A DNA stretch of 64,000 nucleotides, from assembly GCA_963826115.1 (NCBI GenBank), contig CAWGVS010000006.1:992001-1056000 (forward strand). Reading direction: 5' to 3'. Shown in pieces: positions 1 to 64,000 of the stretch. Every line of letters begins with the position of its first letter. Within the stretch, counting starts at the first letter, position 1. Source of the DNA: an uncultured Candidatus Rokubacteria bacterium (GTDB lineage Bacteria; Methylomirabilota; Methylomirabilia; Rokubacteriales; DASRDR01). The notes beneath the pieces are model-generated. The model saw nothing but the letters and a program-made list of their open reading frames with translations, was not told the DNA's origin and ran no database searches. The translations under genes were made by a program, and so were the position numbers.

Positions 1-2
1 TC

Positions 3-230
3 CTCCTGGCGGTCGTGCCCGGCGTGCGCGAGAAGCGCGAGCGGCTGTCGGCGATCCCGGGGAGCATCCCCGCGCCGTCGGCGATGCCCACGGGGTGCCG
101 CTTCCACCCTCGCTGCCCGGACGCCATCCCGCTCTGCCGCGAGGCGGCGCCCGTTCTCGAGGCCCACGGACCCGACCGGCGGGTCCGCTGCTGGCGCGCC
201 GCCGAGCTGGCCGGCGAGGCGCGCGCGTGA
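3..230 (+). CDS. Oligopeptide/dipeptide ABC transporter ATP-binding protein, C-terminal part (5' truncated by window edge)
   Basis: oligo_HPY-type tail IPGSIP...[11 protein letters not shown]...CW; frame open from window start. Confidence 0.85.
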
Positions 231-1213
231 CCGCGCTTCTGTCGGTGGACGGGCTGGTGCGCGACTTCCCGACGCGCGAGGGCGGCTGGGCCGGACGCTC
301 GGGGAAGGTGCTGCGGGCCGTCGACGGCGTGACGTTTCACGTCGGCCCCGGGGAGACGCTCGGCCTCGTGGGCGAGAGCGGCTGCGGCAAGACCACCGTC
401 GGGCGCCTGATCCTGCGGCTCCTCCCCGTGACGGCCGGGCGCGTCGTGTTCGACGGCCGGGACGTGACGCACGTGCCCGAGCGGCAACTCCGCGAGTTCC
501 GCCGGGCGGTCCAGGCGGTCTTCCAGGACCCGTACTCGTCGCTCAACCCGCGCCTGACCGTGCGCGACATCGTGGGCGAGCCCCTCCGCAACTTCGGCGC
601 CACGCGCCGCGCCGCCGCCGCGCGGGTGGGGGAGCTCCTCGACACGGTGGGGCTGCCGCCCGACTACATGACCCGCTACCCCCACGCCTTCAGCGGCGGC
701 CAGCGGCAGCGGATCGGGATCGCGCGGGCCCTCGCGCTCGAGCCGCGGCTCCTGGTGTGCGACGAGGCCGTGTCGTCGCTGGACGTCTCCGTCCAGGCGC
801 AGGTCCTGAACCTCCTGGCGGACCTCCAGCGCCAGCTCGGGCTCGCGCTCCTCTTCATCTCCCACAACCTCGCGGTCGTGCGGCACGTGAGCCACCGCGT
901 GGCCGTCATGTACCTCGGCCGGCTCGTGGAGATCGCGCCGGAGCCGGCGATCTTCGAGCATCCCCGGCATCCGTACACGCGGGCGCTCCTCGCGGCCGTC
1001 CCCGAGGCGGACGCCGACGCGCCGCCGCCCGCGGTCCTGGCCGGCGAGATCCCGAGCCCGCTCGATCCGCCGTCCGGATGCCGCTTCCAGACGCGATGCC
1101 CCCGGGCCGAGGCGCGCTGCCGCGCGACCGAGCCCGGCTTCACCGAGGCGCAGCCCGGCCACTGGGTGCGCTGCTACTTTCCGGAGCCGGAGCCCCTGCG
1201 GCGAACGGCCTGA
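227..1213 (+). CDS. Oligopeptide/dipeptide ABC transporter ATP-binding protein (OppF/DppF-like)
   Basis: Walker A GESGCGKT, signature FSGGQRQR, Walker B LLVCDE, HPYT and Cys-rich tail; GTG start overlaps upstream TGA. Confidence 0.95.
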
Positions 1214-1222
1214 GGACCCGCG

Positions 1223-2305
1223 ATGCTCGTCGAGCGCACGCACTACTACGCCAAGCCCGGCCACGCGGCCGAGGTGCTGGCCGCCCGCCGCCGCGCGTCG
1301 GAGGTCCGGGTGGCGCTGGGCCTGCCGCACGGCCGGATTCTCGCGAAGGTCGACCGCGCCGGCGACGGTCCCGACGTGACCTGGGAGTGTGACTTCGCGG
1401 ACGCGGCCGCCCATGCTCGCGACCTCGAGGCGCGCGACCGGAGCCCGGAGTTCTCGGCCGTGCGCAAGCGGATGACGGGCCTCATCGACCGCTTCGAGCG
1501 GCTGGTGCTGGAGGGCGACGATGCGGCGGCCGACGGACCGGACCCGACGCGCCCGGTGGTCCCGGCGGAGGTGCATGTCCGGAGCGGCGGCCGCACGCTG
1601 ACCGGCTACTACTACCTCCCGCCGGGCGACGGGCCGTTTCCGGGCCTCGTCCTGAATCACGGGAGCACCGTTCATCCCGGCACGAGCGACTTCTGCCGCC
1701 CGGGCACGGCGGCCGTGCTCACGGCCTGGGGCTACGCGGTGCTGCTCCCCCACCGCCGCGGATACGGGAACTCCGCCGGTCCCACGTGGCGAGAGGACGT
1801 GGCGGCCGAGTTCGGGACACCCGAGTACGACCGGGCGCTGGCGGCGCGCCTCTCGCACGAGGCGGACGACGTCGTCGCGGCCGTCGACTGGCTCGCGGCC
1901 CGCCGCGAGATCCGCGCCGACCGGATCGCGGTGATCGGCAGCTCGTTCGGCGGCACCGTGTCGCTCCTGGCCGCGGCCCGCGCGCGCGGGCTCCGGTGCG
2001 CCGTGGACTTCGCCGGCGCGGCGATGAACTGGGAGCGGACCCCGCGGCTCCGCGAGACCATGCTGGAGGCCGCGCGGCAGCTCGCCGTGCCGCTGTGCCT
2101 CGTCCAGTCGGAGAACGACTACAGCGCGGCGCCGACGCGGGAGCTGGCCGCCGAGCTCGCTCGCCTCGGCAAGCCCCACGCGGCGCGCGTGTACCCCGCC
2201 TTCGGCCTCACCGCCGACGAGGGACACCTCTTCTTCCAGAACGGGGCGCCGATCTGGGGGCCGTGGGTGCGGACGTTCCTCGACCGCTGGCTCAAGGGGG
2301 AGTGA
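1223..2305 (+). CDS. NIPSNAP-like domain fused to dienelactone-hydrolase/alpha-beta hydrolase domain
   Basis: N-terminal ~95 aa (ERTHYYAKPG...WECDFAD) resembles a dimeric alpha/beta barrel; C-terminal NHGS, GSSFGG nucleophile elbow, END, GH. Confidence 0.75.
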   Translation: MLVERTHYYAKPGHAAEVLAARRRASEVRVALGLPHGRILAKVDRAGDGPDVTWECDFADAAAHARDLEARDRSPEFSAVRKRMTGLIDRFERLVLEGDDAAADGPDPTRPVVPAEVHVRSGGRTLTGYYYLPPGDGPFPGLVLNHGSTVHPGTSDFCRPGTAAVLTAWGYAVLLPHRRGYGNSAGPTWREDVAAEFGTPEYDRALAARLSHEADDVVAAVDWLAARREIRADRIAVIGSSFGGTVSLLAAARARGLRCAVDFAGAAMNWERTPRLRETMLEAARQLAVPLCLVQSENDYSAAPTRELAAELARLGKPHAARVYPAFGLTADEGHLFFQNGAPIWGPWVRTFLDRWLKGE

Positions 2306-2310
2306 CGCTC

Positions 2311-3069
2311 ATGCGCGGCGCGTTCCTCGAGGATCTCAGCTGGCCGGAAGCCGGCGCGCGCATCGCCGCCGGGGCGGTCGTGGTGGTGCCGGTGGGCGCC
2401 GCGGCCAAGGAGCACGGCCCCCACCTGCCGCTCCGGACCGACTATCTGATCGCGCGGGAGCTCGGACGCCGCGTGGCCGAGGCGTTGCCCGTGCTGGTCG
2501 CGCCCGTCGTCTCGTTCGGGTACTATCCCGCGTTCGTCCACTACCCGGGGAGCCAGCACCTCCGCGCCGAGACGTTCATGGCGCTCCTGACCGACGTGCT
2601 GACGGGCTTCGTCGCCCAGGGCGCGCGCCGGCTGGCCGTCGTCAACACCGGCGTCTCGACGGAGGCGCCGCTCCGGATCGTGATCCGCGACTTCTACGCG
2701 ACCCACGGCGTGCGCGTCGCGGTGGCCGACCTCGCCACGCTGGGGCGGGCGGTCCAGCCCCGGCTCCAGCAGAAGCTCGGCGGCCACGCCGACGAGCTCG
2801 AGACCTCGCTCGTCCTGGCGATCGATCCGGGCGCGGTGCGGATGGCGCGCGCCGAGCCCGACTACGGGCACCTGCCGGACCTCCCGCGCACCGTCTTCTA
2901 CCAGCCCGTCGTCTTCGACGCCGACCCCGGCTCCGGCCCCGACTGGAGCCGCACCGGCGCGCGGGGCGACCCGTCGCTCGCGACGCGCGAAGTGGGGGAG
3001 GCGGCGCTCGAGGAGATCACCCGCGAGCTGGTGGACGGCCTGGTCGCGCTCTACCCCGACATCCGGTAG
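2311..3069 (+). CDS. Creatininase/creatinine amidohydrolase family protein
   Basis: KEHGPHLP..TD, GGHADELETS, GDPSLAT motifs. Confidence 0.9.
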   Translation: MRGAFLEDLSWPEAGARIAAGAVVVVPVGAAAKEHGPHLPLRTDYLIARELGRRVAEALPVLVAPVVSFGYYPAFVHYPGSQHLRAETFMALLTDVLTGFVAQGARRLAVVNTGVSTEAPLRIVIRDFYATHGVRVAVADLATLGRAVQPRLQQKLGGHADELETSLVLAIDPGAVRMARAEPDYGHLPDLPRTVFYQPVVFDADPGSGPDWSRTGARGDPSLATREVGEAALEEITRELVDGLVALYPDIR

Positions 3070-3128
3070 CCGTTGCGCCACCACGAAGAGCCCGAGGCCG
3101 GCCGGGCGGGAGTTCGGGCGCGACCCGC

Positions 3129-4415
3129 TCAGTCGGTGGGAATAGGCGGCGGTCCTTCGCAGAGCGCGGGGAGGAGCCGGCACCGGCCCGGATCGAGGGG
3201 CCGCACGTCGAGCGGCGTCACGGCCTTCCGCCAGATCCGGACTCCCGAGTCGTCGTCGTCCGTCGCGACGAAGAAGTAGGGCCACGATGCCGCCATGTCG
3301 TCGATCGACGTGTTCAGGCCCTCGCCGAAACCAGCGGCATTGACCACACCCCATTCCGCGCCCGTGAGGGTCGCCCACACCGTGGCCTCGTCGCCGCCGA
3401 TACCGCGGCCGAGGAAGAGCCGCGACCGGAAGACGGCCATCGTCTGGAGGCGCACGACGCTGCTGAAGGGATCCTGGAGCTCGGCGGGCGTCACGTCCTC
3501 CCAGTCGAGCCCGTTGAATCGCCAGACCTGCGCTCGGTCCGGGTGATTGACGGTGCTGACGTAGAGCCGACCTCGGAACACGACCAGCGCGGTCGCGGTG
3601 GCGTTGCCCGGGTACCCGAAGCCTCCCGGCAGCAGCGCGCCGGGCAGCGCGTCGCCGTCCTCGTCGCTGGCCACCACCGGCTCCCAGTTGACCCCATCTC
3701 CGGTCCGCCAGATCTCGAGGCCCGTCAGCTCGGGTCCATCGCCCCCCGGCCGTTCCCTCGAGGAACCCACGTAGAGCTGCCCCGCGAACGTCCCGAGCAC
3801 CCCGCTGTGGTTGTTGACGGCGTCTCCGAACCCGTCCGAGACGACCGGCTCCCACGTCGCCCCGTCAGGCGTCCGCCAGATCTCGAGCGGCGCGCTGGTC
3901 GCGAGGTGGAGGCGCCCGTCGAAGGCGGCCAGGGAGGTGATCGCGGCACGGCGCCAGTTCTTGGCGGTCGGCGTGACCTCGCTCCACAGCTCGACGAAGG
4001 CGGTGACCGGGAGGCATACCGAGCGGAAGGGCACGCAGGATCGGAAGGGGACTTGCCCGGCGGTTCTCCAGACGTCCCCGTTGTCGGCGCCGATGTACAG
4101 TCGATTCTCGAAGACCGCGAGCGCCAGCGCACGCGGCGGGGCCGTACCAATCGGTGCCGGGGTCACGCCCCATGACGGGGTGACCTCTCGCCAGCGCCCG
4201 CTACCCAGCCGGGTCTTCCAGACCTCGCTGCCGCTGGCGCGGTTGGTCGTCACGACGTAGAGGTGACCATCGAAGATGGCCATGTTCCCCGTCTTGTTGT
4301 CCGGGTTGCCGAAGCCTGGCGTGTTCGCGAGGATCCACGAGTCGGCGTGGGCCGTCGAGACAAAGAGGGCTAGGACCCCCACGACAACCGCCAGTGTCCC
4401 GATGCGTGCTCGCAT
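3129..4415 (-). CDS. Secreted beta-propeller repeat protein
   Basis: Sec signal MRARIGTLAVVVGVLALFVSTAHA; repeated blades GFG(N/D)xxN...F.G.LYV....G.E(V/I)W(R/K)T.DG..W. Confidence 0.75.
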   Translation of the reverse strand: MRARIGTLAVVVGVLALFVSTAHADSWILANTPGFGNPDNKTGNMAIFDGHLYVVTTNRASGSEVWKTRLGSGRWREVTPSWGVTPAPIGTAPPRALALAVFENRLYIGADNGDVWRTAGQVPFRSCVPFRSVCLPVTAFVELWSEVTPTAKNWRRAAITSLAAFDGRLHLATSAPLEIWRTPDGATWEPVVSDGFGDAVNNHSGVLGTFAGQLYVGSSRERPGGDGPELTGLEIWRTGDGVNWEPVVASDEDGDALPGALLPGGFGYPGNATATALVVFRGRLYVSTVNHPDRAQVWRFNGLDWEDVTPAELQDPFSSVVRLQTMAVFRSRLFLGRGIGGDEATVWATLTGAEWGVVNAAGFGEGLNTSIDDMAASWPYFFVATDDDDSGVRIWRKAVTPLDVRPLDPGRCRLLPALCEGPPPIPTD

Positions 4416-4449
4416 GGCGCTTTCCGGGTGCGTTGCGGAACCGGATTCT

Positions 4450-5871
4450 CTACCGCGGTGGTGGGGGCGGCGGGGGCACCGCGCCCAGGCTCGCGTCGAG
4501 GCCGGCATCCGAGCCCGCGCGGCCCGCCGGGCTTCCCGGAGCAGGGCCTCCTGGCCCACCGCGCGCCGGGTCCGGCATCGTCTGCCAGATTGGTGTCCCG
4601 TGCCCGCTGTTGCCGCTGCGCTGGACTCCGAAGCTGCCGTCGCCGGTGTTCGTCACCGCCTCCGGTCCCGTGCTCCCGCCGCGCGACGATCCCGTCCCGC
4701 CCTCCGTGCCCTGACCATCCGGATTGATGCCAGGCTGGGTTGTCTGCTGGCGGATCGTTGTACGGATGTCTTCGCGGGGATTCAGGCAACCGTGGATGGG
4801 CGCCCAGTGGCAACCGTCGTTGCGTCCCGTGCCGGCGGCGGGATCTTCGCGGGGCTGAGAATCCGATCCGCCGGTGTGGCGAGAGTGACGGCCGCCGACG
4901 ATCGAGCCCTTGAGCTCCCTCACGATTCGCCCATCCGAGGCCCTCTCCGCACCGTACCAGCTCCCGTTCCCGGCGCCGTCCACCTCCTCGTGGTAGTGGG
5001 TGGTGCCGTTGGAGTCGGACCCGTCCACGATCACCGTGTGGCCCCCGTCTCTGAAGGAAAACCGTTCACTGACACTCTTCGTGCCGTTCGGCTCCGTCGT
5101 GACGGTAGTGTCGCGACTTCCGTTCTCGTGGGAGCTGGTTTCGTGGGTGGTCGTCTGACCGTCCTCGTTCCTGGACGGAGGGTCCGTCGATTCGCTGGTC
5201 TGCTTGCCGATCCTCGATTCGGCTCGCTGGCGCGGGGTGCTGGACGGGCCGTCTCCGCTTGCCGCTCCTCCGGGATTACCCAAGGCGCCCCCCAGCGTGG
5301 GAGGGCCGCCCATCCGATCGGCGGCATTGCCGGAGCCGAAGCCGCCACCGGCCTCGTCGAGGCAGCCCTGGGGATTGGGGAAGCAGTCACGGCCGACACC
5401 GGTACCCTGGTGGCCGGGCGGCTCGCTGACCCGACCGGTGCCGAGCGTCCGGGGGAGCCCCCCGTCCTCCGTTCCTGCGGGCCGGCCGCGCTGGAGCGGA
5501 TCCCGGTTCAGCTGCTCAAGCTGCTTGAGGTCGCGGATCGCGTCCAGCTGGTTGGCGTCGCGGAGCGTGGGGTCGATCCCGGGGACCGCGGCGGCCGGGA
5601 GTGTCGGGACGGTGGGCCCGGCCGCCGGCGCTCCCGGGCCGGCCTTGGGTCCCGAGACCCCTGGCCCGCTGCCCGGCGGAGCCGGAGGCGGAACCGGCTT
5701 GGCGGTCGGCGGCGTCACGACGTTGGGCTGGGTGAGTGGCTTGACGGCGTCGCTCTGGATCGCCGGCGCCGGAGTCTGTGACTGAATGGTCGACGGAGCC
5801 TTCGGCGGATCGGCGGCGATCGCGGGGGTGACGAGCAGCAGGACAAGGGCCGAGAGGACGAGAGTTGACAT
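4450..5871 (-). CDS. Secreted Pro/Gly-rich protein, tandem paralog A
   Basis: RBS GGAGG before ATG 5871; signal peptide MSTLVLSALVLLLVTPAIA; clear paralog of 5990-7426. Confidence 0.85.
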   Translation of the reverse strand: MSTLVLSALVLLLVTPAIAADPPKAPSTIQSQTPAPAIQSDAVKPLTQPNVVTPPTAKPVPPPAPPGSGPGVSGPKAGPGAPAAGPTVPTLPAAAVPGIDPTLRDANQLDAIRDLKQLEQLNRDPLQRGRPAGTEDGGLPRTLGTGRVSEPPGHQGTGVGRDCFPNPQGCLDEAGGGFGSGNAADRMGGPPTLGGALGNPGGAASGDGPSSTPRQRAESRIGKQTSESTDPPSRNEDGQTTTHETSSHENGSRDTTVTTEPNGTKSVSERFSFRDGGHTVIVDGSDSNGTTHYHEEVDGAGNGSWYGAERASDGRIVRELKGSIVGGRHSRHTGGSDSQPREDPAAGTGRNDGCHWAPIHGCLNPREDIRTTIRQQTTQPGINPDGQGTEGGTGSSRGGSTGPEAVTNTGDGSFGVQRSGNSGHGTPIWQTMPDPARGGPGGPAPGSPAGRAGSDAGLDASLGAVPPPPPPPR

Positions 5872-7420
5872 TTCGACCTCCAGGAAGCCCGTCGTCCCGT
5901 CTTGAGCGGGGCGGGCACCGGTCCGACTCAACCCGCGCATGAATACGTACATCGGCCGATGTGGCATGTGTGCGGCGGAGACCCTCCGTTCAGCGCGGCG
6001 GGGGCGGTGGCGGCACCGCGCCCAGGCTCGCGTCGAGGCCGGCGTCCGAGCCCGCGCGGCCCGCCGGGCTTCCCGGAGCGGGGCCTCCCGGCCCGCCGCG
6101 CGCCGGATCCGGCATCGTCTGCCAGATCGGGGTCCCGTGGCCGCTGTTGCCGCTGCGCTGGACCCCGAAGCTGCCGTCGCCGGTGTTCGTCACGGCCTCG
6201 GGCCCCGTGCTCCCGCCGCGCGACGATCCCGTCCCGCCCTCCGTGCCTTGACCGTCCGGGTTGATGCCAGGCTGGGTGGTCTGCTGGCGGATCGTGGTTC
6301 GGATGTCTTCGCGGGGATTCAGGCAACCGTGGATGGGCGCCCAGTTGCAACCGTCGTTGCGTCCCGTGCCCGCGTTCGGGTCCTCGCGTGGCTGGGAGTC
6401 CGGCCCGCCACTAGCGAACACATGTCGCCCCCCGACGATCGAGCCCTTCTGTTCCGTCAAGACCCTTCCATCAGGCTCCCTGATCACCATGTACCAGCCG
6501 CCGTTGCCGTTCCCGTCTGTCTCGGAATGATAGTGGGCAGTCCCCTGGTCGGCGTCGGTTCGGTCATTGATGTGCGTGCGACTGCCGTCCTTGAACGAGA
6601 ACTCCTCGTCGAGCTCGCCGTTCCCGTTTTGGTCCTCCGTGTGGGTTGCCGTGCGGGTTCCGTTCTCGTAGTCTTCTCCCGACTGCGTCGTGGTGGTCTC
6701 ACTGTCGGTGTGGGTGCTTGACACTTGAACGCTCGTGTTCGCTCCCAGCTTCGCGTCGGCTCGCTGACGTACGTTGGGGCCCTCGCCGCCGTCCCCGCTG
6801 GCGGCTGCCCCCGGATTGCCCAGAGCACCACCCAAGGTGGGAGGGCCGCCGAGGCCACCGCCCGGGGCGGACCCGAACCGGTCCCTGGCTCCGCGGCCGA
6901 GGCAGCTCACTGGATTGTTGACGCAGTCGCGACCGAAGCCTGCCGGCCGCTGGTGGTCGGATGGCGCCCCCAGCTGTCCCCGGCCAAGGGTCTGGGGTAG
7001 CCCCTCGCTCTGACCCGCGGGCCGGCCGCGCTGGAGCGGATCCCGGTTCAGCTGCTCGAGCTGCTTGAGGTCGCGGATCGCGTCCATCTGGTTGGCGTCG
7101 CGGATGGTGCTGCCGAGCTTCGGGTCGATCCCGGGCGTGCCAGCGGCCGGGATCGTCGGGACGGTGGGCCCGGCCGCCGGCGCTCCCGGGCCGGCCTTGG
7201 GCCCCGAGACCCCCGGCCCACTGGCTGGCGGAGCCGGAGGCGGGACCGGCTTGGCGGTTGGCGGCGTCACGACGTTGGGCTGCGTGAGTGGCTTGACGGC
7301 GTCGCTCTGGATCGCCGGGCCCGGGCCCTGCGACTGGGTCGCCGTCGGGACCTTCGGCGGATCGGCGGCGTGCGCGGGGGCGGTGACGAGGAGCAGGACG
7401 AGGGCCGAGAGGACGAGCAT
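4476..7420. repeat. Tandem gene duplication (~1.5 kb units) with conserved ends and divergent middle
   Basis: ~4476-4860 matches ~6012-6400 and ~5480-5860 matches ~7020-7420; the middles align only at protein level. Confidence 0.9.
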
Positions 7421-7426
7421 CATCAT
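5990..7426 (-). CDS. Secreted Pro/Gly-rich protein, tandem paralog B
   Basis: RBS AGGAGG; signal peptide MMMLVLSALVLLLVTAPAHA; differences from paralog A in the C-terminal part are almost all synonymous, which supports this frame. Confidence 0.85.
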   Translation of the reverse strand: MMMLVLSALVLLLVTAPAHAADPPKVPTATQSQGPGPAIQSDAVKPLTQPNVVTPPTAKPVPPPAPPASGPGVSGPKAGPGAPAAGPTVPTIPAAGTPGIDPKLGSTIRDANQMDAIRDLKQLEQLNRDPLQRGRPAGQSEGLPQTLGRGQLGAPSDHQRPAGFGRDCVNNPVSCLGRGARDRFGSAPGGGLGGPPTLGGALGNPGAAASGDGGEGPNVRQRADAKLGANTSVQVSSTHTDSETTTTQSGEDYENGTRTATHTEDQNGNGELDEEFSFKDGSRTHINDRTDADQGTAHYHSETDGNGNGGWYMVIREPDGRVLTEQKGSIVGGRHVFASGGPDSQPREDPNAGTGRNDGCNWAPIHGCLNPREDIRTTIRQQTTQPGINPDGQGTEGGTGSSRGGSTGPEAVTNTGDGSFGVQRSGNSGHGTPIWQTMPDPARGGPGGPAPGSPAGRAGSDAGLDASLGAVPPPPPPR

Positions 7427-7503
7427 GCCGGCCTCCTGGGAACCCGCCATCCCGTACCGGGACGGTCGGGATTTCCCTGACTACACCCTGTCCGGCGGCC
7501 CAG

Positions 7504-7634
7504 TGTCAATACGCATGCCTCTCTGGCTTGCGCAGGGCGTCACAAGCGCCCGACGGACCAGGCCGCCCTCGTCTGGGACGCGTGGTCAGGGCCACGCGTC
7601 GCCACTTGACACGACACCGCCGCGAGGGTGAACT
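7504..7634. promoter_or_regulatory. Divergent sigma70-like promoter region with a 9-bp inverted repeat
   Basis: TTGACA on minus strand (7504-7509) and on plus strand (7606-7611, N17, weak -10 TGAACT); GACGCGTGG-N6-CCACGCGTC at 7577-7600. Confidence 0.45.
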
Positions 7635-7708
7635 GGCGCCGCCGAAGCAGGGCTGCGAGCGCCTCGCCGGTCGAGGGGGCGAGCCACGTCCCTCGCCGGC
7701 CGCGCCGC

Positions 7709-9025
7709 ATGGTGCCGACACGCCTTGTGTTCTTGGTGCTGGTGGCCTGTACGCTCGCGTCGCCGGCGTGGGCGCAGGAGGTCGACTTCGTCGACACGCC
7801 GGCCGGCCGGGCGTTCAAGGCCCAGCAGTACGAGGTGGCGCTCGCGGAGCTCGAGCGCATGCTCGCCGCGAACCCCCGGAACGCGTTGGCGGTCCGTTAT
7901 CTCGGGATCACGCTGGACCGGCTCGGGCGCTATCGCGAGGCGGTGGACATCTACCGGCGCGCGCTCGCGCTCGAGCCCGACAGCGCGGCGACCTACTTCC
8001 ACCTCGGGGTGACCTACTACAAGGCCAGGGAGCCGGAGCTTGCGCGGGCGAGCTTTGACCGGGCCGGCCAGCTCGCGCCGGAGTCGCTCTACGAGCAGAT
8101 GGCGCGTCGCTACCTCGACGCCCTCGCGGAGCAGCAAGTGGAGCTCCAGCGGCCTGGGGCGCCGAGGCTCTTCTCGCTCTTCGCGGACGTCGGCGTGCAG
8201 TACGACTCGAACATCCCGGCGGCTCCGAGCGGCGCCGGCCTGTTCGACGGCAAGCGCGGCGGGGCTCGAGTCGTCGAGTACGTGTCGGCGGAGCTGCGGC
8301 TTCTCAGGAGCCCTGGCTGGCTCGGGCTGGTCGAGGGCTCCACGTACCAGGCCCAGTATCCGGACAGCGCCTTCGACGGGTTCGGCATCGCGACGTATGG
8401 TCTCGGGGCCTTTCTCCAGCGCGACACCACGATCGGGGAACGGGCGCTGATCTTCTCGGCCCGGTACAACTACAACTGGGTCTTTCTCGACGGGGACACG
8501 TACAGCGGCTCCCACGTCGCCACCGCGAGCGCGCAGCTGGACGAGGCGCGGTGGACGGCGACCAACGTCTACTACCGATATACGCGGGACGACTTCGAGG
8601 ACGAGGGATTCGATCCGGCCGTCTCCTCGCGCGACGCGGACAATCACGCGGTCGGTGTGACGCAGATCCTGTACTTCGCCGACCGAAAGGGCCAGTTTCG
8701 CATCGGCTACGAGTACCAGACGAACCAGGCGCGAGGGCAGAACTTCGATTTCGACGGCCACAAGGTCACGGTCTCGGCGAGCGTGCCGCTGCCGGGCGCG
8801 ATCCAGGCGGAGCTGGCCGCCGACTACGGTCGCGAGCGATACGCGAGCTTCCAGGGACCCGCACGGCGCGAGACGGACCGGTGGGGGATTCGGACCAGCC
8901 TGGCTCGCTGGTTTGGCCCGTTTCTCCTCCGGCTGACGGGGGCGTGGACCACCGAACAGTCGAGCTATGATGTCCTCGAGTACGAACGCTGGGTTGTCGG
9001 GGTGAGCGCCAGCTATGCATATTGA
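7709..9025 (+). CDS. TPR + outer-membrane beta-barrel protein (Slam/DUF560-like)
   Basis: Signal peptide ending AWA; TPR motifs (YLGITL...EAVDIYRRALALEP, YFHLGVTYY); YDSNI at barrel start; amphipathic Tyr-rich strands; C-terminal beta-signal GVSASYAY. Confidence 0.75.
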   Translation: MVPTRLVFLVLVACTLASPAWAQEVDFVDTPAGRAFKAQQYEVALAELERMLAANPRNALAVRYLGITLDRLGRYREAVDIYRRALALEPDSAATYFHLGVTYYKAREPELARASFDRAGQLAPESLYEQMARRYLDALAEQQVELQRPGAPRLFSLFADVGVQYDSNIPAAPSGAGLFDGKRGGARVVEYVSAELRLLRSPGWLGLVEGSTYQAQYPDSAFDGFGIATYGLGAFLQRDTTIGERALIFSARYNYNWVFLDGDTYSGSHVATASAQLDEARWTATNVYYRYTRDDFEDEGFDPAVSSRDADNHAVGVTQILYFADRKGQFRIGYEYQTNQARGQNFDFDGHKVTVSASVPLPGAIQAELAADYGRERYASFQGPARRETDRWGIRTSLARWFGPFLLRLTGAWTTEQSSYDVLEYERWVVGVSASYAY

Positions 9026-9518
9026 GCTCTGCCGTTCGTGGCGTCCGATGAGGGCCATGGCGTGCGGCGGCGCGTTGGCGATGCTGGTCACGGCGCTGCC
9101 GTCGGAGGTGTCGTGGGCCCAGGGCGCGGTCGGCGGTGTGACGCGGTCCCCGGACGAGGTCATCGACGTCTCCCTCGGCGCGATCGAGGGGCCCGTCCTC
9201 CAGCCCATCTGGGTTCCCCCGGGAACGCCGCGGGGGATACCGGCGTCCCCGCCCTACAAGCAGGAGCCTCCGGCCGCGCAGCGGGATTTCCGAGCCCTGT
9301 CGTCGACGGGGTCGGTGCCGCCGCCGAATCCGGGCAAGGGCGGCGGCCAGCCCGGTGGCGGAACGGGGGGCGGCTCGGCCGGCCCACCGGGGCAATTTCC
9401 CCCCGGGCAGTTTCCACCACCCAACATCGATCCCACGCCGCCGAACGTCGGACTTCCTCCGCCGGGTCCTGGTCTTCCGCCGCCCGGACCCTTCCTGCGC
9501 CCCGCCCGCGTGCGATAG
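9015..9518 (+). CDS. Small secreted Pro-rich hypothetical protein
   Basis: Overlaps the barrel gene stop; signal-like ALAMLVTALPSEVSWAQ; PPGQFPPGQFPP repeat; start uncertain. Confidence 0.55.
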   Translation: MHIELCRSWRPMRAMACGGALAMLVTALPSEVSWAQGAVGGVTRSPDEVIDVSLGAIEGPVLQPIWVPPGTPRGIPASPPYKQEPPAAQRDFRALSSTGSVPPPNPGKGGGQPGGGTGGGSAGPPGQFPPGQFPPPNIDPTPPNVGLPPPGPGLPPPGPFLRPARVR

Positions 9519-9606
9519 GGAGCCTCCGCGCACCCACGCCCCGCGGGAGCGCGTGCGCGTGCTGCCGGCGTGGGCAGGCCTCGTTGCTCCTCTAGGAGGG
9601 ATGCGA

Positions 9607-10392
9607 ATGGACCTCGGTCTCCAGGGCAAGGCTGCGATCATTACCGGCGGCAGTGACGGCCTCGGCCTGGCCACGGCGCGGCGCCTGGCGGCCGAGGGGG
9701 CGGCGGTGGCGATCTGCGGGCGCGACGCGGCGCGCCTCGCGCGCGCCGCGGAGACGCTACGGGCGGACGGCGCGCCCGTGCTCGACGTTCACTGCGACGT
9801 CACGCGTCCCGAAGATCTCGAGCGGCTCGTGGGATCGGCCGTCGAGCGGTTCGGCCGGGTCGACATCCTTATCAACAACGCCGGCACGTCGGCGGCCCGC
9901 GGCTTCGACACCGTGGACGACGCGGCATGGCAGGCCGATCTCGAGCTCAAGCTCTTCGGCGCCGTGCGCTGCGTGCGGCTCTGCGTGCCTCACATGCGCC
10001 GCCACGGCGGCGGCCGCATCGTGAACATCCTGAACACGGGCGCCAAGACGCCCGGCGCGCGCTCGATGCCCACCTCGGTGAGCCGCGCCGCGGGGCTCGC
10101 GCTCACGAAGGCGCTCTCGAAGGAGCTGGCGCCGGACGGCATCCTCGTCAACGCCGTCTGCATCGGGCTGGTCAAGAGCGGCCAGTGGGAGCGGAGCTGG
10201 GCCAAGGAGGGCCGCCCGGGCACGCTCGACGCCTACTACGAGCGCCTGGCCCGGGAGCGCGGGGTCCCCGTCGGCCGTATCGGCGAGGCCGACGAGCTCG
10301 GGGCCCTGGTGGCGTTCCTGGTCTCCGCGCCCGCCGCGTTCATCACGGGCGTCGCCATCAACTTCGACGGCGGCAATTCCGCCGTCGTCTGA
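9607..10392 (+). CDS. SDR family oxidoreductase (atypical active site)
   Basis: TGGSDGLG, NNAG; YxxxK replaced by TSVSR; RBS AGGAGG. Confidence 0.9.
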   Translation: MDLGLQGKAAIITGGSDGLGLATARRLAAEGAAVAICGRDAARLARAAETLRADGAPVLDVHCDVTRPEDLERLVGSAVERFGRVDILINNAGTSAARGFDTVDDAAWQADLELKLFGAVRCVRLCVPHMRRHGGGRIVNILNTGAKTPGARSMPTSVSRAAGLALTKALSKELAPDGILVNAVCIGLVKSGQWERSWAKEGRPGTLDAYYERLARERGVPVGRIGEADELGALVAFLVSAPAAFITGVAINFDGGNSAVV

Positions 10393-10404
10393 GGCGGTCG
10401 GGCG

Positions 10405-12219
10405 TCAACGGCGGACGCGGTACACGCGCGCCCCCGTCGACTCGAAGACCAGGTCGAGGCCAGGCGGGGCCGGCGCCGGAACGCGGAAGCCCTCGACGCC
10501 GTCGGTCACGTCCAGGACGTGGGTGAACGCGAGCTGGTCGAGCTGCGCCAGCGCCGCAGGTAGATCGTGCACGCCGTCGACCGGCCGCTCGCCGTATGGC
10601 CCCACGAGCTTCACGTAGTCGTGGTGGAGAAAGTAGGGCGGCGGACTCGGGCCGAGGATCAGAACCCGGCAGGGCGCGGGCATCCGGTTCAGGTATGCGA
10701 ACGCGTCGGCGTAGGGGACTCTCTCTCGCCAGCGGGCCTCGTCGCGGCGGCCATCGAGCACGCTCGCGGCGGCGGGCACATAGGTCCGGGCGAGGACGGC
10801 CGCACCGTAGGCCACGGAGATCGCCAGCGCCAGGACCCACGCGAACCGGGCCCGCCGGCCGTGGCGCCTTGCGAGTGCGCTCGCCCCGGCCACTGCCAGG
10901 GCCGTCGTCAGGATCACCACCGGCGCGAGAAAGCGCGACTCCTGCTGGGCGAAGAACCAAGCCAGAGTGTTGAGGCCGATCCACAGCACGGCATAGCGCA
11001 CCGCCCGGTGACGCCAGCGGACGAGCCCCGCTGGGAAGAAGGCGAGCGGCACCACCCCGATGCCGCCCGCGCCGTGGAAGCGATGCGCGTGGTAGGTGTA
11101 GCGGAAGGGCAGGAGCGCCAGGTCCCACGCGGTCCGGCCGAACCCCCGGCCCCGCACTTCGAGGTAGCGCACCCAGTCGACGCTCGCGTCGGCCGGGAAC
11201 GCTCGGGGCCGGCCCAGCCGCGCGAGTGCGGGCGTGGGTGGATAGATCGGGACGCCGAGGATCAGGTAGTTCCGGAGATAGAAGGGGAGCGCCACCACCG
11301 CGGCCAACGCCGCCGCCTCGGCGGCCAGCCCGATCGCCTCGCGCGCGCCGCTCCGGCGCCAACGATGTACCAGCGCCAGGGCGAGGGTGATCGGCGCCAT
11401 CATCAGGCCGTTGTACTTCGTGCCCATCGCGAGGCCGAGGAACAGGGCGCCGACCCGGAACCACCCGCGAGACGCTCGGTCCTCGAGGAGGAGCCTCACC
11501 GCGGCGAGGACGAAGCCCGCATACTCGAGATCGACGAAGGCGACGGTCACGAGGTCCGTGAGGGCCGGCATCGTGGCGACGAGCAGCGCGGCCGCGGCTG
11601 CCCATGCCGCCCCGGCGCCGAGCCAGCGGACGAGCCCCGCGGCCTGCACGACCACCGCCGAGCCGAGCAGGAGCCCGACGACCCCCGGCGCCCGCTCGTT
11701 GGCGAGCGCCATCCCGGCCCCGAACAGGAGCTCGACGACTGCCGGGAAGGCGGTGTGGGACATGTCGAGAACCGGCTCGATGCGACCGTGGCGCAGCCAC
11801 ATCGCCGGTCCGAGCAGGTGATACGAGATCCCGTCGTGGCCGATGTTGCCGACGGGCCGGGCCAGGGAGGCCAGGACCAGGACGAGGAGCGCCGGGGCCA
11901 GAACGAGCCACACGAGCGAACGGGGCGGCTCGAGGGCGCGGAACGTCGCGGCGAGCGCGGTGCGCTCGGCCCGGGGCAGCATCGGAAGCAGGCCGGCGGC
12001 GGCGCAGACCGCGACGGTGAGGGCCGAGAACCAGAGCTGCCCGACGAGGAACAACCCGACCGCTTCGGCGCCCGCCCCCGCCAGGACGGACAGGGCGAGC
12101 GTCTCCGCGGCGCCGAGCCCGGCGCGGACCGGGCGGAGGAGCCGAAACCCCAGCGTGGTCCAGGTCAGGCCGAGGAACGCGACCGCGCCGAGCGCCCACA
12201 GACTCTCGACGATGATCAT
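10405..12219 (-). CDS. Multi-pass membrane GT-C fold glycosyltransferase-like protein (PMT/ArnT-like)
   Basis: >10 TM segments, D..SYHL luminal loop, GTKYNG, YLRN...G.PIYP, RF motif, soluble C-terminal tail. Confidence 0.7.
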   Translation of the reverse strand: MIIVESLWALGAVAFLGLTWTTLGFRLLRPVRAGLGAAETLALSVLAGAGAEAVGLFLVGQLWFSALTVAVCAAAGLLPMLPRAERTALAATFRALEPPRSLVWLVLAPALLVLVLASLARPVGNIGHDGISYHLLGPAMWLRHGRIEPVLDMSHTAFPAVVELLFGAGMALANERAPGVVGLLLGSAVVVQAAGLVRWLGAGAAWAAAAALLVATMPALTDLVTVAFVDLEYAGFVLAAVRLLLEDRASRGWFRVGALFLGLAMGTKYNGLMMAPITLALALVHRWRRSGAREAIGLAAEAAALAAVVALPFYLRNYLILGVPIYPPTPALARLGRPRAFPADASVDWVRYLEVRGRGFGRTAWDLALLPFRYTYHAHRFHGAGGIGVVPLAFFPAGLVRWRHRAVRYAVLWIGLNTLAWFFAQQESRFLAPVVILTTALAVAGASALARRHGRRARFAWVLALAISVAYGAAVLARTYVPAAASVLDGRRDEARWRERVPYADAFAYLNRMPAPCRVLILGPSPPPYFLHHDYVKLVGPYGERPVDGVHDLPAALAQLDQLAFTHVLDVTDGVEGFRVPAPAPPGLDLVFESTGARVYRVRR

Positions 12220-12419
12220 CCGCCGGCGAGAAGACTTCGGAGGTGGGTGAAGGTCTCAGAGCTCGCGACGCGCTCCCAGAGGAAGCCCGCGGCCACGCCG
12301 AGCGCCCACAGGACGAGGATGGGATCGATCCAGCCGTCCAGGCGACGCGGGGTCTCGCCGGAGCCGATGCTCGATCGCACTGCCTCCGGACGACGGGCGG
12401 GGCCGACCGCCTCGCTCAT
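12216..12419 (-). CDS. Small single-TM protein translationally coupled to the GT-C gene
   Basis: 67 aa, one hydrophobic helix (ILVLWALGVAAGFLW); ATGA overlap with the downstream start. Confidence 0.5.
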   Translation of the reverse strand: MSEAVGPARRPEAVRSSIGSGETPRRLDGWIDPILVLWALGVAAGFLWERVASSETFTHLRSLLAGG

Positions 12420-12685
12420 CGAGTCAGGAGGCTCTCGCCGGACGAGGCGCGGTCGCGCCCGTCGGTCGGTCCCCGCGAGTGCGTAGCGCATCCCGCGAAC
12501 GCCGAGCAAGAGGAGACGGCGCACTCGGCGGGCGATCGGTCGCCTTGCCCCACGCGTCTGAGGGTGATGTATCGTGGGAGTAGGGATCGAGCCGACACTC
12601 CTCTCGACCCCGGAGCGGCACCGCGACATGATCGCGTCTGTCTGACCGGGGTCACCCACCTCCGAGCGCCGACGGAGCCGGGTGC

Positions 12686-13063
12686 ATGCTGCAGCTTGAC
12701 GAGATGCTGAGGGGCGTGCGGTACCTTGGGCAGATCCCCCGCTTCCTCCGGCAGCCGCTCGGCGCGGACGAGGTCTGGTCCCTCCTCCATCGCCGCTTCG
12801 AGCGCCGGGCGGCCGACTTCCTCAGCTTCCTCCCCGCCGTCAGCTCGGCGGGCCCGCCGACGAATCATCCCTACCGGCGGCTCCTCGCGCTGTCCACGTG
12901 TGAGTACCAAGACGTGGAGAAGTTGGTCGACGGGAAGGGCGCCGAGGGTGCGCTCCAGGCGCCGGCGCCTCGGGCGGATTCGTCGGCCGCATCCCGTCCT
13001 AGCCACCGTCAACGATCCCGGCCGATTCTACCCTGGGCCGGTTTCGTGCGGGAGGAAGGGTGA
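12686..13063 (+). pseudogene. Probable truncated gene remnant (N-terminal fragment)
   Basis: Protein-like for ~90 aa (PYRRLL...CEYQDVEKLV..KG.EGALQ), then degenerates; isolated in a long intergenic region. Confidence 0.4.
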
Positions 13064-13367
13064 CAGCCCGTGTCTCGACGCCTTCGTGATCTCCGTGGTG
13101 CGTCTGCCCACGTGCTGTTGCGGCGAAGCCACCGACTTCCAGCTGGTGGCGCGGGACGAGGCCGTCGACTCCCGCCTGGGGCTCAGGCTCGCGTCTGCCC
13201 CGAGGTCAGCACGGTCGGCCCGGCACGGAGCGTGTAATGGGACTCCTGTGGCAGGATACCCGCGTGGTTCGCCTCGAGTGCCGGCCGCCGTTCACGACCG
13301 CGACGGGAGATAGCCTCGACTTCCACGGCGAGAGGCACGGGTCGCGCGCGGCCCAGGTAGGAGCGGG

Positions 13368-16070
13368 ATGACCAAGTACGTCTACTTCTTCGGGGCGGGC
13401 CGCGCCGAGGGCTCCTCGGTGATGCGCAACCTCCTCGGCGGCAAGGGCTGCGAGCTCGCCGAGATGACGAACCTCGGCATCCCGGTGCCGCCCGGCTTCA
13501 CCATCACGACGCAGGCCTGGGTCCACCGCCAGCGTGCCGGGCGGACGTGGCCGGATGGGCTGTGGGAGCAGATCCTGGAGCACCTCCAGCGCCTCGAGCA
13601 GGTGGCCGACGCGCGGTTCGGCGATCCCGAGCGCCCGCTCCTCGTGTCGGTCCGGTCGGGCGCCCGCGTCTCGATGCCCGGGATGATGGAGACCATCCTG
13701 AACCTCGGACTCAACGACGCGAGCGTCGAGGGGCTGGCGGCGCGCACGGGCAACGAGCGCTTCGCCTGGGACTGCTACCGCCGCTTCATCACGATGTTCT
13801 CGAGCGTGGTCCTCGGAGTGAAGCGCGAGATCTTCGCCGAGCACCTCGACGCCATGAAGGCGCGTCTGGGCGTCGCGGACGCCGGCGTCCCCGCCGGAGA
13901 GCTGCGGAAGCTCGTGCAGGCGTATCACGAGGAGATCGTGGCTCGGACCGGGAGCGCGTTCCCCCAGGACGTGCGCGAGCAGCTCCGTCTCGCGGTCGAC
14001 TCCGTCTTCGATTCCTGGCACGCGAAGAAGGCGACGGAGTACCGCCGCATCCACGGCGTGCCCGAGGAGTGGGGCACCGCGGTGACGGTCATGGCCATGG
14101 TGTTCGGGAACCTCGGCGAGACCTCGGGGACCGGGGTCGGCTTCACGCGGGACCCGCGCACCGGAGAGTCGCGCTTCTACGCGGAGTTCCTGCCGAACGC
14201 CCAGGGCGAGGACGTGGTGGCGGGCATCCGGACCCCGCTCCCGATCGAAGCGCTTCGGGACCGGATGCCACCGGTGTACGCCGAGCTCATCGAGATCGCC
14301 ACGCGGCTCGAGCGGCACTACAAGGACATGCAGGACATCGAGTTCACGGTCCAGGAGGGCAAGCTCTACCTCCTGCAGACCCGGGGGGGGAAGCGCTCGG
14401 CGCGCGCAGCGGTGCGAGTGGCGGTCGACCTCGAGAAGGAGCACGTGATCGACCAGCACACCGCAATCCTCCGGGTGAAACCGCACGAGGTGAACGAGGC
14501 CATCCGCCCGGTCTTCGACGACCGGGAGAAGGCGGCCGCCATCGCGGCGGGGCGGCTCCTCGGGCGCGGGCTGGCGGCGGCGCCGGGCGCGGCGGTGGGC
14601 CGGGTGGTGTTCGACGCCGACCGGGCCGTCGAGTGGGTCAAGAACGGGCAGCACGTGATTCTGGTCCGGCCGGAGACGTCGCCCGAGGACGTGACGGGGA
14701 TGTACGCGGCGGAGGGTGTCGTCACCTCGCGCGGCGGCCGCACGTCGCACGCGGCCGTGGTCGCGGTGGGTATGGGCAAGGCATGCGTCGTCGGCGCCGC
14801 GGAGCTGGTGATCGACGAGGCCGCGCGTCGGTTCGACGTGGGCGGTCGCACCGTTCGCGAGGGCGACGTCATCTCGGTGGATGGCGGGACCGGCGAGGTC
14901 ATCGCGGACACGATCCGGACCGTCGAGGGGCGGATTGACGAGCAGATGCGGGAGCTCCTCGGGTGGGCCGACTTCTACCGCAAGGGCGGCCTCGGCGTTC
15001 GGGCCAACGCCGACACGCCGGCCGACGCCGAGCGCGCCCGCGAGTTCGGCGCCGAGGGCATCGGTCTGGTCCGTACCGAGCACATGTTCTTCGCGGCCGA
15101 ACGGCTGCCGATCGTCCGGGAGATGATCATGGCGACGGACCAGGCCGCCCGCCGCGCGGCGCTCGAGCGCCTCCGGCCGGTCCAGCGCCTGGACTTCGCC
15201 GGCATCTTCCGGGCGATGCACGGCCTCCCGGTCACCATCCGTCTCCTCGACCCGCCGCTCCACGAGTTCCTGCCGAACTGGAAGGAATACAAGGAGATGG
15301 TGGCCGAGAAGAGCCGCCTCGAGACCCTCGGCATCGAGCCCGAGGAGCAGCAACGCCTCGAGGCGATGATCGTCGCGGTGGAGCGGCTCCGCGAGGCGAA
15401 CCCGATGCTCGGGCACCGGGGGTGCCGGCTCGGCATCACGCACCCCGAGATCTACGGGATGCAGGTGCGCGCGATCATGGAGGCGGCGTGCGCCGCCGCC
15501 GAGCAGGGCGTCCGCGTGGAGCCCGAGATCATGATCCCGCTCACCGGCACCGTCGGCGAGATGAAGGAGACCTTCGAGCAGACCCGCCGGGTGGCCGACG
15601 GCGTCATCGCCGAGATGGGCGTGCAGGTGCCCTACCTCGTCGGCACCATGATCGAGGTGCCGCGCGCGGCGATCATCGCGCAGAAGATCGCCGAGTACGC
15701 CGAGTTCTTCTCGTTCGGGACCAACGATCTCACGCAGCTCACGTTCGGGTACAGCCGCGACGACGTGGCGAAGTTCCTGCCTCGCTACCTCGACATGGGG
15801 CTCGTGCCCGCCGACCCCTTCGCGGTGCTGGACCAGGAGGGGGTGGGCGAGCTGATCGCCCTGGGGATCGACCGCGGGCGCCGGCGCCGGCCCGACCTGA
15901 AGGTCGGGATCTGCGGAGAGCACGGCGGCGAGGCCTCGTCGGTGGAGTTCTGCCACAAGGTCGGCATGAACTATGTCTCGTGCTCCCCGTACCTCATTCC
16001 CGGCGCGCGGCTGGCCGCCGCGCAGGCCCGGATCCGGGAGCGGCTCGCCGGCGGGGGTGACCATCGCTAG
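13368..16070 (+). CDS. ppdK: Pyruvate, phosphate dikinase
   Basis: LLGGKG, PLLVSVRSGA..SMPGMM, phospho-His motif GG.TSHAAVVA, GTNDLTQ, GICGEHGG. Confidence 0.98.
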   Translation: MTKYVYFFGAGRAEGSSVMRNLLGGKGCELAEMTNLGIPVPPGFTITTQAWVHRQRAGRTWPDGLWEQILEHLQRLEQVADARFGDPERPLLVSVRSGARVSMPGMMETILNLGLNDASVEGLAARTGNERFAWDCYRRFITMFSSVVLGVKREIFAEHLDAMKARLGVADAGVPAGELRKLVQAYHEEIVARTGSAFPQDVREQLRLAVDSVFDSWHAKKATEYRRIHGVPEEWGTAVTVMAMVFGNLGETSGTGVGFTRDPRTGESRFYAEFLPNAQGEDVVAGIRTPLPIEALRDRMPPVYAELIEIATRLERHYKDMQDIEFTVQEGKLYLLQTRGGKRSARAAVRVAVDLEKEHVIDQHTAILRVKPHEVNEAIRPVFDDREKAAAIAAGRLLGRGLAAAPGAAVGRVVFDADRAVEWVKNGQHVILVRPETSPEDVTGMYAAEGVVTSRGGRTSHAAVVAVGMGKACVVGAAELVIDEAARRFDVGGRTVREGDVISVDGGTGEVIADTIRTVEGRIDEQMRELLGWADFYRKGGLGVRANADTPADAERAREFGAEGIGLVRTEHMFFAAERLPIVREMIMATDQAARRAALERLRPVQRLDFAGIFRAMHGLPVTIRLLDPPLHEFLPNWKEYKEMVAEKSRLETLGIEPEEQQRLEAMIVAVERLREANPMLGHRGCRLGITHPEIYGMQVRAIMEAACAAAEQGVRVEPEIMIPLTGTVGEMKETFEQTRRVADGVIAEMGVQVPYLVGTMIEVPRAAIIAQKIAEYAEFFSFGTNDLTQLTFGYSRDDVAKFLPRYLDMGLVPADPFAVLDQEGVGELIALGIDRGRRRRPDLKVGICGEHGGEASSVEFCHKVGMNYVSCSPYLIPGARLAAAQARIRERLAGGGDHR

Positions 16071-16112
16071 GCCGCCGCGCTTCTCGGCGCGGACCACGGG
16101 CGAGCCCGGCCG

Positions 16113-17165
16113 ATGAGCGTGCGCTTCGGCCTCAGCGTGCCGAACCGGGGCCTCGTCATCGGGGCGGGGAACCCGAAGGACCTGGTCGCGATGTGCGAGG
16201 CCGCCGACGCCTCGGAACTCTTCGACGCCGTCTTCACCGGCGACAACCTGGTCTCGAAGCCCCGCCTCGACGCCATCGTCTTCCTCTCGCTGGTCGCCGG
16301 ACGGACCCGCCGCGTCACGCTCGGGACCGCCTGCATGGCGAGCTTCGTCTTCCGTCACCCGATCGTCCTGGCCAACCAGTGGGCCGCCCTCGACTACCTG
16401 AGCGACGGGCGCACGCTCCTCGTGGCGTGCATCGGGGGCGGACCGGACACGCGCCGGGGGCCGCCCTCGCCGAGCGGGGCGAAGTGGGCGACGGAGTTCG
16501 CGGCCATGGGCGTGCCGGTCGCCGAGCGCGTCGGCCGGATGGTCGAGGGGATGGCGATCCTGCGGGCGCTCTGGACCGGGGAGTCGGTCACGCACCACGG
16601 CCGCTTCTACCGGTTCGACGACGTGCGGATCCACGTGACGCCGGTGCAGCACCCCTGTCCGATCGCGATCGCGTCGAATCCGCGGCCGCCCCACGCGGAC
16701 GAGGCCACGATCGACCGGGCGCTCCGGCGCGTGGGCGAGATCGGGGACGGCTGGCAGGTCGAGATGAGCACGCCCGAGGAGTTCGGCGAGCGCTGGACGC
16801 GGATCCGGAGCTACGCGCGCGCCGCCGGGCGGAGCCCGCTGCCGGACGCCTCGATGATCCACTTCTACGTGAACGTCCAGGACCGGAGCCAGGCCGCCTT
16901 CGACGAGGCGCGCCGCTTCTACGAGGCGTACCACCTGGGGACGTTCCCGGAGGACTACCTCCGGTGGCGGCTCGTCACCGGCACGCCGACCGAGGTCACC
17001 GAGCGGCTGGCCGGCTTTCTCGACGCGGGCTGCACCTTGCCCATCCTCCGATTCGCGAGCTGGGACCCGGCGGGCCAGATGCGGCGGGCGATGGCCACCG
17101 TGCTGCCCGCCCTCCGCGACCACGCCGCGCGCCTCGCGGCGCGGCCGATCGAGTCGGGCCGGTAG
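16113..17165 (+). CDS. LLM-class flavin-dependent oxidoreductase
   Basis: FGLSVPNRG, T.RVTLGT, ALDYLSDGR, H.GRFY. Confidence 0.9.
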   Translation: MSVRFGLSVPNRGLVIGAGNPKDLVAMCEAADASELFDAVFTGDNLVSKPRLDAIVFLSLVAGRTRRVTLGTACMASFVFRHPIVLANQWAALDYLSDGRTLLVACIGGGPDTRRGPPSPSGAKWATEFAAMGVPVAERVGRMVEGMAILRALWTGESVTHHGRFYRFDDVRIHVTPVQHPCPIAIASNPRPPHADEATIDRALRRVGEIGDGWQVEMSTPEEFGERWTRIRSYARAAGRSPLPDASMIHFYVNVQDRSQAAFDEARRFYEAYHLGTFPEDYLRWRLVTGTPTEVTERLAGFLDAGCTLPILRFASWDPAGQMRRAMATVLPALRDHAARLAARPIESGR

Positions 17166-17187
17166 GCGGGACCCGTCGACGGCGCCG

Positions 17188-17898
17188 ATGGAGGCCGAGC
17201 CGAGCCCCTTCCGGCTGTTCTGCCCCGCGTGCGGCGCCGACTCCGATTCGGCGGACGCCGTGTTCGTCCTGGAGTCGCTCGCCCTCGTGGTGGAGGCCGA
17301 TCTCCCTCTGCTGGCCACGCAGTGCAAGACCTGCGGGACCGCCGCCGACGTCGTCATCTGGCCGAGCGAGCCCGGGCTGGTGGGCCGCGTGCTCGCGGAG
17401 GGCGAGGGACCCGAGCCCGGGGAAGCCACGCTCCTCGGCCGCTACGCGGCGCTCGTCGACGGCTTCGAGCGCCAGGTTCGCGCCCAGCACGCCGCGTGGA
17501 TCGAGACGGACGACCTGGAGCCGTTGATGGCGGCGCTCGACCTCGAGGCCGTCGACCTCCCGCGGCTCCTGGCGCCGCCCCTCGATCGTGCCCTCGCCCT
17601 GCCGGCCGCGGCGCTGGCGGCGGTGCGGGGCGCCCGCCGGGCGGTCGAGGCCGAGGCCGATCTCGGCCTTCACGTGCGCGTCGGGATCGGGCACCTCACG
17701 GTCGTGTTCTCGCTCGAGGCGGGCGGCGTCCGGCACATGAGCGTGAGCGGCGTCGGCGGCACCACCCCGACGACCGTCGAGCAACACCTCGCGCTCGCCC
17801 TCTGCTATGACCCGAGCGAGCGGCTCCGCCTGACGGCGCGACCGGGCGAGGTGGTCCCGGTCGTGCACTTCTACCTGTCGGGGGCGGAGCTCGACTGA
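17188..17898 (+). CDS. Hypothetical protein with N-terminal Zn-ribbon
   Basis: CPAC...CKTC; GC3-biased coding frame. Confidence 0.65.
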   Translation: MEAEPSPFRLFCPACGADSDSADAVFVLESLALVVEADLPLLATQCKTCGTAADVVIWPSEPGLVGRVLAEGEGPEPGEATLLGRYAALVDGFERQVRAQHAAWIETDDLEPLMAALDLEAVDLPRLLAPPLDRALALPAAALAAVRGARRAVEAEADLGLHVRVGIGHLTVVFSLEAGGVRHMSVSGVGGTTPTTVEQHLALALCYDPSERLRLTARPGEVVPVVHFYLSGAELD

Positions 17899-18488
17899 CT
17901 GCCGTCGCCGGCGAGCCTCGCCTCGAGGCGGGCCTTCGCCGCCGGCCACTCGGTGTCCAGGATCGAGTAGTACACCGTGTCCCGCTGGTAACCTCGCACG
18001 TTCATGTGCTTCCGGAGGACGCCCTCGCGCACGGCCCCGAGCCGCTCGATGGCCGCCTGGGAGCGCGTGTTGCGCCCATCGGTCTTGAGCGCGACCCGAA
18101 TGCAGCCGAGGGACTCGAAGGCGTGGCGGAGGAGGAGGTACTTCGCCTCGGTGTTCGCCGGCGTCCGCCAGAAGGCGCGGGCGAGGAACGTGCTCCCGAT
18201 CTCCACCTGCCGGTCCTTCGGCCGGATGTCGAGGTATCGCGTCGATCCGATCGCCGCGCCGCTCGCGTTCCACACCTGGGCGAAGGCGACCTGCTGGCCG
18301 CGGGCCATCAGATCCTGGGCGTCCCGGATCATGGCGCGGGTCGCGTCGAGGGCCGCCGGCGGGGGCCAGGCAAGGTAGCGGCAGACCTCCTCGTCCTGCG
18401 TGGCCTCGTAGAGGCCCGGGGCGTGGCGCTCGTCCAGTGGCTCGAGCGTGACGTGGCGGCCTCTCAGGGTGACGGGTTCGATCTGCAT
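17871..18488 (-). CDS. GNAT N-acetyltransferase (RimJ/RimL-like)
   Basis: EIGST...WRT..NTEAKYLLL.HAFE, RSQAAIERLGA..EG.LR. Confidence 0.92.
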   Translation of the reverse strand: MQIEPVTLRGRHVTLEPLDERHAPGLYEATQDEEVCRYLAWPPPAALDATRAMIRDAQDLMARGQQVAFAQVWNASGAAIGSTRYLDIRPKDRQVEIGSTFLARAFWRTPANTEAKYLLLRHAFESLGCIRVALKTDGRNTRSQAAIERLGAVREGVLRKHMNVRGYQRDTVYYSILDTEWPAAKARLEARLAGDGSQSSSAPDR

Positions 18489-18657
18489 CGTCGATCCTCC
18501 CGGTGATCCCGCGCGCGTCACGCTCCGGCGAACGGGCCGAGGCGCCGGCGGATGGTCCGACCCGGTACGCTAGGACGCCGGCGGCGCCGGGACAAGGACC
18601 ACCCTGCGGCGACGGGCAGGGCCATGTGCCGGCCGGCCCGCGCCGTTCCGTCGGGGG

Positions 18658-19350
18658 TCAGGGTTTACGGTCGGGACAGACCTGGAACGGTCCGTACTCG
18701 CCGACGGCTCGGCTCCGCGTCTGGTCGGCGTCCGTCAGGACCGCGATGCCCCGCGCCGGCGCCGGAGCCTCGCCGTAGAGCCGCTCGTAATCCCGCCGGG
18801 GGTTCACCGTCTCGGTGACCCAGCCGTCGTCGGGCGGAGGCCCCGAGCGCAGGACGATCGCGCGCGCCCGGCTGCTTCCGAACGTCGTGCCCACGGGCGC
18901 CACGCGGCTCCAGACGTACTTCACGGCGCGCGTGGCCATGGAGCTCGTGCCGAAGACCGCGTAGACCGACAGCGCGCTGTCGCTGCGGCCCGCGTCGCGC
19001 TCGTCCGAGTTGGCGGGGAAGACGCGGGGCCGCCAGCGCCAGCTCAGCAGCGGATGCGCGGCCGCGTCCCACGGGAACTCCCGGCCCATCTGGGAGCCGG
19101 TCCCCTCGGCCGTCGCCCGGACGAACCGGAGTCCGGCCTCGGCGGCCACCCGGTACGTCGCCCGGGCGGCGTCGTCCCGCGGCTGCCAGCCGGCGGGGAA
19201 CTCGCCGACCACCGAATCCTGATAGTCGGCGCCCACCCGGCAATCCGAGCCCGGGGGCGGCGCGCTCGGGGTCTGGGCGGCGGCGGCCGGCGAGAGCAGC
19301 CCGACCGCCAGGAGGACGATGGCGTGACCCGCCCGAGCCGGGCGGGTCAC
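18658..19350 (-). CDS. DUF3047-like secreted protein
   Basis: Signal peptide; LSWRWR, DSAL.VY..F, KYVWS, IAVLTDADQT. Confidence 0.8.
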   Translation of the reverse strand: MTRPARAGHAIVLLAVGLLSPAAAAQTPSAPPPGSDCRVGADYQDSVVGEFPAGWQPRDDAARATYRVAAEAGLRFVRATAEGTGSQMGREFPWDAAAHPLLSWRWRPRVFPANSDERDAGRSDSALSVYAVFGTSSMATRAVKYVWSRVAPVGTTFGSSRARAIVLRSGPPPDDGWVTETVNPRRDYERLYGEAPAPARGIAVLTDADQTRSRAVGEYGPFQVCPDRKP

Positions 19351-19357
19351 GAATCCA

Positions 19358-19792
19358 TCACTCGGACTCGACGGCGGCGGTGACGGCGGCGACTGAGCGC
19401 CGCGCCTCGAAGGACTGAGCCCGTTCCATCCGTTCCTGGCAGGGCCGGCATCGCTGGGCGAACGGCAGGCTGCGCAGCCGGGCCAGCCCGATGAAGTCGC
19501 CGCAGTCCCGGCAGAGCCCGTAGCGGCTGTCTCGGAGGAGATCGAGCGCCGCGTTCACCTGGACCAACTCGCGGCTGGCGCGATCGACGAGTGTGGCCCG
19601 GAGCTCGTCGTCGAGAGTCCGGCTGGCCGAGGCCACCTGATCGCTGTCGTCGGCCGCGTGCTGCTCGTGCCGCTCACCCAGTCCTCGGCGGATCAACCCG
19701 GCCAGGTCGGTCTGGCGGGACCGCAGGAACCGCCCGATCTCCTGGGCGGTCCGGCGGTCGAGGGCGTCGCGGCGCTTCACGGTCGTGCTCAT
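19358..19792 (-). CDS. TraR/DksA C4-type zinc-finger protein
   Basis: D..D.A coiled-coil tip (DDSDQVA), YGLCRDCG..I...RL...P.A.RCRPCQ; RBS GAGG. Confidence 0.88.
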   Translation of the reverse strand: MSTTVKRRDALDRRTAQEIGRFLRSRQTDLAGLIRRGLGERHEQHAADDSDQVASASRTLDDELRATLVDRASRELVQVNAALDLLRDSRYGLCRDCGDFIGLARLRSLPFAQRCRPCQERMERAQSFEARRSVAAVTAAVESE

Positions 19793-19853
19793 CGGCGTCA
19801 CCTCGATGCGCGGCAGCCTCGTGGGCCGCGGCGTGATTGGGTGACCGATGGCA

Positions 19854-19867
19854 GCAACGGTCGTGCC
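19854..19867 (-). promoter_or_regulatory. Putative sigma54 (-24/-12) promoter for the dksA-like gene
   Basis: Minus strand GGCACGACCGTTGC = GG-N10-GC, close to TGGCACG-N4-TTGC. Confidence 0.6.
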
Positions 19868-19957
19868 CGGACGGGTCCGAGACGTCGAAAGGTCTTTCGC
19901 TGCAAGAGTTTTCACATCGGGGCCGCCTCCGTGTCGGCCCGCCCAGAAGTGCCCGGT

Positions 19958-19974
19958 CGTGTAACCGTTACACG
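19958..19974. promoter_or_regulatory. Palindromic operator/upstream activating sequence
   Basis: CGTGTAAC-C-GTTACACG, perfect 8-bp arms about 90-105 bp upstream of the sigma54 motif. Confidence 0.55.
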
Positions 19975-20016
19975 CGCGAACGTGTAGGCGCTGCCGCGCG
20001 CGTGACGCCGTCGTCG

Positions 20017-21941
20017 TCATGGCCGCCGGACGGGCATGCAGAGGACGCGGTCTCCTGCCTGACCGGCGCTGATCGCCTGGTACTTGTCCCAGAACGCCTG
20101 GTCGACCAGTCGCATCTCCGGCGGAGTGTCGGCCGTCCGGTACCGGCGGTACCTCCGGGGGCCGCCGTGGTAGGCGGAGTACGACGCGCGGGCGGCGTCC
20201 GCGAGGCGCTCTCCCGCCTCGCGGACGCCGTAGCGTCCGAGGAGCTGCCACAGGATCTCCGTGCCGGCCCCGGCATTGTAGCCGGCGTTCCAGCGAAGCT
20301 TGACCGGGTTGAAGAAGCCGCGCCAGACGCGCACGTTGATCTGCATCATCCCGACGTCGCCGGTGGACGACTGGATGGGCTGGACCGTCCCGCGCTCCCG
20401 GACGAACTGGCGCCAGCAGCTCTCCTGCCAGGCCACGGCTTTCACGAGGTCCCGGAACAGGTCCTCGAAGCGATCGCCGATGACCTCCCCGTCGAACGAG
20501 CGCTCCGCGGCGAGGGCCAGCAGGCGCTCGACGATCTCCCGGTACGCGGCGAGCTCGTTCGGGGTCGGGACCCATCGATCCAGGCGCTCCGACAGCTCCC
20601 GCCACTCGTCGGGCTCGTCCGCGTGCGCCGGGCGGGGCGCGAGCCAGGGCGGGAGCCACGACCGCGGGGCGGCCGGGACCGGCTTCCGCCGGAGCCGGCG
20701 CGCCGGCCCGTCCGGATCCCGGAAGCGGAACAGCTCCTGGAGCTTGGGATCCGGCGCGTCGGAGAACTCCAGGGGATCGCCCTGGTATCCCGGGGCCAGG
20801 GTCCGCGCGAGGCGGCGGAGGCCGTCCGCCGAGAAGTCGAGGCCGGCGGCGGGCGCCACCGCCTCGATCGCGGTCAGGGCGTCGCCGGCCGCGACGAACA
20901 CGACGAGTCGGAGCGCGCGCGTGTCGTCGCCGCCCTTGGCGCCGGCGCGGCGCACGATCCCGCGGAGCCGGTCCCAGAACCGGAGGAAGAGGGGCCGTAC
21001 GGGATCCACGCCCACCTCCGGTCCCCGGGCAAGGACTGCCGTCACCTCGCGACGCGCCGTCAGCAGGAGGTCGAGGAGCTCGGTCCGCATCTCGGCGTCC
21101 GCGCCGCCAGCCAGGTCCTTCACCATGAACGCGAGGAACCCGTCCCAGCTGTCGAGGAGCGCCTCCCACGCCTGGATCTCCGCGCGGGTCAGCGCCCGCT
21201 CGGGCGCGGGCGCAACCGGGGGCGCCGGGGGCAGGTCGATGGACACGCGCAAGCGGACCGCGTCTGGCTCGAGCGCGAGCTCCCGCGGCCGGAGCGTCTG
21301 GAGCGCCGTGGCCAGGCTTCCGGTGGGGCTGCTGAACGACCGGAGGAGCCCCCGGACCTCCTCCACCGGCGGCCCGAGGTCGAAGCCGAAGGTCTCGAGC
21401 TCCGCGGCGCTCCAGTCCCGGACGACCGTCCAGAGCCGCGTGGCCACGGTCGCCGGCTGTCGGGCCGTGTCGTAGAGCCGGAAGTCGACGTCCCGGAAGC
21501 GGAGCTGCCAGTCGTGGCCGAGCTCGGGCCGCGCCACGATCTCCGCGTGGCCGGTCCAGCTGACGGACGCGAAGCACCACCCGAGAAGCGGGACCCCCGC
21601 CGTGGCCGAGGCGGGGCCGCTGATCCGGAGCCGTCCGTCGGCAGGCTCGAGGAGGGGATCGCGGACGACGAAGGTGCCGCACCCGTCGGGGGTCCGCCAG
21701 AGCTCGAGCGCGCCGCCGCTCTCCACCCCGATGTGCTTCTTGAGCGCGGTACGGAGGACGTCGTAGTCGATGGTCAACGGGAAGGTGACCTCGACTGCCG
21801 CGGCCGGCCCGGCCGCCAGCAGGGCCGCCAGCAGCCCGACGGCCCCGGCCGCTAGACGGAGCGCCCGCCCCCTGGACTCCGGGGTCTCCCCCGGCGCCGC
21901 TCGGGACGTGACGCCCGGCCGCCGCTCGTCGGTCGCCGCAT
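20017..21941 (-). CDS. Lytic transglycosylase (SLT-domain) protein; 5' end apparently frameshifted
   Basis: C-terminal AWQES, G.MQIN, YN..AG, AYHGG motifs; the in-frame signal peptide upstream of TTG 21777 has no start codon; the ATG at 21941 with RBS is in another frame. Confidence 0.75.
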
Positions 21942-22167
21942 CACTTCAACTCCAGCATACGCGACGCCCGCGCTTTTGGCCCTCATCACGTTCGGCCGAC
22001 GGGAGGTTTGCGCGCGCCTGTTGTCCGCGGCGGCGGCGCGTCGCGGTGCGGCGATGCCGCAAGCTTCGAGCGCCGCGCTCGCCGAGGTACAGTGGACCGG
22101 CCGTGGCGGGATTCGAGACCCGTGCGAGACCGGCGGCGCTTCCGTCGTCGGTCGGGAAGGACGGTAC

Positions 22168-22923
22168 ATGGCCTGGAAACATGGAGCGGACGAGCAATCG
22201 AGCGTTCGATTCGACGGAAACTTCCTGTGCCCCGGCGACCTCGTGGAATCGCCGAACCCCGACATGTCGCTGCAGGACGCGATCCTCACGCGACGGACGG
22301 TGCGGGCCTACCGGTCGGAGCCGGTGCCGCCGGAGCTGTTCGAGCAACTGGTCGAGGCCTCGATGCACGCGCCCACGGCCTGTGACGAGCAGCGCTGGAA
22401 GATCGTCTACATCGACGACCCGGCCGTGCTCCAGGACCTCTACGAGCGCGGCTCGGCCGCACTCCTGACCAAGGCCAGACAGGCCTTCCTCGTCACCTAC
22501 AACGGCCACACGGACAACGTGCAGTACTTGGACCACGTGCAGTCCGCCGCGGCGTTCATCACGACATTCTGTCTCGTGGCGCACAGCGTCGGAGTCGGCA
22601 CGTGCTGGATCGGTCACCTGCCCAACAAGAGCGAGCTGCGACGGATCTTCGGCATCCACCCGTTTTTCGAGCCGATCGCGCTCGTCACGTTCGGTTTCTA
22701 CCGCGAGAAGGTGAGGATACGGCCACGCAAGCGCTCCGCCCGGCAGGTGATCTTCAACGGCCGCTTCGTGCGCGACGGTCTCCAGTTCGCGACCTCGAAG
22801 AACGTGTCTGCGCGCAGGGTGGTGCGCACCCTGTACTATCTGTTGCCGCCGTTCATCCGGCGCCGGCTGCGCAGGTACAGCCTCAGGTACGAGAAGAAAT
22901 TCTACGATGAGGTCTATGACTGA
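22168..22923 (+). CDS. Nitroreductase family protein
   Basis: ILTRRTVRAY, APTAC.EQ.W, AHS.GVGTCWIG. Confidence 0.88.
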   Translation: MAWKHGADEQSSVRFDGNFLCPGDLVESPNPDMSLQDAILTRRTVRAYRSEPVPPELFEQLVEASMHAPTACDEQRWKIVYIDDPAVLQDLYERGSAALLTKARQAFLVTYNGHTDNVQYLDHVQSAAAFITTFCLVAHSVGVGTCWIGHLPNKSELRRIFGIHPFFEPIALVTFGFYREKVRIRPRKRSARQVIFNGRFVRDGLQFATSKNVSARRVVRTLYYLLPPFIRRRLRRYSLRYEKKFYDEVYD

Positions 22924-24460
22924 GACGGCCGTCGAACCGCTTCGCGCGTTGCTGGCCCGCGCTCTGCCGCGGCTGCTCACGCAGATGTGCCGGGACCCCG
23001 AGCATCCCCTCTACGGGTGCTTCGATCGGCACCACTGGCACTACAAGATGCGCGACTTCTCGAGCGCCGTGATGGTGCAGGGCGCGCTGGTGCTGGACTC
23101 GATCGCGCGCGGCGAGCTGAATCTTCCCGTGCCCGCGCTCGACCGCGCGATCGCAGCGGAATGGCGCGACGCGGCGCTCCGACACTGGGCCGGGACGCAG
23201 CGCGCGGACGGGAGCTCCGACGAGTACTACCCCAGGGAGGCGGCTTTTCCGGCCGCCGGCTTCAGCCTGTACGCCGCAGCGGTCATTGCCCAGCGTACGC
23301 CCCCGCCGGACGAGGTCGCGCGCGCGATGGAGAAGGCAGCGGCGCGGATCCTGCGCTCGGCCGAGACCGAGGCGGTGAACCAGGAAGTCGTCGCGCTCAC
23401 CGCGTGCTCGCTCGCCGCGCGGGCCGGCGTGCGGGTCGACGCGGCCGCACTCGAGCGGCGTTGGGCGGCCGTGTATGCCGGGCAGTCGCCCGAGGGCTGG
23501 TTCCTGGAGTACGGGGGGGCGGACACCGGATACCTGGCCGTGGCCTGCGACGCCCTGTGGGACTCCTGGGAGGTCACGCGCGACGAGCGAGCGCGTGAGG
23601 CCGGTGTGCGCGCGGGGAGGTACATCCACGCCCTGCTCGGGGCGGCGGGCGACGTGCCCCGCTTCGTGAACTCACGCAGCACGGACTACCTCACGGGCTA
23701 CGGGCTCACGCGGTTCGCCGCGCTGGCGCCCGAGGCCTCCACGGTCGTGCGCGCCACGCTGGCCTCCGTGTCGGAGCCCCGCCACTTCCTGCACCACGTC
23801 GACGACCGCTACGTCACGCACTACCTCCACACGAGCTGGTTCCGGGCGCTGCCCCATCTCGCGGCGATGGGGCCGGCCGCCGAGCCGTCACGGGAGACGC
23901 GGTGGTTCGCCCACGCGCGCGTCCTGGTCTCCCACACGGGCGACGCGAGCCTGTACGTGGCTGCCGGGAAGGGGGGCACGGTGGTTCGCGTGGCGCGCGA
24001 CGGAGCCACCGAGTTCGATCAGGGCTGGCGGGGCGAGGTCGCGGGTCGGATCACGACCACCTGCTGGCAGGAGCCGGAAACGCGCGTCGAGGCGCGGCGG
24101 GACGGCGACGCGTGGGTGATCACCCTCGACATGCCGCTCCGAAGACACGGCTACGTGGTGCCCACCCCGACAAAGCGCCTGGCCCTGCTCGCCGGCGGCT
24201 TCGTGGCCGGCCGGCGACTCGTCCCGCTCCTCAAGCGGCGGCTCATCTTCCGTCGGGCGGCCAACGGCGCGCGCTTCTCGCGCACGGTGCGGGTCGTCGG
24301 TGACGAGACCTGGATCGCCGACGCCTTCCACGGAAGACCGCTCGAGCGGCGCCGTCGCGAGGGCGCTTACTCCCTCCGGCACGTGAGCTCGAGCGGAGGG
24401 TTTGCGTTCGTGGAGCTCTCCCCGAGGCCGACGCGTCCCCACCTGCACTCCTCGGAATGA
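22916..24460 (+). CDS. Hypothetical protein with N-terminal alpha/alpha-barrel-like region
   Basis: YGCFDR.HWHYK..DF, Q..DGS.DEYYP, Q..EGWF.EY.G.D.GY repeats; overlaps the nitroreductase stop. Confidence 0.7.
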   Translation: MTETAVEPLRALLARALPRLLTQMCRDPEHPLYGCFDRHHWHYKMRDFSSAVMVQGALVLDSIARGELNLPVPALDRAIAAEWRDAALRHWAGTQRADGSSDEYYPREAAFPAAGFSLYAAAVIAQRTPPPDEVARAMEKAAARILRSAETEAVNQEVVALTACSLAARAGVRVDAAALERRWAAVYAGQSPEGWFLEYGGADTGYLAVACDALWDSWEVTRDERAREAGVRAGRYIHALLGAAGDVPRFVNSRSTDYLTGYGLTRFAALAPEASTVVRATLASVSEPRHFLHHVDDRYVTHYLHTSWFRALPHLAAMGPAAEPSRETRWFAHARVLVSHTGDASLYVAAGKGGTVVRVARDGATEFDQGWRGEVAGRITTTCWQEPETRVEARRDGDAWVITLDMPLRRHGYVVPTPTKRLALLAGGFVAGRRLVPLLKRRLIFRRAANGARFSRTVRVVGDETWIADAFHGRPLERRRREGAYSLRHVSSSGGFAFVELSPRPTRPHLHSSE

Positions 24461-24623
24461 CGCGAATCGCGGGCGGCCTCGTGCCGTCCCGGCCCTTTCC
24501 GTGCGCGGGCGTCGCCCTAACGGGTGAGCGGCCTGCCCGTCCACGAATAGTGCCGCCGCGTATGCGAACCGATACACTGCGGGCGTGTCGGGCGGCGGAT
24601 GGCCCAGTCGTGTGGGGTGGCCG

Positions 24624-25094
24624 ATGCGCGCGGCGCTGGCCGTCGCGGCGCTCACCTTGGGTGTCTCCTCGGCGTGCGCAGAGGAGTTCAGCGGGCTGGT
24701 CGTCGGCGTCGCGGACGGCGACACGATCTCGGTGCTCCGCGATCACCGGGCGGTGACCGTCCGCCTGGCGGGCATCGACGCCCCCGAGAAGGCCCAGGCG
24801 TTTGGCCAGCGGGCCAAGCAGTTCGCGGCCTCGCTCGCGTTCGGGAAGACGGTCACCGTCCACGTGATCGGGCGGGACCGCTACCTCAGGCTCCTCGGCG
24901 AGGTGGCCCTGCCGGACGGGCGCAGCCTCAACCAGGAGCTGGTGCGCGCCGGCTTCGCGTGGTGGTTCCGGAAATACTCCCACGACCAGTGGCTCGCGCA
25001 CCTGGAGGCGGAGGCGCGGGAGGGGCGGCGCGGCCTCTGGGCGGATCCCGCTCCCGAGCCGCCCTGGGACTACCGCAGCCGCCGCGCGTCCTAG
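24624..25094 (+). CDS. Thermonuclease (SNase) family secreted nuclease
   Basis: V.DGDT, VRL.GIDAPE, DRY.R.L, AR...RGLW. Confidence 0.93.
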   Translation: MRAALAVAALTLGVSSACAEEFSGLVVGVADGDTISVLRDHRAVTVRLAGIDAPEKAQAFGQRAKQFAASLAFGKTVTVHVIGRDRYLRLLGEVALPDGRSLNQELVRAGFAWWFRKYSHDQWLAHLEAEAREGRRGLWADPAPEPPWDYRSRRAS

Positions 25095-25191
25095 GCGATC
25101 CCGCTCGTTCGACTGGATCCGCGCGAGGCCGTCGCGCCTGGCCAACGGTCCCTCGAGGCGTTAGACTCTGCTCGGGAGAGGGTCGAGGAGC

Positions 25192-25866
25192 ATGAGGAGC
25201 CGGACGAGCGTCCTGGCGCGGTGCGTGGCGCTTGCCGTGACGCTGGTGCCCGTGGCGTCTCTCGCGGGCGGGCGACCCGTACCGCCGACGCCCGGCGCCT
25301 TCCGGGCCCACGCCGACTTCCGCCCTAAGCACGCGTTCGGGTCGCCCGGAGGATTCCCGCTCCCCATCGGGGACGACCGACGCGCCCAGGTAACCGCCCC
25401 GCACTGGGGGAAGCTCGCTCATCGCGGCGTCGTCCCCGCGTTCCCCCCCACCTACTTCTACTGGCCGACCGCGCTCTACGGGGCGCCCGCGGAGACGCCC
25501 GCGCCGTCCATGATCGTGGAGCCCGTGGTCTACGTGGCGCCCACCATCTACGTCACGGTGCCGCCCGCGCCCGTACCGGCGCCTCCGGTCGTCTCGGCCC
25601 CGCCGGCCCCCGGGCCCACCGTGGTGGAGTACGCGACGGGTCGCTACGAGCTCAGAGGGGACGGAGCGGCCACTCCGTACACGTGGGTCTGGGTGCCCAA
25701 CCCGCCCGCAGGGCCTCCCGCCGCGCGCGCCGAGTCCCCGGCGTCGCACGCCTCATCGGAAGGTCGCACGCAGATCTACCGGTGGACGGCCGAGGACGGC
25801 GCCGAGGTCTGGACGAATCGCGACGGCCGTGCGGGCCGGCCCGCGGCCCCCGCGCCGCCGAGCTGA
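25192..25866 (+). CDS. Secreted Pro-rich hypothetical protein with DUF4124-like tail
   Basis: Signal peptide; GRYELRGDG...PYTWVWVP; IYRWT.EDG..VWTN. Confidence 0.65.
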   Translation: MRSRTSVLARCVALAVTLVPVASLAGGRPVPPTPGAFRAHADFRPKHAFGSPGGFPLPIGDDRRAQVTAPHWGKLAHRGVVPAFPPTYFYWPTALYGAPAETPAPSMIVEPVVYVAPTIYVTVPPAPVPAPPVVSAPPAPGPTVVEYATGRYELRGDGAATPYTWVWVPNPPAGPPAARAESPASHASSEGRTQIYRWTAEDGAEVWTNRDGRAGRPAAPAPPS

Positions 25867-25885
25867 CCGAGGCCGCTCGGCGCCT

Positions 25886-27097
25886 TCAGGCCTGGCGGGG
25901 CGCCGGCGAGGTCGTGCGGGCGGCGATCTCCGCGGCGACGATCGCCGCCGTGGCCAGGGCGAGCAGGGGACCCGCCGTCACGAGAATCGCGGTCCACCCG
26001 TGACGGTGCAGGAGTTGCCCCGAGGACAGCGAGGTCACCGCGACCGTCGCCCAGATCATGAAGTCGTTCGCCGCCTGGGCCTTCGTCCGCTCGCTCGACG
26101 TGTAGGTGCGAGTCACGAGCGTGGAGCCGCCGACGAACATCAGGTTCCAGCCCACGCCGACCAGGAGGAGCGACAGCCAGAAGTGCCACACGCTCGTCCC
26201 GGCGAAGCCGGTCGCCAGGCTCGCCACGTTGGCGACGATGCCGATCCCGATCGTCGCGCGCTCGCCGATCCGCTGGATGAGGGAGCCGGTGAAGAACCCC
26301 GGCAGGAACATGCCGACCAGGTGCCACTGGATCACGAACGCGGCGTCCGAGAGGCCGTGGCCGTGGTGGGCGACCATGGCGAGCGGCGTGCCGGTCATGA
26401 GGAGGTTCATCACGCCGTAGCCCACGAGCTCGCTGGCGACGGCCACCAGGAAGAGCGGCTGTCGCACGATCGCGACGACGGGGCGCGCCGCGCCGCCGGC
26501 CCGGGACTCCGCGGCCTCCGGCAAGCGGAGCCCGTACGTGAGGGCGAGGCCGACCAGGCCGAGCAGCGGGATGCAGAGGAACGCTCCGACGAACCGCGTG
26601 CCGAGGAGATCGGCGGTCGATCTGGCGAGCTGCGGTCCCACGAAGCCCGCGAGGAGGCCGCCCGCCAGGACGAGGGAGATGGCGCGCCCCCGCCGATCGG
26701 GCGTCACGGCTTCGGCGGCCGCGAAGCGGTAGAGCTGGGCGAACGCCGACGCGATGCCCATCAGGAGGCCGCCGCCGATCAAGAGCCAGAAGCTCTGGAT
26801 GATGACGGCCCACGCCCCGACCAGGCCACCGGCCATCGTGAAGCCGCTCCCGACCATGAACCCGACCCGGCGTCCCACGCGGCGCATGACGAGCGAGGCC
26901 GGGATCGTGCCGAGCGCGGTCCCGATCGTGAGCGCGGTCGCCGGAAGGGTCGCGAGCGCCTTGTCCGCCGCGAGGGCGTGCCCCGCGAGGGTGCCGATCG
27001 TGGCCATCAACGCCGCGGTGCTGATGAAGGCGGCCTGACACAGCGCGAGCAGGAGGACGTTCCGGTGGCTCCGTTCCACGAGCGTCTCTTGTACCAC
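25886..27097 (-). CDS. MFS transporter
   Basis: About 12 TM; RVGRR motif A, YRFAA, RAIS.VL.GG; start may be GTG 27079. Confidence 0.92.
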   Translation of the reverse strand: MVQETLVERSHRNVLLLALCQAAFISTAALMATIGTLAGHALAADKALATLPATALTIGTALGTIPASLVMRRVGRRVGFMVGSGFTMAGGLVGAWAVIIQSFWLLIGGGLLMGIASAFAQLYRFAAAEAVTPDRRGRAISLVLAGGLLAGFVGPQLARSTADLLGTRFVGAFLCIPLLGLVGLALTYGLRLPEAAESRAGGAARPVVAIVRQPLFLVAVASELVGYGVMNLLMTGTPLAMVAHHGHGLSDAAFVIQWHLVGMFLPGFFTGSLIQRIGERATIGIGIVANVASLATGFAGTSVWHFWLSLLLVGVGWNLMFVGGSTLVTRTYTSSERTKAQAANDFMIWATVAVTSLSSGQLLHRHGWTAILVTAGPLLALATAAIVAAEIAARTTSPAPRQA

Positions 27098-27192
27098 AGG
27101 TGGGCGCGCGCCGCCGGGCCGGGCGCTCGCGGTATGATCGGCGTCGGGCGGCGGCGCGCTGGCGCGCCGGCCACGCGGAAGAGGAGGGCAGG

Positions 27193-27981
27193 GTGACGAC
27201 AGGCGTCGCGGGAGAGATCCTGCTGGAGCGCGAGGGGCGCGTGGCGCTCCTCACGGTCAGCCGCGCCGAGGCGCGGAATGCCATGACGTTCGAGATGTAC
27301 GAGGCGCTGCACGACCACATGGAGCGGCTCGACGCCGACGGCGACATCCGGGCCGTCATTCTGCGGGGCGCGGGCGACAAGGCCTTCGTCAGCGGCACCG
27401 ACATCCGGCAGTTCCTCGAGTTCCGGACGCGGGAGCACGCCCTCGCGTACGAGGCGCGGATCGGCCGCGTGCTCCGGCGGATCCACGCGATGACGAAGCC
27501 GACGATCGCGATGGTGCAGGGGGACGCCGTGGGCGGGGGGCTCTTCATGTCGCTCGCGTGCGATCTGCGCCTGGCGGCCGTCCACGCGCGCTTCGGGGCG
27601 CCCGTTGCCCGCACCCTCGGGAACTGCCCGGCGCCGACGAGCGTGGCGCTCCTCGCGGCCACCGTCGGACCCATCCGGGCGCGGGAGCTCATGCTCACCG
27701 CGAGGCTCGTCGACGCGCCGGAGGCGAAGGGCATCGGGCTCGTCGACGAGGTCCACCCCGCCGACGCGCTCGAGCGGCGGGCGCGCGAGCTCGCCGCCCA
27801 GATCGCGACCTACGCCCCGCTCACCCTCGCCGCGGCCAAGGAGGCCACGCGCCGCATCCTCGGGTCGTTCGCCGTGAAGGATGCGGAGGACCTCCTGCTC
27901 TCCTGCTACCTGAGCGAGGACTTCCAGGAGGGCGTCCGGGCCTTTCTCGAGAAGCGGCGCCCGGAGTGGAAGGGCCGCTGA
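27193..27981 (+). CDS. Enoyl-CoA hydratase/isomerase family protein
   Basis: AFVSGTDI, KPTIA...G.AVGGG, SEDFQEGV.AFLEKR.P.W. Confidence 0.93.
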   Translation: MTTGVAGEILLEREGRVALLTVSRAEARNAMTFEMYEALHDHMERLDADGDIRAVILRGAGDKAFVSGTDIRQFLEFRTREHALAYEARIGRVLRRIHAMTKPTIAMVQGDAVGGGLFMSLACDLRLAAVHARFGAPVARTLGNCPAPTSVALLAATVGPIRARELMLTARLVDAPEAKGIGLVDEVHPADALERRARELAAQIATYAPLTLAAAKEATRRILGSFAVKDAEDLLLSCYLSEDFQEGVRAFLEKRRPEWKGR

Positions 27982-29159
27982 CGGCAACCGGCGCGGCGGT
28001 CGACGTCGCGGTCGTGGGTGCCGGGCCCGCGGGGGCGACGGTGGCGCTCGTCCTTGCCCGGGCGGGCGTGGCGGTCGCGCTCCTCGACCGGGCGCCGCTC
28101 CCGCGGGACAAGACGTGCGGCGGCGGCGTGGTCGCGCGGGCCCTCGACGCGATCCCCGCCGGCGTGGAGCTTCCCGTCGAGCGGCGCCTCGGGCGGGTCG
28201 AGTCACGGTTCCGGGACGCGGGGGTGGCCGTGACCGTCGAGCGGTCGGTGCCGCTCGTCCACATGACGATGCGCGCGCCGCTCGACCTCGCGATCGCCGA
28301 GGCCGCGCGCGCCGCCGGCGCCCGGCTCGAGGCCCCGCGCGCCGTGGAGCGCGTCCGGCTCGAGGCGGATCACGTCGAGCTCGAGACGACGGGCGGGTTT
28401 CTTCGCGCGGGGTTCCTGGTCGCGGCCGACGGCGCCACCGGGTCCACCGCGCGCGCGGCGGGGTGGACGGAGCCGCTCGACTCGGTGCCCGCCCTCGAGG
28501 CCGAGGTCGAGGTGCCGCCCGCGGTCATGGCGCGCTTCGCGGATCGCGCCCGATTCGATCTCGGCGTTCCCGAGGGCGGCTACGGCTGGGTGTTCCCGAA
28601 GGCCGATCACCTCTCGGTCGGTGTCGGCGTCTTCGCGCGCGGCGACGCGCGGCGGCGCCTCCGCGACGAGCTCTCGCGCTACCTCGCCGACGCCGGCCTC
28701 GGCGAGGCGCGGGTGCGGCGTCTTCGCGGCGCCCCGATCCCGGTGCGGGCCCGCCGGGATCCCGCGCGCGGCCGTGTCCTCCTCGTCGGCGACGCCGCGG
28801 GCCTGGCGGATCCGCTCACGGGGGAGGGGATCTCGCTCGCGATGCTGAGCGGGCGCCTCGCCGCGGAGTCGCTCCTCCAGGCAGGTCTGGGCGCCGGTGC
28901 CGCGCGAGTCTACCGCGCGGCTCTCCGGCGGCGCGTCCTCGGCGAGCTCCGCATCGCGCGAGGCCTCGCGTGGGTGCTCTATCGCCGGCCGGGCCTCGCA
29001 CGCCGGCTCCTCCCGAGCCTGGGCCAGCTGGCCGGCGAGGCGCTGACGGAGGTCGTGGCGGGCCATCGCACGTATCGGTCCCTGATCGAGAGCGGCCGCG
29101 CGTGGCGACGGCTCCTGGCCATCCTCCTTCTCCGACCACCGTCCCCTCGGCCGGCATGA
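27966..29159 (+). CDS. Geranylgeranyl reductase-family FAD oxidoreductase
   Basis: VVGAGPAG, RDKTCGGG, AADG, GYGWVFP, GDAAG..DPLTGEGI. Confidence 0.9.
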   Translation: MEGPLTATGAAVDVAVVGAGPAGATVALVLARAGVAVALLDRAPLPRDKTCGGGVVARALDAIPAGVELPVERRLGRVESRFRDAGVAVTVERSVPLVHMTMRAPLDLAIAEAARAAGARLEAPRAVERVRLEADHVELETTGGFLRAGFLVAADGATGSTARAAGWTEPLDSVPALEAEVEVPPAVMARFADRARFDLGVPEGGYGWVFPKADHLSVGVGVFARGDARRRLRDELSRYLADAGLGEARVRRLRGAPIPVRARRDPARGRVLLVGDAAGLADPLTGEGISLAMLSGRLAAESLLQAGLGAGAARVYRAALRRRVLGELRIARGLAWVLYRRPGLARRLLPSLGQLAGEALTEVVAGHRTYRSLIESGRAWRRLLAILLLRPPSPRPA

Positions 29160-29196
29160 GGGGGCACGCGGCACGCGCTCCCACGGAGGTCAGTCG

Positions 29197-29913
29197 ATGA
29201 CAGAGGCTCCGATCCCCGCCGAGAAGCTCGAGCAGCTCGGGCGCATCCCCACCCAGACGCTGATCGACGCCATGTGGGTCAAGCAGTGGCCGCAGTCGAT
29301 GATCCACGGCGCGCGGCCGCTGTTCCCCGGCCGGCGGATGGCCGGACGCGCCGTCACGCTCCGGTTCGTGCCTCACCGGCCGGACGTGGCGGCCGACAAG
29401 CCGAAGGGCGAGGCGTCGCCGGAGTACGTCGCCTTCGAGCTCTGCGGCCCGCACGACGTGCTGGTCGCGTCGTCGATCGGCCCGTGGGAGTCGATCGGCG
29501 GGGACATCAAGTTCTTCCGGCTCCACCAGCGCCAGGCGGCCGGCCTCGTCACCGACGGCGCCGTGCGCGACAGCGAGGCGCTCCGGGGCTACGGCCTGCC
29601 CGTGTACTGCACCTCGACCACGGCCAAGCAGGGACCGGCGGTCCACTGGCCCTGGGGCGTGAACGAGGTCATCGCGTGCGGCGGGGTCGTGGTGCGTCCC
29701 GGGGACGCCGTGGTGGGCGATGACGACGGCGTCGTGGTGGTGCCGGCGCTGCTGGTCGACGAGGTCATCCAGGTGGCGACCGAACGCCAGGCCGTCGAGC
29801 GCGTGGTCAAGCGCGAGCTCGAGCTCCACCCCGGGTCGCCCGGCCGCTACTACCCGTTCAACGAGGCGACCTGGAAACTCTACGAGGACTACAAGCGCCG
29901 CGGCGACGCCTGA
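29197..29913 (+). CDS. RraA/HMG-aldolase family protein
   Basis: GRAVTLRF.P.R, GG, VTDGAVRD, VRPGD..VGDDDGVVVVP. Confidence 0.88.
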   Translation: MTEAPIPAEKLEQLGRIPTQTLIDAMWVKQWPQSMIHGARPLFPGRRMAGRAVTLRFVPHRPDVAADKPKGEASPEYVAFELCGPHDVLVASSIGPWESIGGDIKFFRLHQRQAAGLVTDGAVRDSEALRGYGLPVYCTSTTAKQGPAVHWPWGVNEVIACGGVVVRPGDAVVGDDDGVVVVPALLVDEVIQVATERQAVERVVKRELELHPGSPGRYYPFNEATWKLYEDYKRRGDA

Positions 29914-29935
29914 TCTTCCGAGCGAGGCAGGGGCC

Positions 29936-30703
29936 TCAGACCGGTCGGCGCGCGGTCGGCGCAAGGTCCGCGAGTCGCACCACGACGGCGGTCACGTTGT
30001 CGTGGGTGCCGGCGAGGAGCGCCGCGCGGACGAGCGCGTCGGCGGCGGCCAGGGGCGACGGGGCCCGGCGGACGACGGCCCCGGCGTCCTCGACGTCGAG
30101 CACGTCCCAGATTCCGTCGGTCGCGAGCACGAGCGCGACGTCGTCGGCCTCGAGCGCGTGCCGGCGGACCTCGGGCTCCGCGATCACGCCCACCGCCCGG
30201 AACCACCGGTCGCCCAGGCTCCGGGTCATCATGAGCCCGCGGCTGCCCCGGACGACGTAGGGCGGCTCGAGCCCGGCGCCCATCCGGAGGACGCGAGCCC
30301 GCTCGTCATCGGCCTCGATCCGGTGGTCGCGCGTCAGGGCGGTGGCGCCGGCCCGGCCGATGCGGACGACGCGACTGTCACCGACATGGGCCGTGACGAG
30401 CGTGTCGCCGGTCAGGAGGAGTGCCGCGGCCGTCGAGCCGCAGTCGAGGTCGTCCGTCGCCTCCGCCAGCTCCTCGAACCCCTGCCGGAGGGCGTCGGGC
30501 GGCTCGCGCCCGGCCTGGAGCGCCCGGAGGACCGCCAGGTGAAGCCCGGCCGCGGCGCGGTCCGCCGCCTCGGCGCCGCCGTGGCCGTCGTACACGGCGG
30601 CGAAGAGCCCACCGGGCGTGACGTGCGCCGCCCAGCGGTCTTCCATGTGGGAGCGCAGGCCGACGTCGGCGGCGACGCCGACCCCCGCCGGCAGCGCGGT
30701 CAC
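29936..30703 (-). CDS. PP2C-family Ser/Thr protein phosphatase
   Basis: R..MED, YDGHGG, GST, HVGDSR, RSLGD, ATDG.WD, DN.T; GTGA overlap with upstream stop. Confidence 0.92.
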   Translation of the reverse strand: MTALPAGVGVAADVGLRSHMEDRWAAHVTPGGLFAAVYDGHGGAEAADRAAAGLHLAVLRALQAGREPPDALRQGFEELAEATDDLDCGSTAAALLLTGDTLVTAHVGDSRVVRIGRAGATALTRDHRIEADDERARVLRMGAGLEPPYVVRGSRGLMMTRSLGDRWFRAVGVIAEPEVRRHALEADDVALVLATDGIWDVLDVEDAGAVVRRAPSPLAAADALVRAALLAGTHDNVTAVVVRLADLAPTARRPV

Positions 30704-31137
30704 GGCTTGGGGCGCACGGGGGCGTCGAGGCGCGGGCTGCCCGCCCACTCAACGACGGTGTCGTCGCCCTCGAGGATCACGTAGAAGACCGTCGGCCCGA
30801 AGGAGCTCGCGGCGTCGCCCCACACCCGCGCGATGAGCGCGCGCCGGTCCGACTCCTCGTCCGCGAGGATCAGCACGATGTAGTCCTTCGTGCCGTCCCG
30901 GTCCACGTCGACGATGCCGGGCGGCATCGCCTCCTCCCAGTGCTCGGTGCCCGTCTGGAAGCGGAGCGCCTCGCCGTCGGGCGCGAGCGCGAGCGGGCGC
31001 TCGTTGGCGGACACGAGCTTCGCCTGCATCTCGGGCGGGAGGAGCTGCACTTGAGCGGCAGCGACCGTCGGCCAGGCCACCAGGAGGGCCGCGGCGACGA
31101 GCGCGGCCGCGATCGCCCCGCGCGCGGCGATTGTCAT
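30700..31137 (-). CDS. Small secreted hypothetical protein with DxDxDG motif
   Basis: Signal peptide ending AAA; DVDRDGTKD Ca-binding-like loop. Confidence 0.65.
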   Translation of the reverse strand: MTIAARGAIAAALVAAALLVAWPTVAAAQVQLLPPEMQAKLVSANERPLALAPDGEALRFQTGTEHWEEAMPPGIVDVDRDGTKDYIVLILADEESDRRALIARVWGDAASSFGPTVFYVILEGDDTVVEWAGSPRLDAPVRPKP

Positions 31138-31997
31138 CGCCGCGTCGGCGTCTCGCCCGTCTGCCGGATCTCGTCCAGGACCGGCAGGAGGTACGTGCGG
31201 AAGCGCTCCGGGTGCTCGCTCATGGGGAAGTGGCCGAGCTCCTTCATGATCGTGAGCCGGGCACCGGGAATCCGGGCGGCCGTTTCGCGCGTGTCGTCGG
31301 GCGTGCACGAGAAGTCGTACTCCCCGGTCAGGAGGTAGAGCGGGCACCGCGACGTGTCGATCCGGCCGACGCGGTCGCGGAGGTCGCCTTCCGACCGGTA
31401 GAAGTGAAGGTCCCCGCGGAACACTCCCGGCCCGCCCTGCGCGTAGAGCCAGAGCGTCTCCCACCGCGACTCCGCGGGCGCGTGGGGCGCGATGAGACCC
31501 GACATGAGCGCGCTGCACAGCTCGCCGCCGTGGACGTCGGGGCGGTGGAGCCACGAGGTGTCGTCGTACCAGGGCGTCTGGTAGGCGGCGGCCTCGAGAC
31601 CGACCAGCGCGCGGAAGCGCTCGGGAGCGCGGAGGGCAAGCTCGAGCACGATCTTCCCGCCGATCGAGCAGCCGAGGATCACCGGCCGCGCGAGCCCGAG
31701 CGCCTGGCAGAAGGCGAGGATCAGCTCGACGTAGGCGGCGGTCGTGAGCCGGTACTCCTCGTCCTGCCAGCCGGCCGGCGGCAGCGACTTTCCGTGCCGC
31801 GGCATGTCGAAGGCGAGCACCCGCCAGTGCCGGGTCACGGCTTCGTCGGTCATCAGGTGCCGGAACTGCCGACCGTCCGCGCCGGCGGTGTGGAGGCAGA
31901 CGAGCGGCCACCCCTGGCCGGCCTCCTCGAAGTAGACGCGGTGCGTCCGGCCGCCGAGGTCGAGGTGGAGATACCGGCCCACGATCGGCTCGAGCAC
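31134..31997 (-). CDS. Alpha/beta fold hydrolase
   Basis: LHTAG, FDMP.HGKS, GCSIGG, GEYD, GHFP..E.P. Confidence 0.92.
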   Translation of the reverse strand: MLEPIVGRYLHLDLGGRTHRVYFEEAGQGWPLVCLHTAGADGRQFRHLMTDEAVTRHWRVLAFDMPRHGKSLPPAGWQDEEYRLTTAAYVELILAFCQALGLARPVILGCSIGGKIVLELALRAPERFRALVGLEAAAYQTPWYDDTSWLHRPDVHGGELCSALMSGLIAPHAPAESRWETLWLYAQGGPGVFRGDLHFYRSEGDLRDRVGRIDTSRCPLYLLTGEYDFSCTPDDTRETAARIPGARLTIMKELGHFPMSEHPERFRTYLLPVLDEIRQTGETPTRR

Positions 31998-32001
31998 GGC
32001 G

Positions 32002-32394
32002 TCAGCTCGCCGCGATCGCCCGGCGGGGCGCCGCCAGGACGTCCTTCACGTACCGGAGGTGGGCCATGAGCGGCCAGAGGTCACCCTCGACCCGCGCGAC
32101 GCCGAGCTTCTTCATGGCGAAGAGGTCGTGGTAGCCCGCCTCCGGCAACGGCTGCCAGAAGCGCGCCCACGCGTCGGCCGACGCCCGCACCGCGAAGGTC
32201 CACGACCGGAGGAGGAACGGGCCGCGCTCGACGGCCGTCACGCGCCCCGCGGCCACGTGAACCAGGTACTCCACGTCGTCGACGGCCAGGAGGAACGTGG
32301 TCGTGAGCCGCTCGCCCCGCCGGACGAGACCTGCGTCGGCGTTGACGAGGTCCGGGAGTCGGGTGACCACGCGCGCCGGGTCGGATGGAGGCAC
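32002..32394 (-). CDS. SCP2-like small protein
   Basis: W..FWQP.P..GYHDLFAM, VEGDL.PLM; GTG start 6 nt after TATCAT. Confidence 0.65.
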   Translation of the reverse strand: MPPSDPARVVTRLPDLVNADAGLVRRGERLTTTFLLAVDDVEYLVHVAAGRVTAVERGPFLLRSWTFAVRASADAWARFWQPLPEAGYHDLFAMKKLGVARVEGDLWPLMAHLRYVKDVLAAPRRAIAAS

Positions 32395-32522
32395 GGCGGC
32401 ATGATAGCGTAGCCGGTGTGCTCCGGGGAGAAGGCCGGCGCGTCCTTCGAGCGCTCCGGTCATCTCCGGTGAGACGGTTTGCTTTCGTCGCTCCGGCACT
32501 GCCTGCCTGAAGGGAGGCGCCC

Positions 32523-33119
32523 ATGGCGTTCATCCGCGAGATCCCGCCCGAGGACACCGCGGGGGAGATGCGCGTCCAGTACGACAAGAGCCGCGAGGCC
32601 CTGGGGTACGTCCCCAACTACGCGAAGGTGTTCGCCCACCGACCCGAGGTCTACACCGCCTGGGCGCGCCTGATCGGGGCGATCCGGGCCAACATGGACC
32701 TGCGGCGCTACGAGCTCGTCACGCTCGCCGCCGCCTCGCAGCTCCGGTCGAGCTACTGCATGCTGGCGCACGGGAGCGTGCTGCTGCGCAGCCAGGAAGT
32801 CACGAGCGACCAGCTCGAGGCGATCGCGCGGGACTACCACCACGCCGACCTGACGCCGGCCGAGGTGGCGATGATGGCCTTCGCGGAGAAAGTCACCACG
32901 CGGGCCCACGCCGTGACGGCCGACGACGTGGAAGCGCTCCGCCGGCACGGGTTCTCGGACGCCGAGATCTTCGACATCGCGGTGACCGCCGCCGCGCGCT
33001 GTTTCTTCAGCAAGACGCTCGACGCCGTCGGCGCCCCGCCCGACGAGGCGTTCATGGCGCTCGACGAGCGGCTCCGCGGCGTCCTGACGGTCGGCCGCCC
33101 GGTTCAGCGCGCGTCGTAG
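32523..33119 (+). CDS. AhpD/carboxymuconolactone decarboxylase-like (peroxidase-related) protein
   Basis: GYVPN, RRYEL..., SSYC..AH, G.SD.EI.D. Confidence 0.88.
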   Translation: MAFIREIPPEDTAGEMRVQYDKSREALGYVPNYAKVFAHRPEVYTAWARLIGAIRANMDLRRYELVTLAAASQLRSSYCMLAHGSVLLRSQEVTSDQLEAIARDYHHADLTPAEVAMMAFAEKVTTRAHAVTADDVEALRRHGFSDAEIFDIAVTAAARCFFSKTLDAVGAPPDEAFMALDERLRGVLTVGRPVQRAS

Positions 33120-33242
33120 CCGGGCGTCCGCTCCGTCCCGACGGGCCGGGAGACGCGGGGCGGCGTGCTACGCTTGACTCGCCTCTCCCGCGTGGCGATG
33201 GCCGCGCGGCCGGCCTCGGCGCAGAGCCCCGACGGAGGGAGC

Positions 33243-34709
33243 ATGACCCGCACGGTCGAGCCCGAGTTCGTGGGCCGGACCTACGACGACTTCCTGTTCC
33301 GCCCCCAGGCGAGCCCGCTCGCCTCGCGCCGCGAGGTGCCGCTCCGGACGGCGCTGACGCGCCGCCTCGTCCTGGATCTCCCCATCGTCTCGGCCAACAT
33401 GGACAGCGTCACCGACGCGCGGATGGCCGTCGCCATGGCGCTCGAGGGCGGGCTGGGCTTCGTCCACCGGGGACTGGCCATCGCGGCCCAGGTGGCGGAG
33501 GTGGCGCGGGTCAAGCGGACCCAGGGGCACGTCGTCGAGCGGCCGTTCGTCCTGGCCTGCGGGGCGAGCGTGCGCGAGGCGCGGGAGCTCGCCCGGCGGC
33601 ACAACGTCACCGGCCTCCTCATCGAGGAGGCGCCCGGCAGCGGCGTCCTGGCGGGCCTCCTCTCGAATCGGGACTGGCCATGGAGCCCGGCGCAGGACGA
33701 CCGTCCGGTCGGGGAGTTCATGACGCCGTTCGACCGGCTCGTGACCGGGTCGCCGGACGTCTCGATCGAGGAGGCGGAGCGGCGCATGTTCGAGCGCCGG
33801 GTGGAGAAGCTGCCGCTCGTCGACGGCGGTCGCCGGATCCGCGGCCTCATCACCAAGAAGGACATCCTCGCGGCGCGGCAGCGGCCGTACTCGACCAAGG
33901 ACGCGCGGGGCCGCCTCCTCGTCGGCGCGGCGATCGGCGCGCGCGGCGACTTCCTGGAGCGCGCGGCCGAGCTCCTGGGCGCCGGCGCGGACGTGCTCCT
34001 GATCGACATCGCGCACGGCCACTCGGAGGTGATGCGGCGCGCCGTCGAGACGGTCCGCGCCCGCTTCCCCGAGGTCGCGCTCGTCTGCGGCAACGTCGCC
34101 ACCGCCGAGGGCGCCGCGTTCCTGCGGGATCTCGGAGCGGACGCGATCAAGGTCGGCGTGGGGCCCGGGCGCGGGTGCCGGACGCGCCTCGAGACCGGCG
34201 CGGGCGTGCCCCAGCTCCAGGCCATCCGCGAGGCCTGGTGCGCGGTCGAGGACACGGTGCCGATCATCGCGGACGGCGGCGTGCGCGAGGACAAGGACGT
34301 CTTCCTCGCCCTGATCTCCGGGGCGTCGGTGGTGATGCTGGGGAGTCTCCTGTCCGGCACCGACGAAGCCCCCGGCCAGCTGATCGAGGACCCCGGCTCG
34401 GGCGAGAAGCGGAAGATCTACCGCGGGATGACGTCGCCCCAGGCCGTGTTCCGCGCGCTCTACGACGACGAGGAGCACGACGCGGTCGAGGCGGCGCTCG
34501 AGGTGCCGGCCGAGGGGCAGGAGATGCAGGTGCCCTACCGCGGCTCGGTGGTGGACATCCTCCGGCGGATTCGCGGCCACCTGCGCTCGGCGGTCAGCTA
34601 CGGCGGAGCGGAATCGCTCGCCCGGCTCCGCGCGAAGGTGCTGCCGGACCCGCTGCGCTACCTGATCCCGCTCTCCTCGGCGTCCCGCGCCGAGTCCTAC
34701 GAGCGCTGA
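33243..34709 (+). CDS. IMP dehydrogenase/GMP reductase family protein with CBS pair (atypical active site)
   Basis: TYDD, SANMDSVT, CBS domains, D.AHGHS, GNVAT, GVGPGRGC, ADGG, YRGM, EG. Confidence 0.88.
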   Translation: MTRTVEPEFVGRTYDDFLFRPQASPLASRREVPLRTALTRRLVLDLPIVSANMDSVTDARMAVAMALEGGLGFVHRGLAIAAQVAEVARVKRTQGHVVERPFVLACGASVREARELARRHNVTGLLIEEAPGSGVLAGLLSNRDWPWSPAQDDRPVGEFMTPFDRLVTGSPDVSIEEAERRMFERRVEKLPLVDGGRRIRGLITKKDILAARQRPYSTKDARGRLLVGAAIGARGDFLERAAELLGAGADVLLIDIAHGHSEVMRRAVETVRARFPEVALVCGNVATAEGAAFLRDLGADAIKVGVGPGRGCRTRLETGAGVPQLQAIREAWCAVEDTVPIIADGGVREDKDVFLALISGASVVMLGSLLSGTDEAPGQLIEDPGSGEKRKIYRGMTSPQAVFRALYDDEEHDAVEAALEVPAEGQEMQVPYRGSVVDILRRIRGHLRSAVSYGGAESLARLRAKVLPDPLRYLIPLSSASRAESYER

Positions 34710-34723
34710 CCGGGGGGACGCCG

Positions 34724-35779
34724 ATGCCGCCCGCGCTGCTCAGCCCCCGCGCGATCCGACTGGACGTCGCGACGGCCTGTCAGCTGCGCTGCCCGGCCTG
34801 TCCCACCACGCTCGGCATCATCCGGGACGACCTGGGGACCGGGTTCGTCCGCCTCGACGACTTCCGGCGCCTGCTCGAGGCCAACCCCGGCGTGCGCTCG
34901 ATCGAGCTGTCGAACTGGGGGGAGATCTTCCTGAACCCGGACCTCCTCGCCATGATGGAGCTCGCGGCGGAGCGCGGCGTGGCCCTCTCCGCGAAGAACG
35001 GCGCGAACCTGAACACCGTGGCCGACGGGGTGCTCGAGGGGCTGGTCCGCTATCGCTTCCGCGCGATCACGTGCTCCATCGACGGCGCGAGCCCCGAGAC
35101 CTACGCCGTCTACCGCCGCCGGGGCGACTTCGACACCGTCCTCGCCAACATCCGGAAGATCAACGGGTTCAAGGCGCGTTATGGCTCGAAGTACCCGAAG
35201 CTCACGTGGCAATTCGTGGTGTTCGGACACAACGAGCACGAGATCCCCCGGGCGCGCGCCCTGGCCCAGGAGCTCGGGATGGAGCTGCGCGTCAAGCTCT
35301 CGTGGGGCGGGACGTACCTGGGCGAGGACTTCTCGCCGGTGCGGAACCGCGAGGCGGTCCGGAAGGAGATATCGGGCGGCGTCGCCGACCGCACGGAGTA
35401 CGAGACCCGCTTCGGCGTCCGGTACGGCCAGCGGAGGACCTGCGCCCAGATGTGGACCGATCCGCAGATCAACTGGGACGGCCGCGTCCTCGGCTGCTGC
35501 GTCAACCACTGGGGCGACTACGGGAACGCCTTCCGCGACGGCCTCGCCGAGACATGCGGCGGCGAGCGCATGAGCTACGCCCGCGCGATGCTGATGGGCG
35601 AGGCCCCCGCCCGCGCCGACATCCCGTGCACCACGTGCGCCAACTATACGGCGATGCAGCGCACCGGACGCTGGATCACGGAGCGCGAGATCAGCCATGC
35701 CGGCCTCGCCCGGCGGGTCCGGAGCCTCCTGGGCTCGGCTCGCCGCGGCGTGCTGGCGCGCCTGCGCGGTCCGGCCTGA
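34724..35779 (+). CDS. Radical SAM protein with SPASM/twitch domain
   Basis: CQLRCPAC, WGE..LNP, SIDG; C-terminal C...W...DG.V..CC...CxxC. Confidence 0.9.
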   Translation: MPPALLSPRAIRLDVATACQLRCPACPTTLGIIRDDLGTGFVRLDDFRRLLEANPGVRSIELSNWGEIFLNPDLLAMMELAAERGVALSAKNGANLNTVADGVLEGLVRYRFRAITCSIDGASPETYAVYRRRGDFDTVLANIRKINGFKARYGSKYPKLTWQFVVFGHNEHEIPRARALAQELGMELRVKLSWGGTYLGEDFSPVRNREAVRKEISGGVADRTEYETRFGVRYGQRRTCAQMWTDPQINWDGRVLGCCVNHWGDYGNAFRDGLAETCGGERMSYARAMLMGEAPARADIPCTTCANYTAMQRTGRWITEREISHAGLARRVRSLLGSARRGVLARLRGPA

Positions 35780-35783
35780 CCGA

Positions 35784-36566
35784 TCAGAACAGCGCGCGGG
35801 ACTGCCCGCCGTCCACGTTCAGGCAGGCGCCGAGCACCAGGCTGGCCGCGTCCGAGGCGAGGAAGGCGACCACGCGCCCGACCTCGTCGGGACGCCCGAA
35901 GCGCCCGAGCGGCAGGTCGGCCTTCAGGAACGCGGCGATCCCCTCGGGATCCTCGCGCGTCCGCCGCTCCCAGCCGCCTCCGGGGAAGATGATGGAGCCC
36001 GGCGCGACCGCATTGACCCGGATGCCGAGAGGCGCGAGCTCCATCGCGAGCGCCTTCGACATGCCGATCTCGGCGGCCTTGGCCGCGATGTACGTCGGGC
36101 GCCGCACGTAGGCGCCGCCCCACTCGCGGCCGTAGATCGACACGATGTTGATGATCGCGCCGCGGCCCCGCGCGCGCATCGACGGGACGACCAGGCGGCT
36201 CAGACGCACCGCGGGCCAGAGGTTCAGGTCGATGGCCCGCTGCCAGTCCTCCTCGCTCGTCTCCTGGAACGAGCTCCCGGTGGAGCCCCCGACGTTGTTG
36301 ACCAGGATGTCGATCGCTCCGAAGGCGGCGCTCGCGGCCTCGAAGGCCTCCCGCACCCCGTGGGTCGTCGTGACGTCGGCGGCGACGGCGACCGCCTCGG
36401 CGCCCAGCGCCCGCACCTCCGCCGCCGCCGCGTCGAGCGCGTCCTTGCCGCGCGCGCAGAGCGCGACGCGGCAGCCCTCGCGCGCGAGCTCCAGCGCGAT
36501 CCCGCGTCCGATGCCGCGGCTCGCGCCCGTGACGAGCGCGACCCTGCCCCCGAGTCCGAGGTCCAT
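35784..36566 (-). CDS. SDR family oxidoreductase
   Basis: TGASRGIG, NNVG, YIAAK. Confidence 0.93.
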   Translation of the reverse strand: MDLGLGGRVALVTGASRGIGRGIALELAREGCRVALCARGKDALDAAAAEVRALGAEAVAVAADVTTTHGVREAFEAASAAFGAIDILVNNVGGSTGSSFQETSEEDWQRAIDLNLWPAVRLSRLVVPSMRARGRGAIINIVSIYGREWGGAYVRRPTYIAAKAAEIGMSKALAMELAPLGIRVNAVAPGSIIFPGGGWERRTREDPEGIAAFLKADLPLGRFGRPDEVGRVVAFLASDAASLVLGACLNVDGGQSRALF

Positions 36567-36720
36567 GCCTGTCCTCCCTGAGGATCGTGCCTGAGGTCGT
36601 GAAGGTCGGCGTCAGCCTAGCCGCGCCGACCGCGCCGCGCAACCGCGCCTGCGATCGCCCGACGCCCATGGGGCTTGACGGAGCAGCGCCTAGCGGCTAT
36701 TCCGTCCTCGGAGGGCTCCC

Positions 36721-37815
36721 ATGACTTGCTCCCTGCGCCTGCAGATCCGCGACGTCGAGGCCCGGGCGGTCGTCGCGCCCCTGAACCCGCCGGTCCGTAC
36801 TGCCTCGGGCTCGGTGAGCCACGCGCTCCTCGTGCTGATCGACCTCCACACCGAGGAGGGCCCTGTCGGGCGGGCGTACCTCTGCGCCTATCAGTCGGTC
36901 GCGCTCCGGCCGCTGCGGGAGCTCGTGCGGGAGCTCGGGGCGACCATCAAGGGCCAGGCCGTCGCGCCCGTCGAGCTCGACCGATGCCTCCGATCGCGCT
37001 TCACGCTGCTCGGCGGCGCGCGCGGCCTCCAGGGGCTGGCGCTGTCCGGAATCGACCTCGCCGCCTGGGACGCGCTCGCGACGGCGGCCGGCGTCCCCCT
37101 GGTGGCGCTGCTCGGCGGCGAGGCGCGGCCCATCCCCGCCTACAACAGCCTCGGGATGCTCGGGCCCGGTGACGCCGCCGACGAGGCGGCGAAGACGGCC
37201 GCCGCCGGCTTCCGCGCCATGAAGATCAAGATCGGCTGGCCCGCGCTCGAGCAGGACCTGGCCTCGGTGCGCGCCGCGCGGCGCGCCTTGCCCGACGACA
37301 TCGCCCTCATGGTGGACTTCAACCAGTCGCTTTCGGTCGCGGAGGCGATCCGGCGGGGCCACGCGCTCGACGACGAGGGACTGGCGTGGATCGAGGAGCC
37401 CGTGCGCGCGACGGACCTCCGCGGCGCCGCCGCGGTCGCCCAGGCGCTCGCGACGCCCGTGCAGATCGGCGAGAACCTCGCGGGGTCGTTCGATATGGAG
37501 GAGGCGATCCACGTCCGGGCGAGCGACCTCGTGATGCCGGACGTCCAGCAGATCGGCGGGGTGACCGGGTGGATGAGGGCGGCCGCCCTCGCGCACGCGG
37601 CGGGCCTGCCGTGCTCGAGCCACCTCTTCATCGAGGCGAGCGCCCACCTCCTCGCGGTCACGCCCACGTGCCACTGGATCGAGTACCTCGACATGGCGGA
37701 GCCGATCGTGGCCGAGCCGCTCCGCCCGATCGACGGCACGCTGCGCGCGCCGTCCCGGCCCGGGCTCGGGATCGCGTGGGACGAGGCCGCCGTCCGGCGC
37801 TACCTCGTATCCTGA
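36721..37815 (+). CDS. Mandelate racemase-like enolase-superfamily enzyme
   Basis: KIK, MVDFNQ, WIEEP, GEN, MPD, SSH, IEY match the mandelate racemase catalytic pattern. Confidence 0.9.
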   Translation: MTCSLRLQIRDVEARAVVAPLNPPVRTASGSVSHALLVLIDLHTEEGPVGRAYLCAYQSVALRPLRELVRELGATIKGQAVAPVELDRCLRSRFTLLGGARGLQGLALSGIDLAAWDALATAAGVPLVALLGGEARPIPAYNSLGMLGPGDAADEAAKTAAAGFRAMKIKIGWPALEQDLASVRAARRALPDDIALMVDFNQSLSVAEAIRRGHALDDEGLAWIEEPVRATDLRGAAAVAQALATPVQIGENLAGSFDMEEAIHVRASDLVMPDVQQIGGVTGWMRAAALAHAAGLPCSSHLFIEASAHLLAVTPTCHWIEYLDMAEPIVAEPLRPIDGTLRAPSRPGLGIAWDEAAVRRYLVS

Positions 37816-38654
37816 CGTCGATCCGCCGGTTTTTCCGCGAGAATCACCAGGCTGTTGGCGAGGGCCAGGCCCGGGCTGGTCGCGGCCAGCGTCCGATCGA
37901 GCGCGCGGAGCCCCCGGTAGAGCGTCCCGGCGATCCGTCCGAGGCGCGGCCGGTGGAGCACGGTGGACGGCAGGAGGTTCGTGGCCGAGTGGAGGCCCCA
38001 GGCGCGCCGCCGGACCAGGCCCGCGGCGCCGAGCCGGCGGTCGATCTCGGCCCGCGTGAAGAGCCGGAGCGCCGGATAGCCCGGGTAGTCGATCCACACG
38101 CCGGCGGAAAACGGTCGGGCGAAGGCGCGCGCCGCCGCGCCCGCCGTCACCTCGTAGCCGAGCGGATCGCCCACCGCGCTCGACGCGAGGCGCCAGGCGA
38201 GGTCGAGGCTCCAGCGGTGCTCGACCTCGAGCAGCACCCGGCCGCCGGGCCGGAGCACGCGCGCGATCTCGGCGAAGGCGCGCTCCGGGCGCGTGACGAA
38301 CGAGAGCGTGCTGCCGCACGAGACCACCAGGTCCATCGTTCCGTCGCGGCAGGGGAGCGCTTCGACGTCGCCCTGCAGGAGGCGCGCGCCGCGAGAGCGC
38401 CGGCGCGCGACGCTCAGGAGGCCGGCCGAGATGTCGACGCCGATCGTCTCGTAGCCGAGCTCGAGCAGGATGGCGGTCTGGAAGCCGGTGCCGCAGCCGG
38501 CGTCGAGGGCGCGCGGGCGCCGGGTTGCGGCCGGCGGCGCGAGCTCCGCGCGCACGAGACCGTGCAGCACGGCGTAGAGGTGCTCGTACCAGGGCTCGAG
38601 ATCGTCGTAGGATGCCGCCATCGCGTCGAAGAAGGGTCCCGCCCCGGTCGTCAC
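37800..38654 (-). CDS. Class I SAM-dependent methyltransferase
   Basis: LDAGCGTG, GVDIS, GD...LP, RVLRPGG. Confidence 0.9.
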   Translation of the reverse strand: MTTGAGPFFDAMAASYDDLEPWYEHLYAVLHGLVRAELAPPAATRRPRALDAGCGTGFQTAILLELGYETIGVDISAGLLSVARRRSRGARLLQGDVEALPCRDGTMDLVVSCGSTLSFVTRPERAFAEIARVLRPGGRVLLEVEHRWSLDLAWRLASSAVGDPLGYEVTAGAAARAFARPFSAGVWIDYPGYPALRLFTRAEIDRRLGAAGLVRRRAWGLHSATNLLPSTVLHRPRLGRIAGTLYRGLRALDRTLAATSPGLALANSLVILAEKPADRRQDTR

Positions 38655-38694
38655 GGGGCGAGTGTAGCGAACGGGCGGTCACGAGGGGGAGCCG

Positions 38695-39906
38695 ATGCGC
38701 GAGCGCGGGAGCGGGACGAATGGGCGGGGTCGAGCCGCCGCCGGGCGGCGGCGGCCGTCGAGAGCGGCACGCGTACCGGTCGACGGGGCGCGCCGGCCTC
38801 GGCCCGGAAGCGCGAACGGAGATGCGGCGGCCGCCGCGGCGGCGCCGGCCGCTCCACGCTGGCCGCGTAGGGTCCCGATCGAGCTCGTCGCCGAGGGCGC
38901 GGGTGGCGGGACGGTGGGCCGGCTTCTGGGTCGCATGAGCGAGTCGGCCTTCCAGGGGCGCCGGCTCGGGGAAGCCTTCCAGACCTGGCAGCGCCTGATC
39001 GACGGCGAGTGCCTGATCGCGCTCGGGCTCGCGGGCTCGATGGCGAGCGCGGGCCTGGGGCCGCTCGTGACCTGGCTGGTCGAGCGCGGCTACGTGGACG
39101 TGATCGCCTCGACCTCCGCGAACGCGACCGAGGACATCCTCGAGCAGCGCGGCGTGTCGCTCTACCGCATCGACGCCGACCACGTCGACGACGACCGGCT
39201 CCGCCGCGACGGGTACTACCGTTTCTACGACCACGTCGTGCGCACGGCCGACTACGACGCGATGGAGGACTTCACCCGGGGGTTCTTCGAGCACCTGGCG
39301 TCGTCGTGGCCGCGGCCCGCGATCAGCGGTGTCCGGTTCATGCGGGAGCTTGGCCGCTGGCTGGACGCGCAGGGGCTCGGCGGCTCGCTGGCGGCGACCT
39401 GCGCCCGCCACGGTGTCCCGCTCTTCGTGCCGGCCGCGCCGGACGGCCCGCTGGCCGAGGGCTACCGGGCGGCGCGGGGCAAGGGGCCGGTCGTCGACTT
39501 CTTCCGGGACTACGAGATCGCGCTGGCGGTGATGAACCGGTTCATGACGCCCGGCCCGGGGACCGCCGCGATCTTCCTGGGCGGCGGCGTGCCGAAGGAT
39601 TTCATCCAGATCACGGCGACCAGCGTGTCGACGCTGCGGGGCGCGGAGACCTGCCCGCACGTGGCCGCGATCCAGATCACCACCGACAACCCCGTCTACG
39701 GCGGGCTCGGCGGCGCCGGGGTCAACAGCGAGGCGATCTCGTGGGGGAAGGAGTCGGCCGACGGCGACAACGTGATGGTCTTCGCCGACGTGACGATCGC
39801 CCTCCCGCTCCTCTGCCAGGGGCTGCTCGAGCGCTACGGTCCGCGCCACGTGCGCCCCGCGCGGGCGACGATCGCGCGCGCGCTCGCGTCGCTCCAGGAC
39901 GCGTGA
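38695..39906 (+). CDS. Deoxyhypusine synthase-like protein (homospermidine-synthase type); start uncertain
   Basis: FQGR.LG, ST.AN, LGGGVPKDF, QITTD, EAISWGK (catalytic Lys), DVTIALPL. Confidence 0.88.
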   Translation: MRERGSGTNGRGRAAAGRRRPSRAARVPVDGARRPRPGSANGDAAAAAAAPAAPRWPRRVPIELVAEGAGGGTVGRLLGRMSESAFQGRRLGEAFQTWQRLIDGECLIALGLAGSMASAGLGPLVTWLVERGYVDVIASTSANATEDILEQRGVSLYRIDADHVDDDRLRRDGYYRFYDHVVRTADYDAMEDFTRGFFEHLASSWPRPAISGVRFMRELGRWLDAQGLGGSLAATCARHGVPLFVPAAPDGPLAEGYRAARGKGPVVDFFRDYEIALAVMNRFMTPGPGTAAIFLGGGVPKDFIQITATSVSTLRGAETCPHVAAIQITTDNPVYGGLGGAGVNSEAISWGKESADGDNVMVFADVTIALPLLCQGLLERYGPRHVRPARATIARALASLQDA

Positions 39907-40109
39907 GTTGAGGGTCGACCGGCGGGGGATTCTGGGCGCGCAGAGCTGCGATCAGAGGTGTCGCCCGCGGCGGTCCGTCAAGGCCAGCGCACCTCGGGAT
40001 CGATGGGAAGGCGGGCGGCTACGCGCCTTGACACCTCCCGGCGATGCGGCCAGGATTCCGGCGTAGGGCCGGCCTCGAGCCCCCGTTCACCCCGACCGAG
40101 GAGAAGCCG

Positions 40110-41453
40110 ATGACCTCGCGCTACTCGGCGCTCGACGAGCGCTACCTCCACCCGATGACCGATCCCGCGGACCGCGGGCGGCTGACCGTCCTCGTCCGTG
40201 GCCGGGGCGTCCGGCTCGAGGACGCCGAGGGGCGTTCGTACATCGACGGCCTGGCCGGGCTCTGGAACGTGAACCTCGGACACGGGCGCGAGGAGCTGGT
40301 CGAGGCCGCGGCCGGGCAGATGCGCCAGCTCGCCTTCGCCAATACCTACAGCGGCTACGCCAACGCGCCGGCGCTCGAGCTGGCCGCGCGGCTCGAGACC
40401 GTGGCGTATCCGGGGCTCAAGGCGAGCTTCCTCGCGACCAGCGGCGTCGACGCCAACGAGGCCGCGTTCAAGACCGTCCGCTACTTCTGGCGTCGCCAGG
40501 GCCGGGCGTCGAAGGTGAAGATCATCTCGCTCGAGCACGGCTACCACGGCGCGACGATCGCCGGGATGAGCGCGACCGGGATCCCGGACTACGCGCGGAT
40601 GTTCGGGCCCCGGCTCGCGGAGTTCCTGCACGTCCGCTCGCATTACCCGTACCGCTGCGACTTCGCGCGACCGGGAGAGGGTCCGGGCGCGGCGGCCGCG
40701 CGGCTCCTGGAGGAGGCGATCATCCGCGAGGGGCCCGACACGGTGGCCGCCTTCCTCGCCGAGCCGGTGCAGGGAGCGGGCGGGGTCATCGTCCCGCCGG
40801 ATGACTACTTCCCGCGCGTGCGCGAGATCCTGGACCGGCACCACGTCCTCCTCATCGCCGACGAGATCATCACGGGGTTCGGGCGAACGGGCGAGTGGTT
40901 CGGGCTCACGCACTGGAACGTGCGACCGGACATCCTCACCTTCGCCAAGGGCGTCACGAGCGCCTACCTGCCGCTCGGCGGCATGATGGTGAGCGAGGGG
41001 ATCGCGCACACGATCCGCGAGGCGCCGGCCTCGGAGCGCTGGGCCCACTCCTCGACCTACGCCGGTCATCCCGTGTGCTGCGCGGTGGCGCTCCGGACGC
41101 TGGACGTGCTCGAGCGCGATCGGCTCGTCCCGCGGGTGGCGCGGATCGGCCGCTACCTGCTCGACCGGCTCCGCACGCTCGAGGACCTCGAGTGCGTCGG
41201 CGAGGTGCGCGGCATCGGCCTGATGGCCGCGGTGGAGCTGGTGGCCGACCGCGGGACGCGGGCGGTCTTCGATCCCGCGCTCCGGGTGGGCGCGCGGATC
41301 ACGCGTCACGCGCAGGAGGCCGGGCTCATGCTCAGGACGCGGGGCGAGGTGGTGACGCTGGCCCCGCCCTTCGTCATCACGGAGGCGGAGATCGACGAGA
41401 CGGTGGCGATCCTCCGCACCGCCATCGAGAAGACCATGGGAGAGATCCGATGA
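40110..41453 (+). CDS. Class III PLP aminotransferase (omega-amino acid/polyamine type)
   Basis: DG.AGLW..N.G, YHG, EPVQGAGG, DEIITGFGRTG, AKG.TS. Confidence 0.95.
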   Translation: MTSRYSALDERYLHPMTDPADRGRLTVLVRGRGVRLEDAEGRSYIDGLAGLWNVNLGHGREELVEAAAGQMRQLAFANTYSGYANAPALELAARLETVAYPGLKASFLATSGVDANEAAFKTVRYFWRRQGRASKVKIISLEHGYHGATIAGMSATGIPDYARMFGPRLAEFLHVRSHYPYRCDFARPGEGPGAAAARLLEEAIIREGPDTVAAFLAEPVQGAGGVIVPPDDYFPRVREILDRHHVLLIADEIITGFGRTGEWFGLTHWNVRPDILTFAKGVTSAYLPLGGMMVSEGIAHTIREAPASERWAHSSTYAGHPVCCAVALRTLDVLERDRLVPRVARIGRYLLDRLRTLEDLECVGEVRGIGLMAAVELVADRGTRAVFDPALRVGARITRHAQEAGLMLRTRGEVVTLAPPFVITEAEIDETVAILRTAIEKTMGEIR

Positions 41454-42199
41454 CGTTCGCGGGACGGGTGGGGTTGATCACGGGGGCCGGATCGGGCATC
41501 GGGCGCGCGACGGCGCGGATCCTGGCCGAGCGGGGCGGGGCTGCGGTCGTCGCCGACGTCAACCGCGCGGCGGCCGAGGAGACGGCGGCCGCGATCCGCG
41601 CGGCCGGCGGCCGCGCGGAGGCCTGCGGGTGCGACGTCACGCGCGCCGAGGACGTCGACGCGGCCGTCGCGCTGGCGCGCCGCGCGTTCGGGCGGCTGGA
41701 CCTCGTGGTGAACTGCGCGGGCATCCTGCGCGTGGCTCCTCTCGAGGACACCTCCGAGAAGGAGTGGGAGGAGGTCCTCGCCGTCAACCTGACCGGGGCG
41801 TTCCTCCTCACGAAGGCCGCGCTCCGCGCGCTCAGAGAGGGGGGCGGGGGCTCGATCGTCCACATCGCTTCGCGGGCGGCCATCCGGGCGAAGGAGGGTC
41901 ACGGCGCCTACTCGGCGTCGAAGGCGGGCATCCTCCAGCTCACCCAGATGGCCGCGGTGGAGGGGGCGCGCCACGGCATCCGCGTGAACTGCGTGTGCCC
42001 GGGCTTCATCGACACGCCCATGACGCGCGGCATGTACGACATGGATGCGACGATCGCGGCCTGGAAGGACGTCTGCCCGCTGGGGCGCGCGGGCACGCCC
42101 GAGGACGTGGCGAAGGCGATGCTGTTCCTCGCCTCGGACGACGCGGGTTTCATCACCGGCATCGCGCTGCCCGTCGACGGCGGCCGCACGGTGGTCTAG
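41450..42199 (+). CDS. SDR family oxidoreductase
   Basis: TGAGSGIG, NCAG, YSASK; ATGA overlap. Confidence 0.93.
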   Translation: MTFAGRVGLITGAGSGIGRATARILAERGGAAVVADVNRAAAEETAAAIRAAGGRAEACGCDVTRAEDVDAAVALARRAFGRLDLVVNCAGILRVAPLEDTSEKEWEEVLAVNLTGAFLLTKAALRALREGGGGSIVHIASRAAIRAKEGHGAYSASKAGILQLTQMAAVEGARHGIRVNCVCPGFIDTPMTRGMYDMDATIAAWKDVCPLGRAGTPEDVAKAMLFLASDDAGFITGIALPVDGGRTVV

Positions 42200-42211
42200 A
42201 GGGAGGAGCAG

Positions 42212-42979
42212 ATGAGCATCCGGCACCTTCCGATCGGAGAGGCTGGGCCGCCGGAGCCGCCGCGGATCGGCGTGGTCGTGCCCGCGACCGACCAGGTGAG
42301 CGAGGTGGCCTTTGCCGAGATGCTCCGCGGTCACCCGGTGTCGATGGTCGTGAGCCGGGTGGCCTTCGAGAATCCGGTGGTGATGTCGAACCTCTCCCGC
42401 ATGGTGGACGACCTCAGCCGGGCGACGGCGCTCCTCCTGCCAGGGGGCCGCATCGACGTGGTGGCCTTCTCCTGCACGTCGGGCACCGTGGCGAGCGGCG
42501 TGGACCAGGTGGCACGCGCGATCCGGGCCGCGAAACCCGGCGTCCCGTTCACGACGCCGATCACCGCGGCGGTGGCGGCCTTCCGGCGTCTCGGCGCGCG
42601 GCGGATCGCGGTCCTGACCCCGTACGTCGACGAGGTGAACGAGGCGATCCGCGGCTTCCTCGTCGCGGCGGGGCTCGACGTCGTCGAGTTCGGCAGCTTC
42701 CACCTCCGGACGGACCAGGAGATCGCCGCCGTCCCGCCGGACGCGATCGTCGCGGCGGGCCGGTCGATCACCGGGCCCGATGCCGACGCGCTCTTCATCT
42801 CCTGCACCGGGCTCCAGGGTCATGCGGCGATCGCGCAGCTCGAGGCCGCGACCGGCAAGCCCGTCGTCACGAGCAATCAGGCCCAGGTCTGGGAGGCGCT
42901 GTCGCTGCTCGACTACGGGCGGCCGGTCCACGGCTACGGGCGGCTCCTCGAGAGCCTCGCGGCGGTCCGGGCCGCATAG
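42212..42979 (+). CDS. Maleate isomerase/Asp-Glu racemase family protein (EutA-like)
   Basis: Two catalytic Cys (FSCTSG, ISCT), LTPY, PVVTSNQA. Confidence 0.88.
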   Translation: MSIRHLPIGEAGPPEPPRIGVVVPATDQVSEVAFAEMLRGHPVSMVVSRVAFENPVVMSNLSRMVDDLSRATALLLPGGRIDVVAFSCTSGTVASGVDQVARAIRAAKPGVPFTTPITAAVAAFRRLGARRIAVLTPYVDEVNEAIRGFLVAAGLDVVEFGSFHLRTDQEIAAVPPDAIVAAGRSITGPDADALFISCTGLQGHAAIAQLEAATGKPVVTSNQAQVWEALSLLDYGRPVHGYGRLLESLAAVRAA

Positions 42980-42995
42980 CGCGCGCGTCCTCGGC

Positions 42996-43847
42996 ATGGC
43001 CACGGTGCTCACGCCGGGTCAGATCGCGCAGTACCGGACCGACGGCTTCCTGAGCGGCATCCCCGTGTTCACGGGGGAGGAGTGCGCCCGGTTCCGGCGG
43101 GCGGCCGACCGTTTCCAGGCCGAGCATCCGGCCGACCGCGACTGGGCGTTCGACATCAAGTGCAACCTCGTGCTCGACTGGGTCTACGCGAACGCCACGC
43201 ACCCGCGCCTCCTCGACGCGGTGGCCGACCTCCTGGGCGAGGACCTGCTCCTGACCGACTCCGTGTTCCGGATCAAGGAGCCGGGATCGGGCACCCACTA
43301 CGGCTGGCACCAGGACTCGGCGCGCATCGTCGTCGAGCCCGCGCCCGCGATCGTCTACGTGGCCATCTCCGACGCGACCGTCGAGAACGGGTGCCTGGCG
43401 GTGATCCCGGGCAGCCACGACCGCGTCCAGCCGTTCGACCTCGTGGAGAACCCGGGGCAGGCGCACCGCCGCGTGGCGCGGCTGCGCGAGGTCGATCCGA
43501 GCCGCGCGTTCTACATGGAGCTCCGGGCCGGCGAGGTCGCGATCTTCAGCGCGAACGTCGTCCACGGCTCGGCGCCGAACCGGTCGGCGTCGGTCCGCTA
43601 CGCGATCCTTCACGACTACACGCCGACCGCGGGCCGTCAGTCGATCGGGCGGGGATCGGGACAGCTCGTCCGGGGACGGGACGCGTTCGGCCACTTCGCC
43701 CACGAGCCCGTGCCGTCACCCGACTTCGAGGCGAACGTCCTCGTGCGCCGGCGGATCCTGATGAAGTACCCGGAGAACATCCTGATGGGCCCGCTCGAGC
43801 CCGGCGCCACGCCCGACTTCCCGGACCGCCGCGCGATGCGGGTGTAG
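42996..43847 (+). CDS. Phytanoyl-CoA dioxygenase family Fe(II)/2OG oxygenase
   Basis: WHQD, ENGCL.VIPGSH, HGS..N.S...R. Confidence 0.92.
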   Translation: MATVLTPGQIAQYRTDGFLSGIPVFTGEECARFRRAADRFQAEHPADRDWAFDIKCNLVLDWVYANATHPRLLDAVADLLGEDLLLTDSVFRIKEPGSGTHYGWHQDSARIVVEPAPAIVYVAISDATVENGCLAVIPGSHDRVQPFDLVENPGQAHRRVARLREVDPSRAFYMELRAGEVAIFSANVVHGSAPNRSASVRYAILHDYTPTAGRQSIGRGSGQLVRGRDAFGHFAHEPVPSPDFEANVLVRRRILMKYPENILMGPLEPGATPDFPDRRAMRV

Positions 43848-43916
43848 CGAGCTCCAAGAAGCGGACCCTGCCTGCACCGTCACGGGACGCCGCGTGTCCG
43901 CGTGGCGACATCGAGG

Positions 43917-44038
43917 TGCACAGTCCACGGTGCACGGTGCACAGTTCACAGTGCACCCCGGCTAAGATCAGGCGTCCTAAGGACTATTCGCTCACAAGCG
44001 TGAGGAATCCGAGACCGATTGCACACTGCACTGTGCAA
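43917..44038. repeat. Heptamer tandem array (TGCACAG-like x6) with a short inverted copy
   Basis: tgcacag tccacgg tgcacgg tgcacag ttcacag tgcaccc (43917-43958); TTGCACA-N6-TGTGCAA (44019-44038). Confidence 0.8.
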
Positions 44039-44113
44039 CCGACTCGAGACATCCGCGTCGCAGCATCGACCTAAGTCTCGACCGAACTGACCCTTGTCCC
44101 GACGCGCCCGCCC

Positions 44114-44127
44114 GGCACCCGGCTTGC
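44114..44127 (+). promoter_or_regulatory. Putative sigma54 (-24/-12) promoter
   Basis: CGGCACCCGGCTTGCA = GG-N10-GC, about 75 bp before ATG 44203 (RBS GGAGG). Confidence 0.5.
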
Positions 44128-44202
44128 ACTCGGCAGCAGACGATGCGGGCCGTTCCGCGAGCGCGTCCCGGGGCCGTCCCGGCGGTCGGAGGAGGGTAGG
44201 CG

Positions 44203-46262
44203 ATGGCCGATCGTGGCGAAGGTCTCCAGAATGTCACCTGGCCCGTGCGGTCTCCCGGCAGGCGCACTTCGCCGTCGCGCCACTGGGCGGCCGGCTGTCT
44301 CGCGCTCGCCTTGCTGCTCGCGCCGACCGCCGCCCCGGCCAAGGGGGGCGTCGCGATCAGACGCTACAAGTTCCCGTCGATCGTCGTCATCGGAAACGGG
44401 CAGGCCTACACCGACGTGAGCGGCATCGGGTACGCGTGGGAGGTGAGCCTCGAGGTCGACACGGGCACCTCCGGCCGGATCAAGGAGTGGCGCATCTGGC
44501 CCACCCTCACGATCGAGGGCGAGTCGAAGCTGGAGCTCAAGACTCACGGGCACCGCGAATGGTACCCGTCGGCGGCCGACCCCTGGCCGCGGCCCAAGCA
44601 CGTGTCGAAGGACCTCGCGCTCCTGTTCCCCGACGTGGTGATCAAGGGCTACGTCGTCACCGCGTGCAACCGGAACGCGGACCGCCTGCGGCAGGCCGGG
44701 GAATCCAACATGACGATCTTCAGCCGGGCGCACCAGCTTACGGCGACCACGGCGCCTCTGTGGTGGCTGGACCTGACGGTCGGCGGCGACACGTCCAGCG
44801 AGGCGTTCTTCCCGGTCCCGGCGGACATCGTGTGCGCGAAGTGGGCGGGGATGGTGATCCCGCCGCCGAAGGGCGGCGGCGACATCGCCGCGCCGATGGA
44901 AGTCCGCAACGCGAAGCTCGTCGTGTTCCCCAGCCAGCACAGCGGGGGCTGCCCGGTCCAGCTGAGCCTGTTCGGGAGAGTGCGAGCAACGGGTTCGGCT
45001 CGTTCGAGAGCTGGGTGGAGTCGACCGAGGGGTGGAAGTCGACGAAGACCGCGCGGAACGTCGACGTCAAGGCGAACGGTGAGTACGAGGATCAGTTCAC
45101 GGAGAAGGTCGTGATTCCCATCGTGCGGCCGGGCGGCCAGGGCGGCCACGGACCCGCGAGCGGCCAGGTCGGCGGCAGCGGCCAGGTGGCGACCCCGAAG
45201 CGTCCGATCGAGCCGGTGCCCGGCCAGGGCAAGCCCCCTGCCAGCCCGGGTGGTGGGGTGACGACCGGGACCCCGTCGAACGTCCACAGGGCGGCGGTCC
45301 GCCTCGTGGCTCATGGCGGCGGGAAGACGGTCGCGTCAGGCTGGCAGGACTACGCGGTGACGTGCGACCCGAAGGTGACCCCGGGCCTGGAGCCGCTCGA
45401 CGCGCTCGCCGCCGAGGTCCGCGTGACGCAGGCCAGTCTGGCGGTGGCGCCGCGCACGAATCCCCTCGGAAAGTGCGAGGTCGAGCTGCGAGGGAAGATC
45501 ACGACCAACGTCGCGTTCGCCGACGTCACGCTCGCGTACCGGAATCACAAGGGCGTGACGACGCCGGAGCGGGAAGTGACGACCGGCGCCAACCGGGAGG
45601 CCTCGTTCACCGACACGCTGGACTTCGGCAAGGACGCGGGGGGACTGTGGATCGAGCAGGGCGGGACGATCGGGCCGGGGAGTGGCCAGGCCGGCCCCTA
45701 CGCTGGCTCCTTCCAGATCGTCGGGCAGAGCGTCGCGTTCCAGTCGAGCCCGGCCGCCTACAGCTTCACGTGCGTGAATCCGGCTCCGGGCGGGATCGCC
45801 CAGAAGCCCAGCTCGCCCAAGACCAACTTCCCGCCCGTCGGACCGCTGGCGCAGCCGCCGCGCGATACCGGCGCCCAGAGCGGGAGCGGCAAGGCGCCGG
45901 GCAGCCCGTCGGCCGCGAAGCCGCCACAGGTCGCGGCGCTGGCCCCCGGGGTGGACTTTGCCGTCGTGACGCTGGTTCTGGCGGCGGCGGACTCGACCGG
46001 CGCGATGTTGACCGCACGGATCACCAACGTCGGCACCGCGGCCGGAGCGGGTGAGTACCGCATCGTGGTGAAGGACTCGCAAGGCCAGATCGTGTTCGAG
46101 AAGTCCGGGCGGGCGCGGCTCGATCCCGGTGAGCAGCACGGGATCAACGAGCGCATCCCGTCGCCGCCGCGTCGACGCCTGACCGCAACGCTGTCGGTCC
46201 AGGCGCCGGGCGACATCAACGCGCCCAACAACGAGAAGACGGTCAGCGCGCTCCTGCCTTGA
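44203..46262 (+). pseudogene. Large secreted beta-rich protein with C-terminal CARDB/Ig-like domain, split by a 1-bp frameshift near 44982
   Basis: Signal peptide and coding-like frame to ...LSLFGRV; continues in another frame as ASNGFGSFESW...; C-terminal ITNVG...DINAPNN. Confidence 0.7.
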
Positions 46263-46368
46263 CCGCGCCCGCGAGCCGGACGCGACGCTCGACTTCCCGG
46301 ACCGCCGGCCCGTGGGGACGTAGAGCCGGTGTTCGGCAAGGTGCCCCTCCGTCGCCAGGACGGGGGGC

Positions 46369-46794
46369 TCAGAGGAGGGGCTCGTTCCGGGTGATTCCGG
46401 CCAGATAGCCGCCCAGGAGTCCCAGCGGAACCGAGCCCACGAGGGAGGCGGCCGTGTACCAGCCTGGGACCGAAGTCGAGAGCGGCCAGAGCAGGATGCT
46501 GAGGACGACGCACACGGAGCCGACGATGGCTCCGTGGATCACCTCGAGCCTCCCGGAGACTCGGCCCGCGATGAAGCCGCCCAGCGTCGTGAATGCGAGA
46601 CCGAGGAGCATGCTCGGCACCAGGAACCCGGGTCTGTGCATCTGGAGCTCCAGCGCCTCCGGCGACACGCCATCCGCGTCCAGGACCGCGCCGACGATCA
46701 GGCCCACGGTCGTCATGGCCACCAGCGAGCCGACGATGTCGGTCAGCACGCCGAGCGTCACCGCCTTCAGGCTGATCCGTCGGCTGCCGGTCAT
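46369..46794 (-). CDS. Small 4-TM membrane protein
   Basis: Four hydrophobic helices, LGGFIAGR and LLGGYLA. Confidence 0.7.
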   Translation of the reverse strand: MTGSRRISLKAVTLGVLTDIVGSLVAMTTVGLIVGAVLDADGVSPEALELQMHRPGFLVPSMLLGLAFTTLGGFIAGRVSGRLEVIHGAIVGSVCVVLSILLWPLSTSVPGWYTAASLVGSVPLGLLGGYLAGITRNEPLL

Positions 46795-46873
46795 GGAGAG
46801 CTCCGCCGCGCGCCCGTCATTCACGACCCCGCCCTCAGCGTCTTGGTCGGACCGGAACGGGGGGACGGGACTC

Positions 46874-47869
46874 TCACTGGATCAGGCGATCCGCCCGCTG
46901 CCGTAGTGACGGCGGGATCGTCAGGCCCAGCGCCTTCGCCGTCCCGAGGTTGATCCACAACTCGTACCTTCCCGGTTGCTCGATGGGGAGATCCCCGGGT
47001 TTCGCCCCCTTGAGAATCCTGTCGACGTAGCTGGCCACCCGCCGAGACTGCTCGCTTTGATCGGCCCAGTAGGACATGAGACCGCCGGCCGCGGCGTATC
47101 CCAGCGGGCTCCCCATGAGGGGCAGCCGGTGCTTGATCGCGAGGTCCGCCAGCCGTCGTCGGTGCGTGAAGAGCATCGGATCCGCCAGCACCAGGACGGC
47201 CCCAGCGCGCTCCCGGACCACAGACTGGAGCACGGGCTCGATCGCCGCGGGCCCGCGCACCTCCAGGATCTGGAGCTGCACGCCGAGGGGACGCTGGCCG
47301 TCGCGCAGGCCCTTCACCGCGAGCGGATGCCACGGGTTATCGGGATTCCATAGCACCGCGATGCGGGAGGTCCTGGACTCGACCTCCCGCAAGAGCTCGA
47401 GCTGCTTGATGCTCAGATCGACGCTGAGCGACGTCACGCCCGTGATGTTTCCGCCGGGGCGCGCGAGGCTGGCGACGAACCCCAGCTGGACCGGGTCCGG
47501 ACTGTTTACCATGATGATGGGAATGGTGGACGTCGCCCGCCGGGCGGCGAGAACAGCGCCGGGATACGTTGCGATGATCACGTCCACCTTGAGGCGCGTC
47601 AGCTCGATGGCGAGCTCGTCCGCGCGGCCCGGCTGCCCGTCGGTATCTCGGAGTTCAAGGATCAGGTTCTGGCCTTCGACGTATCCGAGATCGCGCAGGC
47701 GGGGAAGCAGGGCCTCGCGCCATGACCCGCTGGCCGCACCCGTAACGAGACCGACCCGGAATGTCCTGGCCGGCGTCTGCGCGTCCGCCATCCACGAGCC
47801 GGCGGGCAATTCAAGAACGATACCGGCGGCGATCGAGGCAGCCGCGATGACTCACAGGATTCGCTGCAC
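46874..47869 (-). pseudogene. ABC transporter substrate-binding protein (ABC_sub_bind type) with in-frame TGA in the signal peptide
   Basis: LGYVEGQN, DPV..G.VASLARPGGN.TG, YVDRILKGAKP.DLP.EQP; GTG 47869 with RBS, TGA at 47852-47854. Confidence 0.75.
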
Positions 47870-48012
47870 GGTGCCCGTCCTTCTGACGTCCGCCGCTACC
47901 GTCCCCCGCGACGGGTGACCGTCAACCACATGCCGATGCCACGGACATCGAGCATCGGCGCGTCGGCCGACGCTCGTCGACCCGGTGCCAGTCGGGGCGG
48001 CGATACGAACGC

Positions 48013-48945
48013 TCAGGAGCCGCGCTGGGACTCGAGGGTCTCCTTGTGCGCGTAGTACTTCGCCTGGGCGACGATGTCGACGCCGACCGTCTCGCTCCAC
48101 GCCTGGAGGAGGCGCTGGACCGTCGGTCCGGGCTTGCCGTCGCCGATCGGGCGGCGATCGACCTTCGTCACCGGCAGGACGCACGGGCTCGTGCTGGTGA
48201 AGAACGCCTCGTCGGCCGTGTAGAGGTCGTAGGGCTGGAGGTCCTCCTCGGAGACGGGGATGCCCAGCTCCTTGGCGAGGTCGAACACCGTGCCGCGCGA
48301 GACCCCCTGGAGGACGCTCCGGTCGCCGGCCGTCTTGATGACGCCGTCGGTGACCAGGAAGAGGTTGTAGCCCACACCCTCCGTGAGGTTGCCGCGGCTG
48401 TCGAGCAGGATCGGCCAGCCCTCGGGATCGACGTCGGAGGCCTCGAGCTCGGCCATGTTGAAGTTCATGCGGCTGAAGTTCTTCACCTTGGGGTCGAGGG
48501 CGTCGGGGTTGAAGCTCCGCGTCCGCACGACCACGCCGTGGGCGCCGGTGTCGTAGAGGTGCGCGTATCGGACGAAGCCCATCTGGCGGGTGCAGATGCC
48601 GACCGCGGGCGGGCCGGCCTTGTGGGCCCAGCGGCCGCGGCCCCGGGTGACGAACTGCCAGAGCTGGTAGTCCCCGACGTCGGCGCGCAGGTGCTCGTTC
48701 CGCGAGACCACCTCCTCGCTGATCCGCTCCAGCTCCTCCGGCGTGAGGCCCGGGTCGATGCGCACGTACCTCAGCGAGCGGTAGAGGCGGTCGACGTGCT
48801 CGCGCATCCGGAAGCTCTTGCCGTTGAACGTCCGCGCGACGTCGAACACGCAGTCGCCCACCAGGAAACCGCGATCCATGGGATCGATCTTCACCTGGCT
48901 GAACGGCATGAACTCCCCGCTGAAGTACGCCACGTAATCGGCCAT
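48013..48945 (-). CDS. Class IV PLP aminotransferase
   Basis: DRGF..GD..FD, H..RL..S, VTRG, DPKVKN, EG.G.N.F.V, LQG.SR, ADEAF.TST. Confidence 0.93.
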   Translation of the reverse strand: MADYVAYFSGEFMPFSQVKIDPMDRGFLVGDCVFDVARTFNGKSFRMREHVDRLYRSLRYVRIDPGLTPEELERISEEVVSRNEHLRADVGDYQLWQFVTRGRGRWAHKAGPPAVGICTRQMGFVRYAHLYDTGAHGVVVRTRSFNPDALDPKVKNFSRMNFNMAELEASDVDPEGWPILLDSRGNLTEGVGYNLFLVTDGVIKTAGDRSVLQGVSRGTVFDLAKELGIPVSEEDLQPYDLYTADEAFFTSTSPCVLPVTKVDRRPIGDGKPGPTVQRLLQAWSETVGVDIVAQAKYYAHKETLESQRGS

Positions 48946-49121
48946 GACCCCTCCTCGCCGGCGCTTCCGGCCCGTTGCGAACGAGTGCGTGCGACGGCGC
49001 GATTGTACCCGCCTTCTGCTCCTCCGGAAAGCGTGCTAGCCTTCTGCGTCACGGGCTTCCGCGGCGGCCGACGGGTCGCGGAAGCGGGAGTGCGGCGTGC
49101 CCGTCGGCGGGAGACCTGGAG

Positions 49122-50252
49122 ATGACCGGGCGTCGGATCCGAATCGGCCTGATCGGCACGGGCCGCATCGCGGGGTTCGTCCACCTCCCGAGCCTGCGCC
49201 TTCTCCCCGACCTCTGCGAGGTAACGGCGGTCGCCTCGCGCGACGCGCAAAAGGCCAAGACGTTCGCCGAGCAGTGGGGCGTCCCCCAGGTCCACGACAC
49301 GTGGGAGGCGCTCGTCGCGGATCCCGATCTCGACGCCGTCATCGTCTGCCCGCCCAGCGACCTGAACCCGGCCGTGGCCGGCGCGGCGGTCGCGGCGGGC
49401 AAGCACGTCCTCTGCGAGAAGCCCCTCGCCATCGCCCACCCGGAGGCGCTCGCGCTCGCGGACGCGACCGACCGCGTGACCGGGCGGGTGCACATGGTGG
49501 CCTTCACGTTCCGGTTCGCCGCGGGCCTCCGCTACCTCCGGCGCCTCGTCGAGGAGGGCCACTTCGGCGAGATCCGCCACTGGCGCATGTCGTACTTCAA
49601 CGACGGTCAGCTGGACCCGTCGATCCCGTTCGCCTGGCGCCACCTGCGGGCGCGCGGAGGCTCGGGAGTCATCGCCGACATGGGCTCGCACATGATCGAC
49701 ACCGCGCGCTACCTGCTCGGCGACGTCGCGGCGGTGAGCGCCGTGAACCGGACCTACGTTCAGGAGCGCGCGATGCCGGGCGGCGGCCGCGGTCGCGTGG
49801 AGACGCCGGAGGCCTCGGCGTGGGTCGCGGAGTTCGCGTCGGGCGTCATCGGGACCTTCGACGTGAGCCGCGCGGTGGCGGGGCGCGGCGGGACCGGCCG
49901 CCCGCAGTACCAGGGCGTCGAGATCCACGGGACCGGGGGCGCCGCGCTCTACGAGCTCATGCATCCCTTCCAGCTCCAGATGGCCCTCGGCCCGGCGATG
50001 GCGCGCCGCCAGCACTGGGCGACCGTCGAGGTGCCCCCCGAGTTTTCCGTGTATCCCGGCTCGCCGCGCAACCCGCGCGTCGACGATCCGCTCCTCGGGT
50101 ACAAGTACGACCAGGGCGTCGCCTTCGTCCGCGCGATCCGCGGCGAGACGACCGACTACCCGACATTCCGGGACGGGGCCGCCGTCCAGGCCGTGGTCGA
50201 CGCCGTCGACCTCTCGGCCCGCGAGCGGCGATGGATCCAGGTCGCCCCGTGA
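49122..50252 (+). CDS. Gfo/Idh/MocA family oxidoreductase
   Basis: GLIGTG.I, GKHVLCEKP, G...DMGSH.ID. Confidence 0.93.
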   Translation: MTGRRIRIGLIGTGRIAGFVHLPSLRLLPDLCEVTAVASRDAQKAKTFAEQWGVPQVHDTWEALVADPDLDAVIVCPPSDLNPAVAGAAVAAGKHVLCEKPLAIAHPEALALADATDRVTGRVHMVAFTFRFAAGLRYLRRLVEEGHFGEIRHWRMSYFNDGQLDPSIPFAWRHLRARGGSGVIADMGSHMIDTARYLLGDVAAVSAVNRTYVQERAMPGGGRGRVETPEASAWVAEFASGVIGTFDVSRAVAGRGGTGRPQYQGVEIHGTGGAALYELMHPFQLQMALGPAMARRQHWATVEVPPEFSVYPGSPRNPRVDDPLLGYKYDQGVAFVRAIRGETTDYPTFRDGAAVQAVVDAVDLSARERRWIQVAP

Positions 50253-50313
50253 CCCGCACGCTCGGCTCGCTGACCCCCGTCCGTTGTTCACTCCGCGCGC
50301 AGAGGAGACCCCG

Positions 50314-51924
50314 ATGATGCGCTCGATGCTCCGCAGAACGGCCGCGCTCGCGATCGTCTCGCTGATCCCGGCCGTGGCCAGCCTCGTCGTTTCCGCGCCG
50401 GCCGCCGCGGCCGGGAAGACCACCCTAGTCCTCGGCATCGACATCAGCGACACGCGGACCTTCGACCCCTCGCGGCAGTTCGAGTACTCGCCGCCCACCA
50501 CGATCCGCGCCGTCTACGAGACGCTGATCACGCTGTCGCCGGGCGAGTACGTCACCCTCAAGCCGCTTCTGGCCGAGAGCTGGAAGCTGGTCGACGGCGG
50601 CAAGGCGTGGGAGTTCAAGCTCCGCAAGGGCGTGAAGTTCGCCAGCGGCAACCCGCTCACCGCGGCCGACGTGAAGTTCTCATTCGAGCGCCTGCAGAAC
50701 CTGAAGGACCAGCCGGCCGACATGACGGAGAACCTCGGCCCCATCGAGGTGGTGGATCCGCAGACCGTCCGGATCTCGATGGCCGACAAGTCCCAGCCCC
50801 TCCTCACGCTCTTCACCTCGGTGACGTACTCCGTCTACGACTCGAAGGCGGTCATCGCGCAGGGCGGGACGAGCGGCAAGGACGCCGAGAAGGCGGACAA
50901 GGCGACGACCTGGCTCGACACGCACTCGGCGGGGACCGGGCCCTACGTGCTCACCGGCTGGACGCGCAACCAGGAGGTCATCCTGGAGCGCAACAAGGGC
51001 TACTGGCGGGCGCCCGCCGCGTTCGAGAAGGTCGTGCTGCGGCACATCGCCGACGGCGGCGCGCAGGTGCTGGCGCTCCGGCGAGGCGACGTCGACGCCG
51101 CGCTGAACCTGTCGACCGACCAGCTCGACTCCGTGGCGAAGGACGCAAACGTGAAGATCGTGTCCTCGCCGAGCCTCGATTACGTGTACATGACCATGAC
51201 CAGCAGCGCCGACGTGAACCAGGGGCTCGGCAAGAAGGCCGCCCGGCAGGCGGTGCAGGCCGCCATCGACTACGACGGGATCATCAAGGGCCTCATGGGA
51301 GGCCACGCGATCCGGCCGGCCACGTTCATCCCGATCGGGCTCGGCGGCTCCACCGAGGCGCTGACCAAGGAGATCGGCCCGAGGCAGGACCTGGCGCGGG
51401 CGAAGAAGCTCCTGGCCGACGCGGGCCTGCCGAACGGCTTCACGTTCAAGCTGTCGTACGGCAAGGCGGCGATCGGGGGCACGACCTACGACCTGATCGC
51501 CCAGAAGATCCAGTCGGATCTGGCGCGGGTCGGGATCACCGCCGAGCTCGACCCGATGGATCAGGCCACCCTCCGGACGGCGTACAAGGAGGGTAAGACC
51601 CAGTCGGCCCTGTCCTTCTGGAACCCGGACGCCATGGAGCCGTGGCTCTGGGCCCAGCCGGCAATCGGCCGCGTCTCGAAGCGTGTCCACTGGACGCCGC
51701 CGAAGGACATCGTCGACCTGGTCGCGCGGGCGGGCGGCGAGCCCGACCCCAAGAAGGCGGCCGGCCTCTATCGCGAGTTCATGAAGATGCTGATCGAGCA
51801 GGCCAACTACATCCACCTGATCCAGCCCGTCCTCCGCGTGGCGACGAGCAAGGCCATCACGAACTACAACCTCACCGCGGCCGGGTGGCAGGTCGATCTC
51901 TACGACGTGAAGCCGGCAAACTAG
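50314..51924 (+). CDS. ABC transporter substrate-binding protein, family 5
   Basis: Signal peptide; PLLAESW, FKLRKGVKF..G.P.TA.DV.FS, GTGPY. Confidence 0.95.
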   Translation: MMRSMLRRTAALAIVSLIPAVASLVVSAPAAAAGKTTLVLGIDISDTRTFDPSRQFEYSPPTTIRAVYETLITLSPGEYVTLKPLLAESWKLVDGGKAWEFKLRKGVKFASGNPLTAADVKFSFERLQNLKDQPADMTENLGPIEVVDPQTVRISMADKSQPLLTLFTSVTYSVYDSKAVIAQGGTSGKDAEKADKATTWLDTHSAGTGPYVLTGWTRNQEVILERNKGYWRAPAAFEKVVLRHIADGGAQVLALRRGDVDAALNLSTDQLDSVAKDANVKIVSSPSLDYVYMTMTSSADVNQGLGKKAARQAVQAAIDYDGIIKGLMGGHAIRPATFIPIGLGGSTEALTKEIGPRQDLARAKKLLADAGLPNGFTFKLSYGKAAIGGTTYDLIAQKIQSDLARVGITAELDPMDQATLRTAYKEGKTQSALSFWNPDAMEPWLWAQPAIGRVSKRVHWTPPKDIVDLVARAGGEPDPKKAAGLYREFMKMLIEQANYIHLIQPVLRVATSKAITNYNLTAAGWQVDLYDVKPAN

Positions 51925-52012
51925 CCTGCCGGTCGGCATGAGATCCCACGGCTGCGGGGGAGGTGGTGGGGAGTCGCGAGACTCCCGTCCACGCGACGAC
52001 GCCGTGTAGCGG

Positions 52013-53026
52013 ATGGGTGTCCGGTACGTCCTCCTCCGGGTGGCCGCTTCGGCCGCGATGGCCGTGGCGGCCACCCTGGTCGTCTTCGTCGTCGCCCACA
52101 CCGTCCCCGCGGATCCGGTCCTCGCCCAGCTGGGCGACAAGCAGTCGAGCAATCCGGAGACGGTCGCGCGGTTCCGCGCGCGCTGGGGGCTGGACCGGCC
52201 CCTCTACCAGCAGTACGGAATCTTCCTCGCCCGGCTCGCTCGCGGGGACCTCGGCGAGTCCATCGCGTCCCACCGGCCGGTGGTGGACGACATCCGCCAG
52301 TACGTGCCGGCGACGATCGAGCTCGCCACCGTCGCCGGGCTCCTCACCATCCTGGTGGGCGTGCCGCTCGGCGTCGTGGCCGCCGTCCGGCGGGACGGCG
52401 TCGTCGATCACCTGGCGCGGCTCCTCTGCCTGATCGGCGTGTCGGCGCCCACGTTCTGGCTCGCCTTCATCGTGCTCGCCCTCTTCTACGGAGGCCTCGA
52501 GATCGCGCCGTCGCCGGGACGGCTCGACGTGGGCGCGGGGGCGCCGCCGCACGTCACGGGCATGTTCGTCGTCGACGGGATCCTCGCGGGCGACTGGGAC
52601 ACCGCCCGGAGCGCGCTTGCCCACCTGGTCCTGCCGGCGGTGGTCCTGGCGATGGCGACCATCGGGATCGTGACCCGGACGACGCGGGCGGCGATGCTCG
52701 AGACGCTCGGCCAGGACTACGTGCGGACGGCCCGGGCGAAGGGCGTGACCGAGCGCGGCGTCGTGCGGCGCCACGCGTTCCCGAACGCGCTCCTGCCAAT
52801 CCTGACCCTGGCCGGTCTCGCCTACGCCGAGCTCCTCGCGGGCACCGTGCTGACCGAGACGATCTTCTCGTGGCCCGGCCTGGGGCGGTACATCTACCAG
52901 AGCGCGCTGGCGATCGACTTTCCCGCGATCATGGGCGTGACGTTCCTGGTGGCGCTGATGTACCTCGCGATCAACCTGGTCGTCGACATCGCGTACCTCT
53001 TCGCGGACCCGCGGGTGGCCCGCTGA
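52013..53026 (+). CDS. Peptide ABC transporter permease (DppB-like)
   Basis: GDLG.S, PATIELA, DYVRTARAKG, ETIFSWPGLG. Confidence 0.95.
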   Translation: MGVRYVLLRVAASAAMAVAATLVVFVVAHTVPADPVLAQLGDKQSSNPETVARFRARWGLDRPLYQQYGIFLARLARGDLGESIASHRPVVDDIRQYVPATIELATVAGLLTILVGVPLGVVAAVRRDGVVDHLARLLCLIGVSAPTFWLAFIVLALFYGGLEIAPSPGRLDVGAGAPPHVTGMFVVDGILAGDWDTARSALAHLVLPAVVLAMATIGIVTRTTRAAMLETLGQDYVRTARAKGVTERGVVRRHAFPNALLPILTLAGLAYAELLAGTVLTETIFSWPGLGRYIYQSALAIDFPAIMGVTFLVALMYLAINLVVDIAYLFADPRVAR

Positions 53027-53889
53027 TGTCGGCCCAGGCCCTGGCGATGGCCGCGCCGGCGCGCCCCGCGCGCCGCTGGGGCGGGACGTGGACGATCGGC
53101 CTCGCCGGCGCGGCCGTCATCCTCCTCTGGAGCGCGATCGCCGTGCTCGCCCCGCGCCTCGCGCCCCACTCGCCGCGGCAGGTGGACGTGCTCGCGCGGC
53201 TCAAGCCCCCGTCGGCCGAGCATCCCTTCGGGACGGACTCGCTCGGCCGCGACGTGCTCTCGCGCGTCCTGGTCGGCGCGCGCGTGTCGCTGCCGGCGGG
53301 GCTGGTCGTCGTGCTGCTGGCGGCCGCCTTCGGCACGGTCTACGGCGGCGTGGCGGCGTACGCCGGGAGGACCACGGAGGAGGTCCAGATGCGCGTCACG
53401 GACCTCTTCCTGTCGTTCCCGCCGCTGCTCCTCGCGATGGCGATCGCGGCCGGCCTCGGCAAGGGCGTGCTCAACACCATCGTGGCGATGGCCATCGTGT
53501 GGTGGCCGAAGTACGCGCGACTGGCGCGGAGCCTGGTCCTGGTCCAGCGGTCCCTCGAGTACGTCGAGGCGGCGCGCGCCCTCGGTCAGGGCGCGGGCCG
53601 GACGCTGCTCCGCCACATCGTCCCGAACGCCGTCGGACCGGTGGTCGCGCTCCTCGCCCTCGACGTCGGCAACGCGATGATCACGTTCGCCGGGCTGTCC
53701 TTCCTGGGGCTCGGGGTCGTGCCGCCCACGCCGGAGTGGGGCGCGATGGTGTCCGAGGGTCAGGTCCTGATCGACCAGTGGTGGGTCTCGACCTTCCCGG
53801 GGCTCGCGATCTTCACCGTGGTGGTCGGCTTCAACTTCGTGGGCGACGCGCTCCGGGACTGGCTCGATCCGCGCGGCCAGCGGGGCTGA
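53026..53889 (+). CDS. Peptide ABC transporter permease (DppC-like)
   Basis: HPFGTD.LGRD, EYVEAARALG, LSFLGLG..PP.PEWG, GDALRD.LDP. Confidence 0.95.
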   Translation: MSAQALAMAAPARPARRWGGTWTIGLAGAAVILLWSAIAVLAPRLAPHSPRQVDVLARLKPPSAEHPFGTDSLGRDVLSRVLVGARVSLPAGLVVVLLAAAFGTVYGGVAAYAGRTTEEVQMRVTDLFLSFPPLLLAMAIAAGLGKGVLNTIVAMAIVWWPKYARLARSLVLVQRSLEYVEAARALGQGAGRTLLRHIVPNAVGPVVALLALDVGNAMITFAGLSFLGLGVVPPTPEWGAMVSEGQVLIDQWWVSTFPGLAIFTVVVGFNFVGDALRDWLDPRGQRG

Positions 53890-53907
53890 GAGGGGAGGGA
53901 CGGCGCG

Positions 53908-55071
53908 ATGCAGGCCAGGGTCGTCGTGATCGGCGGGGGCGCGTTCGGCGCGAGCTGCTTCTACCACCTCACCCAGCGCGGGGTCGGGGACGTCCTGCTC
54001 CTCGAGCAGGCCACGCTCGGCTCCGGCTCCACCGGGCGGTCGGCGGCGGTCGTGGAGACGCAGTACCTCGCCGCGGACCAGATCGCGCTCTGCGCGTGGT
54101 CGATCCGCCTGTTCCAGCGACTCGAGCGCGAGCACGGCCTCCCGTTCGTCCACCACGGGTACCTCCGCCTCGGCCGCTCCGCGGCGGACCTCACCGGCTT
54201 CCACGAGAGCGTACGCCTCCAGCGGGCGCACGGGCTCACCGACGCGCGCGTCGTCGAGCCCCGGGAGATCGCGCGCATCGTGCCGCCGCTTCGGGTGGAC
54301 GATCTCGCCGGCGCCCTGTGGGGGCCGACGGACGGCTACGTGGACGCGGTGCGCTACTGCGAGCTGCTCACGGGTATCGGCCGGGCTGCCGGTGGCCGCG
54401 TCCTCCAGGGCCGGCGCGCGCGCGGCGTGCGGCTCCGCGGGGCCCGCGTCGCCGGCGTCGAGACGGACGGCGAGGTCGTCGAGTGCGAGACGGTGGTCAA
54501 CGCGAGCGGCGCGTGGGCCCGCCGCTTCGGCGAGACGCTGGGGCTCGCGCTGCCCGTCGACGGCTACCGGCGGCAGCTGGTCCAGTTCGAGCCGCTCCAG
54601 CCGTTCGCGACGCCCGTTCCGATGGTGATCGACTACGTGCCGGGCGTGGAGCGGGAGGGGCTCTACTTCCGGGACGACACGCCGTCCCGGATCGTGGCCG
54701 GCCTCCACTGGGAAGTGCACGGCGACGTCGAGCGTCCGAGCGACCCCGACGCGTTTCGCCAGGCGGTCGATTGGGACTACGCTGAGCGCGTGGCGGAAGC
54801 GCTGGCCGCCCGGTACCGCGGCGCCGCGGATTTCCGCGTGACCGGGGGCTGGGCGGGGCTCTACCCGCTCACGCCCGACACGCGCCCGATCGTGGGCCCG
54901 ACGCCGGGGATCGAAGGGCTCTACCAGGCCCTCGGGGGCGGCGGCGTGGGGGTGCAGATCTCGCCTGCCATCGGCGCGATCGTCGCCGACCTCGTGGCCA
55001 CCGGCGAGACCCGGGTCATGCCGGACTGGGAGCGCTACCGGCTCGAGCGGTTCGGGGCCGCCGGCGCCTGA
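53908..55071 (+). CDS. FAD-dependent oxidoreductase (DAO/sarcosine oxidase beta-like)
   Basis: VIGGG..G, GSTGRSA, NASG.W, WAGLY..TPD..PI.G. Confidence 0.92.
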   Translation: MQARVVVIGGGAFGASCFYHLTQRGVGDVLLLEQATLGSGSTGRSAAVVETQYLAADQIALCAWSIRLFQRLEREHGLPFVHHGYLRLGRSAADLTGFHESVRLQRAHGLTDARVVEPREIARIVPPLRVDDLAGALWGPTDGYVDAVRYCELLTGIGRAAGGRVLQGRRARGVRLRGARVAGVETDGEVVECETVVNASGAWARRFGETLGLALPVDGYRRQLVQFEPLQPFATPVPMVIDYVPGVEREGLYFRDDTPSRIVAGLHWEVHGDVERPSDPDAFRQAVDWDYAERVAEALAARYRGAADFRVTGGWAGLYPLTPDTRPIVGPTPGIEGLYQALGGGGVGVQISPAIGAIVADLVATGETRVMPDWERYRLERFGAAGA

Positions 55072-55160
55072 GCGGGAGGGTCGAGCCCGGCTCGACACGG
55101 TCCCGCGTTCGGCCTATCCTGGCGCCCGGAAACGCGGCAGCCGCCGCGGAGGAGGCGACC

Positions 55161-55415
55161 ATGATGCACCTTCTGGGTCAGGCGCTGTTCGGTCTCGTCG
55201 TCGGCGCGCTCGCCAAGCTGATCATGCCCGGGCAGGATCCCGGCGGGATCGTCGTCACCATGCTCATCGGACTGGTCGGATCCATGCTGGGGACGTTCGT
55301 CGGCCGGTCCCTGTGGGGCGGCGTGGACTACTCGGCGGGCTGGATCACGTCGATCCTGGGCGCGATCGTGCTCCTCGCCATCTACCGGGCGGTGAAGAAG
55401 AAGCAGGCGGCCTAG
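55161..55415 (+). CDS. GlsB/YeaQ/YmgE family (transglycosylase-associated) membrane protein
   Basis: GLVVGALAK.IMPG, G..GS..G, SILGAIVLL.IY; RBS GGAGG. Confidence 0.9.
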   Translation: MMHLLGQALFGLVVGALAKLIMPGQDPGGIVVTMLIGLVGSMLGTFVGRSLWGGVDYSAGWITSILGAIVLLAIYRAVKKKQAA

Positions 55416-55462
55416 ACCCGACTCCGTCGGGGCCGAGCGCTCGCGCGCCCCGGCGCACGCCG

Positions 55463-56446
55463 TCAGCGGTTCACGCGGGGCAGGACCTCGCGGATCACGC
55501 GGTCGAGCTGGCCAACCTGGTCCCAGGCGGTGAGCCGGAGCGTGATCCGCTCCACGCCCGTCCCGCGGAAGCGCCGCAGGTTCTCCGCGCACTCCTCGGG
55601 GCTCCCGAGCGCCGTCCAGGCCTCGATGCGGGCGCGCGTGTAGTCGGACGAGTAGTAGAGGTCGAGGAAGCGCTTCGTTTCGGCCACCGCGGCCTCGCGG
55701 TCCTCGTTGACGTTGATGTTGTGGTAGAGGCAGTTCCCGAGCCGGTCGGGATCGCGGCCTTCCTCCCGGGCGTATCGCCGGATCGTGCTCCAGTACTCGG
55801 CGAAGACGTCGGGGCGCAGGCTGTGGGTCTGCCAGCCGTCGGCGAAGCGCGCGACGCGACGGAGCGCGCGCTCGATCCGCGGCGGCTCCGGCTTGATGGT
55901 CCACGGATTGTTCGCGAGCCAGATGGGGCAGGGCTGCTGGAGCGGCTTCGGCTCGAGGGTCACGCGCTCGAACTGGAAGAACTGCCCGCGGTGCGTCACT
56001 TCGTCCTCGCGCCAGAGCCGCCGGAGGATGGTCACGTGCTCCTCGAGCCGGCGCTGGCGCTCGGCGACCGGCACCCCGACGGCGCGCGCTTCGGCGTCCC
56101 AGTCGCCGGCGCTACCGCCTCCGGCGCACACGATGAGGATCGTGCGCCCCTCGGCGATCCGGTCGAGGCTCGCCCACTCGTAGGCGAACACCAGCGGGTT
56201 GCGGAGGGGGAAGCTCGCCAGGCAGGCCGGCCCGAGCCGCACGCGTCGCGTGCGGCCGGCGATGGCGGCGAGCAGGGTGACGGCGTCGAGGCGCGGCTTG
56301 GCGAACAGGGAGTCGCCCACCCACACCGAGTCGAAGAGGCCGGATGCCTCGGCGCGGTCGGCCAGATCGAGCAGCTGGGCCGGCGTCGTGAGCCCCAGCA
56401 TCACGCCCCGGTTCGGCAGGGTCAGTCCGAATGCGAGCGCGGTCAT
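55463..56446 (-). CDS. LLM-class flavin-dependent oxidoreductase
   Basis: FGLTLPNRG, VWVGDS, KPRLDA; paralog of 16113-17165. Confidence 0.9.
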   Translation of the reverse strand: MTALAFGLTLPNRGVMLGLTTPAQLLDLADRAEASGLFDSVWVGDSLFAKPRLDAVTLLAAIAGRTRRVRLGPACLASFPLRNPLVFAYEWASLDRIAEGRTILIVCAGGGSAGDWDAEARAVGVPVAERQRRLEEHVTILRRLWREDEVTHRGQFFQFERVTLEPKPLQQPCPIWLANNPWTIKPEPPRIERALRRVARFADGWQTHSLRPDVFAEYWSTIRRYAREEGRDPDRLGNCLYHNINVNEDREAAVAETKRFLDLYYSSDYTRARIEAWTALGSPEECAENLRRFRGTGVERITLRLTAWDQVGQLDRVIREVLPRVNR

Positions 56447-56548
56447 GACCGGGAGAATAGAGCAGGAAGGAGATCGCCTCAACCTGCGTGGCGCGGCGCC
56501 TTGACGCGCGCGAGCTTCGTCACTAGGTTGGGCCGAGGTGAGGCTCGG

Positions 56549-57871
56549 ATGAACGGGTGGGCGACGCGTCGTCGGCTCGTCGGGGCGGTCCTGGCGCTCG
56601 GGCTGGGCCTCGTCCCGGTGGGCGGCGAGGCCCAGGTGTTCTTCGCCAGCCGACCCCACCCGGAGTTCGCGATCGGGCCCCTCCTGGTCGTCGCGGGCGT
56701 CCGCCCCGACCTGGGCCCGGTCTCCGTGCGGATCTCCTTCGGGCTGACGCTCCAGCCGGGCGCGCGCGTGGAAGACGTGCAGCAGGAGCTCTATCTCCTG
56801 TGGCCGGCGGAGGTGGCCGGCGGATCGGCGCCCGGGGCCCCGGACCCGACCCTCCGCGCGTACGTCGAGCAGCGCGGCTTCGCGGTCGTCAGCGAGGGGC
56901 GGCTCGCGCTCGCGGTCCGTGACCGGGCGAAGCTCGGCACGCCAGCGCCGAGCGACCCGCTGCCCGAGTCGGCGCCGTTCGTGACCTTCTACAAGCTCGG
57001 CACGAACCCGGTGCAGTCGGGGGTGGGGACGCTGGTCCGGATCGCCTGGACGCCGCGGCTCGTCGACCCGAGCGGGCTCCTGAGCATCTCGACGACCCTC
57101 AAGGACCTCATCACCCCGAAGGCCGCCACGTGGCTCGAGGAGCTCTTCTGGGGGCGCCGCCACGTCCTGAGCCTGAGCGCCGGGAGCGCCGGCTCGCTCG
57201 CGCTCTACTCCATCCTCCTCGACCAGCGCGACCGGGTGATCCGGCTGTCCCGGGACTTCTCCATCCTTGCCGCCGAGTTCGCCGACTCCGACCACCTGCG
57301 GATCGAGGAGATCAGCCCGGCCGCCGCCACACGCCGGCCCAGCCGGGTGCGGGCGGGGGCCGAGACCGTCGGCCTCGCGCTCGGCTCCGCCGAGGGGCTG
57401 GTGCCGCAGGTCCTGACCGTGCGCTTCAGCTACTTCAACGGCTGGATCGCGTGGCGGCCCATCCTCGTGTCGATCCTGGCGCTGATCCTCGGGAACCTCA
57501 TGGGCGCGTTCATGTTCACGCGCGAGGTCGCGCGCCTCTTCCGGCGCTGGTTCCACGTCGAGCGGCGCGGCGCCCACGGACCGACCAACGGCATCGTGCT
57601 CGAGGAGGTCCTCGCCCGCATCGTCCCGGGGCGGACGACGCGAGCCGAGGTGATCGACTGGTGCGGGCCGCCGGCCGAGGAGCGCACCCGGGTCGGGTCG
57701 GGCGAGCAGCGGACGCTCCTCTACCGGGGCCTTCGGCGGCTGCCGCGGCGGCGGTTCCGGGTCGGGCGCGTCGCGACCGTGAGCCGCTGGGACGAGGAGC
57801 ACCAGGAGGTCGCGATCGGCCTCGTGGACGGGCGCGTCAGCGACGTGGAGACCCGCGTCCGTTCATCGTGA
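56549..57871 (+). CDS. Exported/membrane hypothetical protein with C-terminal SmpA/OmlA-like motif
   Basis: Signal peptide, large beta-rich region, TM (ILVSILALILGNLMGAFMF), IVPGRTTRAEV...GPP. Confidence 0.7.
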   Translation: MNGWATRRRLVGAVLALGLGLVPVGGEAQVFFASRPHPEFAIGPLLVVAGVRPDLGPVSVRISFGLTLQPGARVEDVQQELYLLWPAEVAGGSAPGAPDPTLRAYVEQRGFAVVSEGRLALAVRDRAKLGTPAPSDPLPESAPFVTFYKLGTNPVQSGVGTLVRIAWTPRLVDPSGLLSISTTLKDLITPKAATWLEELFWGRRHVLSLSAGSAGSLALYSILLDQRDRVIRLSRDFSILAAEFADSDHLRIEEISPAAATRRPSRVRAGAETVGLALGSAEGLVPQVLTVRFSYFNGWIAWRPILVSILALILGNLMGAFMFTREVARLFRRWFHVERRGAHGPTNGIVLEEVLARIVPGRTTRAEVIDWCGPPAEERTRVGSGEQRTLLYRGLRRLPRRRFRVGRVATVSRWDEEHQEVAIGLVDGRVSDVETRVRSS

Positions 57872-57938
57872 TCGCCCGCCGGGCCGATGGCGTAGCCTCG
57901 TCGCCGCCCCGCGCGCCGCTGCTCGGGAGGCCCGCGAT

Positions 57939-57967
57939 TTGACACGCCCCGTCGCGGTTGTTAGCCT
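57939..57967 (+). promoter_or_regulatory. sigma70 promoter giving a probably leaderless transcript
   Basis: TTGACA-N17-TAGCCT with extended TG; ATG 7 nt downstream, no SD. Confidence 0.7.
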
Positions 57968-57974
57968 CCCTGCC

Positions 57975-59060
57975 ATGCCGAGACCGCACGGGATCCCCGA
58001 GGCCCAGTGGCGCGACTGGGTGTGGCAGATGCAGGAGCGCGTGCGCAGCGCCAAGGACCTCGAGCGCTACATCAACCCGACCGAGGACGAGCGCCGCGCG
58101 ATCGAGGCCCTCGCGGAGCGCTTCCGCTTCGTCATCACGCCCTACTACGCGTCGCTCATGGATCCCGACGACCCGGCCTGCCCCATCCGGAAGCAGGTCG
58201 TGCCGCGGACCGTGGAGCTCGACGACCCCGCGGGCGTGGCCGACCCGCTCGACGAGGTGGCCCACTCGCCGGTGAAGAACGTGATCCGCGTCTACCCGGA
58301 CCGGATCGCGTTCTGCGTCAACAACGAGTGCGCGCTGTACTGCCGGTTCTGTCTCCGCAAGCGCATGGTCGGGGACGAAGAGTGGATCATGAAGAAGCGC
58401 GAGCTCGAGGTCGGGCTCGACTGGATCCGCCGGACTCCCGAGATCCGCGACGTGCTCCTCACCGGAGGCGACCCGCTCGTGTTCTCCGACGAGAAGCTCG
58501 AGTGGCTCATCGCCGAGCTCCGGCGCATCCCCCACGTCGAGGTGGTGCGGCTCGGGACGCGGCTTCCGGTGACGCTGCCGTTCCGCGTGACCGACGCGCT
58601 CTGCCGAATGCTGGAGCGGTACCACCCCATCTGGGTGAACACGCACTTCAACCATCCGAAGGAGCTGACGCCCGAGGCCGCCGAGGCGGCGGACCGCCTG
58701 CTCCGCGCGGGGATCCCCGTCGGCAACCAGAGCGTGCTCCTCGGCGGGATCAACGACGACGCGACGACGATGAAGGCGCTCTGCGAGGGCCTGGTCCGGA
58801 TGCGCATCCGCCCGTACTACTGCTACCAGGCCCAGCTGCTCGAGGGCACCGCCCATTTCCGCGTGCCGGTGGAACGGGGCGTCGAGATCTTCCGCGAGCT
58901 CCGGGGCCGGACGAGCGGCTTCGCGATCCCCACCTACGTCCTCGACACGCCCTACGGCAAGGTGCCGCTCGGTTACCCGTACCTCCGCGGGCGCGACGGC
59001 GACCACGTGGTCGTCGAGGCGTGGGACGGCCGCATCTGGCGGGAGCTCAACCCCGCCTAG
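57975..59060 (+). CDS. KamA-family radical SAM aminomutase-like protein
   Basis: W.DW.WQ, ITPYY, DPL.E, YPDR, CALYCRFC.R, TGGDPL, NTHFNHP.E, NQSVLL.G.ND. Confidence 0.93.
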   Translation: MPRPHGIPEAQWRDWVWQMQERVRSAKDLERYINPTEDERRAIEALAERFRFVITPYYASLMDPDDPACPIRKQVVPRTVELDDPAGVADPLDEVAHSPVKNVIRVYPDRIAFCVNNECALYCRFCLRKRMVGDEEWIMKKRELEVGLDWIRRTPEIRDVLLTGGDPLVFSDEKLEWLIAELRRIPHVEVVRLGTRLPVTLPFRVTDALCRMLERYHPIWVNTHFNHPKELTPEAAEAADRLLRAGIPVGNQSVLLGGINDDATTMKALCEGLVRMRIRPYYCYQAQLLEGTAHFRVPVERGVEIFRELRGRTSGFAIPTYVLDTPYGKVPLGYPYLRGRDGDHVVVEAWDGRIWRELNPA

Positions 59061-59126
59061 AGATCGAACTCCGGCTCGACGCCGTCCGGGCGGCGTCATC
59101 AAAGTTAAGGCCTGACCCGATCGGAG

Positions 59127-59558
59127 CTAGCGGTCGGGAGGGGGGCGGCGGCCGTCGACGCGGTAGCGCCGGTAGTCGGCGAGGATCAGCCCGTGGTCGA
59201 AGGCGAGCGGCGCGGGCAGGGCGTCGACCGGGAACACACGGGCCTCCGCGGCGTCGTCGGCGCCCGCCGGCATCCCGCGCGCCCGCCCGATGAAGACCGC
59301 GCTCAGCGTCGGCCCGCGCGGATCCCGCGCGGGGTCGGCGTAGACGTGGAACAGCTCGCGGAGCTCGACCTCGAGACCCGTCTCCTCCCGGAGCTCACGT
59401 CGCGCGGCGGCGGCCGCGCTCTCCCCGGCCTCGATGAACCCGCCGGGGAGCGCCCAGCCGGGCGGCGGGTACTTCCGACGCACGAGGACGATGCCGCCGT
59501 CCGGCATCTCCGCGATCACGTCGACCGTCGGGAGCGGCCCGCGCGGCGGCGGGCTCAG
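59127..59558 (-). CDS. NUDIX hydrolase (start uncertain: CTG 59558 or GTG 59519)
   Basis: WALPGG....GES...AA.REL.EETGL, RDPR, LAFDH. Confidence 0.9.
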   Translation of the reverse strand: MSPPPRGPLPTVDVIAEMPDGGIVLVRRKYPPPGWALPGGFIEAGESAAAAARRELREETGLEVELRELFHVYADPARDPRGPTLSAVFIGRARGMPAGADDAAEARVFPVDALPAPLAFDHGLILADYRRYRVDGRRPPPDR

Positions 59559-61120
59559 AGGAGACGCTCGATGGCGTCCAGGATCTTCTGCTCGACCGAG
59601 GACTCCGGCGTCGGGAGGAGCTTCCGCTCCTTCGCCCAGAAGATGCGCTGCTCCTCGAAGACGTCGCGCCGCACGGAGATGGACGTCTCGCTGCTCGAGA
59701 CGGACCGCACCACGACGCTCACCGTGTGCCGCGTGCCCTCCGCATACACGACGAAGTCCTTGAAGGTCACGTTCCGCGGCTCGGTGCGGATGACGCCCGT
59801 CGCGTGGTCCGCGGAGTCGATGTCCCAGCCGAGGCTCTTCAGGACGGACTGGGCGACCAGCCAGCTCCGCTCCTGCGTGGCAGGGAACACGCGCACGAAC
59901 TGACCGTCGGGCCCTCGGGTGACGGGCGACGGGAGGGACGCCGTCGTCGTCGGCGCGGGCGCCGGGGCGTCAGGCGCCGGAGACTCGGCCGGCGGGGGGG
60001 CGATGGGCGCCGGCGGCGCGGCGGCCTGGAGCTTGGGCATCTCGCCGACCAGCACGAGGTTGTCCGAAGGCTCGCGCGCGCCTCCCTGGCGCTCCACGGT
60101 CACGCCGAAGATGTCCGGCGACCACGTCGAGCGAGGCGGCGAGACGCGCAGCGTGCCCGCGCCTTGCGCGTCCACCGCCAGGAGCCCGGCCGAGACGCGG
60201 TTGCCCAGGTCGATGCTCCCGAGCCACAGCTGGTACGTGCGTCCGGCGGGCGGCTGAGGGAGGCCGGACACGACGAGCGTTCCGCCGCCGAGGGGCTCCC
60301 ACAGGAGCTGGCCCCGCGCCCGGGGCGCCGATCCGACCGCCACGAGCGAGACCACGCGCGCGCCCGCCGCGGGAATGGCGGTGCCCGGATCCGTCCGTGC
60401 GCTGAGGAGCTTCGGCGGGCTCGTGGCCGGCCGCTCGGTCGCGGCCGGGGGCTCGGGTCGGGTCGCGGTCTTGGGCGGCGGGGGAGCTGCCGGGTCGGGC
60501 GCCCGCTTCGCGACCGGCGCGGGAGTCGCCACCGGGGCCGGCTCGGGCGTGCGCGCCGCGGGAGGCGCCGTTACCGCGTTCGTCACGCGCTCGGGTGCCG
60601 GTGTCGGCAACGGCGCGGGCGGCGCTGACTGGGCTTCGACCGGCGCGGGCGCGGGCACCGGAGCCGCCGCCGTCGGAGCGGGAAGCGGGTTCTCCGGGCC
60701 TGGCGGCTTCGCGGCCACGCTCGCGCGGGACGGCATCCACGCCTGGCGCGAGACGATGGCGAGCCCCGTGATCGCGCCCAGGACGACGACCGCGGCGAAG
60801 ACGAACGACTGGGACCGCACCGGCGCGCGCCGCCGAGCCATTGCCCGCGCGCGTGACGCGCTGGCCGCCGGCTGCTCGCGGCTCGGGCTCCGCCCCGCGG
60901 ACGGCTCGTGGGCCTCGAGCGCGCTGGCCGCCGGCTGCTCGCGGCCCGGGCTCCGCTCCCCGGGCGGCTCGTGGGCCTGGAGCGCGCTGGCCGCCGGCTG
61001 CTCGCGGCTCGGGCTCCGCCCCGCGGACGGCTCGTGGGCCTGGAGCGCCTCGCCGCACTGGTGGCAGAACGCGGAGCCCTCGGGATAGTCGCGGCGGCAG
61101 TGGAAGCATCGCATCGTCAT
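59555..61120 (-). CDS. Zn-ribbon + repeats + TM + RskA-type anti-sigma domain + C-terminal helix-grip-like domain
   Basis: CFHC...FCHQCG; TM; GLP.PP.G.TYQLW...VSAG...FGVTVE..GG...P; LGW.I...D..TG.I.T. Confidence 0.75.
   Translation of the reverse strand: MTMRCFHCRRDYPEGSAFCHQCGEALQAHEPSAGRSPSREQPAASALQAHEPPGERSPGREQPAASALEAHEPSAGRSPSREQPAASASRARAMARRRAPVRSQSFVFAAVVVLGAITGLAIVSRQAWMPSRASVAAKPPGPENPLPAPTAAAPVPAPAPVEAQSAPPAPLPTPAPERVTNAVTAPPAARTPEPAPVATPAPVAKRAPDPAAPPPPKTATRPEPPAATERPATSPPKLLSARTDPGTAIPAAGARVVSLVAVGSAPRARGQLLWEPLGGGTLVVSGLPQPPAGRTYQLWLGSIDLGNRVSAGLLAVDAQGAGTLRVSPPRSTWSPDIFGVTVERQGGAREPSDNLVLVGEMPKLQAAAPPAPIAPPPAESPAPDAPAPAPTTTASLPSPVTRGPDGQFVRVFPATQERSWLVAQSVLKSLGWDIDSADHATGVIRTEPRNVTFKDFVVYAEGTRHTVSVVVRSVSSSETSISVRRDVFEEQRIFWAKERKLLPTPESSVEQKILDAIERLL
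60858..61048 (-). repeat. In-frame 63-bp tandem repeat x3 (21 aa)
   Basis: ALQAHEPSAGRSPSREQPAAS x3; GCTGGCCGCCGG recurs at 60860, 60923, 60986. Confidence 0.92.
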
Positions 61121-61207
61121 ACGAATCTACGATAGGGGGCCTGGTTTCCCGGCGTCAAGTTCGCCGGTCCCCGCGACACGTTGGGAACGGGCGAAATTCC
61201 CCGGTCG

Positions 61208-61530
61208 TCAGGCCACGGGCGACGGGCGGCGTCCAACGAGCGCGCGCTCGAAGGCCGCGTGGGCCTCGGAATAGAACAGAACGAAGCGGACTTCCGTGAC
61301 CCGGCGGAAGAGGAGCCGGCCCGCGGGCATGGCGGCCGCCTGGCCGGTGGGAAGGCCGTCCGGAGAGCGCTCGGCGCGGAGGCGCCAGCACGCCTCGAAG
61401 ATGGCCGGGCCGCCCTTCCGGTGGATCACGCCGTCGCCGGCGCCGTCCAGGAGCGACGCGCTGGCGGCGCTCACGACCGCGTCCAGCGCCTCCTCCGTGG
61501 TGTCGCCCTGGACGAGGACGATGCGCGGCC
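61208..61530 (-). pseudogene. Decayed macrodomain (YmdB-like O-acetyl-ADP-ribose deacetylase) with internal deletion
   Basis: IVLVQGDTT...DAVVSAASASLL...DGVIHRKGGPAI..C...GLPTGQA...AGRL jumps to the terminal EVRFVLF; the VIHTVGP and AFPAISTG block is missing. Confidence 0.8.
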
Positions 61531-61538
61531 CGGACCGA

Positions 61539-62726
61539 TCAGGCGAAGGAGCCCCAGTCGTACTCGTGCGCGCCCCGGATCACCTGGCCGCGCGCGTCGC
61601 GGTCGACCGCGAAGGGCGCGAGCGGGCTCGCCGCGAAGTCCGCGCCGCCGATGACCTCGGCCAGGGCGCGTCCCATGGACGGCCCGAACTTGAATCCCTT
61701 GCCGTTGCCCCCCGTGAGGACGAACAGGCCGGGGACGCCGGGGATCGGGCCGGCGAGCGCGTGGCCGTCCGGCGTCCGCGAGTCGAGGCCGACCCACGTC
61801 CGGCCGGGCGCGGCGCCCTCGAGCGCGGGGATCCTCGGCACGAGGCGCGTTGCGGCGGAGACGAGCTCGTCCAGCGTCGGCGGCGCGAACTCGGCCTTGC
61901 CGTGAAAGGGCTCCCCGCGAAATCCGATCGAGTCCTCGTACCCGGCGCCGATCAGGAGGGCGTCGCCGATCTCGCCCCGGTACCATTGCTCGGCAGCGTG
62001 GTCGATCGTGCAGGGCACCCGGTCGAAGCCCGGCAGGCCCTGGAGGATCCCGGCGCCGATCGGCATCGGGAACACGGGCAGGTCGACGCCCGCCTCGGCA
62101 GCGAGCTCGCGGGTGCCCGCCCCGGTCGCCAGGAGAACGGCCGGCGCGGAGATCCGATCGGGCCCGAGTCGGACGCCCGCGACGCGACCGCTCTCGGTCA
62201 CGAGATGCGCCGGTCCCGCGTCGGTCAGGACACGGCCGCCGCGATCGCGGACGTTCGCGAGAAGGCTCGCGACGCAGTCCGAGGGATCGGCGTGCCCGCT
62301 GTCCGGCTCCCACGCCGCGGCGCCGATGCCGTCGGTCTCAACGAACGGCAGGAGCCGCTGCACATCCTTCGGGTCCAGCACCTCGGTGGGGACGCCCATG
62401 GCTCGCATCAGCGCCACGTTCTTCTCGAGCGTCGGTACCAGGATCGGCGGCACGATGAACAGGAAGCCGTTCCGGCGGTAGCCGTTCTCGCCGCCGACCT
62501 CCTCGCGCCAGCGGCGGTGCATCCGCCAGCTGTCCACGGCGAAGTGCGCCTCGGGCTGGTTGGCGTAGTGGCAGCGGATGTAGCCCGCGGTCCGGCCGGA
62601 GGCGCCGCCGGCCGGGAGGCCGCGGTCCACGACGACGACCCTGAGGCCGGCGCGGGCGGCGAAGCAGGCCGTGCTCGCGCCGGCGATGCCGGCGCCCACG
62701 ACGACGAGGTCGACCGAGTGTGCCAC
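61539..62726 (-). CDS. FAD-dependent oxidoreductase (DAO family)
   Basis: VVGAGIAG, GASGRTAG, W.G....TPDG, G.GFK.GP. Confidence 0.92.
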   Translation of the reverse strand: MAHSVDLVVVGAGIAGASTACFAARAGLRVVVVDRGLPAGGASGRTAGYIRCHYANQPEAHFAVDSWRMHRRWREEVGGENGYRRNGFLFIVPPILVPTLEKNVALMRAMGVPTEVLDPKDVQRLLPFVETDGIGAAAWEPDSGHADPSDCVASLLANVRDRGGRVLTDAGPAHLVTESGRVAGVRLGPDRISAPAVLLATGAGTRELAAEAGVDLPVFPMPIGAGILQGLPGFDRVPCTIDHAAEQWYRGEIGDALLIGAGYEDSIGFRGEPFHGKAEFAPPTLDELVSAATRLVPRIPALEGAAPGRTWVGLDSRTPDGHALAGPIPGVPGLFVLTGGNGKGFKFGPSMGRALAEVIGGADFAASPLAPFAVDRDARGQVIRGAHEYDWGSFA

Positions 62727-62737
62727 GGTGATCGCTC

Positions 62738-63112
62738 CTATGAGCCCGCGATGCGGGTGCCGAACCGGATGCCGAACCCGTCGGGGTCCGCGATCGTGAA
62801 GTCACGGAGGCCGTAGTAGCGGTCCGAGATCGGCGCGAGGACCCGGGCCCCCATCTCGGCCGCCCGGCGCCACCAGGCGTCGACGTCCGGCACCATGACG
62901 CGCACGTTGGCCTGGGGCGACGATGGAGGCTCGTGCCCGGGCCGCTCGTCCAGGAAGAGCTCGTGCCCCTCCCACGCGACCGTCGCGAAGCCGCCCGTCC
63001 GGCCCAGGAGCTCGAACCCGAGGCCCTGGTAGAACGCGATGGCGCGGTCCAGGCTCTGCACGTAGACCTCGACGACCAGCTGCTCGGTGACGGGGACGTA
63101 GGCTGCGGCCAT
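62738..63112 (-). CDS. VOC/glyoxalase family protein
   Basis: AIAFYQ.LGF, VPDVDA, YGLRDF.I.DPDG. Confidence 0.9.
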   Translation of the reverse strand: MAAAYVPVTEQLVVEVYVQSLDRAIAFYQGLGFELLGRTGGFATVAWEGHELFLDERPGHEPPSSPQANVRVMVPDVDAWWRRAAEMGARVLAPISDRYYGLRDFTIADPDGFGIRFGTRIAGS

Positions 63113-63132
63113 CGCGGGACCGACCGCCGCGC

Positions 63133-63972
63133 TCAGCCCTCGGCCTGGTTGACGCGCATCAGGTAGCGGTACGGGTCGCTCGTCATGACGGCGCCGCCGG
63201 ACACGAGGAGGACGGCCCCCGACACCCACTCCGCCTCCCCGGACGCGAAATACACCGCGGCCGACGCGACGTCGTCGGGCTGGCCCACGCGGCGGAGCGG
63301 GTAAAAGGCCGCCCGCTTCCGCCGGTCCGCCTCGGTCGCGAGCCACGGCGCGGTCAGCGGCGTCTCCACGACCGCCGGCGCGATGGCGTTGACGCGGATC
63401 CGGTGCTGGCCGAGCTCGACGGCCATGGTCTGGACGATGTTGTTGAGGGCGGCCTTGCACGCGCCGTAGATGCCTTCGCCTCCGGGAGCGGCATAGAGGC
63501 TGTCGATCGACGAGATGAAGATGATGGCCCCGCCCGTGCCGCGGTCGCGCATGACGCGCGCCGCGGCCTGGGCGCCGAAGACCTGAGCAGTGAGGTTGAG
63601 GCGCACCATGGCCTCCCATCCCCGCTCGGTGACGTCCAGCCACTCGGCCGTGCTGCCCGGCTCCGACGTGAAGCCGCCGGCGTTGTTCACCCAGACGTCG
63701 ATGCGGCCGAGGCGCGCGACCGCCGCGTCGGCGAGCGCGCGGACCTGGCCGAGGTCGGTGACGTCGGTGGGCTGGACGACCGCCCGCCGACCCTTTGCCT
63801 CGATCTCGCGCGCGAGCGCCTCCAGCTCGGCGCGGCTCCGCGCGCCCAGCACCACGTCGGCGCCTTGCTCGGCGAAGGCGAGCGCGATCGCGCGGCCGAG
63901 GCCGCGGCTCGCGCCGGTGACCACGCACGCCTTCCCCGCGAGCGAGAACGCGGCGCGCTCAGGCCCGGCCAT
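63133..63972 (-). CDS. SDR family oxidoreductase
   Basis: TGASRGLG, NNAG, YGACK. Confidence 0.93.
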   Translation of the reverse strand: MAGPERAAFSLAGKACVVTGASRGLGRAIALAFAEQGADVVLGARSRAELEALAREIEAKGRRAVVQPTDVTDLGQVRALADAAVARLGRIDVWVNNAGGFTSEPGSTAEWLDVTERGWEAMVRLNLTAQVFGAQAAARVMRDRGTGGAIIFISSIDSLYAAPGGEGIYGACKAALNNIVQTMAVELGQHRIRVNAIAPAVVETPLTAPWLATEADRRKRAAFYPLRRVGQPDDVASAAVYFASGEAEWVSGAVLLVSGGAVMTSDPYRYLMRVNQAEG

Positions 63973-64000
63973 TGTGCATCGCCTGCCACACCCGCTCCGG

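Follow-up and report, generated by a model that had tools for sequence, protein, structure and literature searches.

A Slam-like outer-membrane barrel and its overlapping, putatively threading partner in a five-gene block of a Rokubacteria genome

A five-gene block encodes putatively secreted proteins

Which protein does a Slam-like barrel serve when several secreted proteins are encoded beside it? The question is raised by five genes at positions 3129–9518 of the window, the 64,000-nt stretch of a Candidatus Rokubacteria genome analysed here. The five ORFs were confirmed as real: GC at the third codon position is 0.82–0.89, versus 0.65–0.71 in the long opposite-strand frames, and the opposite-strand ORFs 4276–5781 and 5939–6721 were ruled out as genes by composition. 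The block, 6.5 kb long, is inserted between a creatininase gene and an SDR gene, both metabolic, which are separated by only 79–113 bp in 7 of the 10 same-genus loci examined. No target-site repeat longer than 7 nt was found at the block ends. A plasmid search with the barrel and a viral-contig search with its small partner gave no match.

In each protein a single hydrophobic stretch at the N-terminus (11-residue mean 2.1–3.3) ends in an AxA-type site, the heuristic by which all five are called as carrying Sec-type signal peptides; no further membrane segment was found in any of them. The barrel gene (7709–9025, + strand) ends in YAY, overlaps a Pro-rich ORF by 11 nt and is divergent from the genes of two paralogs and a beta-propeller on the − strand. 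An earlier note on this DNA had described signal peptides on all five genes, this layout and the unrelated metabolic flanks, and all of these were confirmed.

The divergent intergenic region (7427–7708) contains two outward-facing TTGACA hexamers (7504–7509, − strand; 7606–7611, + strand), and the window-wide count of six is not above the 4.4 expected by chance. The promoter scan found no full sigma-70 site and no convincing terminator, and Rfam gave no match within positions 1–16000. The host genome contains Omp85 and Skp/OmpH genes, and also two secretin genes, which could offer another exit.

The barrel protein has the Slam architecture

The barrel protein consists of a signal peptide, a TPR domain and a 14-strand beta-barrel ending in Tyr. 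Its fold model (pLDDT 87.5) contains 7 helices at residues 31–144 and 14 strands at residues 155–437. An N-terminal TPR domain with a 14-strand barrel is the definition of Slam given in PMC5449769, and the earlier view of the protein as a Slam-like TPR-barrel is upheld by the strand count and the TPR helices. The profile searches agree in part. TPR families of Pfam match above cut-off, and TPR_Slam itself reaches 20 bits (cut-off 35.2). SlipAM is the sole barrel family matched by the window's barrel, but its 17.2 bits lie below the cut-off of 22, and among the 23 barrel family members SlipAM is matched by 8 (best E 6e-9), BBP2_2 by 7 and DUF2860 by 4. The barrel of locus L041, 39% identical to that of the window, reaches 32.7 bits with SlipAM, above cut-off.

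The best fold match is CymA (Z 22.6, rmsd 3.2, 265 residues aligned), and OmpG is also matched (Z 20.7). Both share the 14-strand monomeric barrel fold, but they are only 9–10% identical and lack a TPR domain, and any plug of the present barrel would be a separate gene product. No Slam chain appeared in the fold-match lists, which excludes nothing. Polysaccharide-export TPR-barrels have a 16-strand barrel. This family (PgaA, BcsC, PelB), named in the earlier note as the competing assignment, was rejected on the 14 strands, the short TPR domain and Foldseek TM values of 0.35–0.42; no synthase gene is conserved near the related barrel loci. The lipobox-like LVAC of the window's barrel is not conserved, because it is carried by this one alone of the 26 family members.

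A small Pro-rich protein is the invariant partner of the barrel

The Pro-rich ORF (9015–9518, + strand) starts within the last codons of the barrel gene and encodes a small secreted protein of 167 aa with a conserved domain of about 55 aa and a Pro-rich tail. This domain is encoded directly 3′ of the barrel gene in 12/12 related loci whose DNA extends downstream (10 distinct), which come from several phyla, and a search starting from the partner added one new locus (L069), where a barrel gene lies upstream. In 14/14 close loci the partner ATG precedes the barrel stop by 11 nt. In all 13 distinct genes the overlapping ATG is made by a TAT codon, while TAT accounts for 12–69% of the other Tyr codons there. 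The N-terminal residues forced by the overlap start 32 of the 63 partner-family representatives, versus 31 of 1890 genome ORFs. The related barrel of L041 has no partner gene, and the domain is absent from the 11 distant barrel loci scanned.

Most partner relatives (58/63) are no longer than 200 aa, and none of the 63 has a lipobox. The partner domain is fused to FecR, above the Pfam cut-off, in L003 and L012; the window's partner has no FecR domain. Four FecR-fused forms match the LapA retention-module HMM NF033682 weakly (19–31 bits, cut-off 50), and the window's partner does not match it. ESM Atlas returned only three clusters for the partner, at the chance level of 0.80–0.81. No paper on the partner family was found in the literature outside the supplementary co-occurrence and cluster tables of 10.1101/2024.09.26.615229 and PMC8406197, which could list the barrel clade.

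The other neighbours of the barrel vary by locus and include a radical SAM protein with a Tat Cys-rich protein (L002, L004, L069), an S8 peptidase and unrelated Pro-rich proteins; near the related loci there is no conserved transport or catabolic gene. Of the four neighbours in the block, only the small Pro-rich ORF is an invariant partner of the barrel; paralogs and propeller are not.

The partner is predicted to thread the barrel

Complex prediction for barrel and partner gave a score of 0.78, and the best of 3 controls gave 0.00. The mark for complex scores is reached by 116/157 solved and 2/215 mismatched pairs, counts that hold only roughly here, where own alignments were used. Contacts agree by at least 87% between runs, with a partner pLDDT of at least 73. 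In the model, the acidic helix DxxIDxxLGALxxP of the partner (residues 47–60; 9153–9194, + strand) is clamped in the groove of the periplasmic TPR domain. The 33 residues that follow, with PYKQ[QE]PPxAQxDF as their end (residues 61–93; 9195–9293, + strand), are predicted to run along the whole lumen, touching residues that face the lumen on each of the 14 strands, and also the outer loops. Barrel residues in the predicted interface are better conserved than the rest (0.75 versus 0.64, P 2e-4) and include 34 of the 71 near-invariant positions. PDB searches found no similar complex. The model predicts a partner threaded through the barrel, acting as plug or tether. Since the lumen is filled in this model, other proteins could not be exported unless the plug is displaced.

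The paralogs share a variable core and a C-terminal helix look-alike

Paralog B (473 aa; 4450–5871, − strand) has GGAGG 7 nt upstream of its ATG and is built of a signal peptide, a Pro/Gly N-block, a variable core rich in Thr, Ser, Asp and Glu (about 4846–5244) and a conserved C-block. Paralog A (478 aa; 5990–7426, − strand) has the same layout, with the core (about 6383–6784) between two conserved Cys pairs. The two are 78% identical in the N-block, 49% in the core and 98% in the C-block. Over the five-member family the mean pairwise identity is 0.5–0.85 in the flanks and 0.17–0.39 in the core. The paralogs have no Pfam or NCBIfam match, an ESM Atlas search with a paralog found nothing, and they are probably largely unstructured. 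By sequence, the 8-strand cargo barrel is absent from paralogs and partner, whose ends are Pro/Gly sequence and match no Pfam family. Remote homology of the paralogs to the Pro-rich proteins beside the L005, L009 and L015 barrels looked plausible in MAFFT and was then rejected: profile scores were negative and were equalled by 2, 30 and 14 of 100 block shuffles, and BLASTP gave an E of 0.84.

Both paralogs contain a look-alike of the TPR-docking helix of the partner. That of paralog B lies at its C-terminus (4468–4509, − strand; PSSM score 8.2, 1/200 shuffles), and that of paralog A, at residues 461–474 (6005–6046, − strand), is equalled near the C-terminus by 12/3524 genome ORFs. A score of at least 8 is found in 4/13 accessory families versus 55/3524 genome ORFs, where two of the four matches had been noticed by eye before the scoring test. 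The look-alike ends all five members of the paralog family, although two paralog relatives score just 3.6 (9 and 14 of 200 shuffles), and is missing in 9/13 accessory families, including the propeller. The top non-partner score in the genome (20.1) belongs to a cytoplasmic protein resembling anthranilate synthase; acidic amphipathic helices thus reach scores by chance. For the luminal motif of the partner, none of 20 accessory sequences was outstanding (best 8/200 shuffles). The look-alike is suggestive only as a copy of the docking helix.

The propeller is a putative co-inherited accessory

The propeller (428 aa; 3129–4415, − strand) has about 7 blades and a long inserted hairpin, and at its C-terminus it carries a Cys-x7-Cys/Pro tail. 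Its AlphaFold model has a pLDDT of 86.7, and only propellers are among the Foldseek matches listed. Its relatives carry a precomputed PF25852 assignment and match DUF6242 weakly. The Cys pair within the last 30 aa is present in 14/14 close and 3/11 distant relatives.

Paralogs and propeller were found in no other of 250 genomes of the phylum. Barrel relatives in other genomes also have secreted proteins encoded nearby, which supports the earlier note, but paralogs and propeller lie beside 0/13 of the closest barrel loci. Relatives of barrel, paralog and propeller each lie on a JGI contig entry of the same length, 18,482 nt; their linkage is read from these equal-sized entries and short bridging contigs.

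Proposed mechanism and alternative explanations

We favour, at a probability of roughly 45%, a two-gene core of a Slam-like barrel and a threaded plug or tether, with the paralogs likely also export clients. The partner would be exported by Sec and stay threaded in the barrel, and its Pro-rich, often Cys-capped tail would exit on the outer side, a direction suggested by the contact list of the complex model. In the fused forms the FecR domain may be held in the periplasm as a stopper, comparable to the LapA retention module. More tentatively, the paralogs might dock at the partner's TPR site through their C-terminal helix copy, displace the plug and be threaded out C-terminus first, with the variable cores shown outside. 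The propeller, which is globular and without the helix motif, would be a co-inherited accessory. The locus provides a small barrel–client pair, confidently modelled and with its contact residues named. It also provides a candidate for a short targeting signal and, possibly, a minimal anchor of two genes for surface display. If the paralogs are clients, they would represent an unstudied route for exporting or displaying floppy proteins. A bolder version, somewhat unlikely in our view, is a T11SS branch whose barrel rests plugged by a co-translated peptide until disordered variable-core proteins with the same C-terminal helix compete, eject the plug and are exported. If true, a 14-residue helix stands in for the 8-strand barrel as secretion signal, and the predicted complex is a stable picture of a client within a Slam-type lumen.

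The barrel may instead serve the small partner alone, as a fixed surface anchor with a Pro-rich stalk, while paralogs and propeller are periplasmic or leave in a different way and only accompany the unit or bind to it. The partner being the sole invariant neighbour, the full lumen of the model and the host's secretin genes speak for this, but the five genes form one insertion, three of them recur together and the helix look-alike ends every member of the paralog family, and we consider it rather unlikely. A classical T11SS barrel exporting paralogs and propeller as cargo, with the small ORF incidental, would fit the architecture and the adjacent secreted genes, and PMC9090332 describes translocation of unfolded cargo by Slam. 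The small ORF, however, is conserved, translationally coupled and predicted to bind, and the paralogs have no 8-strand barrel at their Pro/Gly ends, which makes this the least probable of the explanations. Hardly better is a CymA-like gated channel for solutes, with the small protein as its trans-acting plug: it has CymA as top fold match and the filled lumen on its side, but the identity is at most 10%, the TPR domain and SlipAM similarity indicate protein clients, and no conserved transport or catabolic gene accompanies the barrel.

A trans-envelope sensing unit that has lost its FecR domain, in which a signal sensed by the tail on the outer side is relayed inward through the threaded chain, is unlikely. 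NsrA of Sinorhizobium belongs to such a module of TPR-barrel and FecR, with or without a CHASE2 adenylate cyclase. Partner–FecR fusions occur, distant barrels of 540 aa in the same order have FecR proteins encoded downstream (L044, L045, L051), cyclase matches were found in 3/11 such distant loci, and clusters of TPR, FecR and CHASE2 cyclase are described in PMC9239204. On the other side, tblastn found no cyclase match in the 14 close loci (several of their contigs are short) or in window positions 1–20000, the 58 short partner relatives are too short for a FecR domain, and the three FecR genes of the host lie elsewhere, two of them adjoining cyclases.

Comparison with known systems

The favoured two-gene core is closest to Slam/DUF560/type 11 systems (PF04575 SlipAM with PF24575), with which it shares the TPR domain and 14-strand barrel, SlipAM scores that range from weak to passing across the family, secreted proteins encoded next door and Skp in the host. 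It differs in the constant overlapping partner of about 15 kDa predicted in TPR domain and lumen, in cargo without a C-terminal 8-strand barrel, and in its spread over Methylomirabilota, Nitrospirota and Gamma/Betaproteobacteria with no iron/TonB context seen. The earlier idea of an export locus for a new cargo class is thus retained in its Slam architecture and secreted neighbours, but the constant partner is the small ORF, and unlipidated T11SS cargo is already known (HrpC, HphA and Hpl in 10.1101/2024.09.26.615229). As described in the same source, cluster 3 T11SS are mostly without cargo ending in an 8-strand barrel too, and for most T11SS barrels the cargo is not known. Substrate engagement and gating by the Slam-type pore are listed as an open question in PMC13721041. 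What is new here is the candidate cargo lacking an 8-strand barrel together with a partner predicted to fill the lumen.

The LapA retention module in the LapE pore (10.1101/198937) resembles the modelled arrangement, with a periplasmic stopper and a chain held in an outer-membrane pore. That system uses a T1SS and a TolC-like trimer, whereas Sec export and a monomeric 14-strand barrel are proposed here; no RTX or LapG/LapD was seen, and NF033682 scores stay far under the family cut-off. Like the TPR-barrel and FecR modules, related barrels (25–30% identity) precede FecR proteins and the partner also occurs FecR-fused, but what is conserved here is the 55-aa domain predicted to thread, FecR is mostly absent and the close loci are without a cyclase. 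The widespread barrel–FecR pairs would gain a concrete geometry of periplasmic stopper, luminal thread and outer tail.

Gene content and insertion of the block

The block contains a beta-propeller gene (3129-4415, minus strand), paralog B (4450-5871, minus), paralog A (5990-7426, minus), the barrel gene (7709-9025, plus) and a small Pro-rich ORF, the partner (9015-9518, plus). All five ORFs described in the earlier note are present at these positions and the observation is real; codon composition disfavours the long opposite-strand frames. Each product begins with a single hydrophobic segment with an AxA-type end, a heuristic result that agrees with the signal peptides claimed for all five. 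The host genome (6.2 Mb, 72% GC) carries Omp85 and Skp genes.

The block is an insertion. The comparison covered ten of the genus's 12 listed creatininase loci, excluding G201 and a distant G123 paralog. The creatininase-SDR spacing is 79-113 bp in seven of them, 571 and 788 bp in two, and 4.5 kb in one, where unrelated genes fill it; in the window it is 6.5 kb. No barrel was detected in the 14 same-genus genomes searched. Short contigs of the soil-metagenome run X6 (~90% identity) spanned the creatininase-propeller (3029-3477), propeller-paralog B (4168-4498) and paralog A-barrel (7294-8667) junctions. Relatives of the barrel (P0006), the paralogs (P0031) and the propeller (P0127) each lie on an 18,482-nt JGI contig, which indirectly indicates that the block recurs elsewhere.

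Nearby, an alpha/beta hydrolase (1223-2305) has an additional ~90-aa N-terminal domain kept across the genus. The interval between the SDR and PPDK genes (10405-13063) encodes a GT-C-like membrane protein of 603 aa and one small ORF; it is a second variable site, since the GT-C-like query had no match in any of the 10 same-genus loci.

A distant Slam-like barrel

The AlphaFold model of the barrel (23 relatives; pLDDT 87.5) has a signal helix, six TPR-region helices and 14 strands, the strand count that the earlier note had proposed to check. TPR plus 14 strands is also the Slam architecture described in PMC5449769. By family profile the Slam assignment was less clear: the window's barrel scored 17.2 bits with SlipAM (cut-off 22), and among 23 family members SlipAM matched 8, BBP2_2 7 and DUF2860 4. 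The barrel at L041, a locus in genome G168, exceeds the SlipAM cut-off. The best fold matches were CymA and OmpG; Foldseek ranked BcsC, OmpG and PelB, each at a low TM score. The barrel would work like Slam proteins and probably belongs to their superfamily as a distant member.

The partner is conserved with the barrel

Downstream DNA was available for 12 of 14 related barrel loci, and the partner N-terminal domain is encoded directly after the barrel in all 12 (10 distinct), in records labelled Rokuibacteriota, Nitrospirae, Polaromonas and Gammaproteobacteria. The constant neighbour of the barrel is the partner. Among 250 other phylum genomes, the partner query matched two, and the paralog and propeller queries matched 0 each. 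In 14/14 close loci the partner gene starts 11 nt ahead of the barrel stop codon, and the TAT codon creating this overlap is kept in all 13 distinct barrel genes. The L041 barrel (39% identical) has no partner gene at its locus.

A partner profile search gave 66 proteins, of which 63 were retained (P0059, P0115 and P0123 were repeats). Members consist of a signal peptide, a domain of ~55 aa and a tail with a median length of 41 residues and a Pro content of 28% (n=59); five of them exceed 200 aa. The residues forced by the overlap occur at the N-terminus of 32/63 relatives versus 31/1890 background ORFs. Four relatives weakly resemble the LapA retention module. A FecR domain was confirmed in the L003 and L012 partners. 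No description of the family was found in the literature, though supplements outside the search may list the clade.

A Gly-Thr pair is retained in the FecR domain of the FecR-fused partners L003, L012, P0096 and P0122, at a putative site of the kind that self-cleaves in FecR/FoxR. In 14/14 close propellers (window 3129-3190) and 24/63 partners, the protein ends in a Cys-x(3-9)-Cys knob set within Pro-rich sequence.

Predicted barrel-partner complex and alternative functions

The predicted barrel-partner complex scored 0.78 (best of three controls, 0.00), with contact agreement of at least 87% and partner pLDDT of at least 73; the score mark, reached by 116/157 solved versus 2/215 mismatched pairs, applies here roughly. 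In the model, partner residues 47-60 would contact the TPR, and residues 61-93 alternating lumen-facing residues of all 14 strands and outer loops L1 and L4-L7. Judged from the contact list, the tail would emerge on the outer side. Conservation is higher at the barrel residues predicted to contact the partner than elsewhere in the barrel (0.75 vs 0.64). PDB searches showed no similar complex.

The locus holds a Slam-like barrel, a conserved partner that probably threads its lumen, and variable accessory secreted proteins. A barrel that serves just to anchor the partner would fit the variable neighbourhoods. A solute channel plugged by the partner fits the CymA likeness, but only that point. 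A sensing unit of FecR protein, TPR-barrel and CHASE2-cyclase is a rival reading: FecR proteins pair with distant barrels and cyclases occur in 3/11 distant loci, but in 0/14 close ones.

Paralogs and a candidate docking helix

The earlier note described Slam cargo as often 8-stranded beta-barrel proteins; by sequence, the paralogs have no such barrel. Pairwise identity in their family (n=5) is 0.5-0.85 in the flanks and 0.17-0.39 in the core, and one X6 contig aligns to 5477-5766 but not along its first 490 letters.

With a matrix built from the partner's TPR helix, paralog C-termini scored 8.2, equalled in 1/200 shuffles, and three further barrel-adjacent secreted proteins scored 11.1, 14.7 and 14.9 (0/200 each). 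The look-alike is present in 4/13 accessory families and missing from nine, and two paralog relatives scored just 3.6. A score of 8 was attained by 55/3524 host-genome ORFs, 12 of them near the C-terminus, and the highest belonged to a cytoplasmic enzyme. The binomial P for 4/15 look-alikes was 7e-5, counting two related pairs separately and including two matches spotted by eye beforehand. The helix as a TPR-docking signal is a lead; it would parallel the C-terminal motif that Slam is proposed to recognise in unfolded cargo, according to PMC9090332.

Neighbouring genes at other barrel loci

In three genomes (L002:5311-7890, L004:2746-5302, L069:9815-12135), the genes immediately upstream of the barrel encode a radical SAM/SPASM maturase (nearest TIGR04463/TIGR04334, below cut-off) and a twin-arginine protein that has Cys repeats and a Pro-rich tail. 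The latter is possibly a large exported ranthipeptide-type substrate. At L041 (7447-12829), the second, partner-less barrel faces a lipoprotein of 1163 aa, which has an SH3-like stretch and, close to its C-terminus, a helix look-alike. Host loci L083 and L084 (C5, C11) encode a 1229-aa FecR-TPR-type ORF and a barrel + FecR pair, each adjoining an adenylate-cyclase-like gene. At L004:3-2617, ECF sigma, zf-HC2 anti-sigma and S8 peptidase genes precede the secreted-gene cluster.
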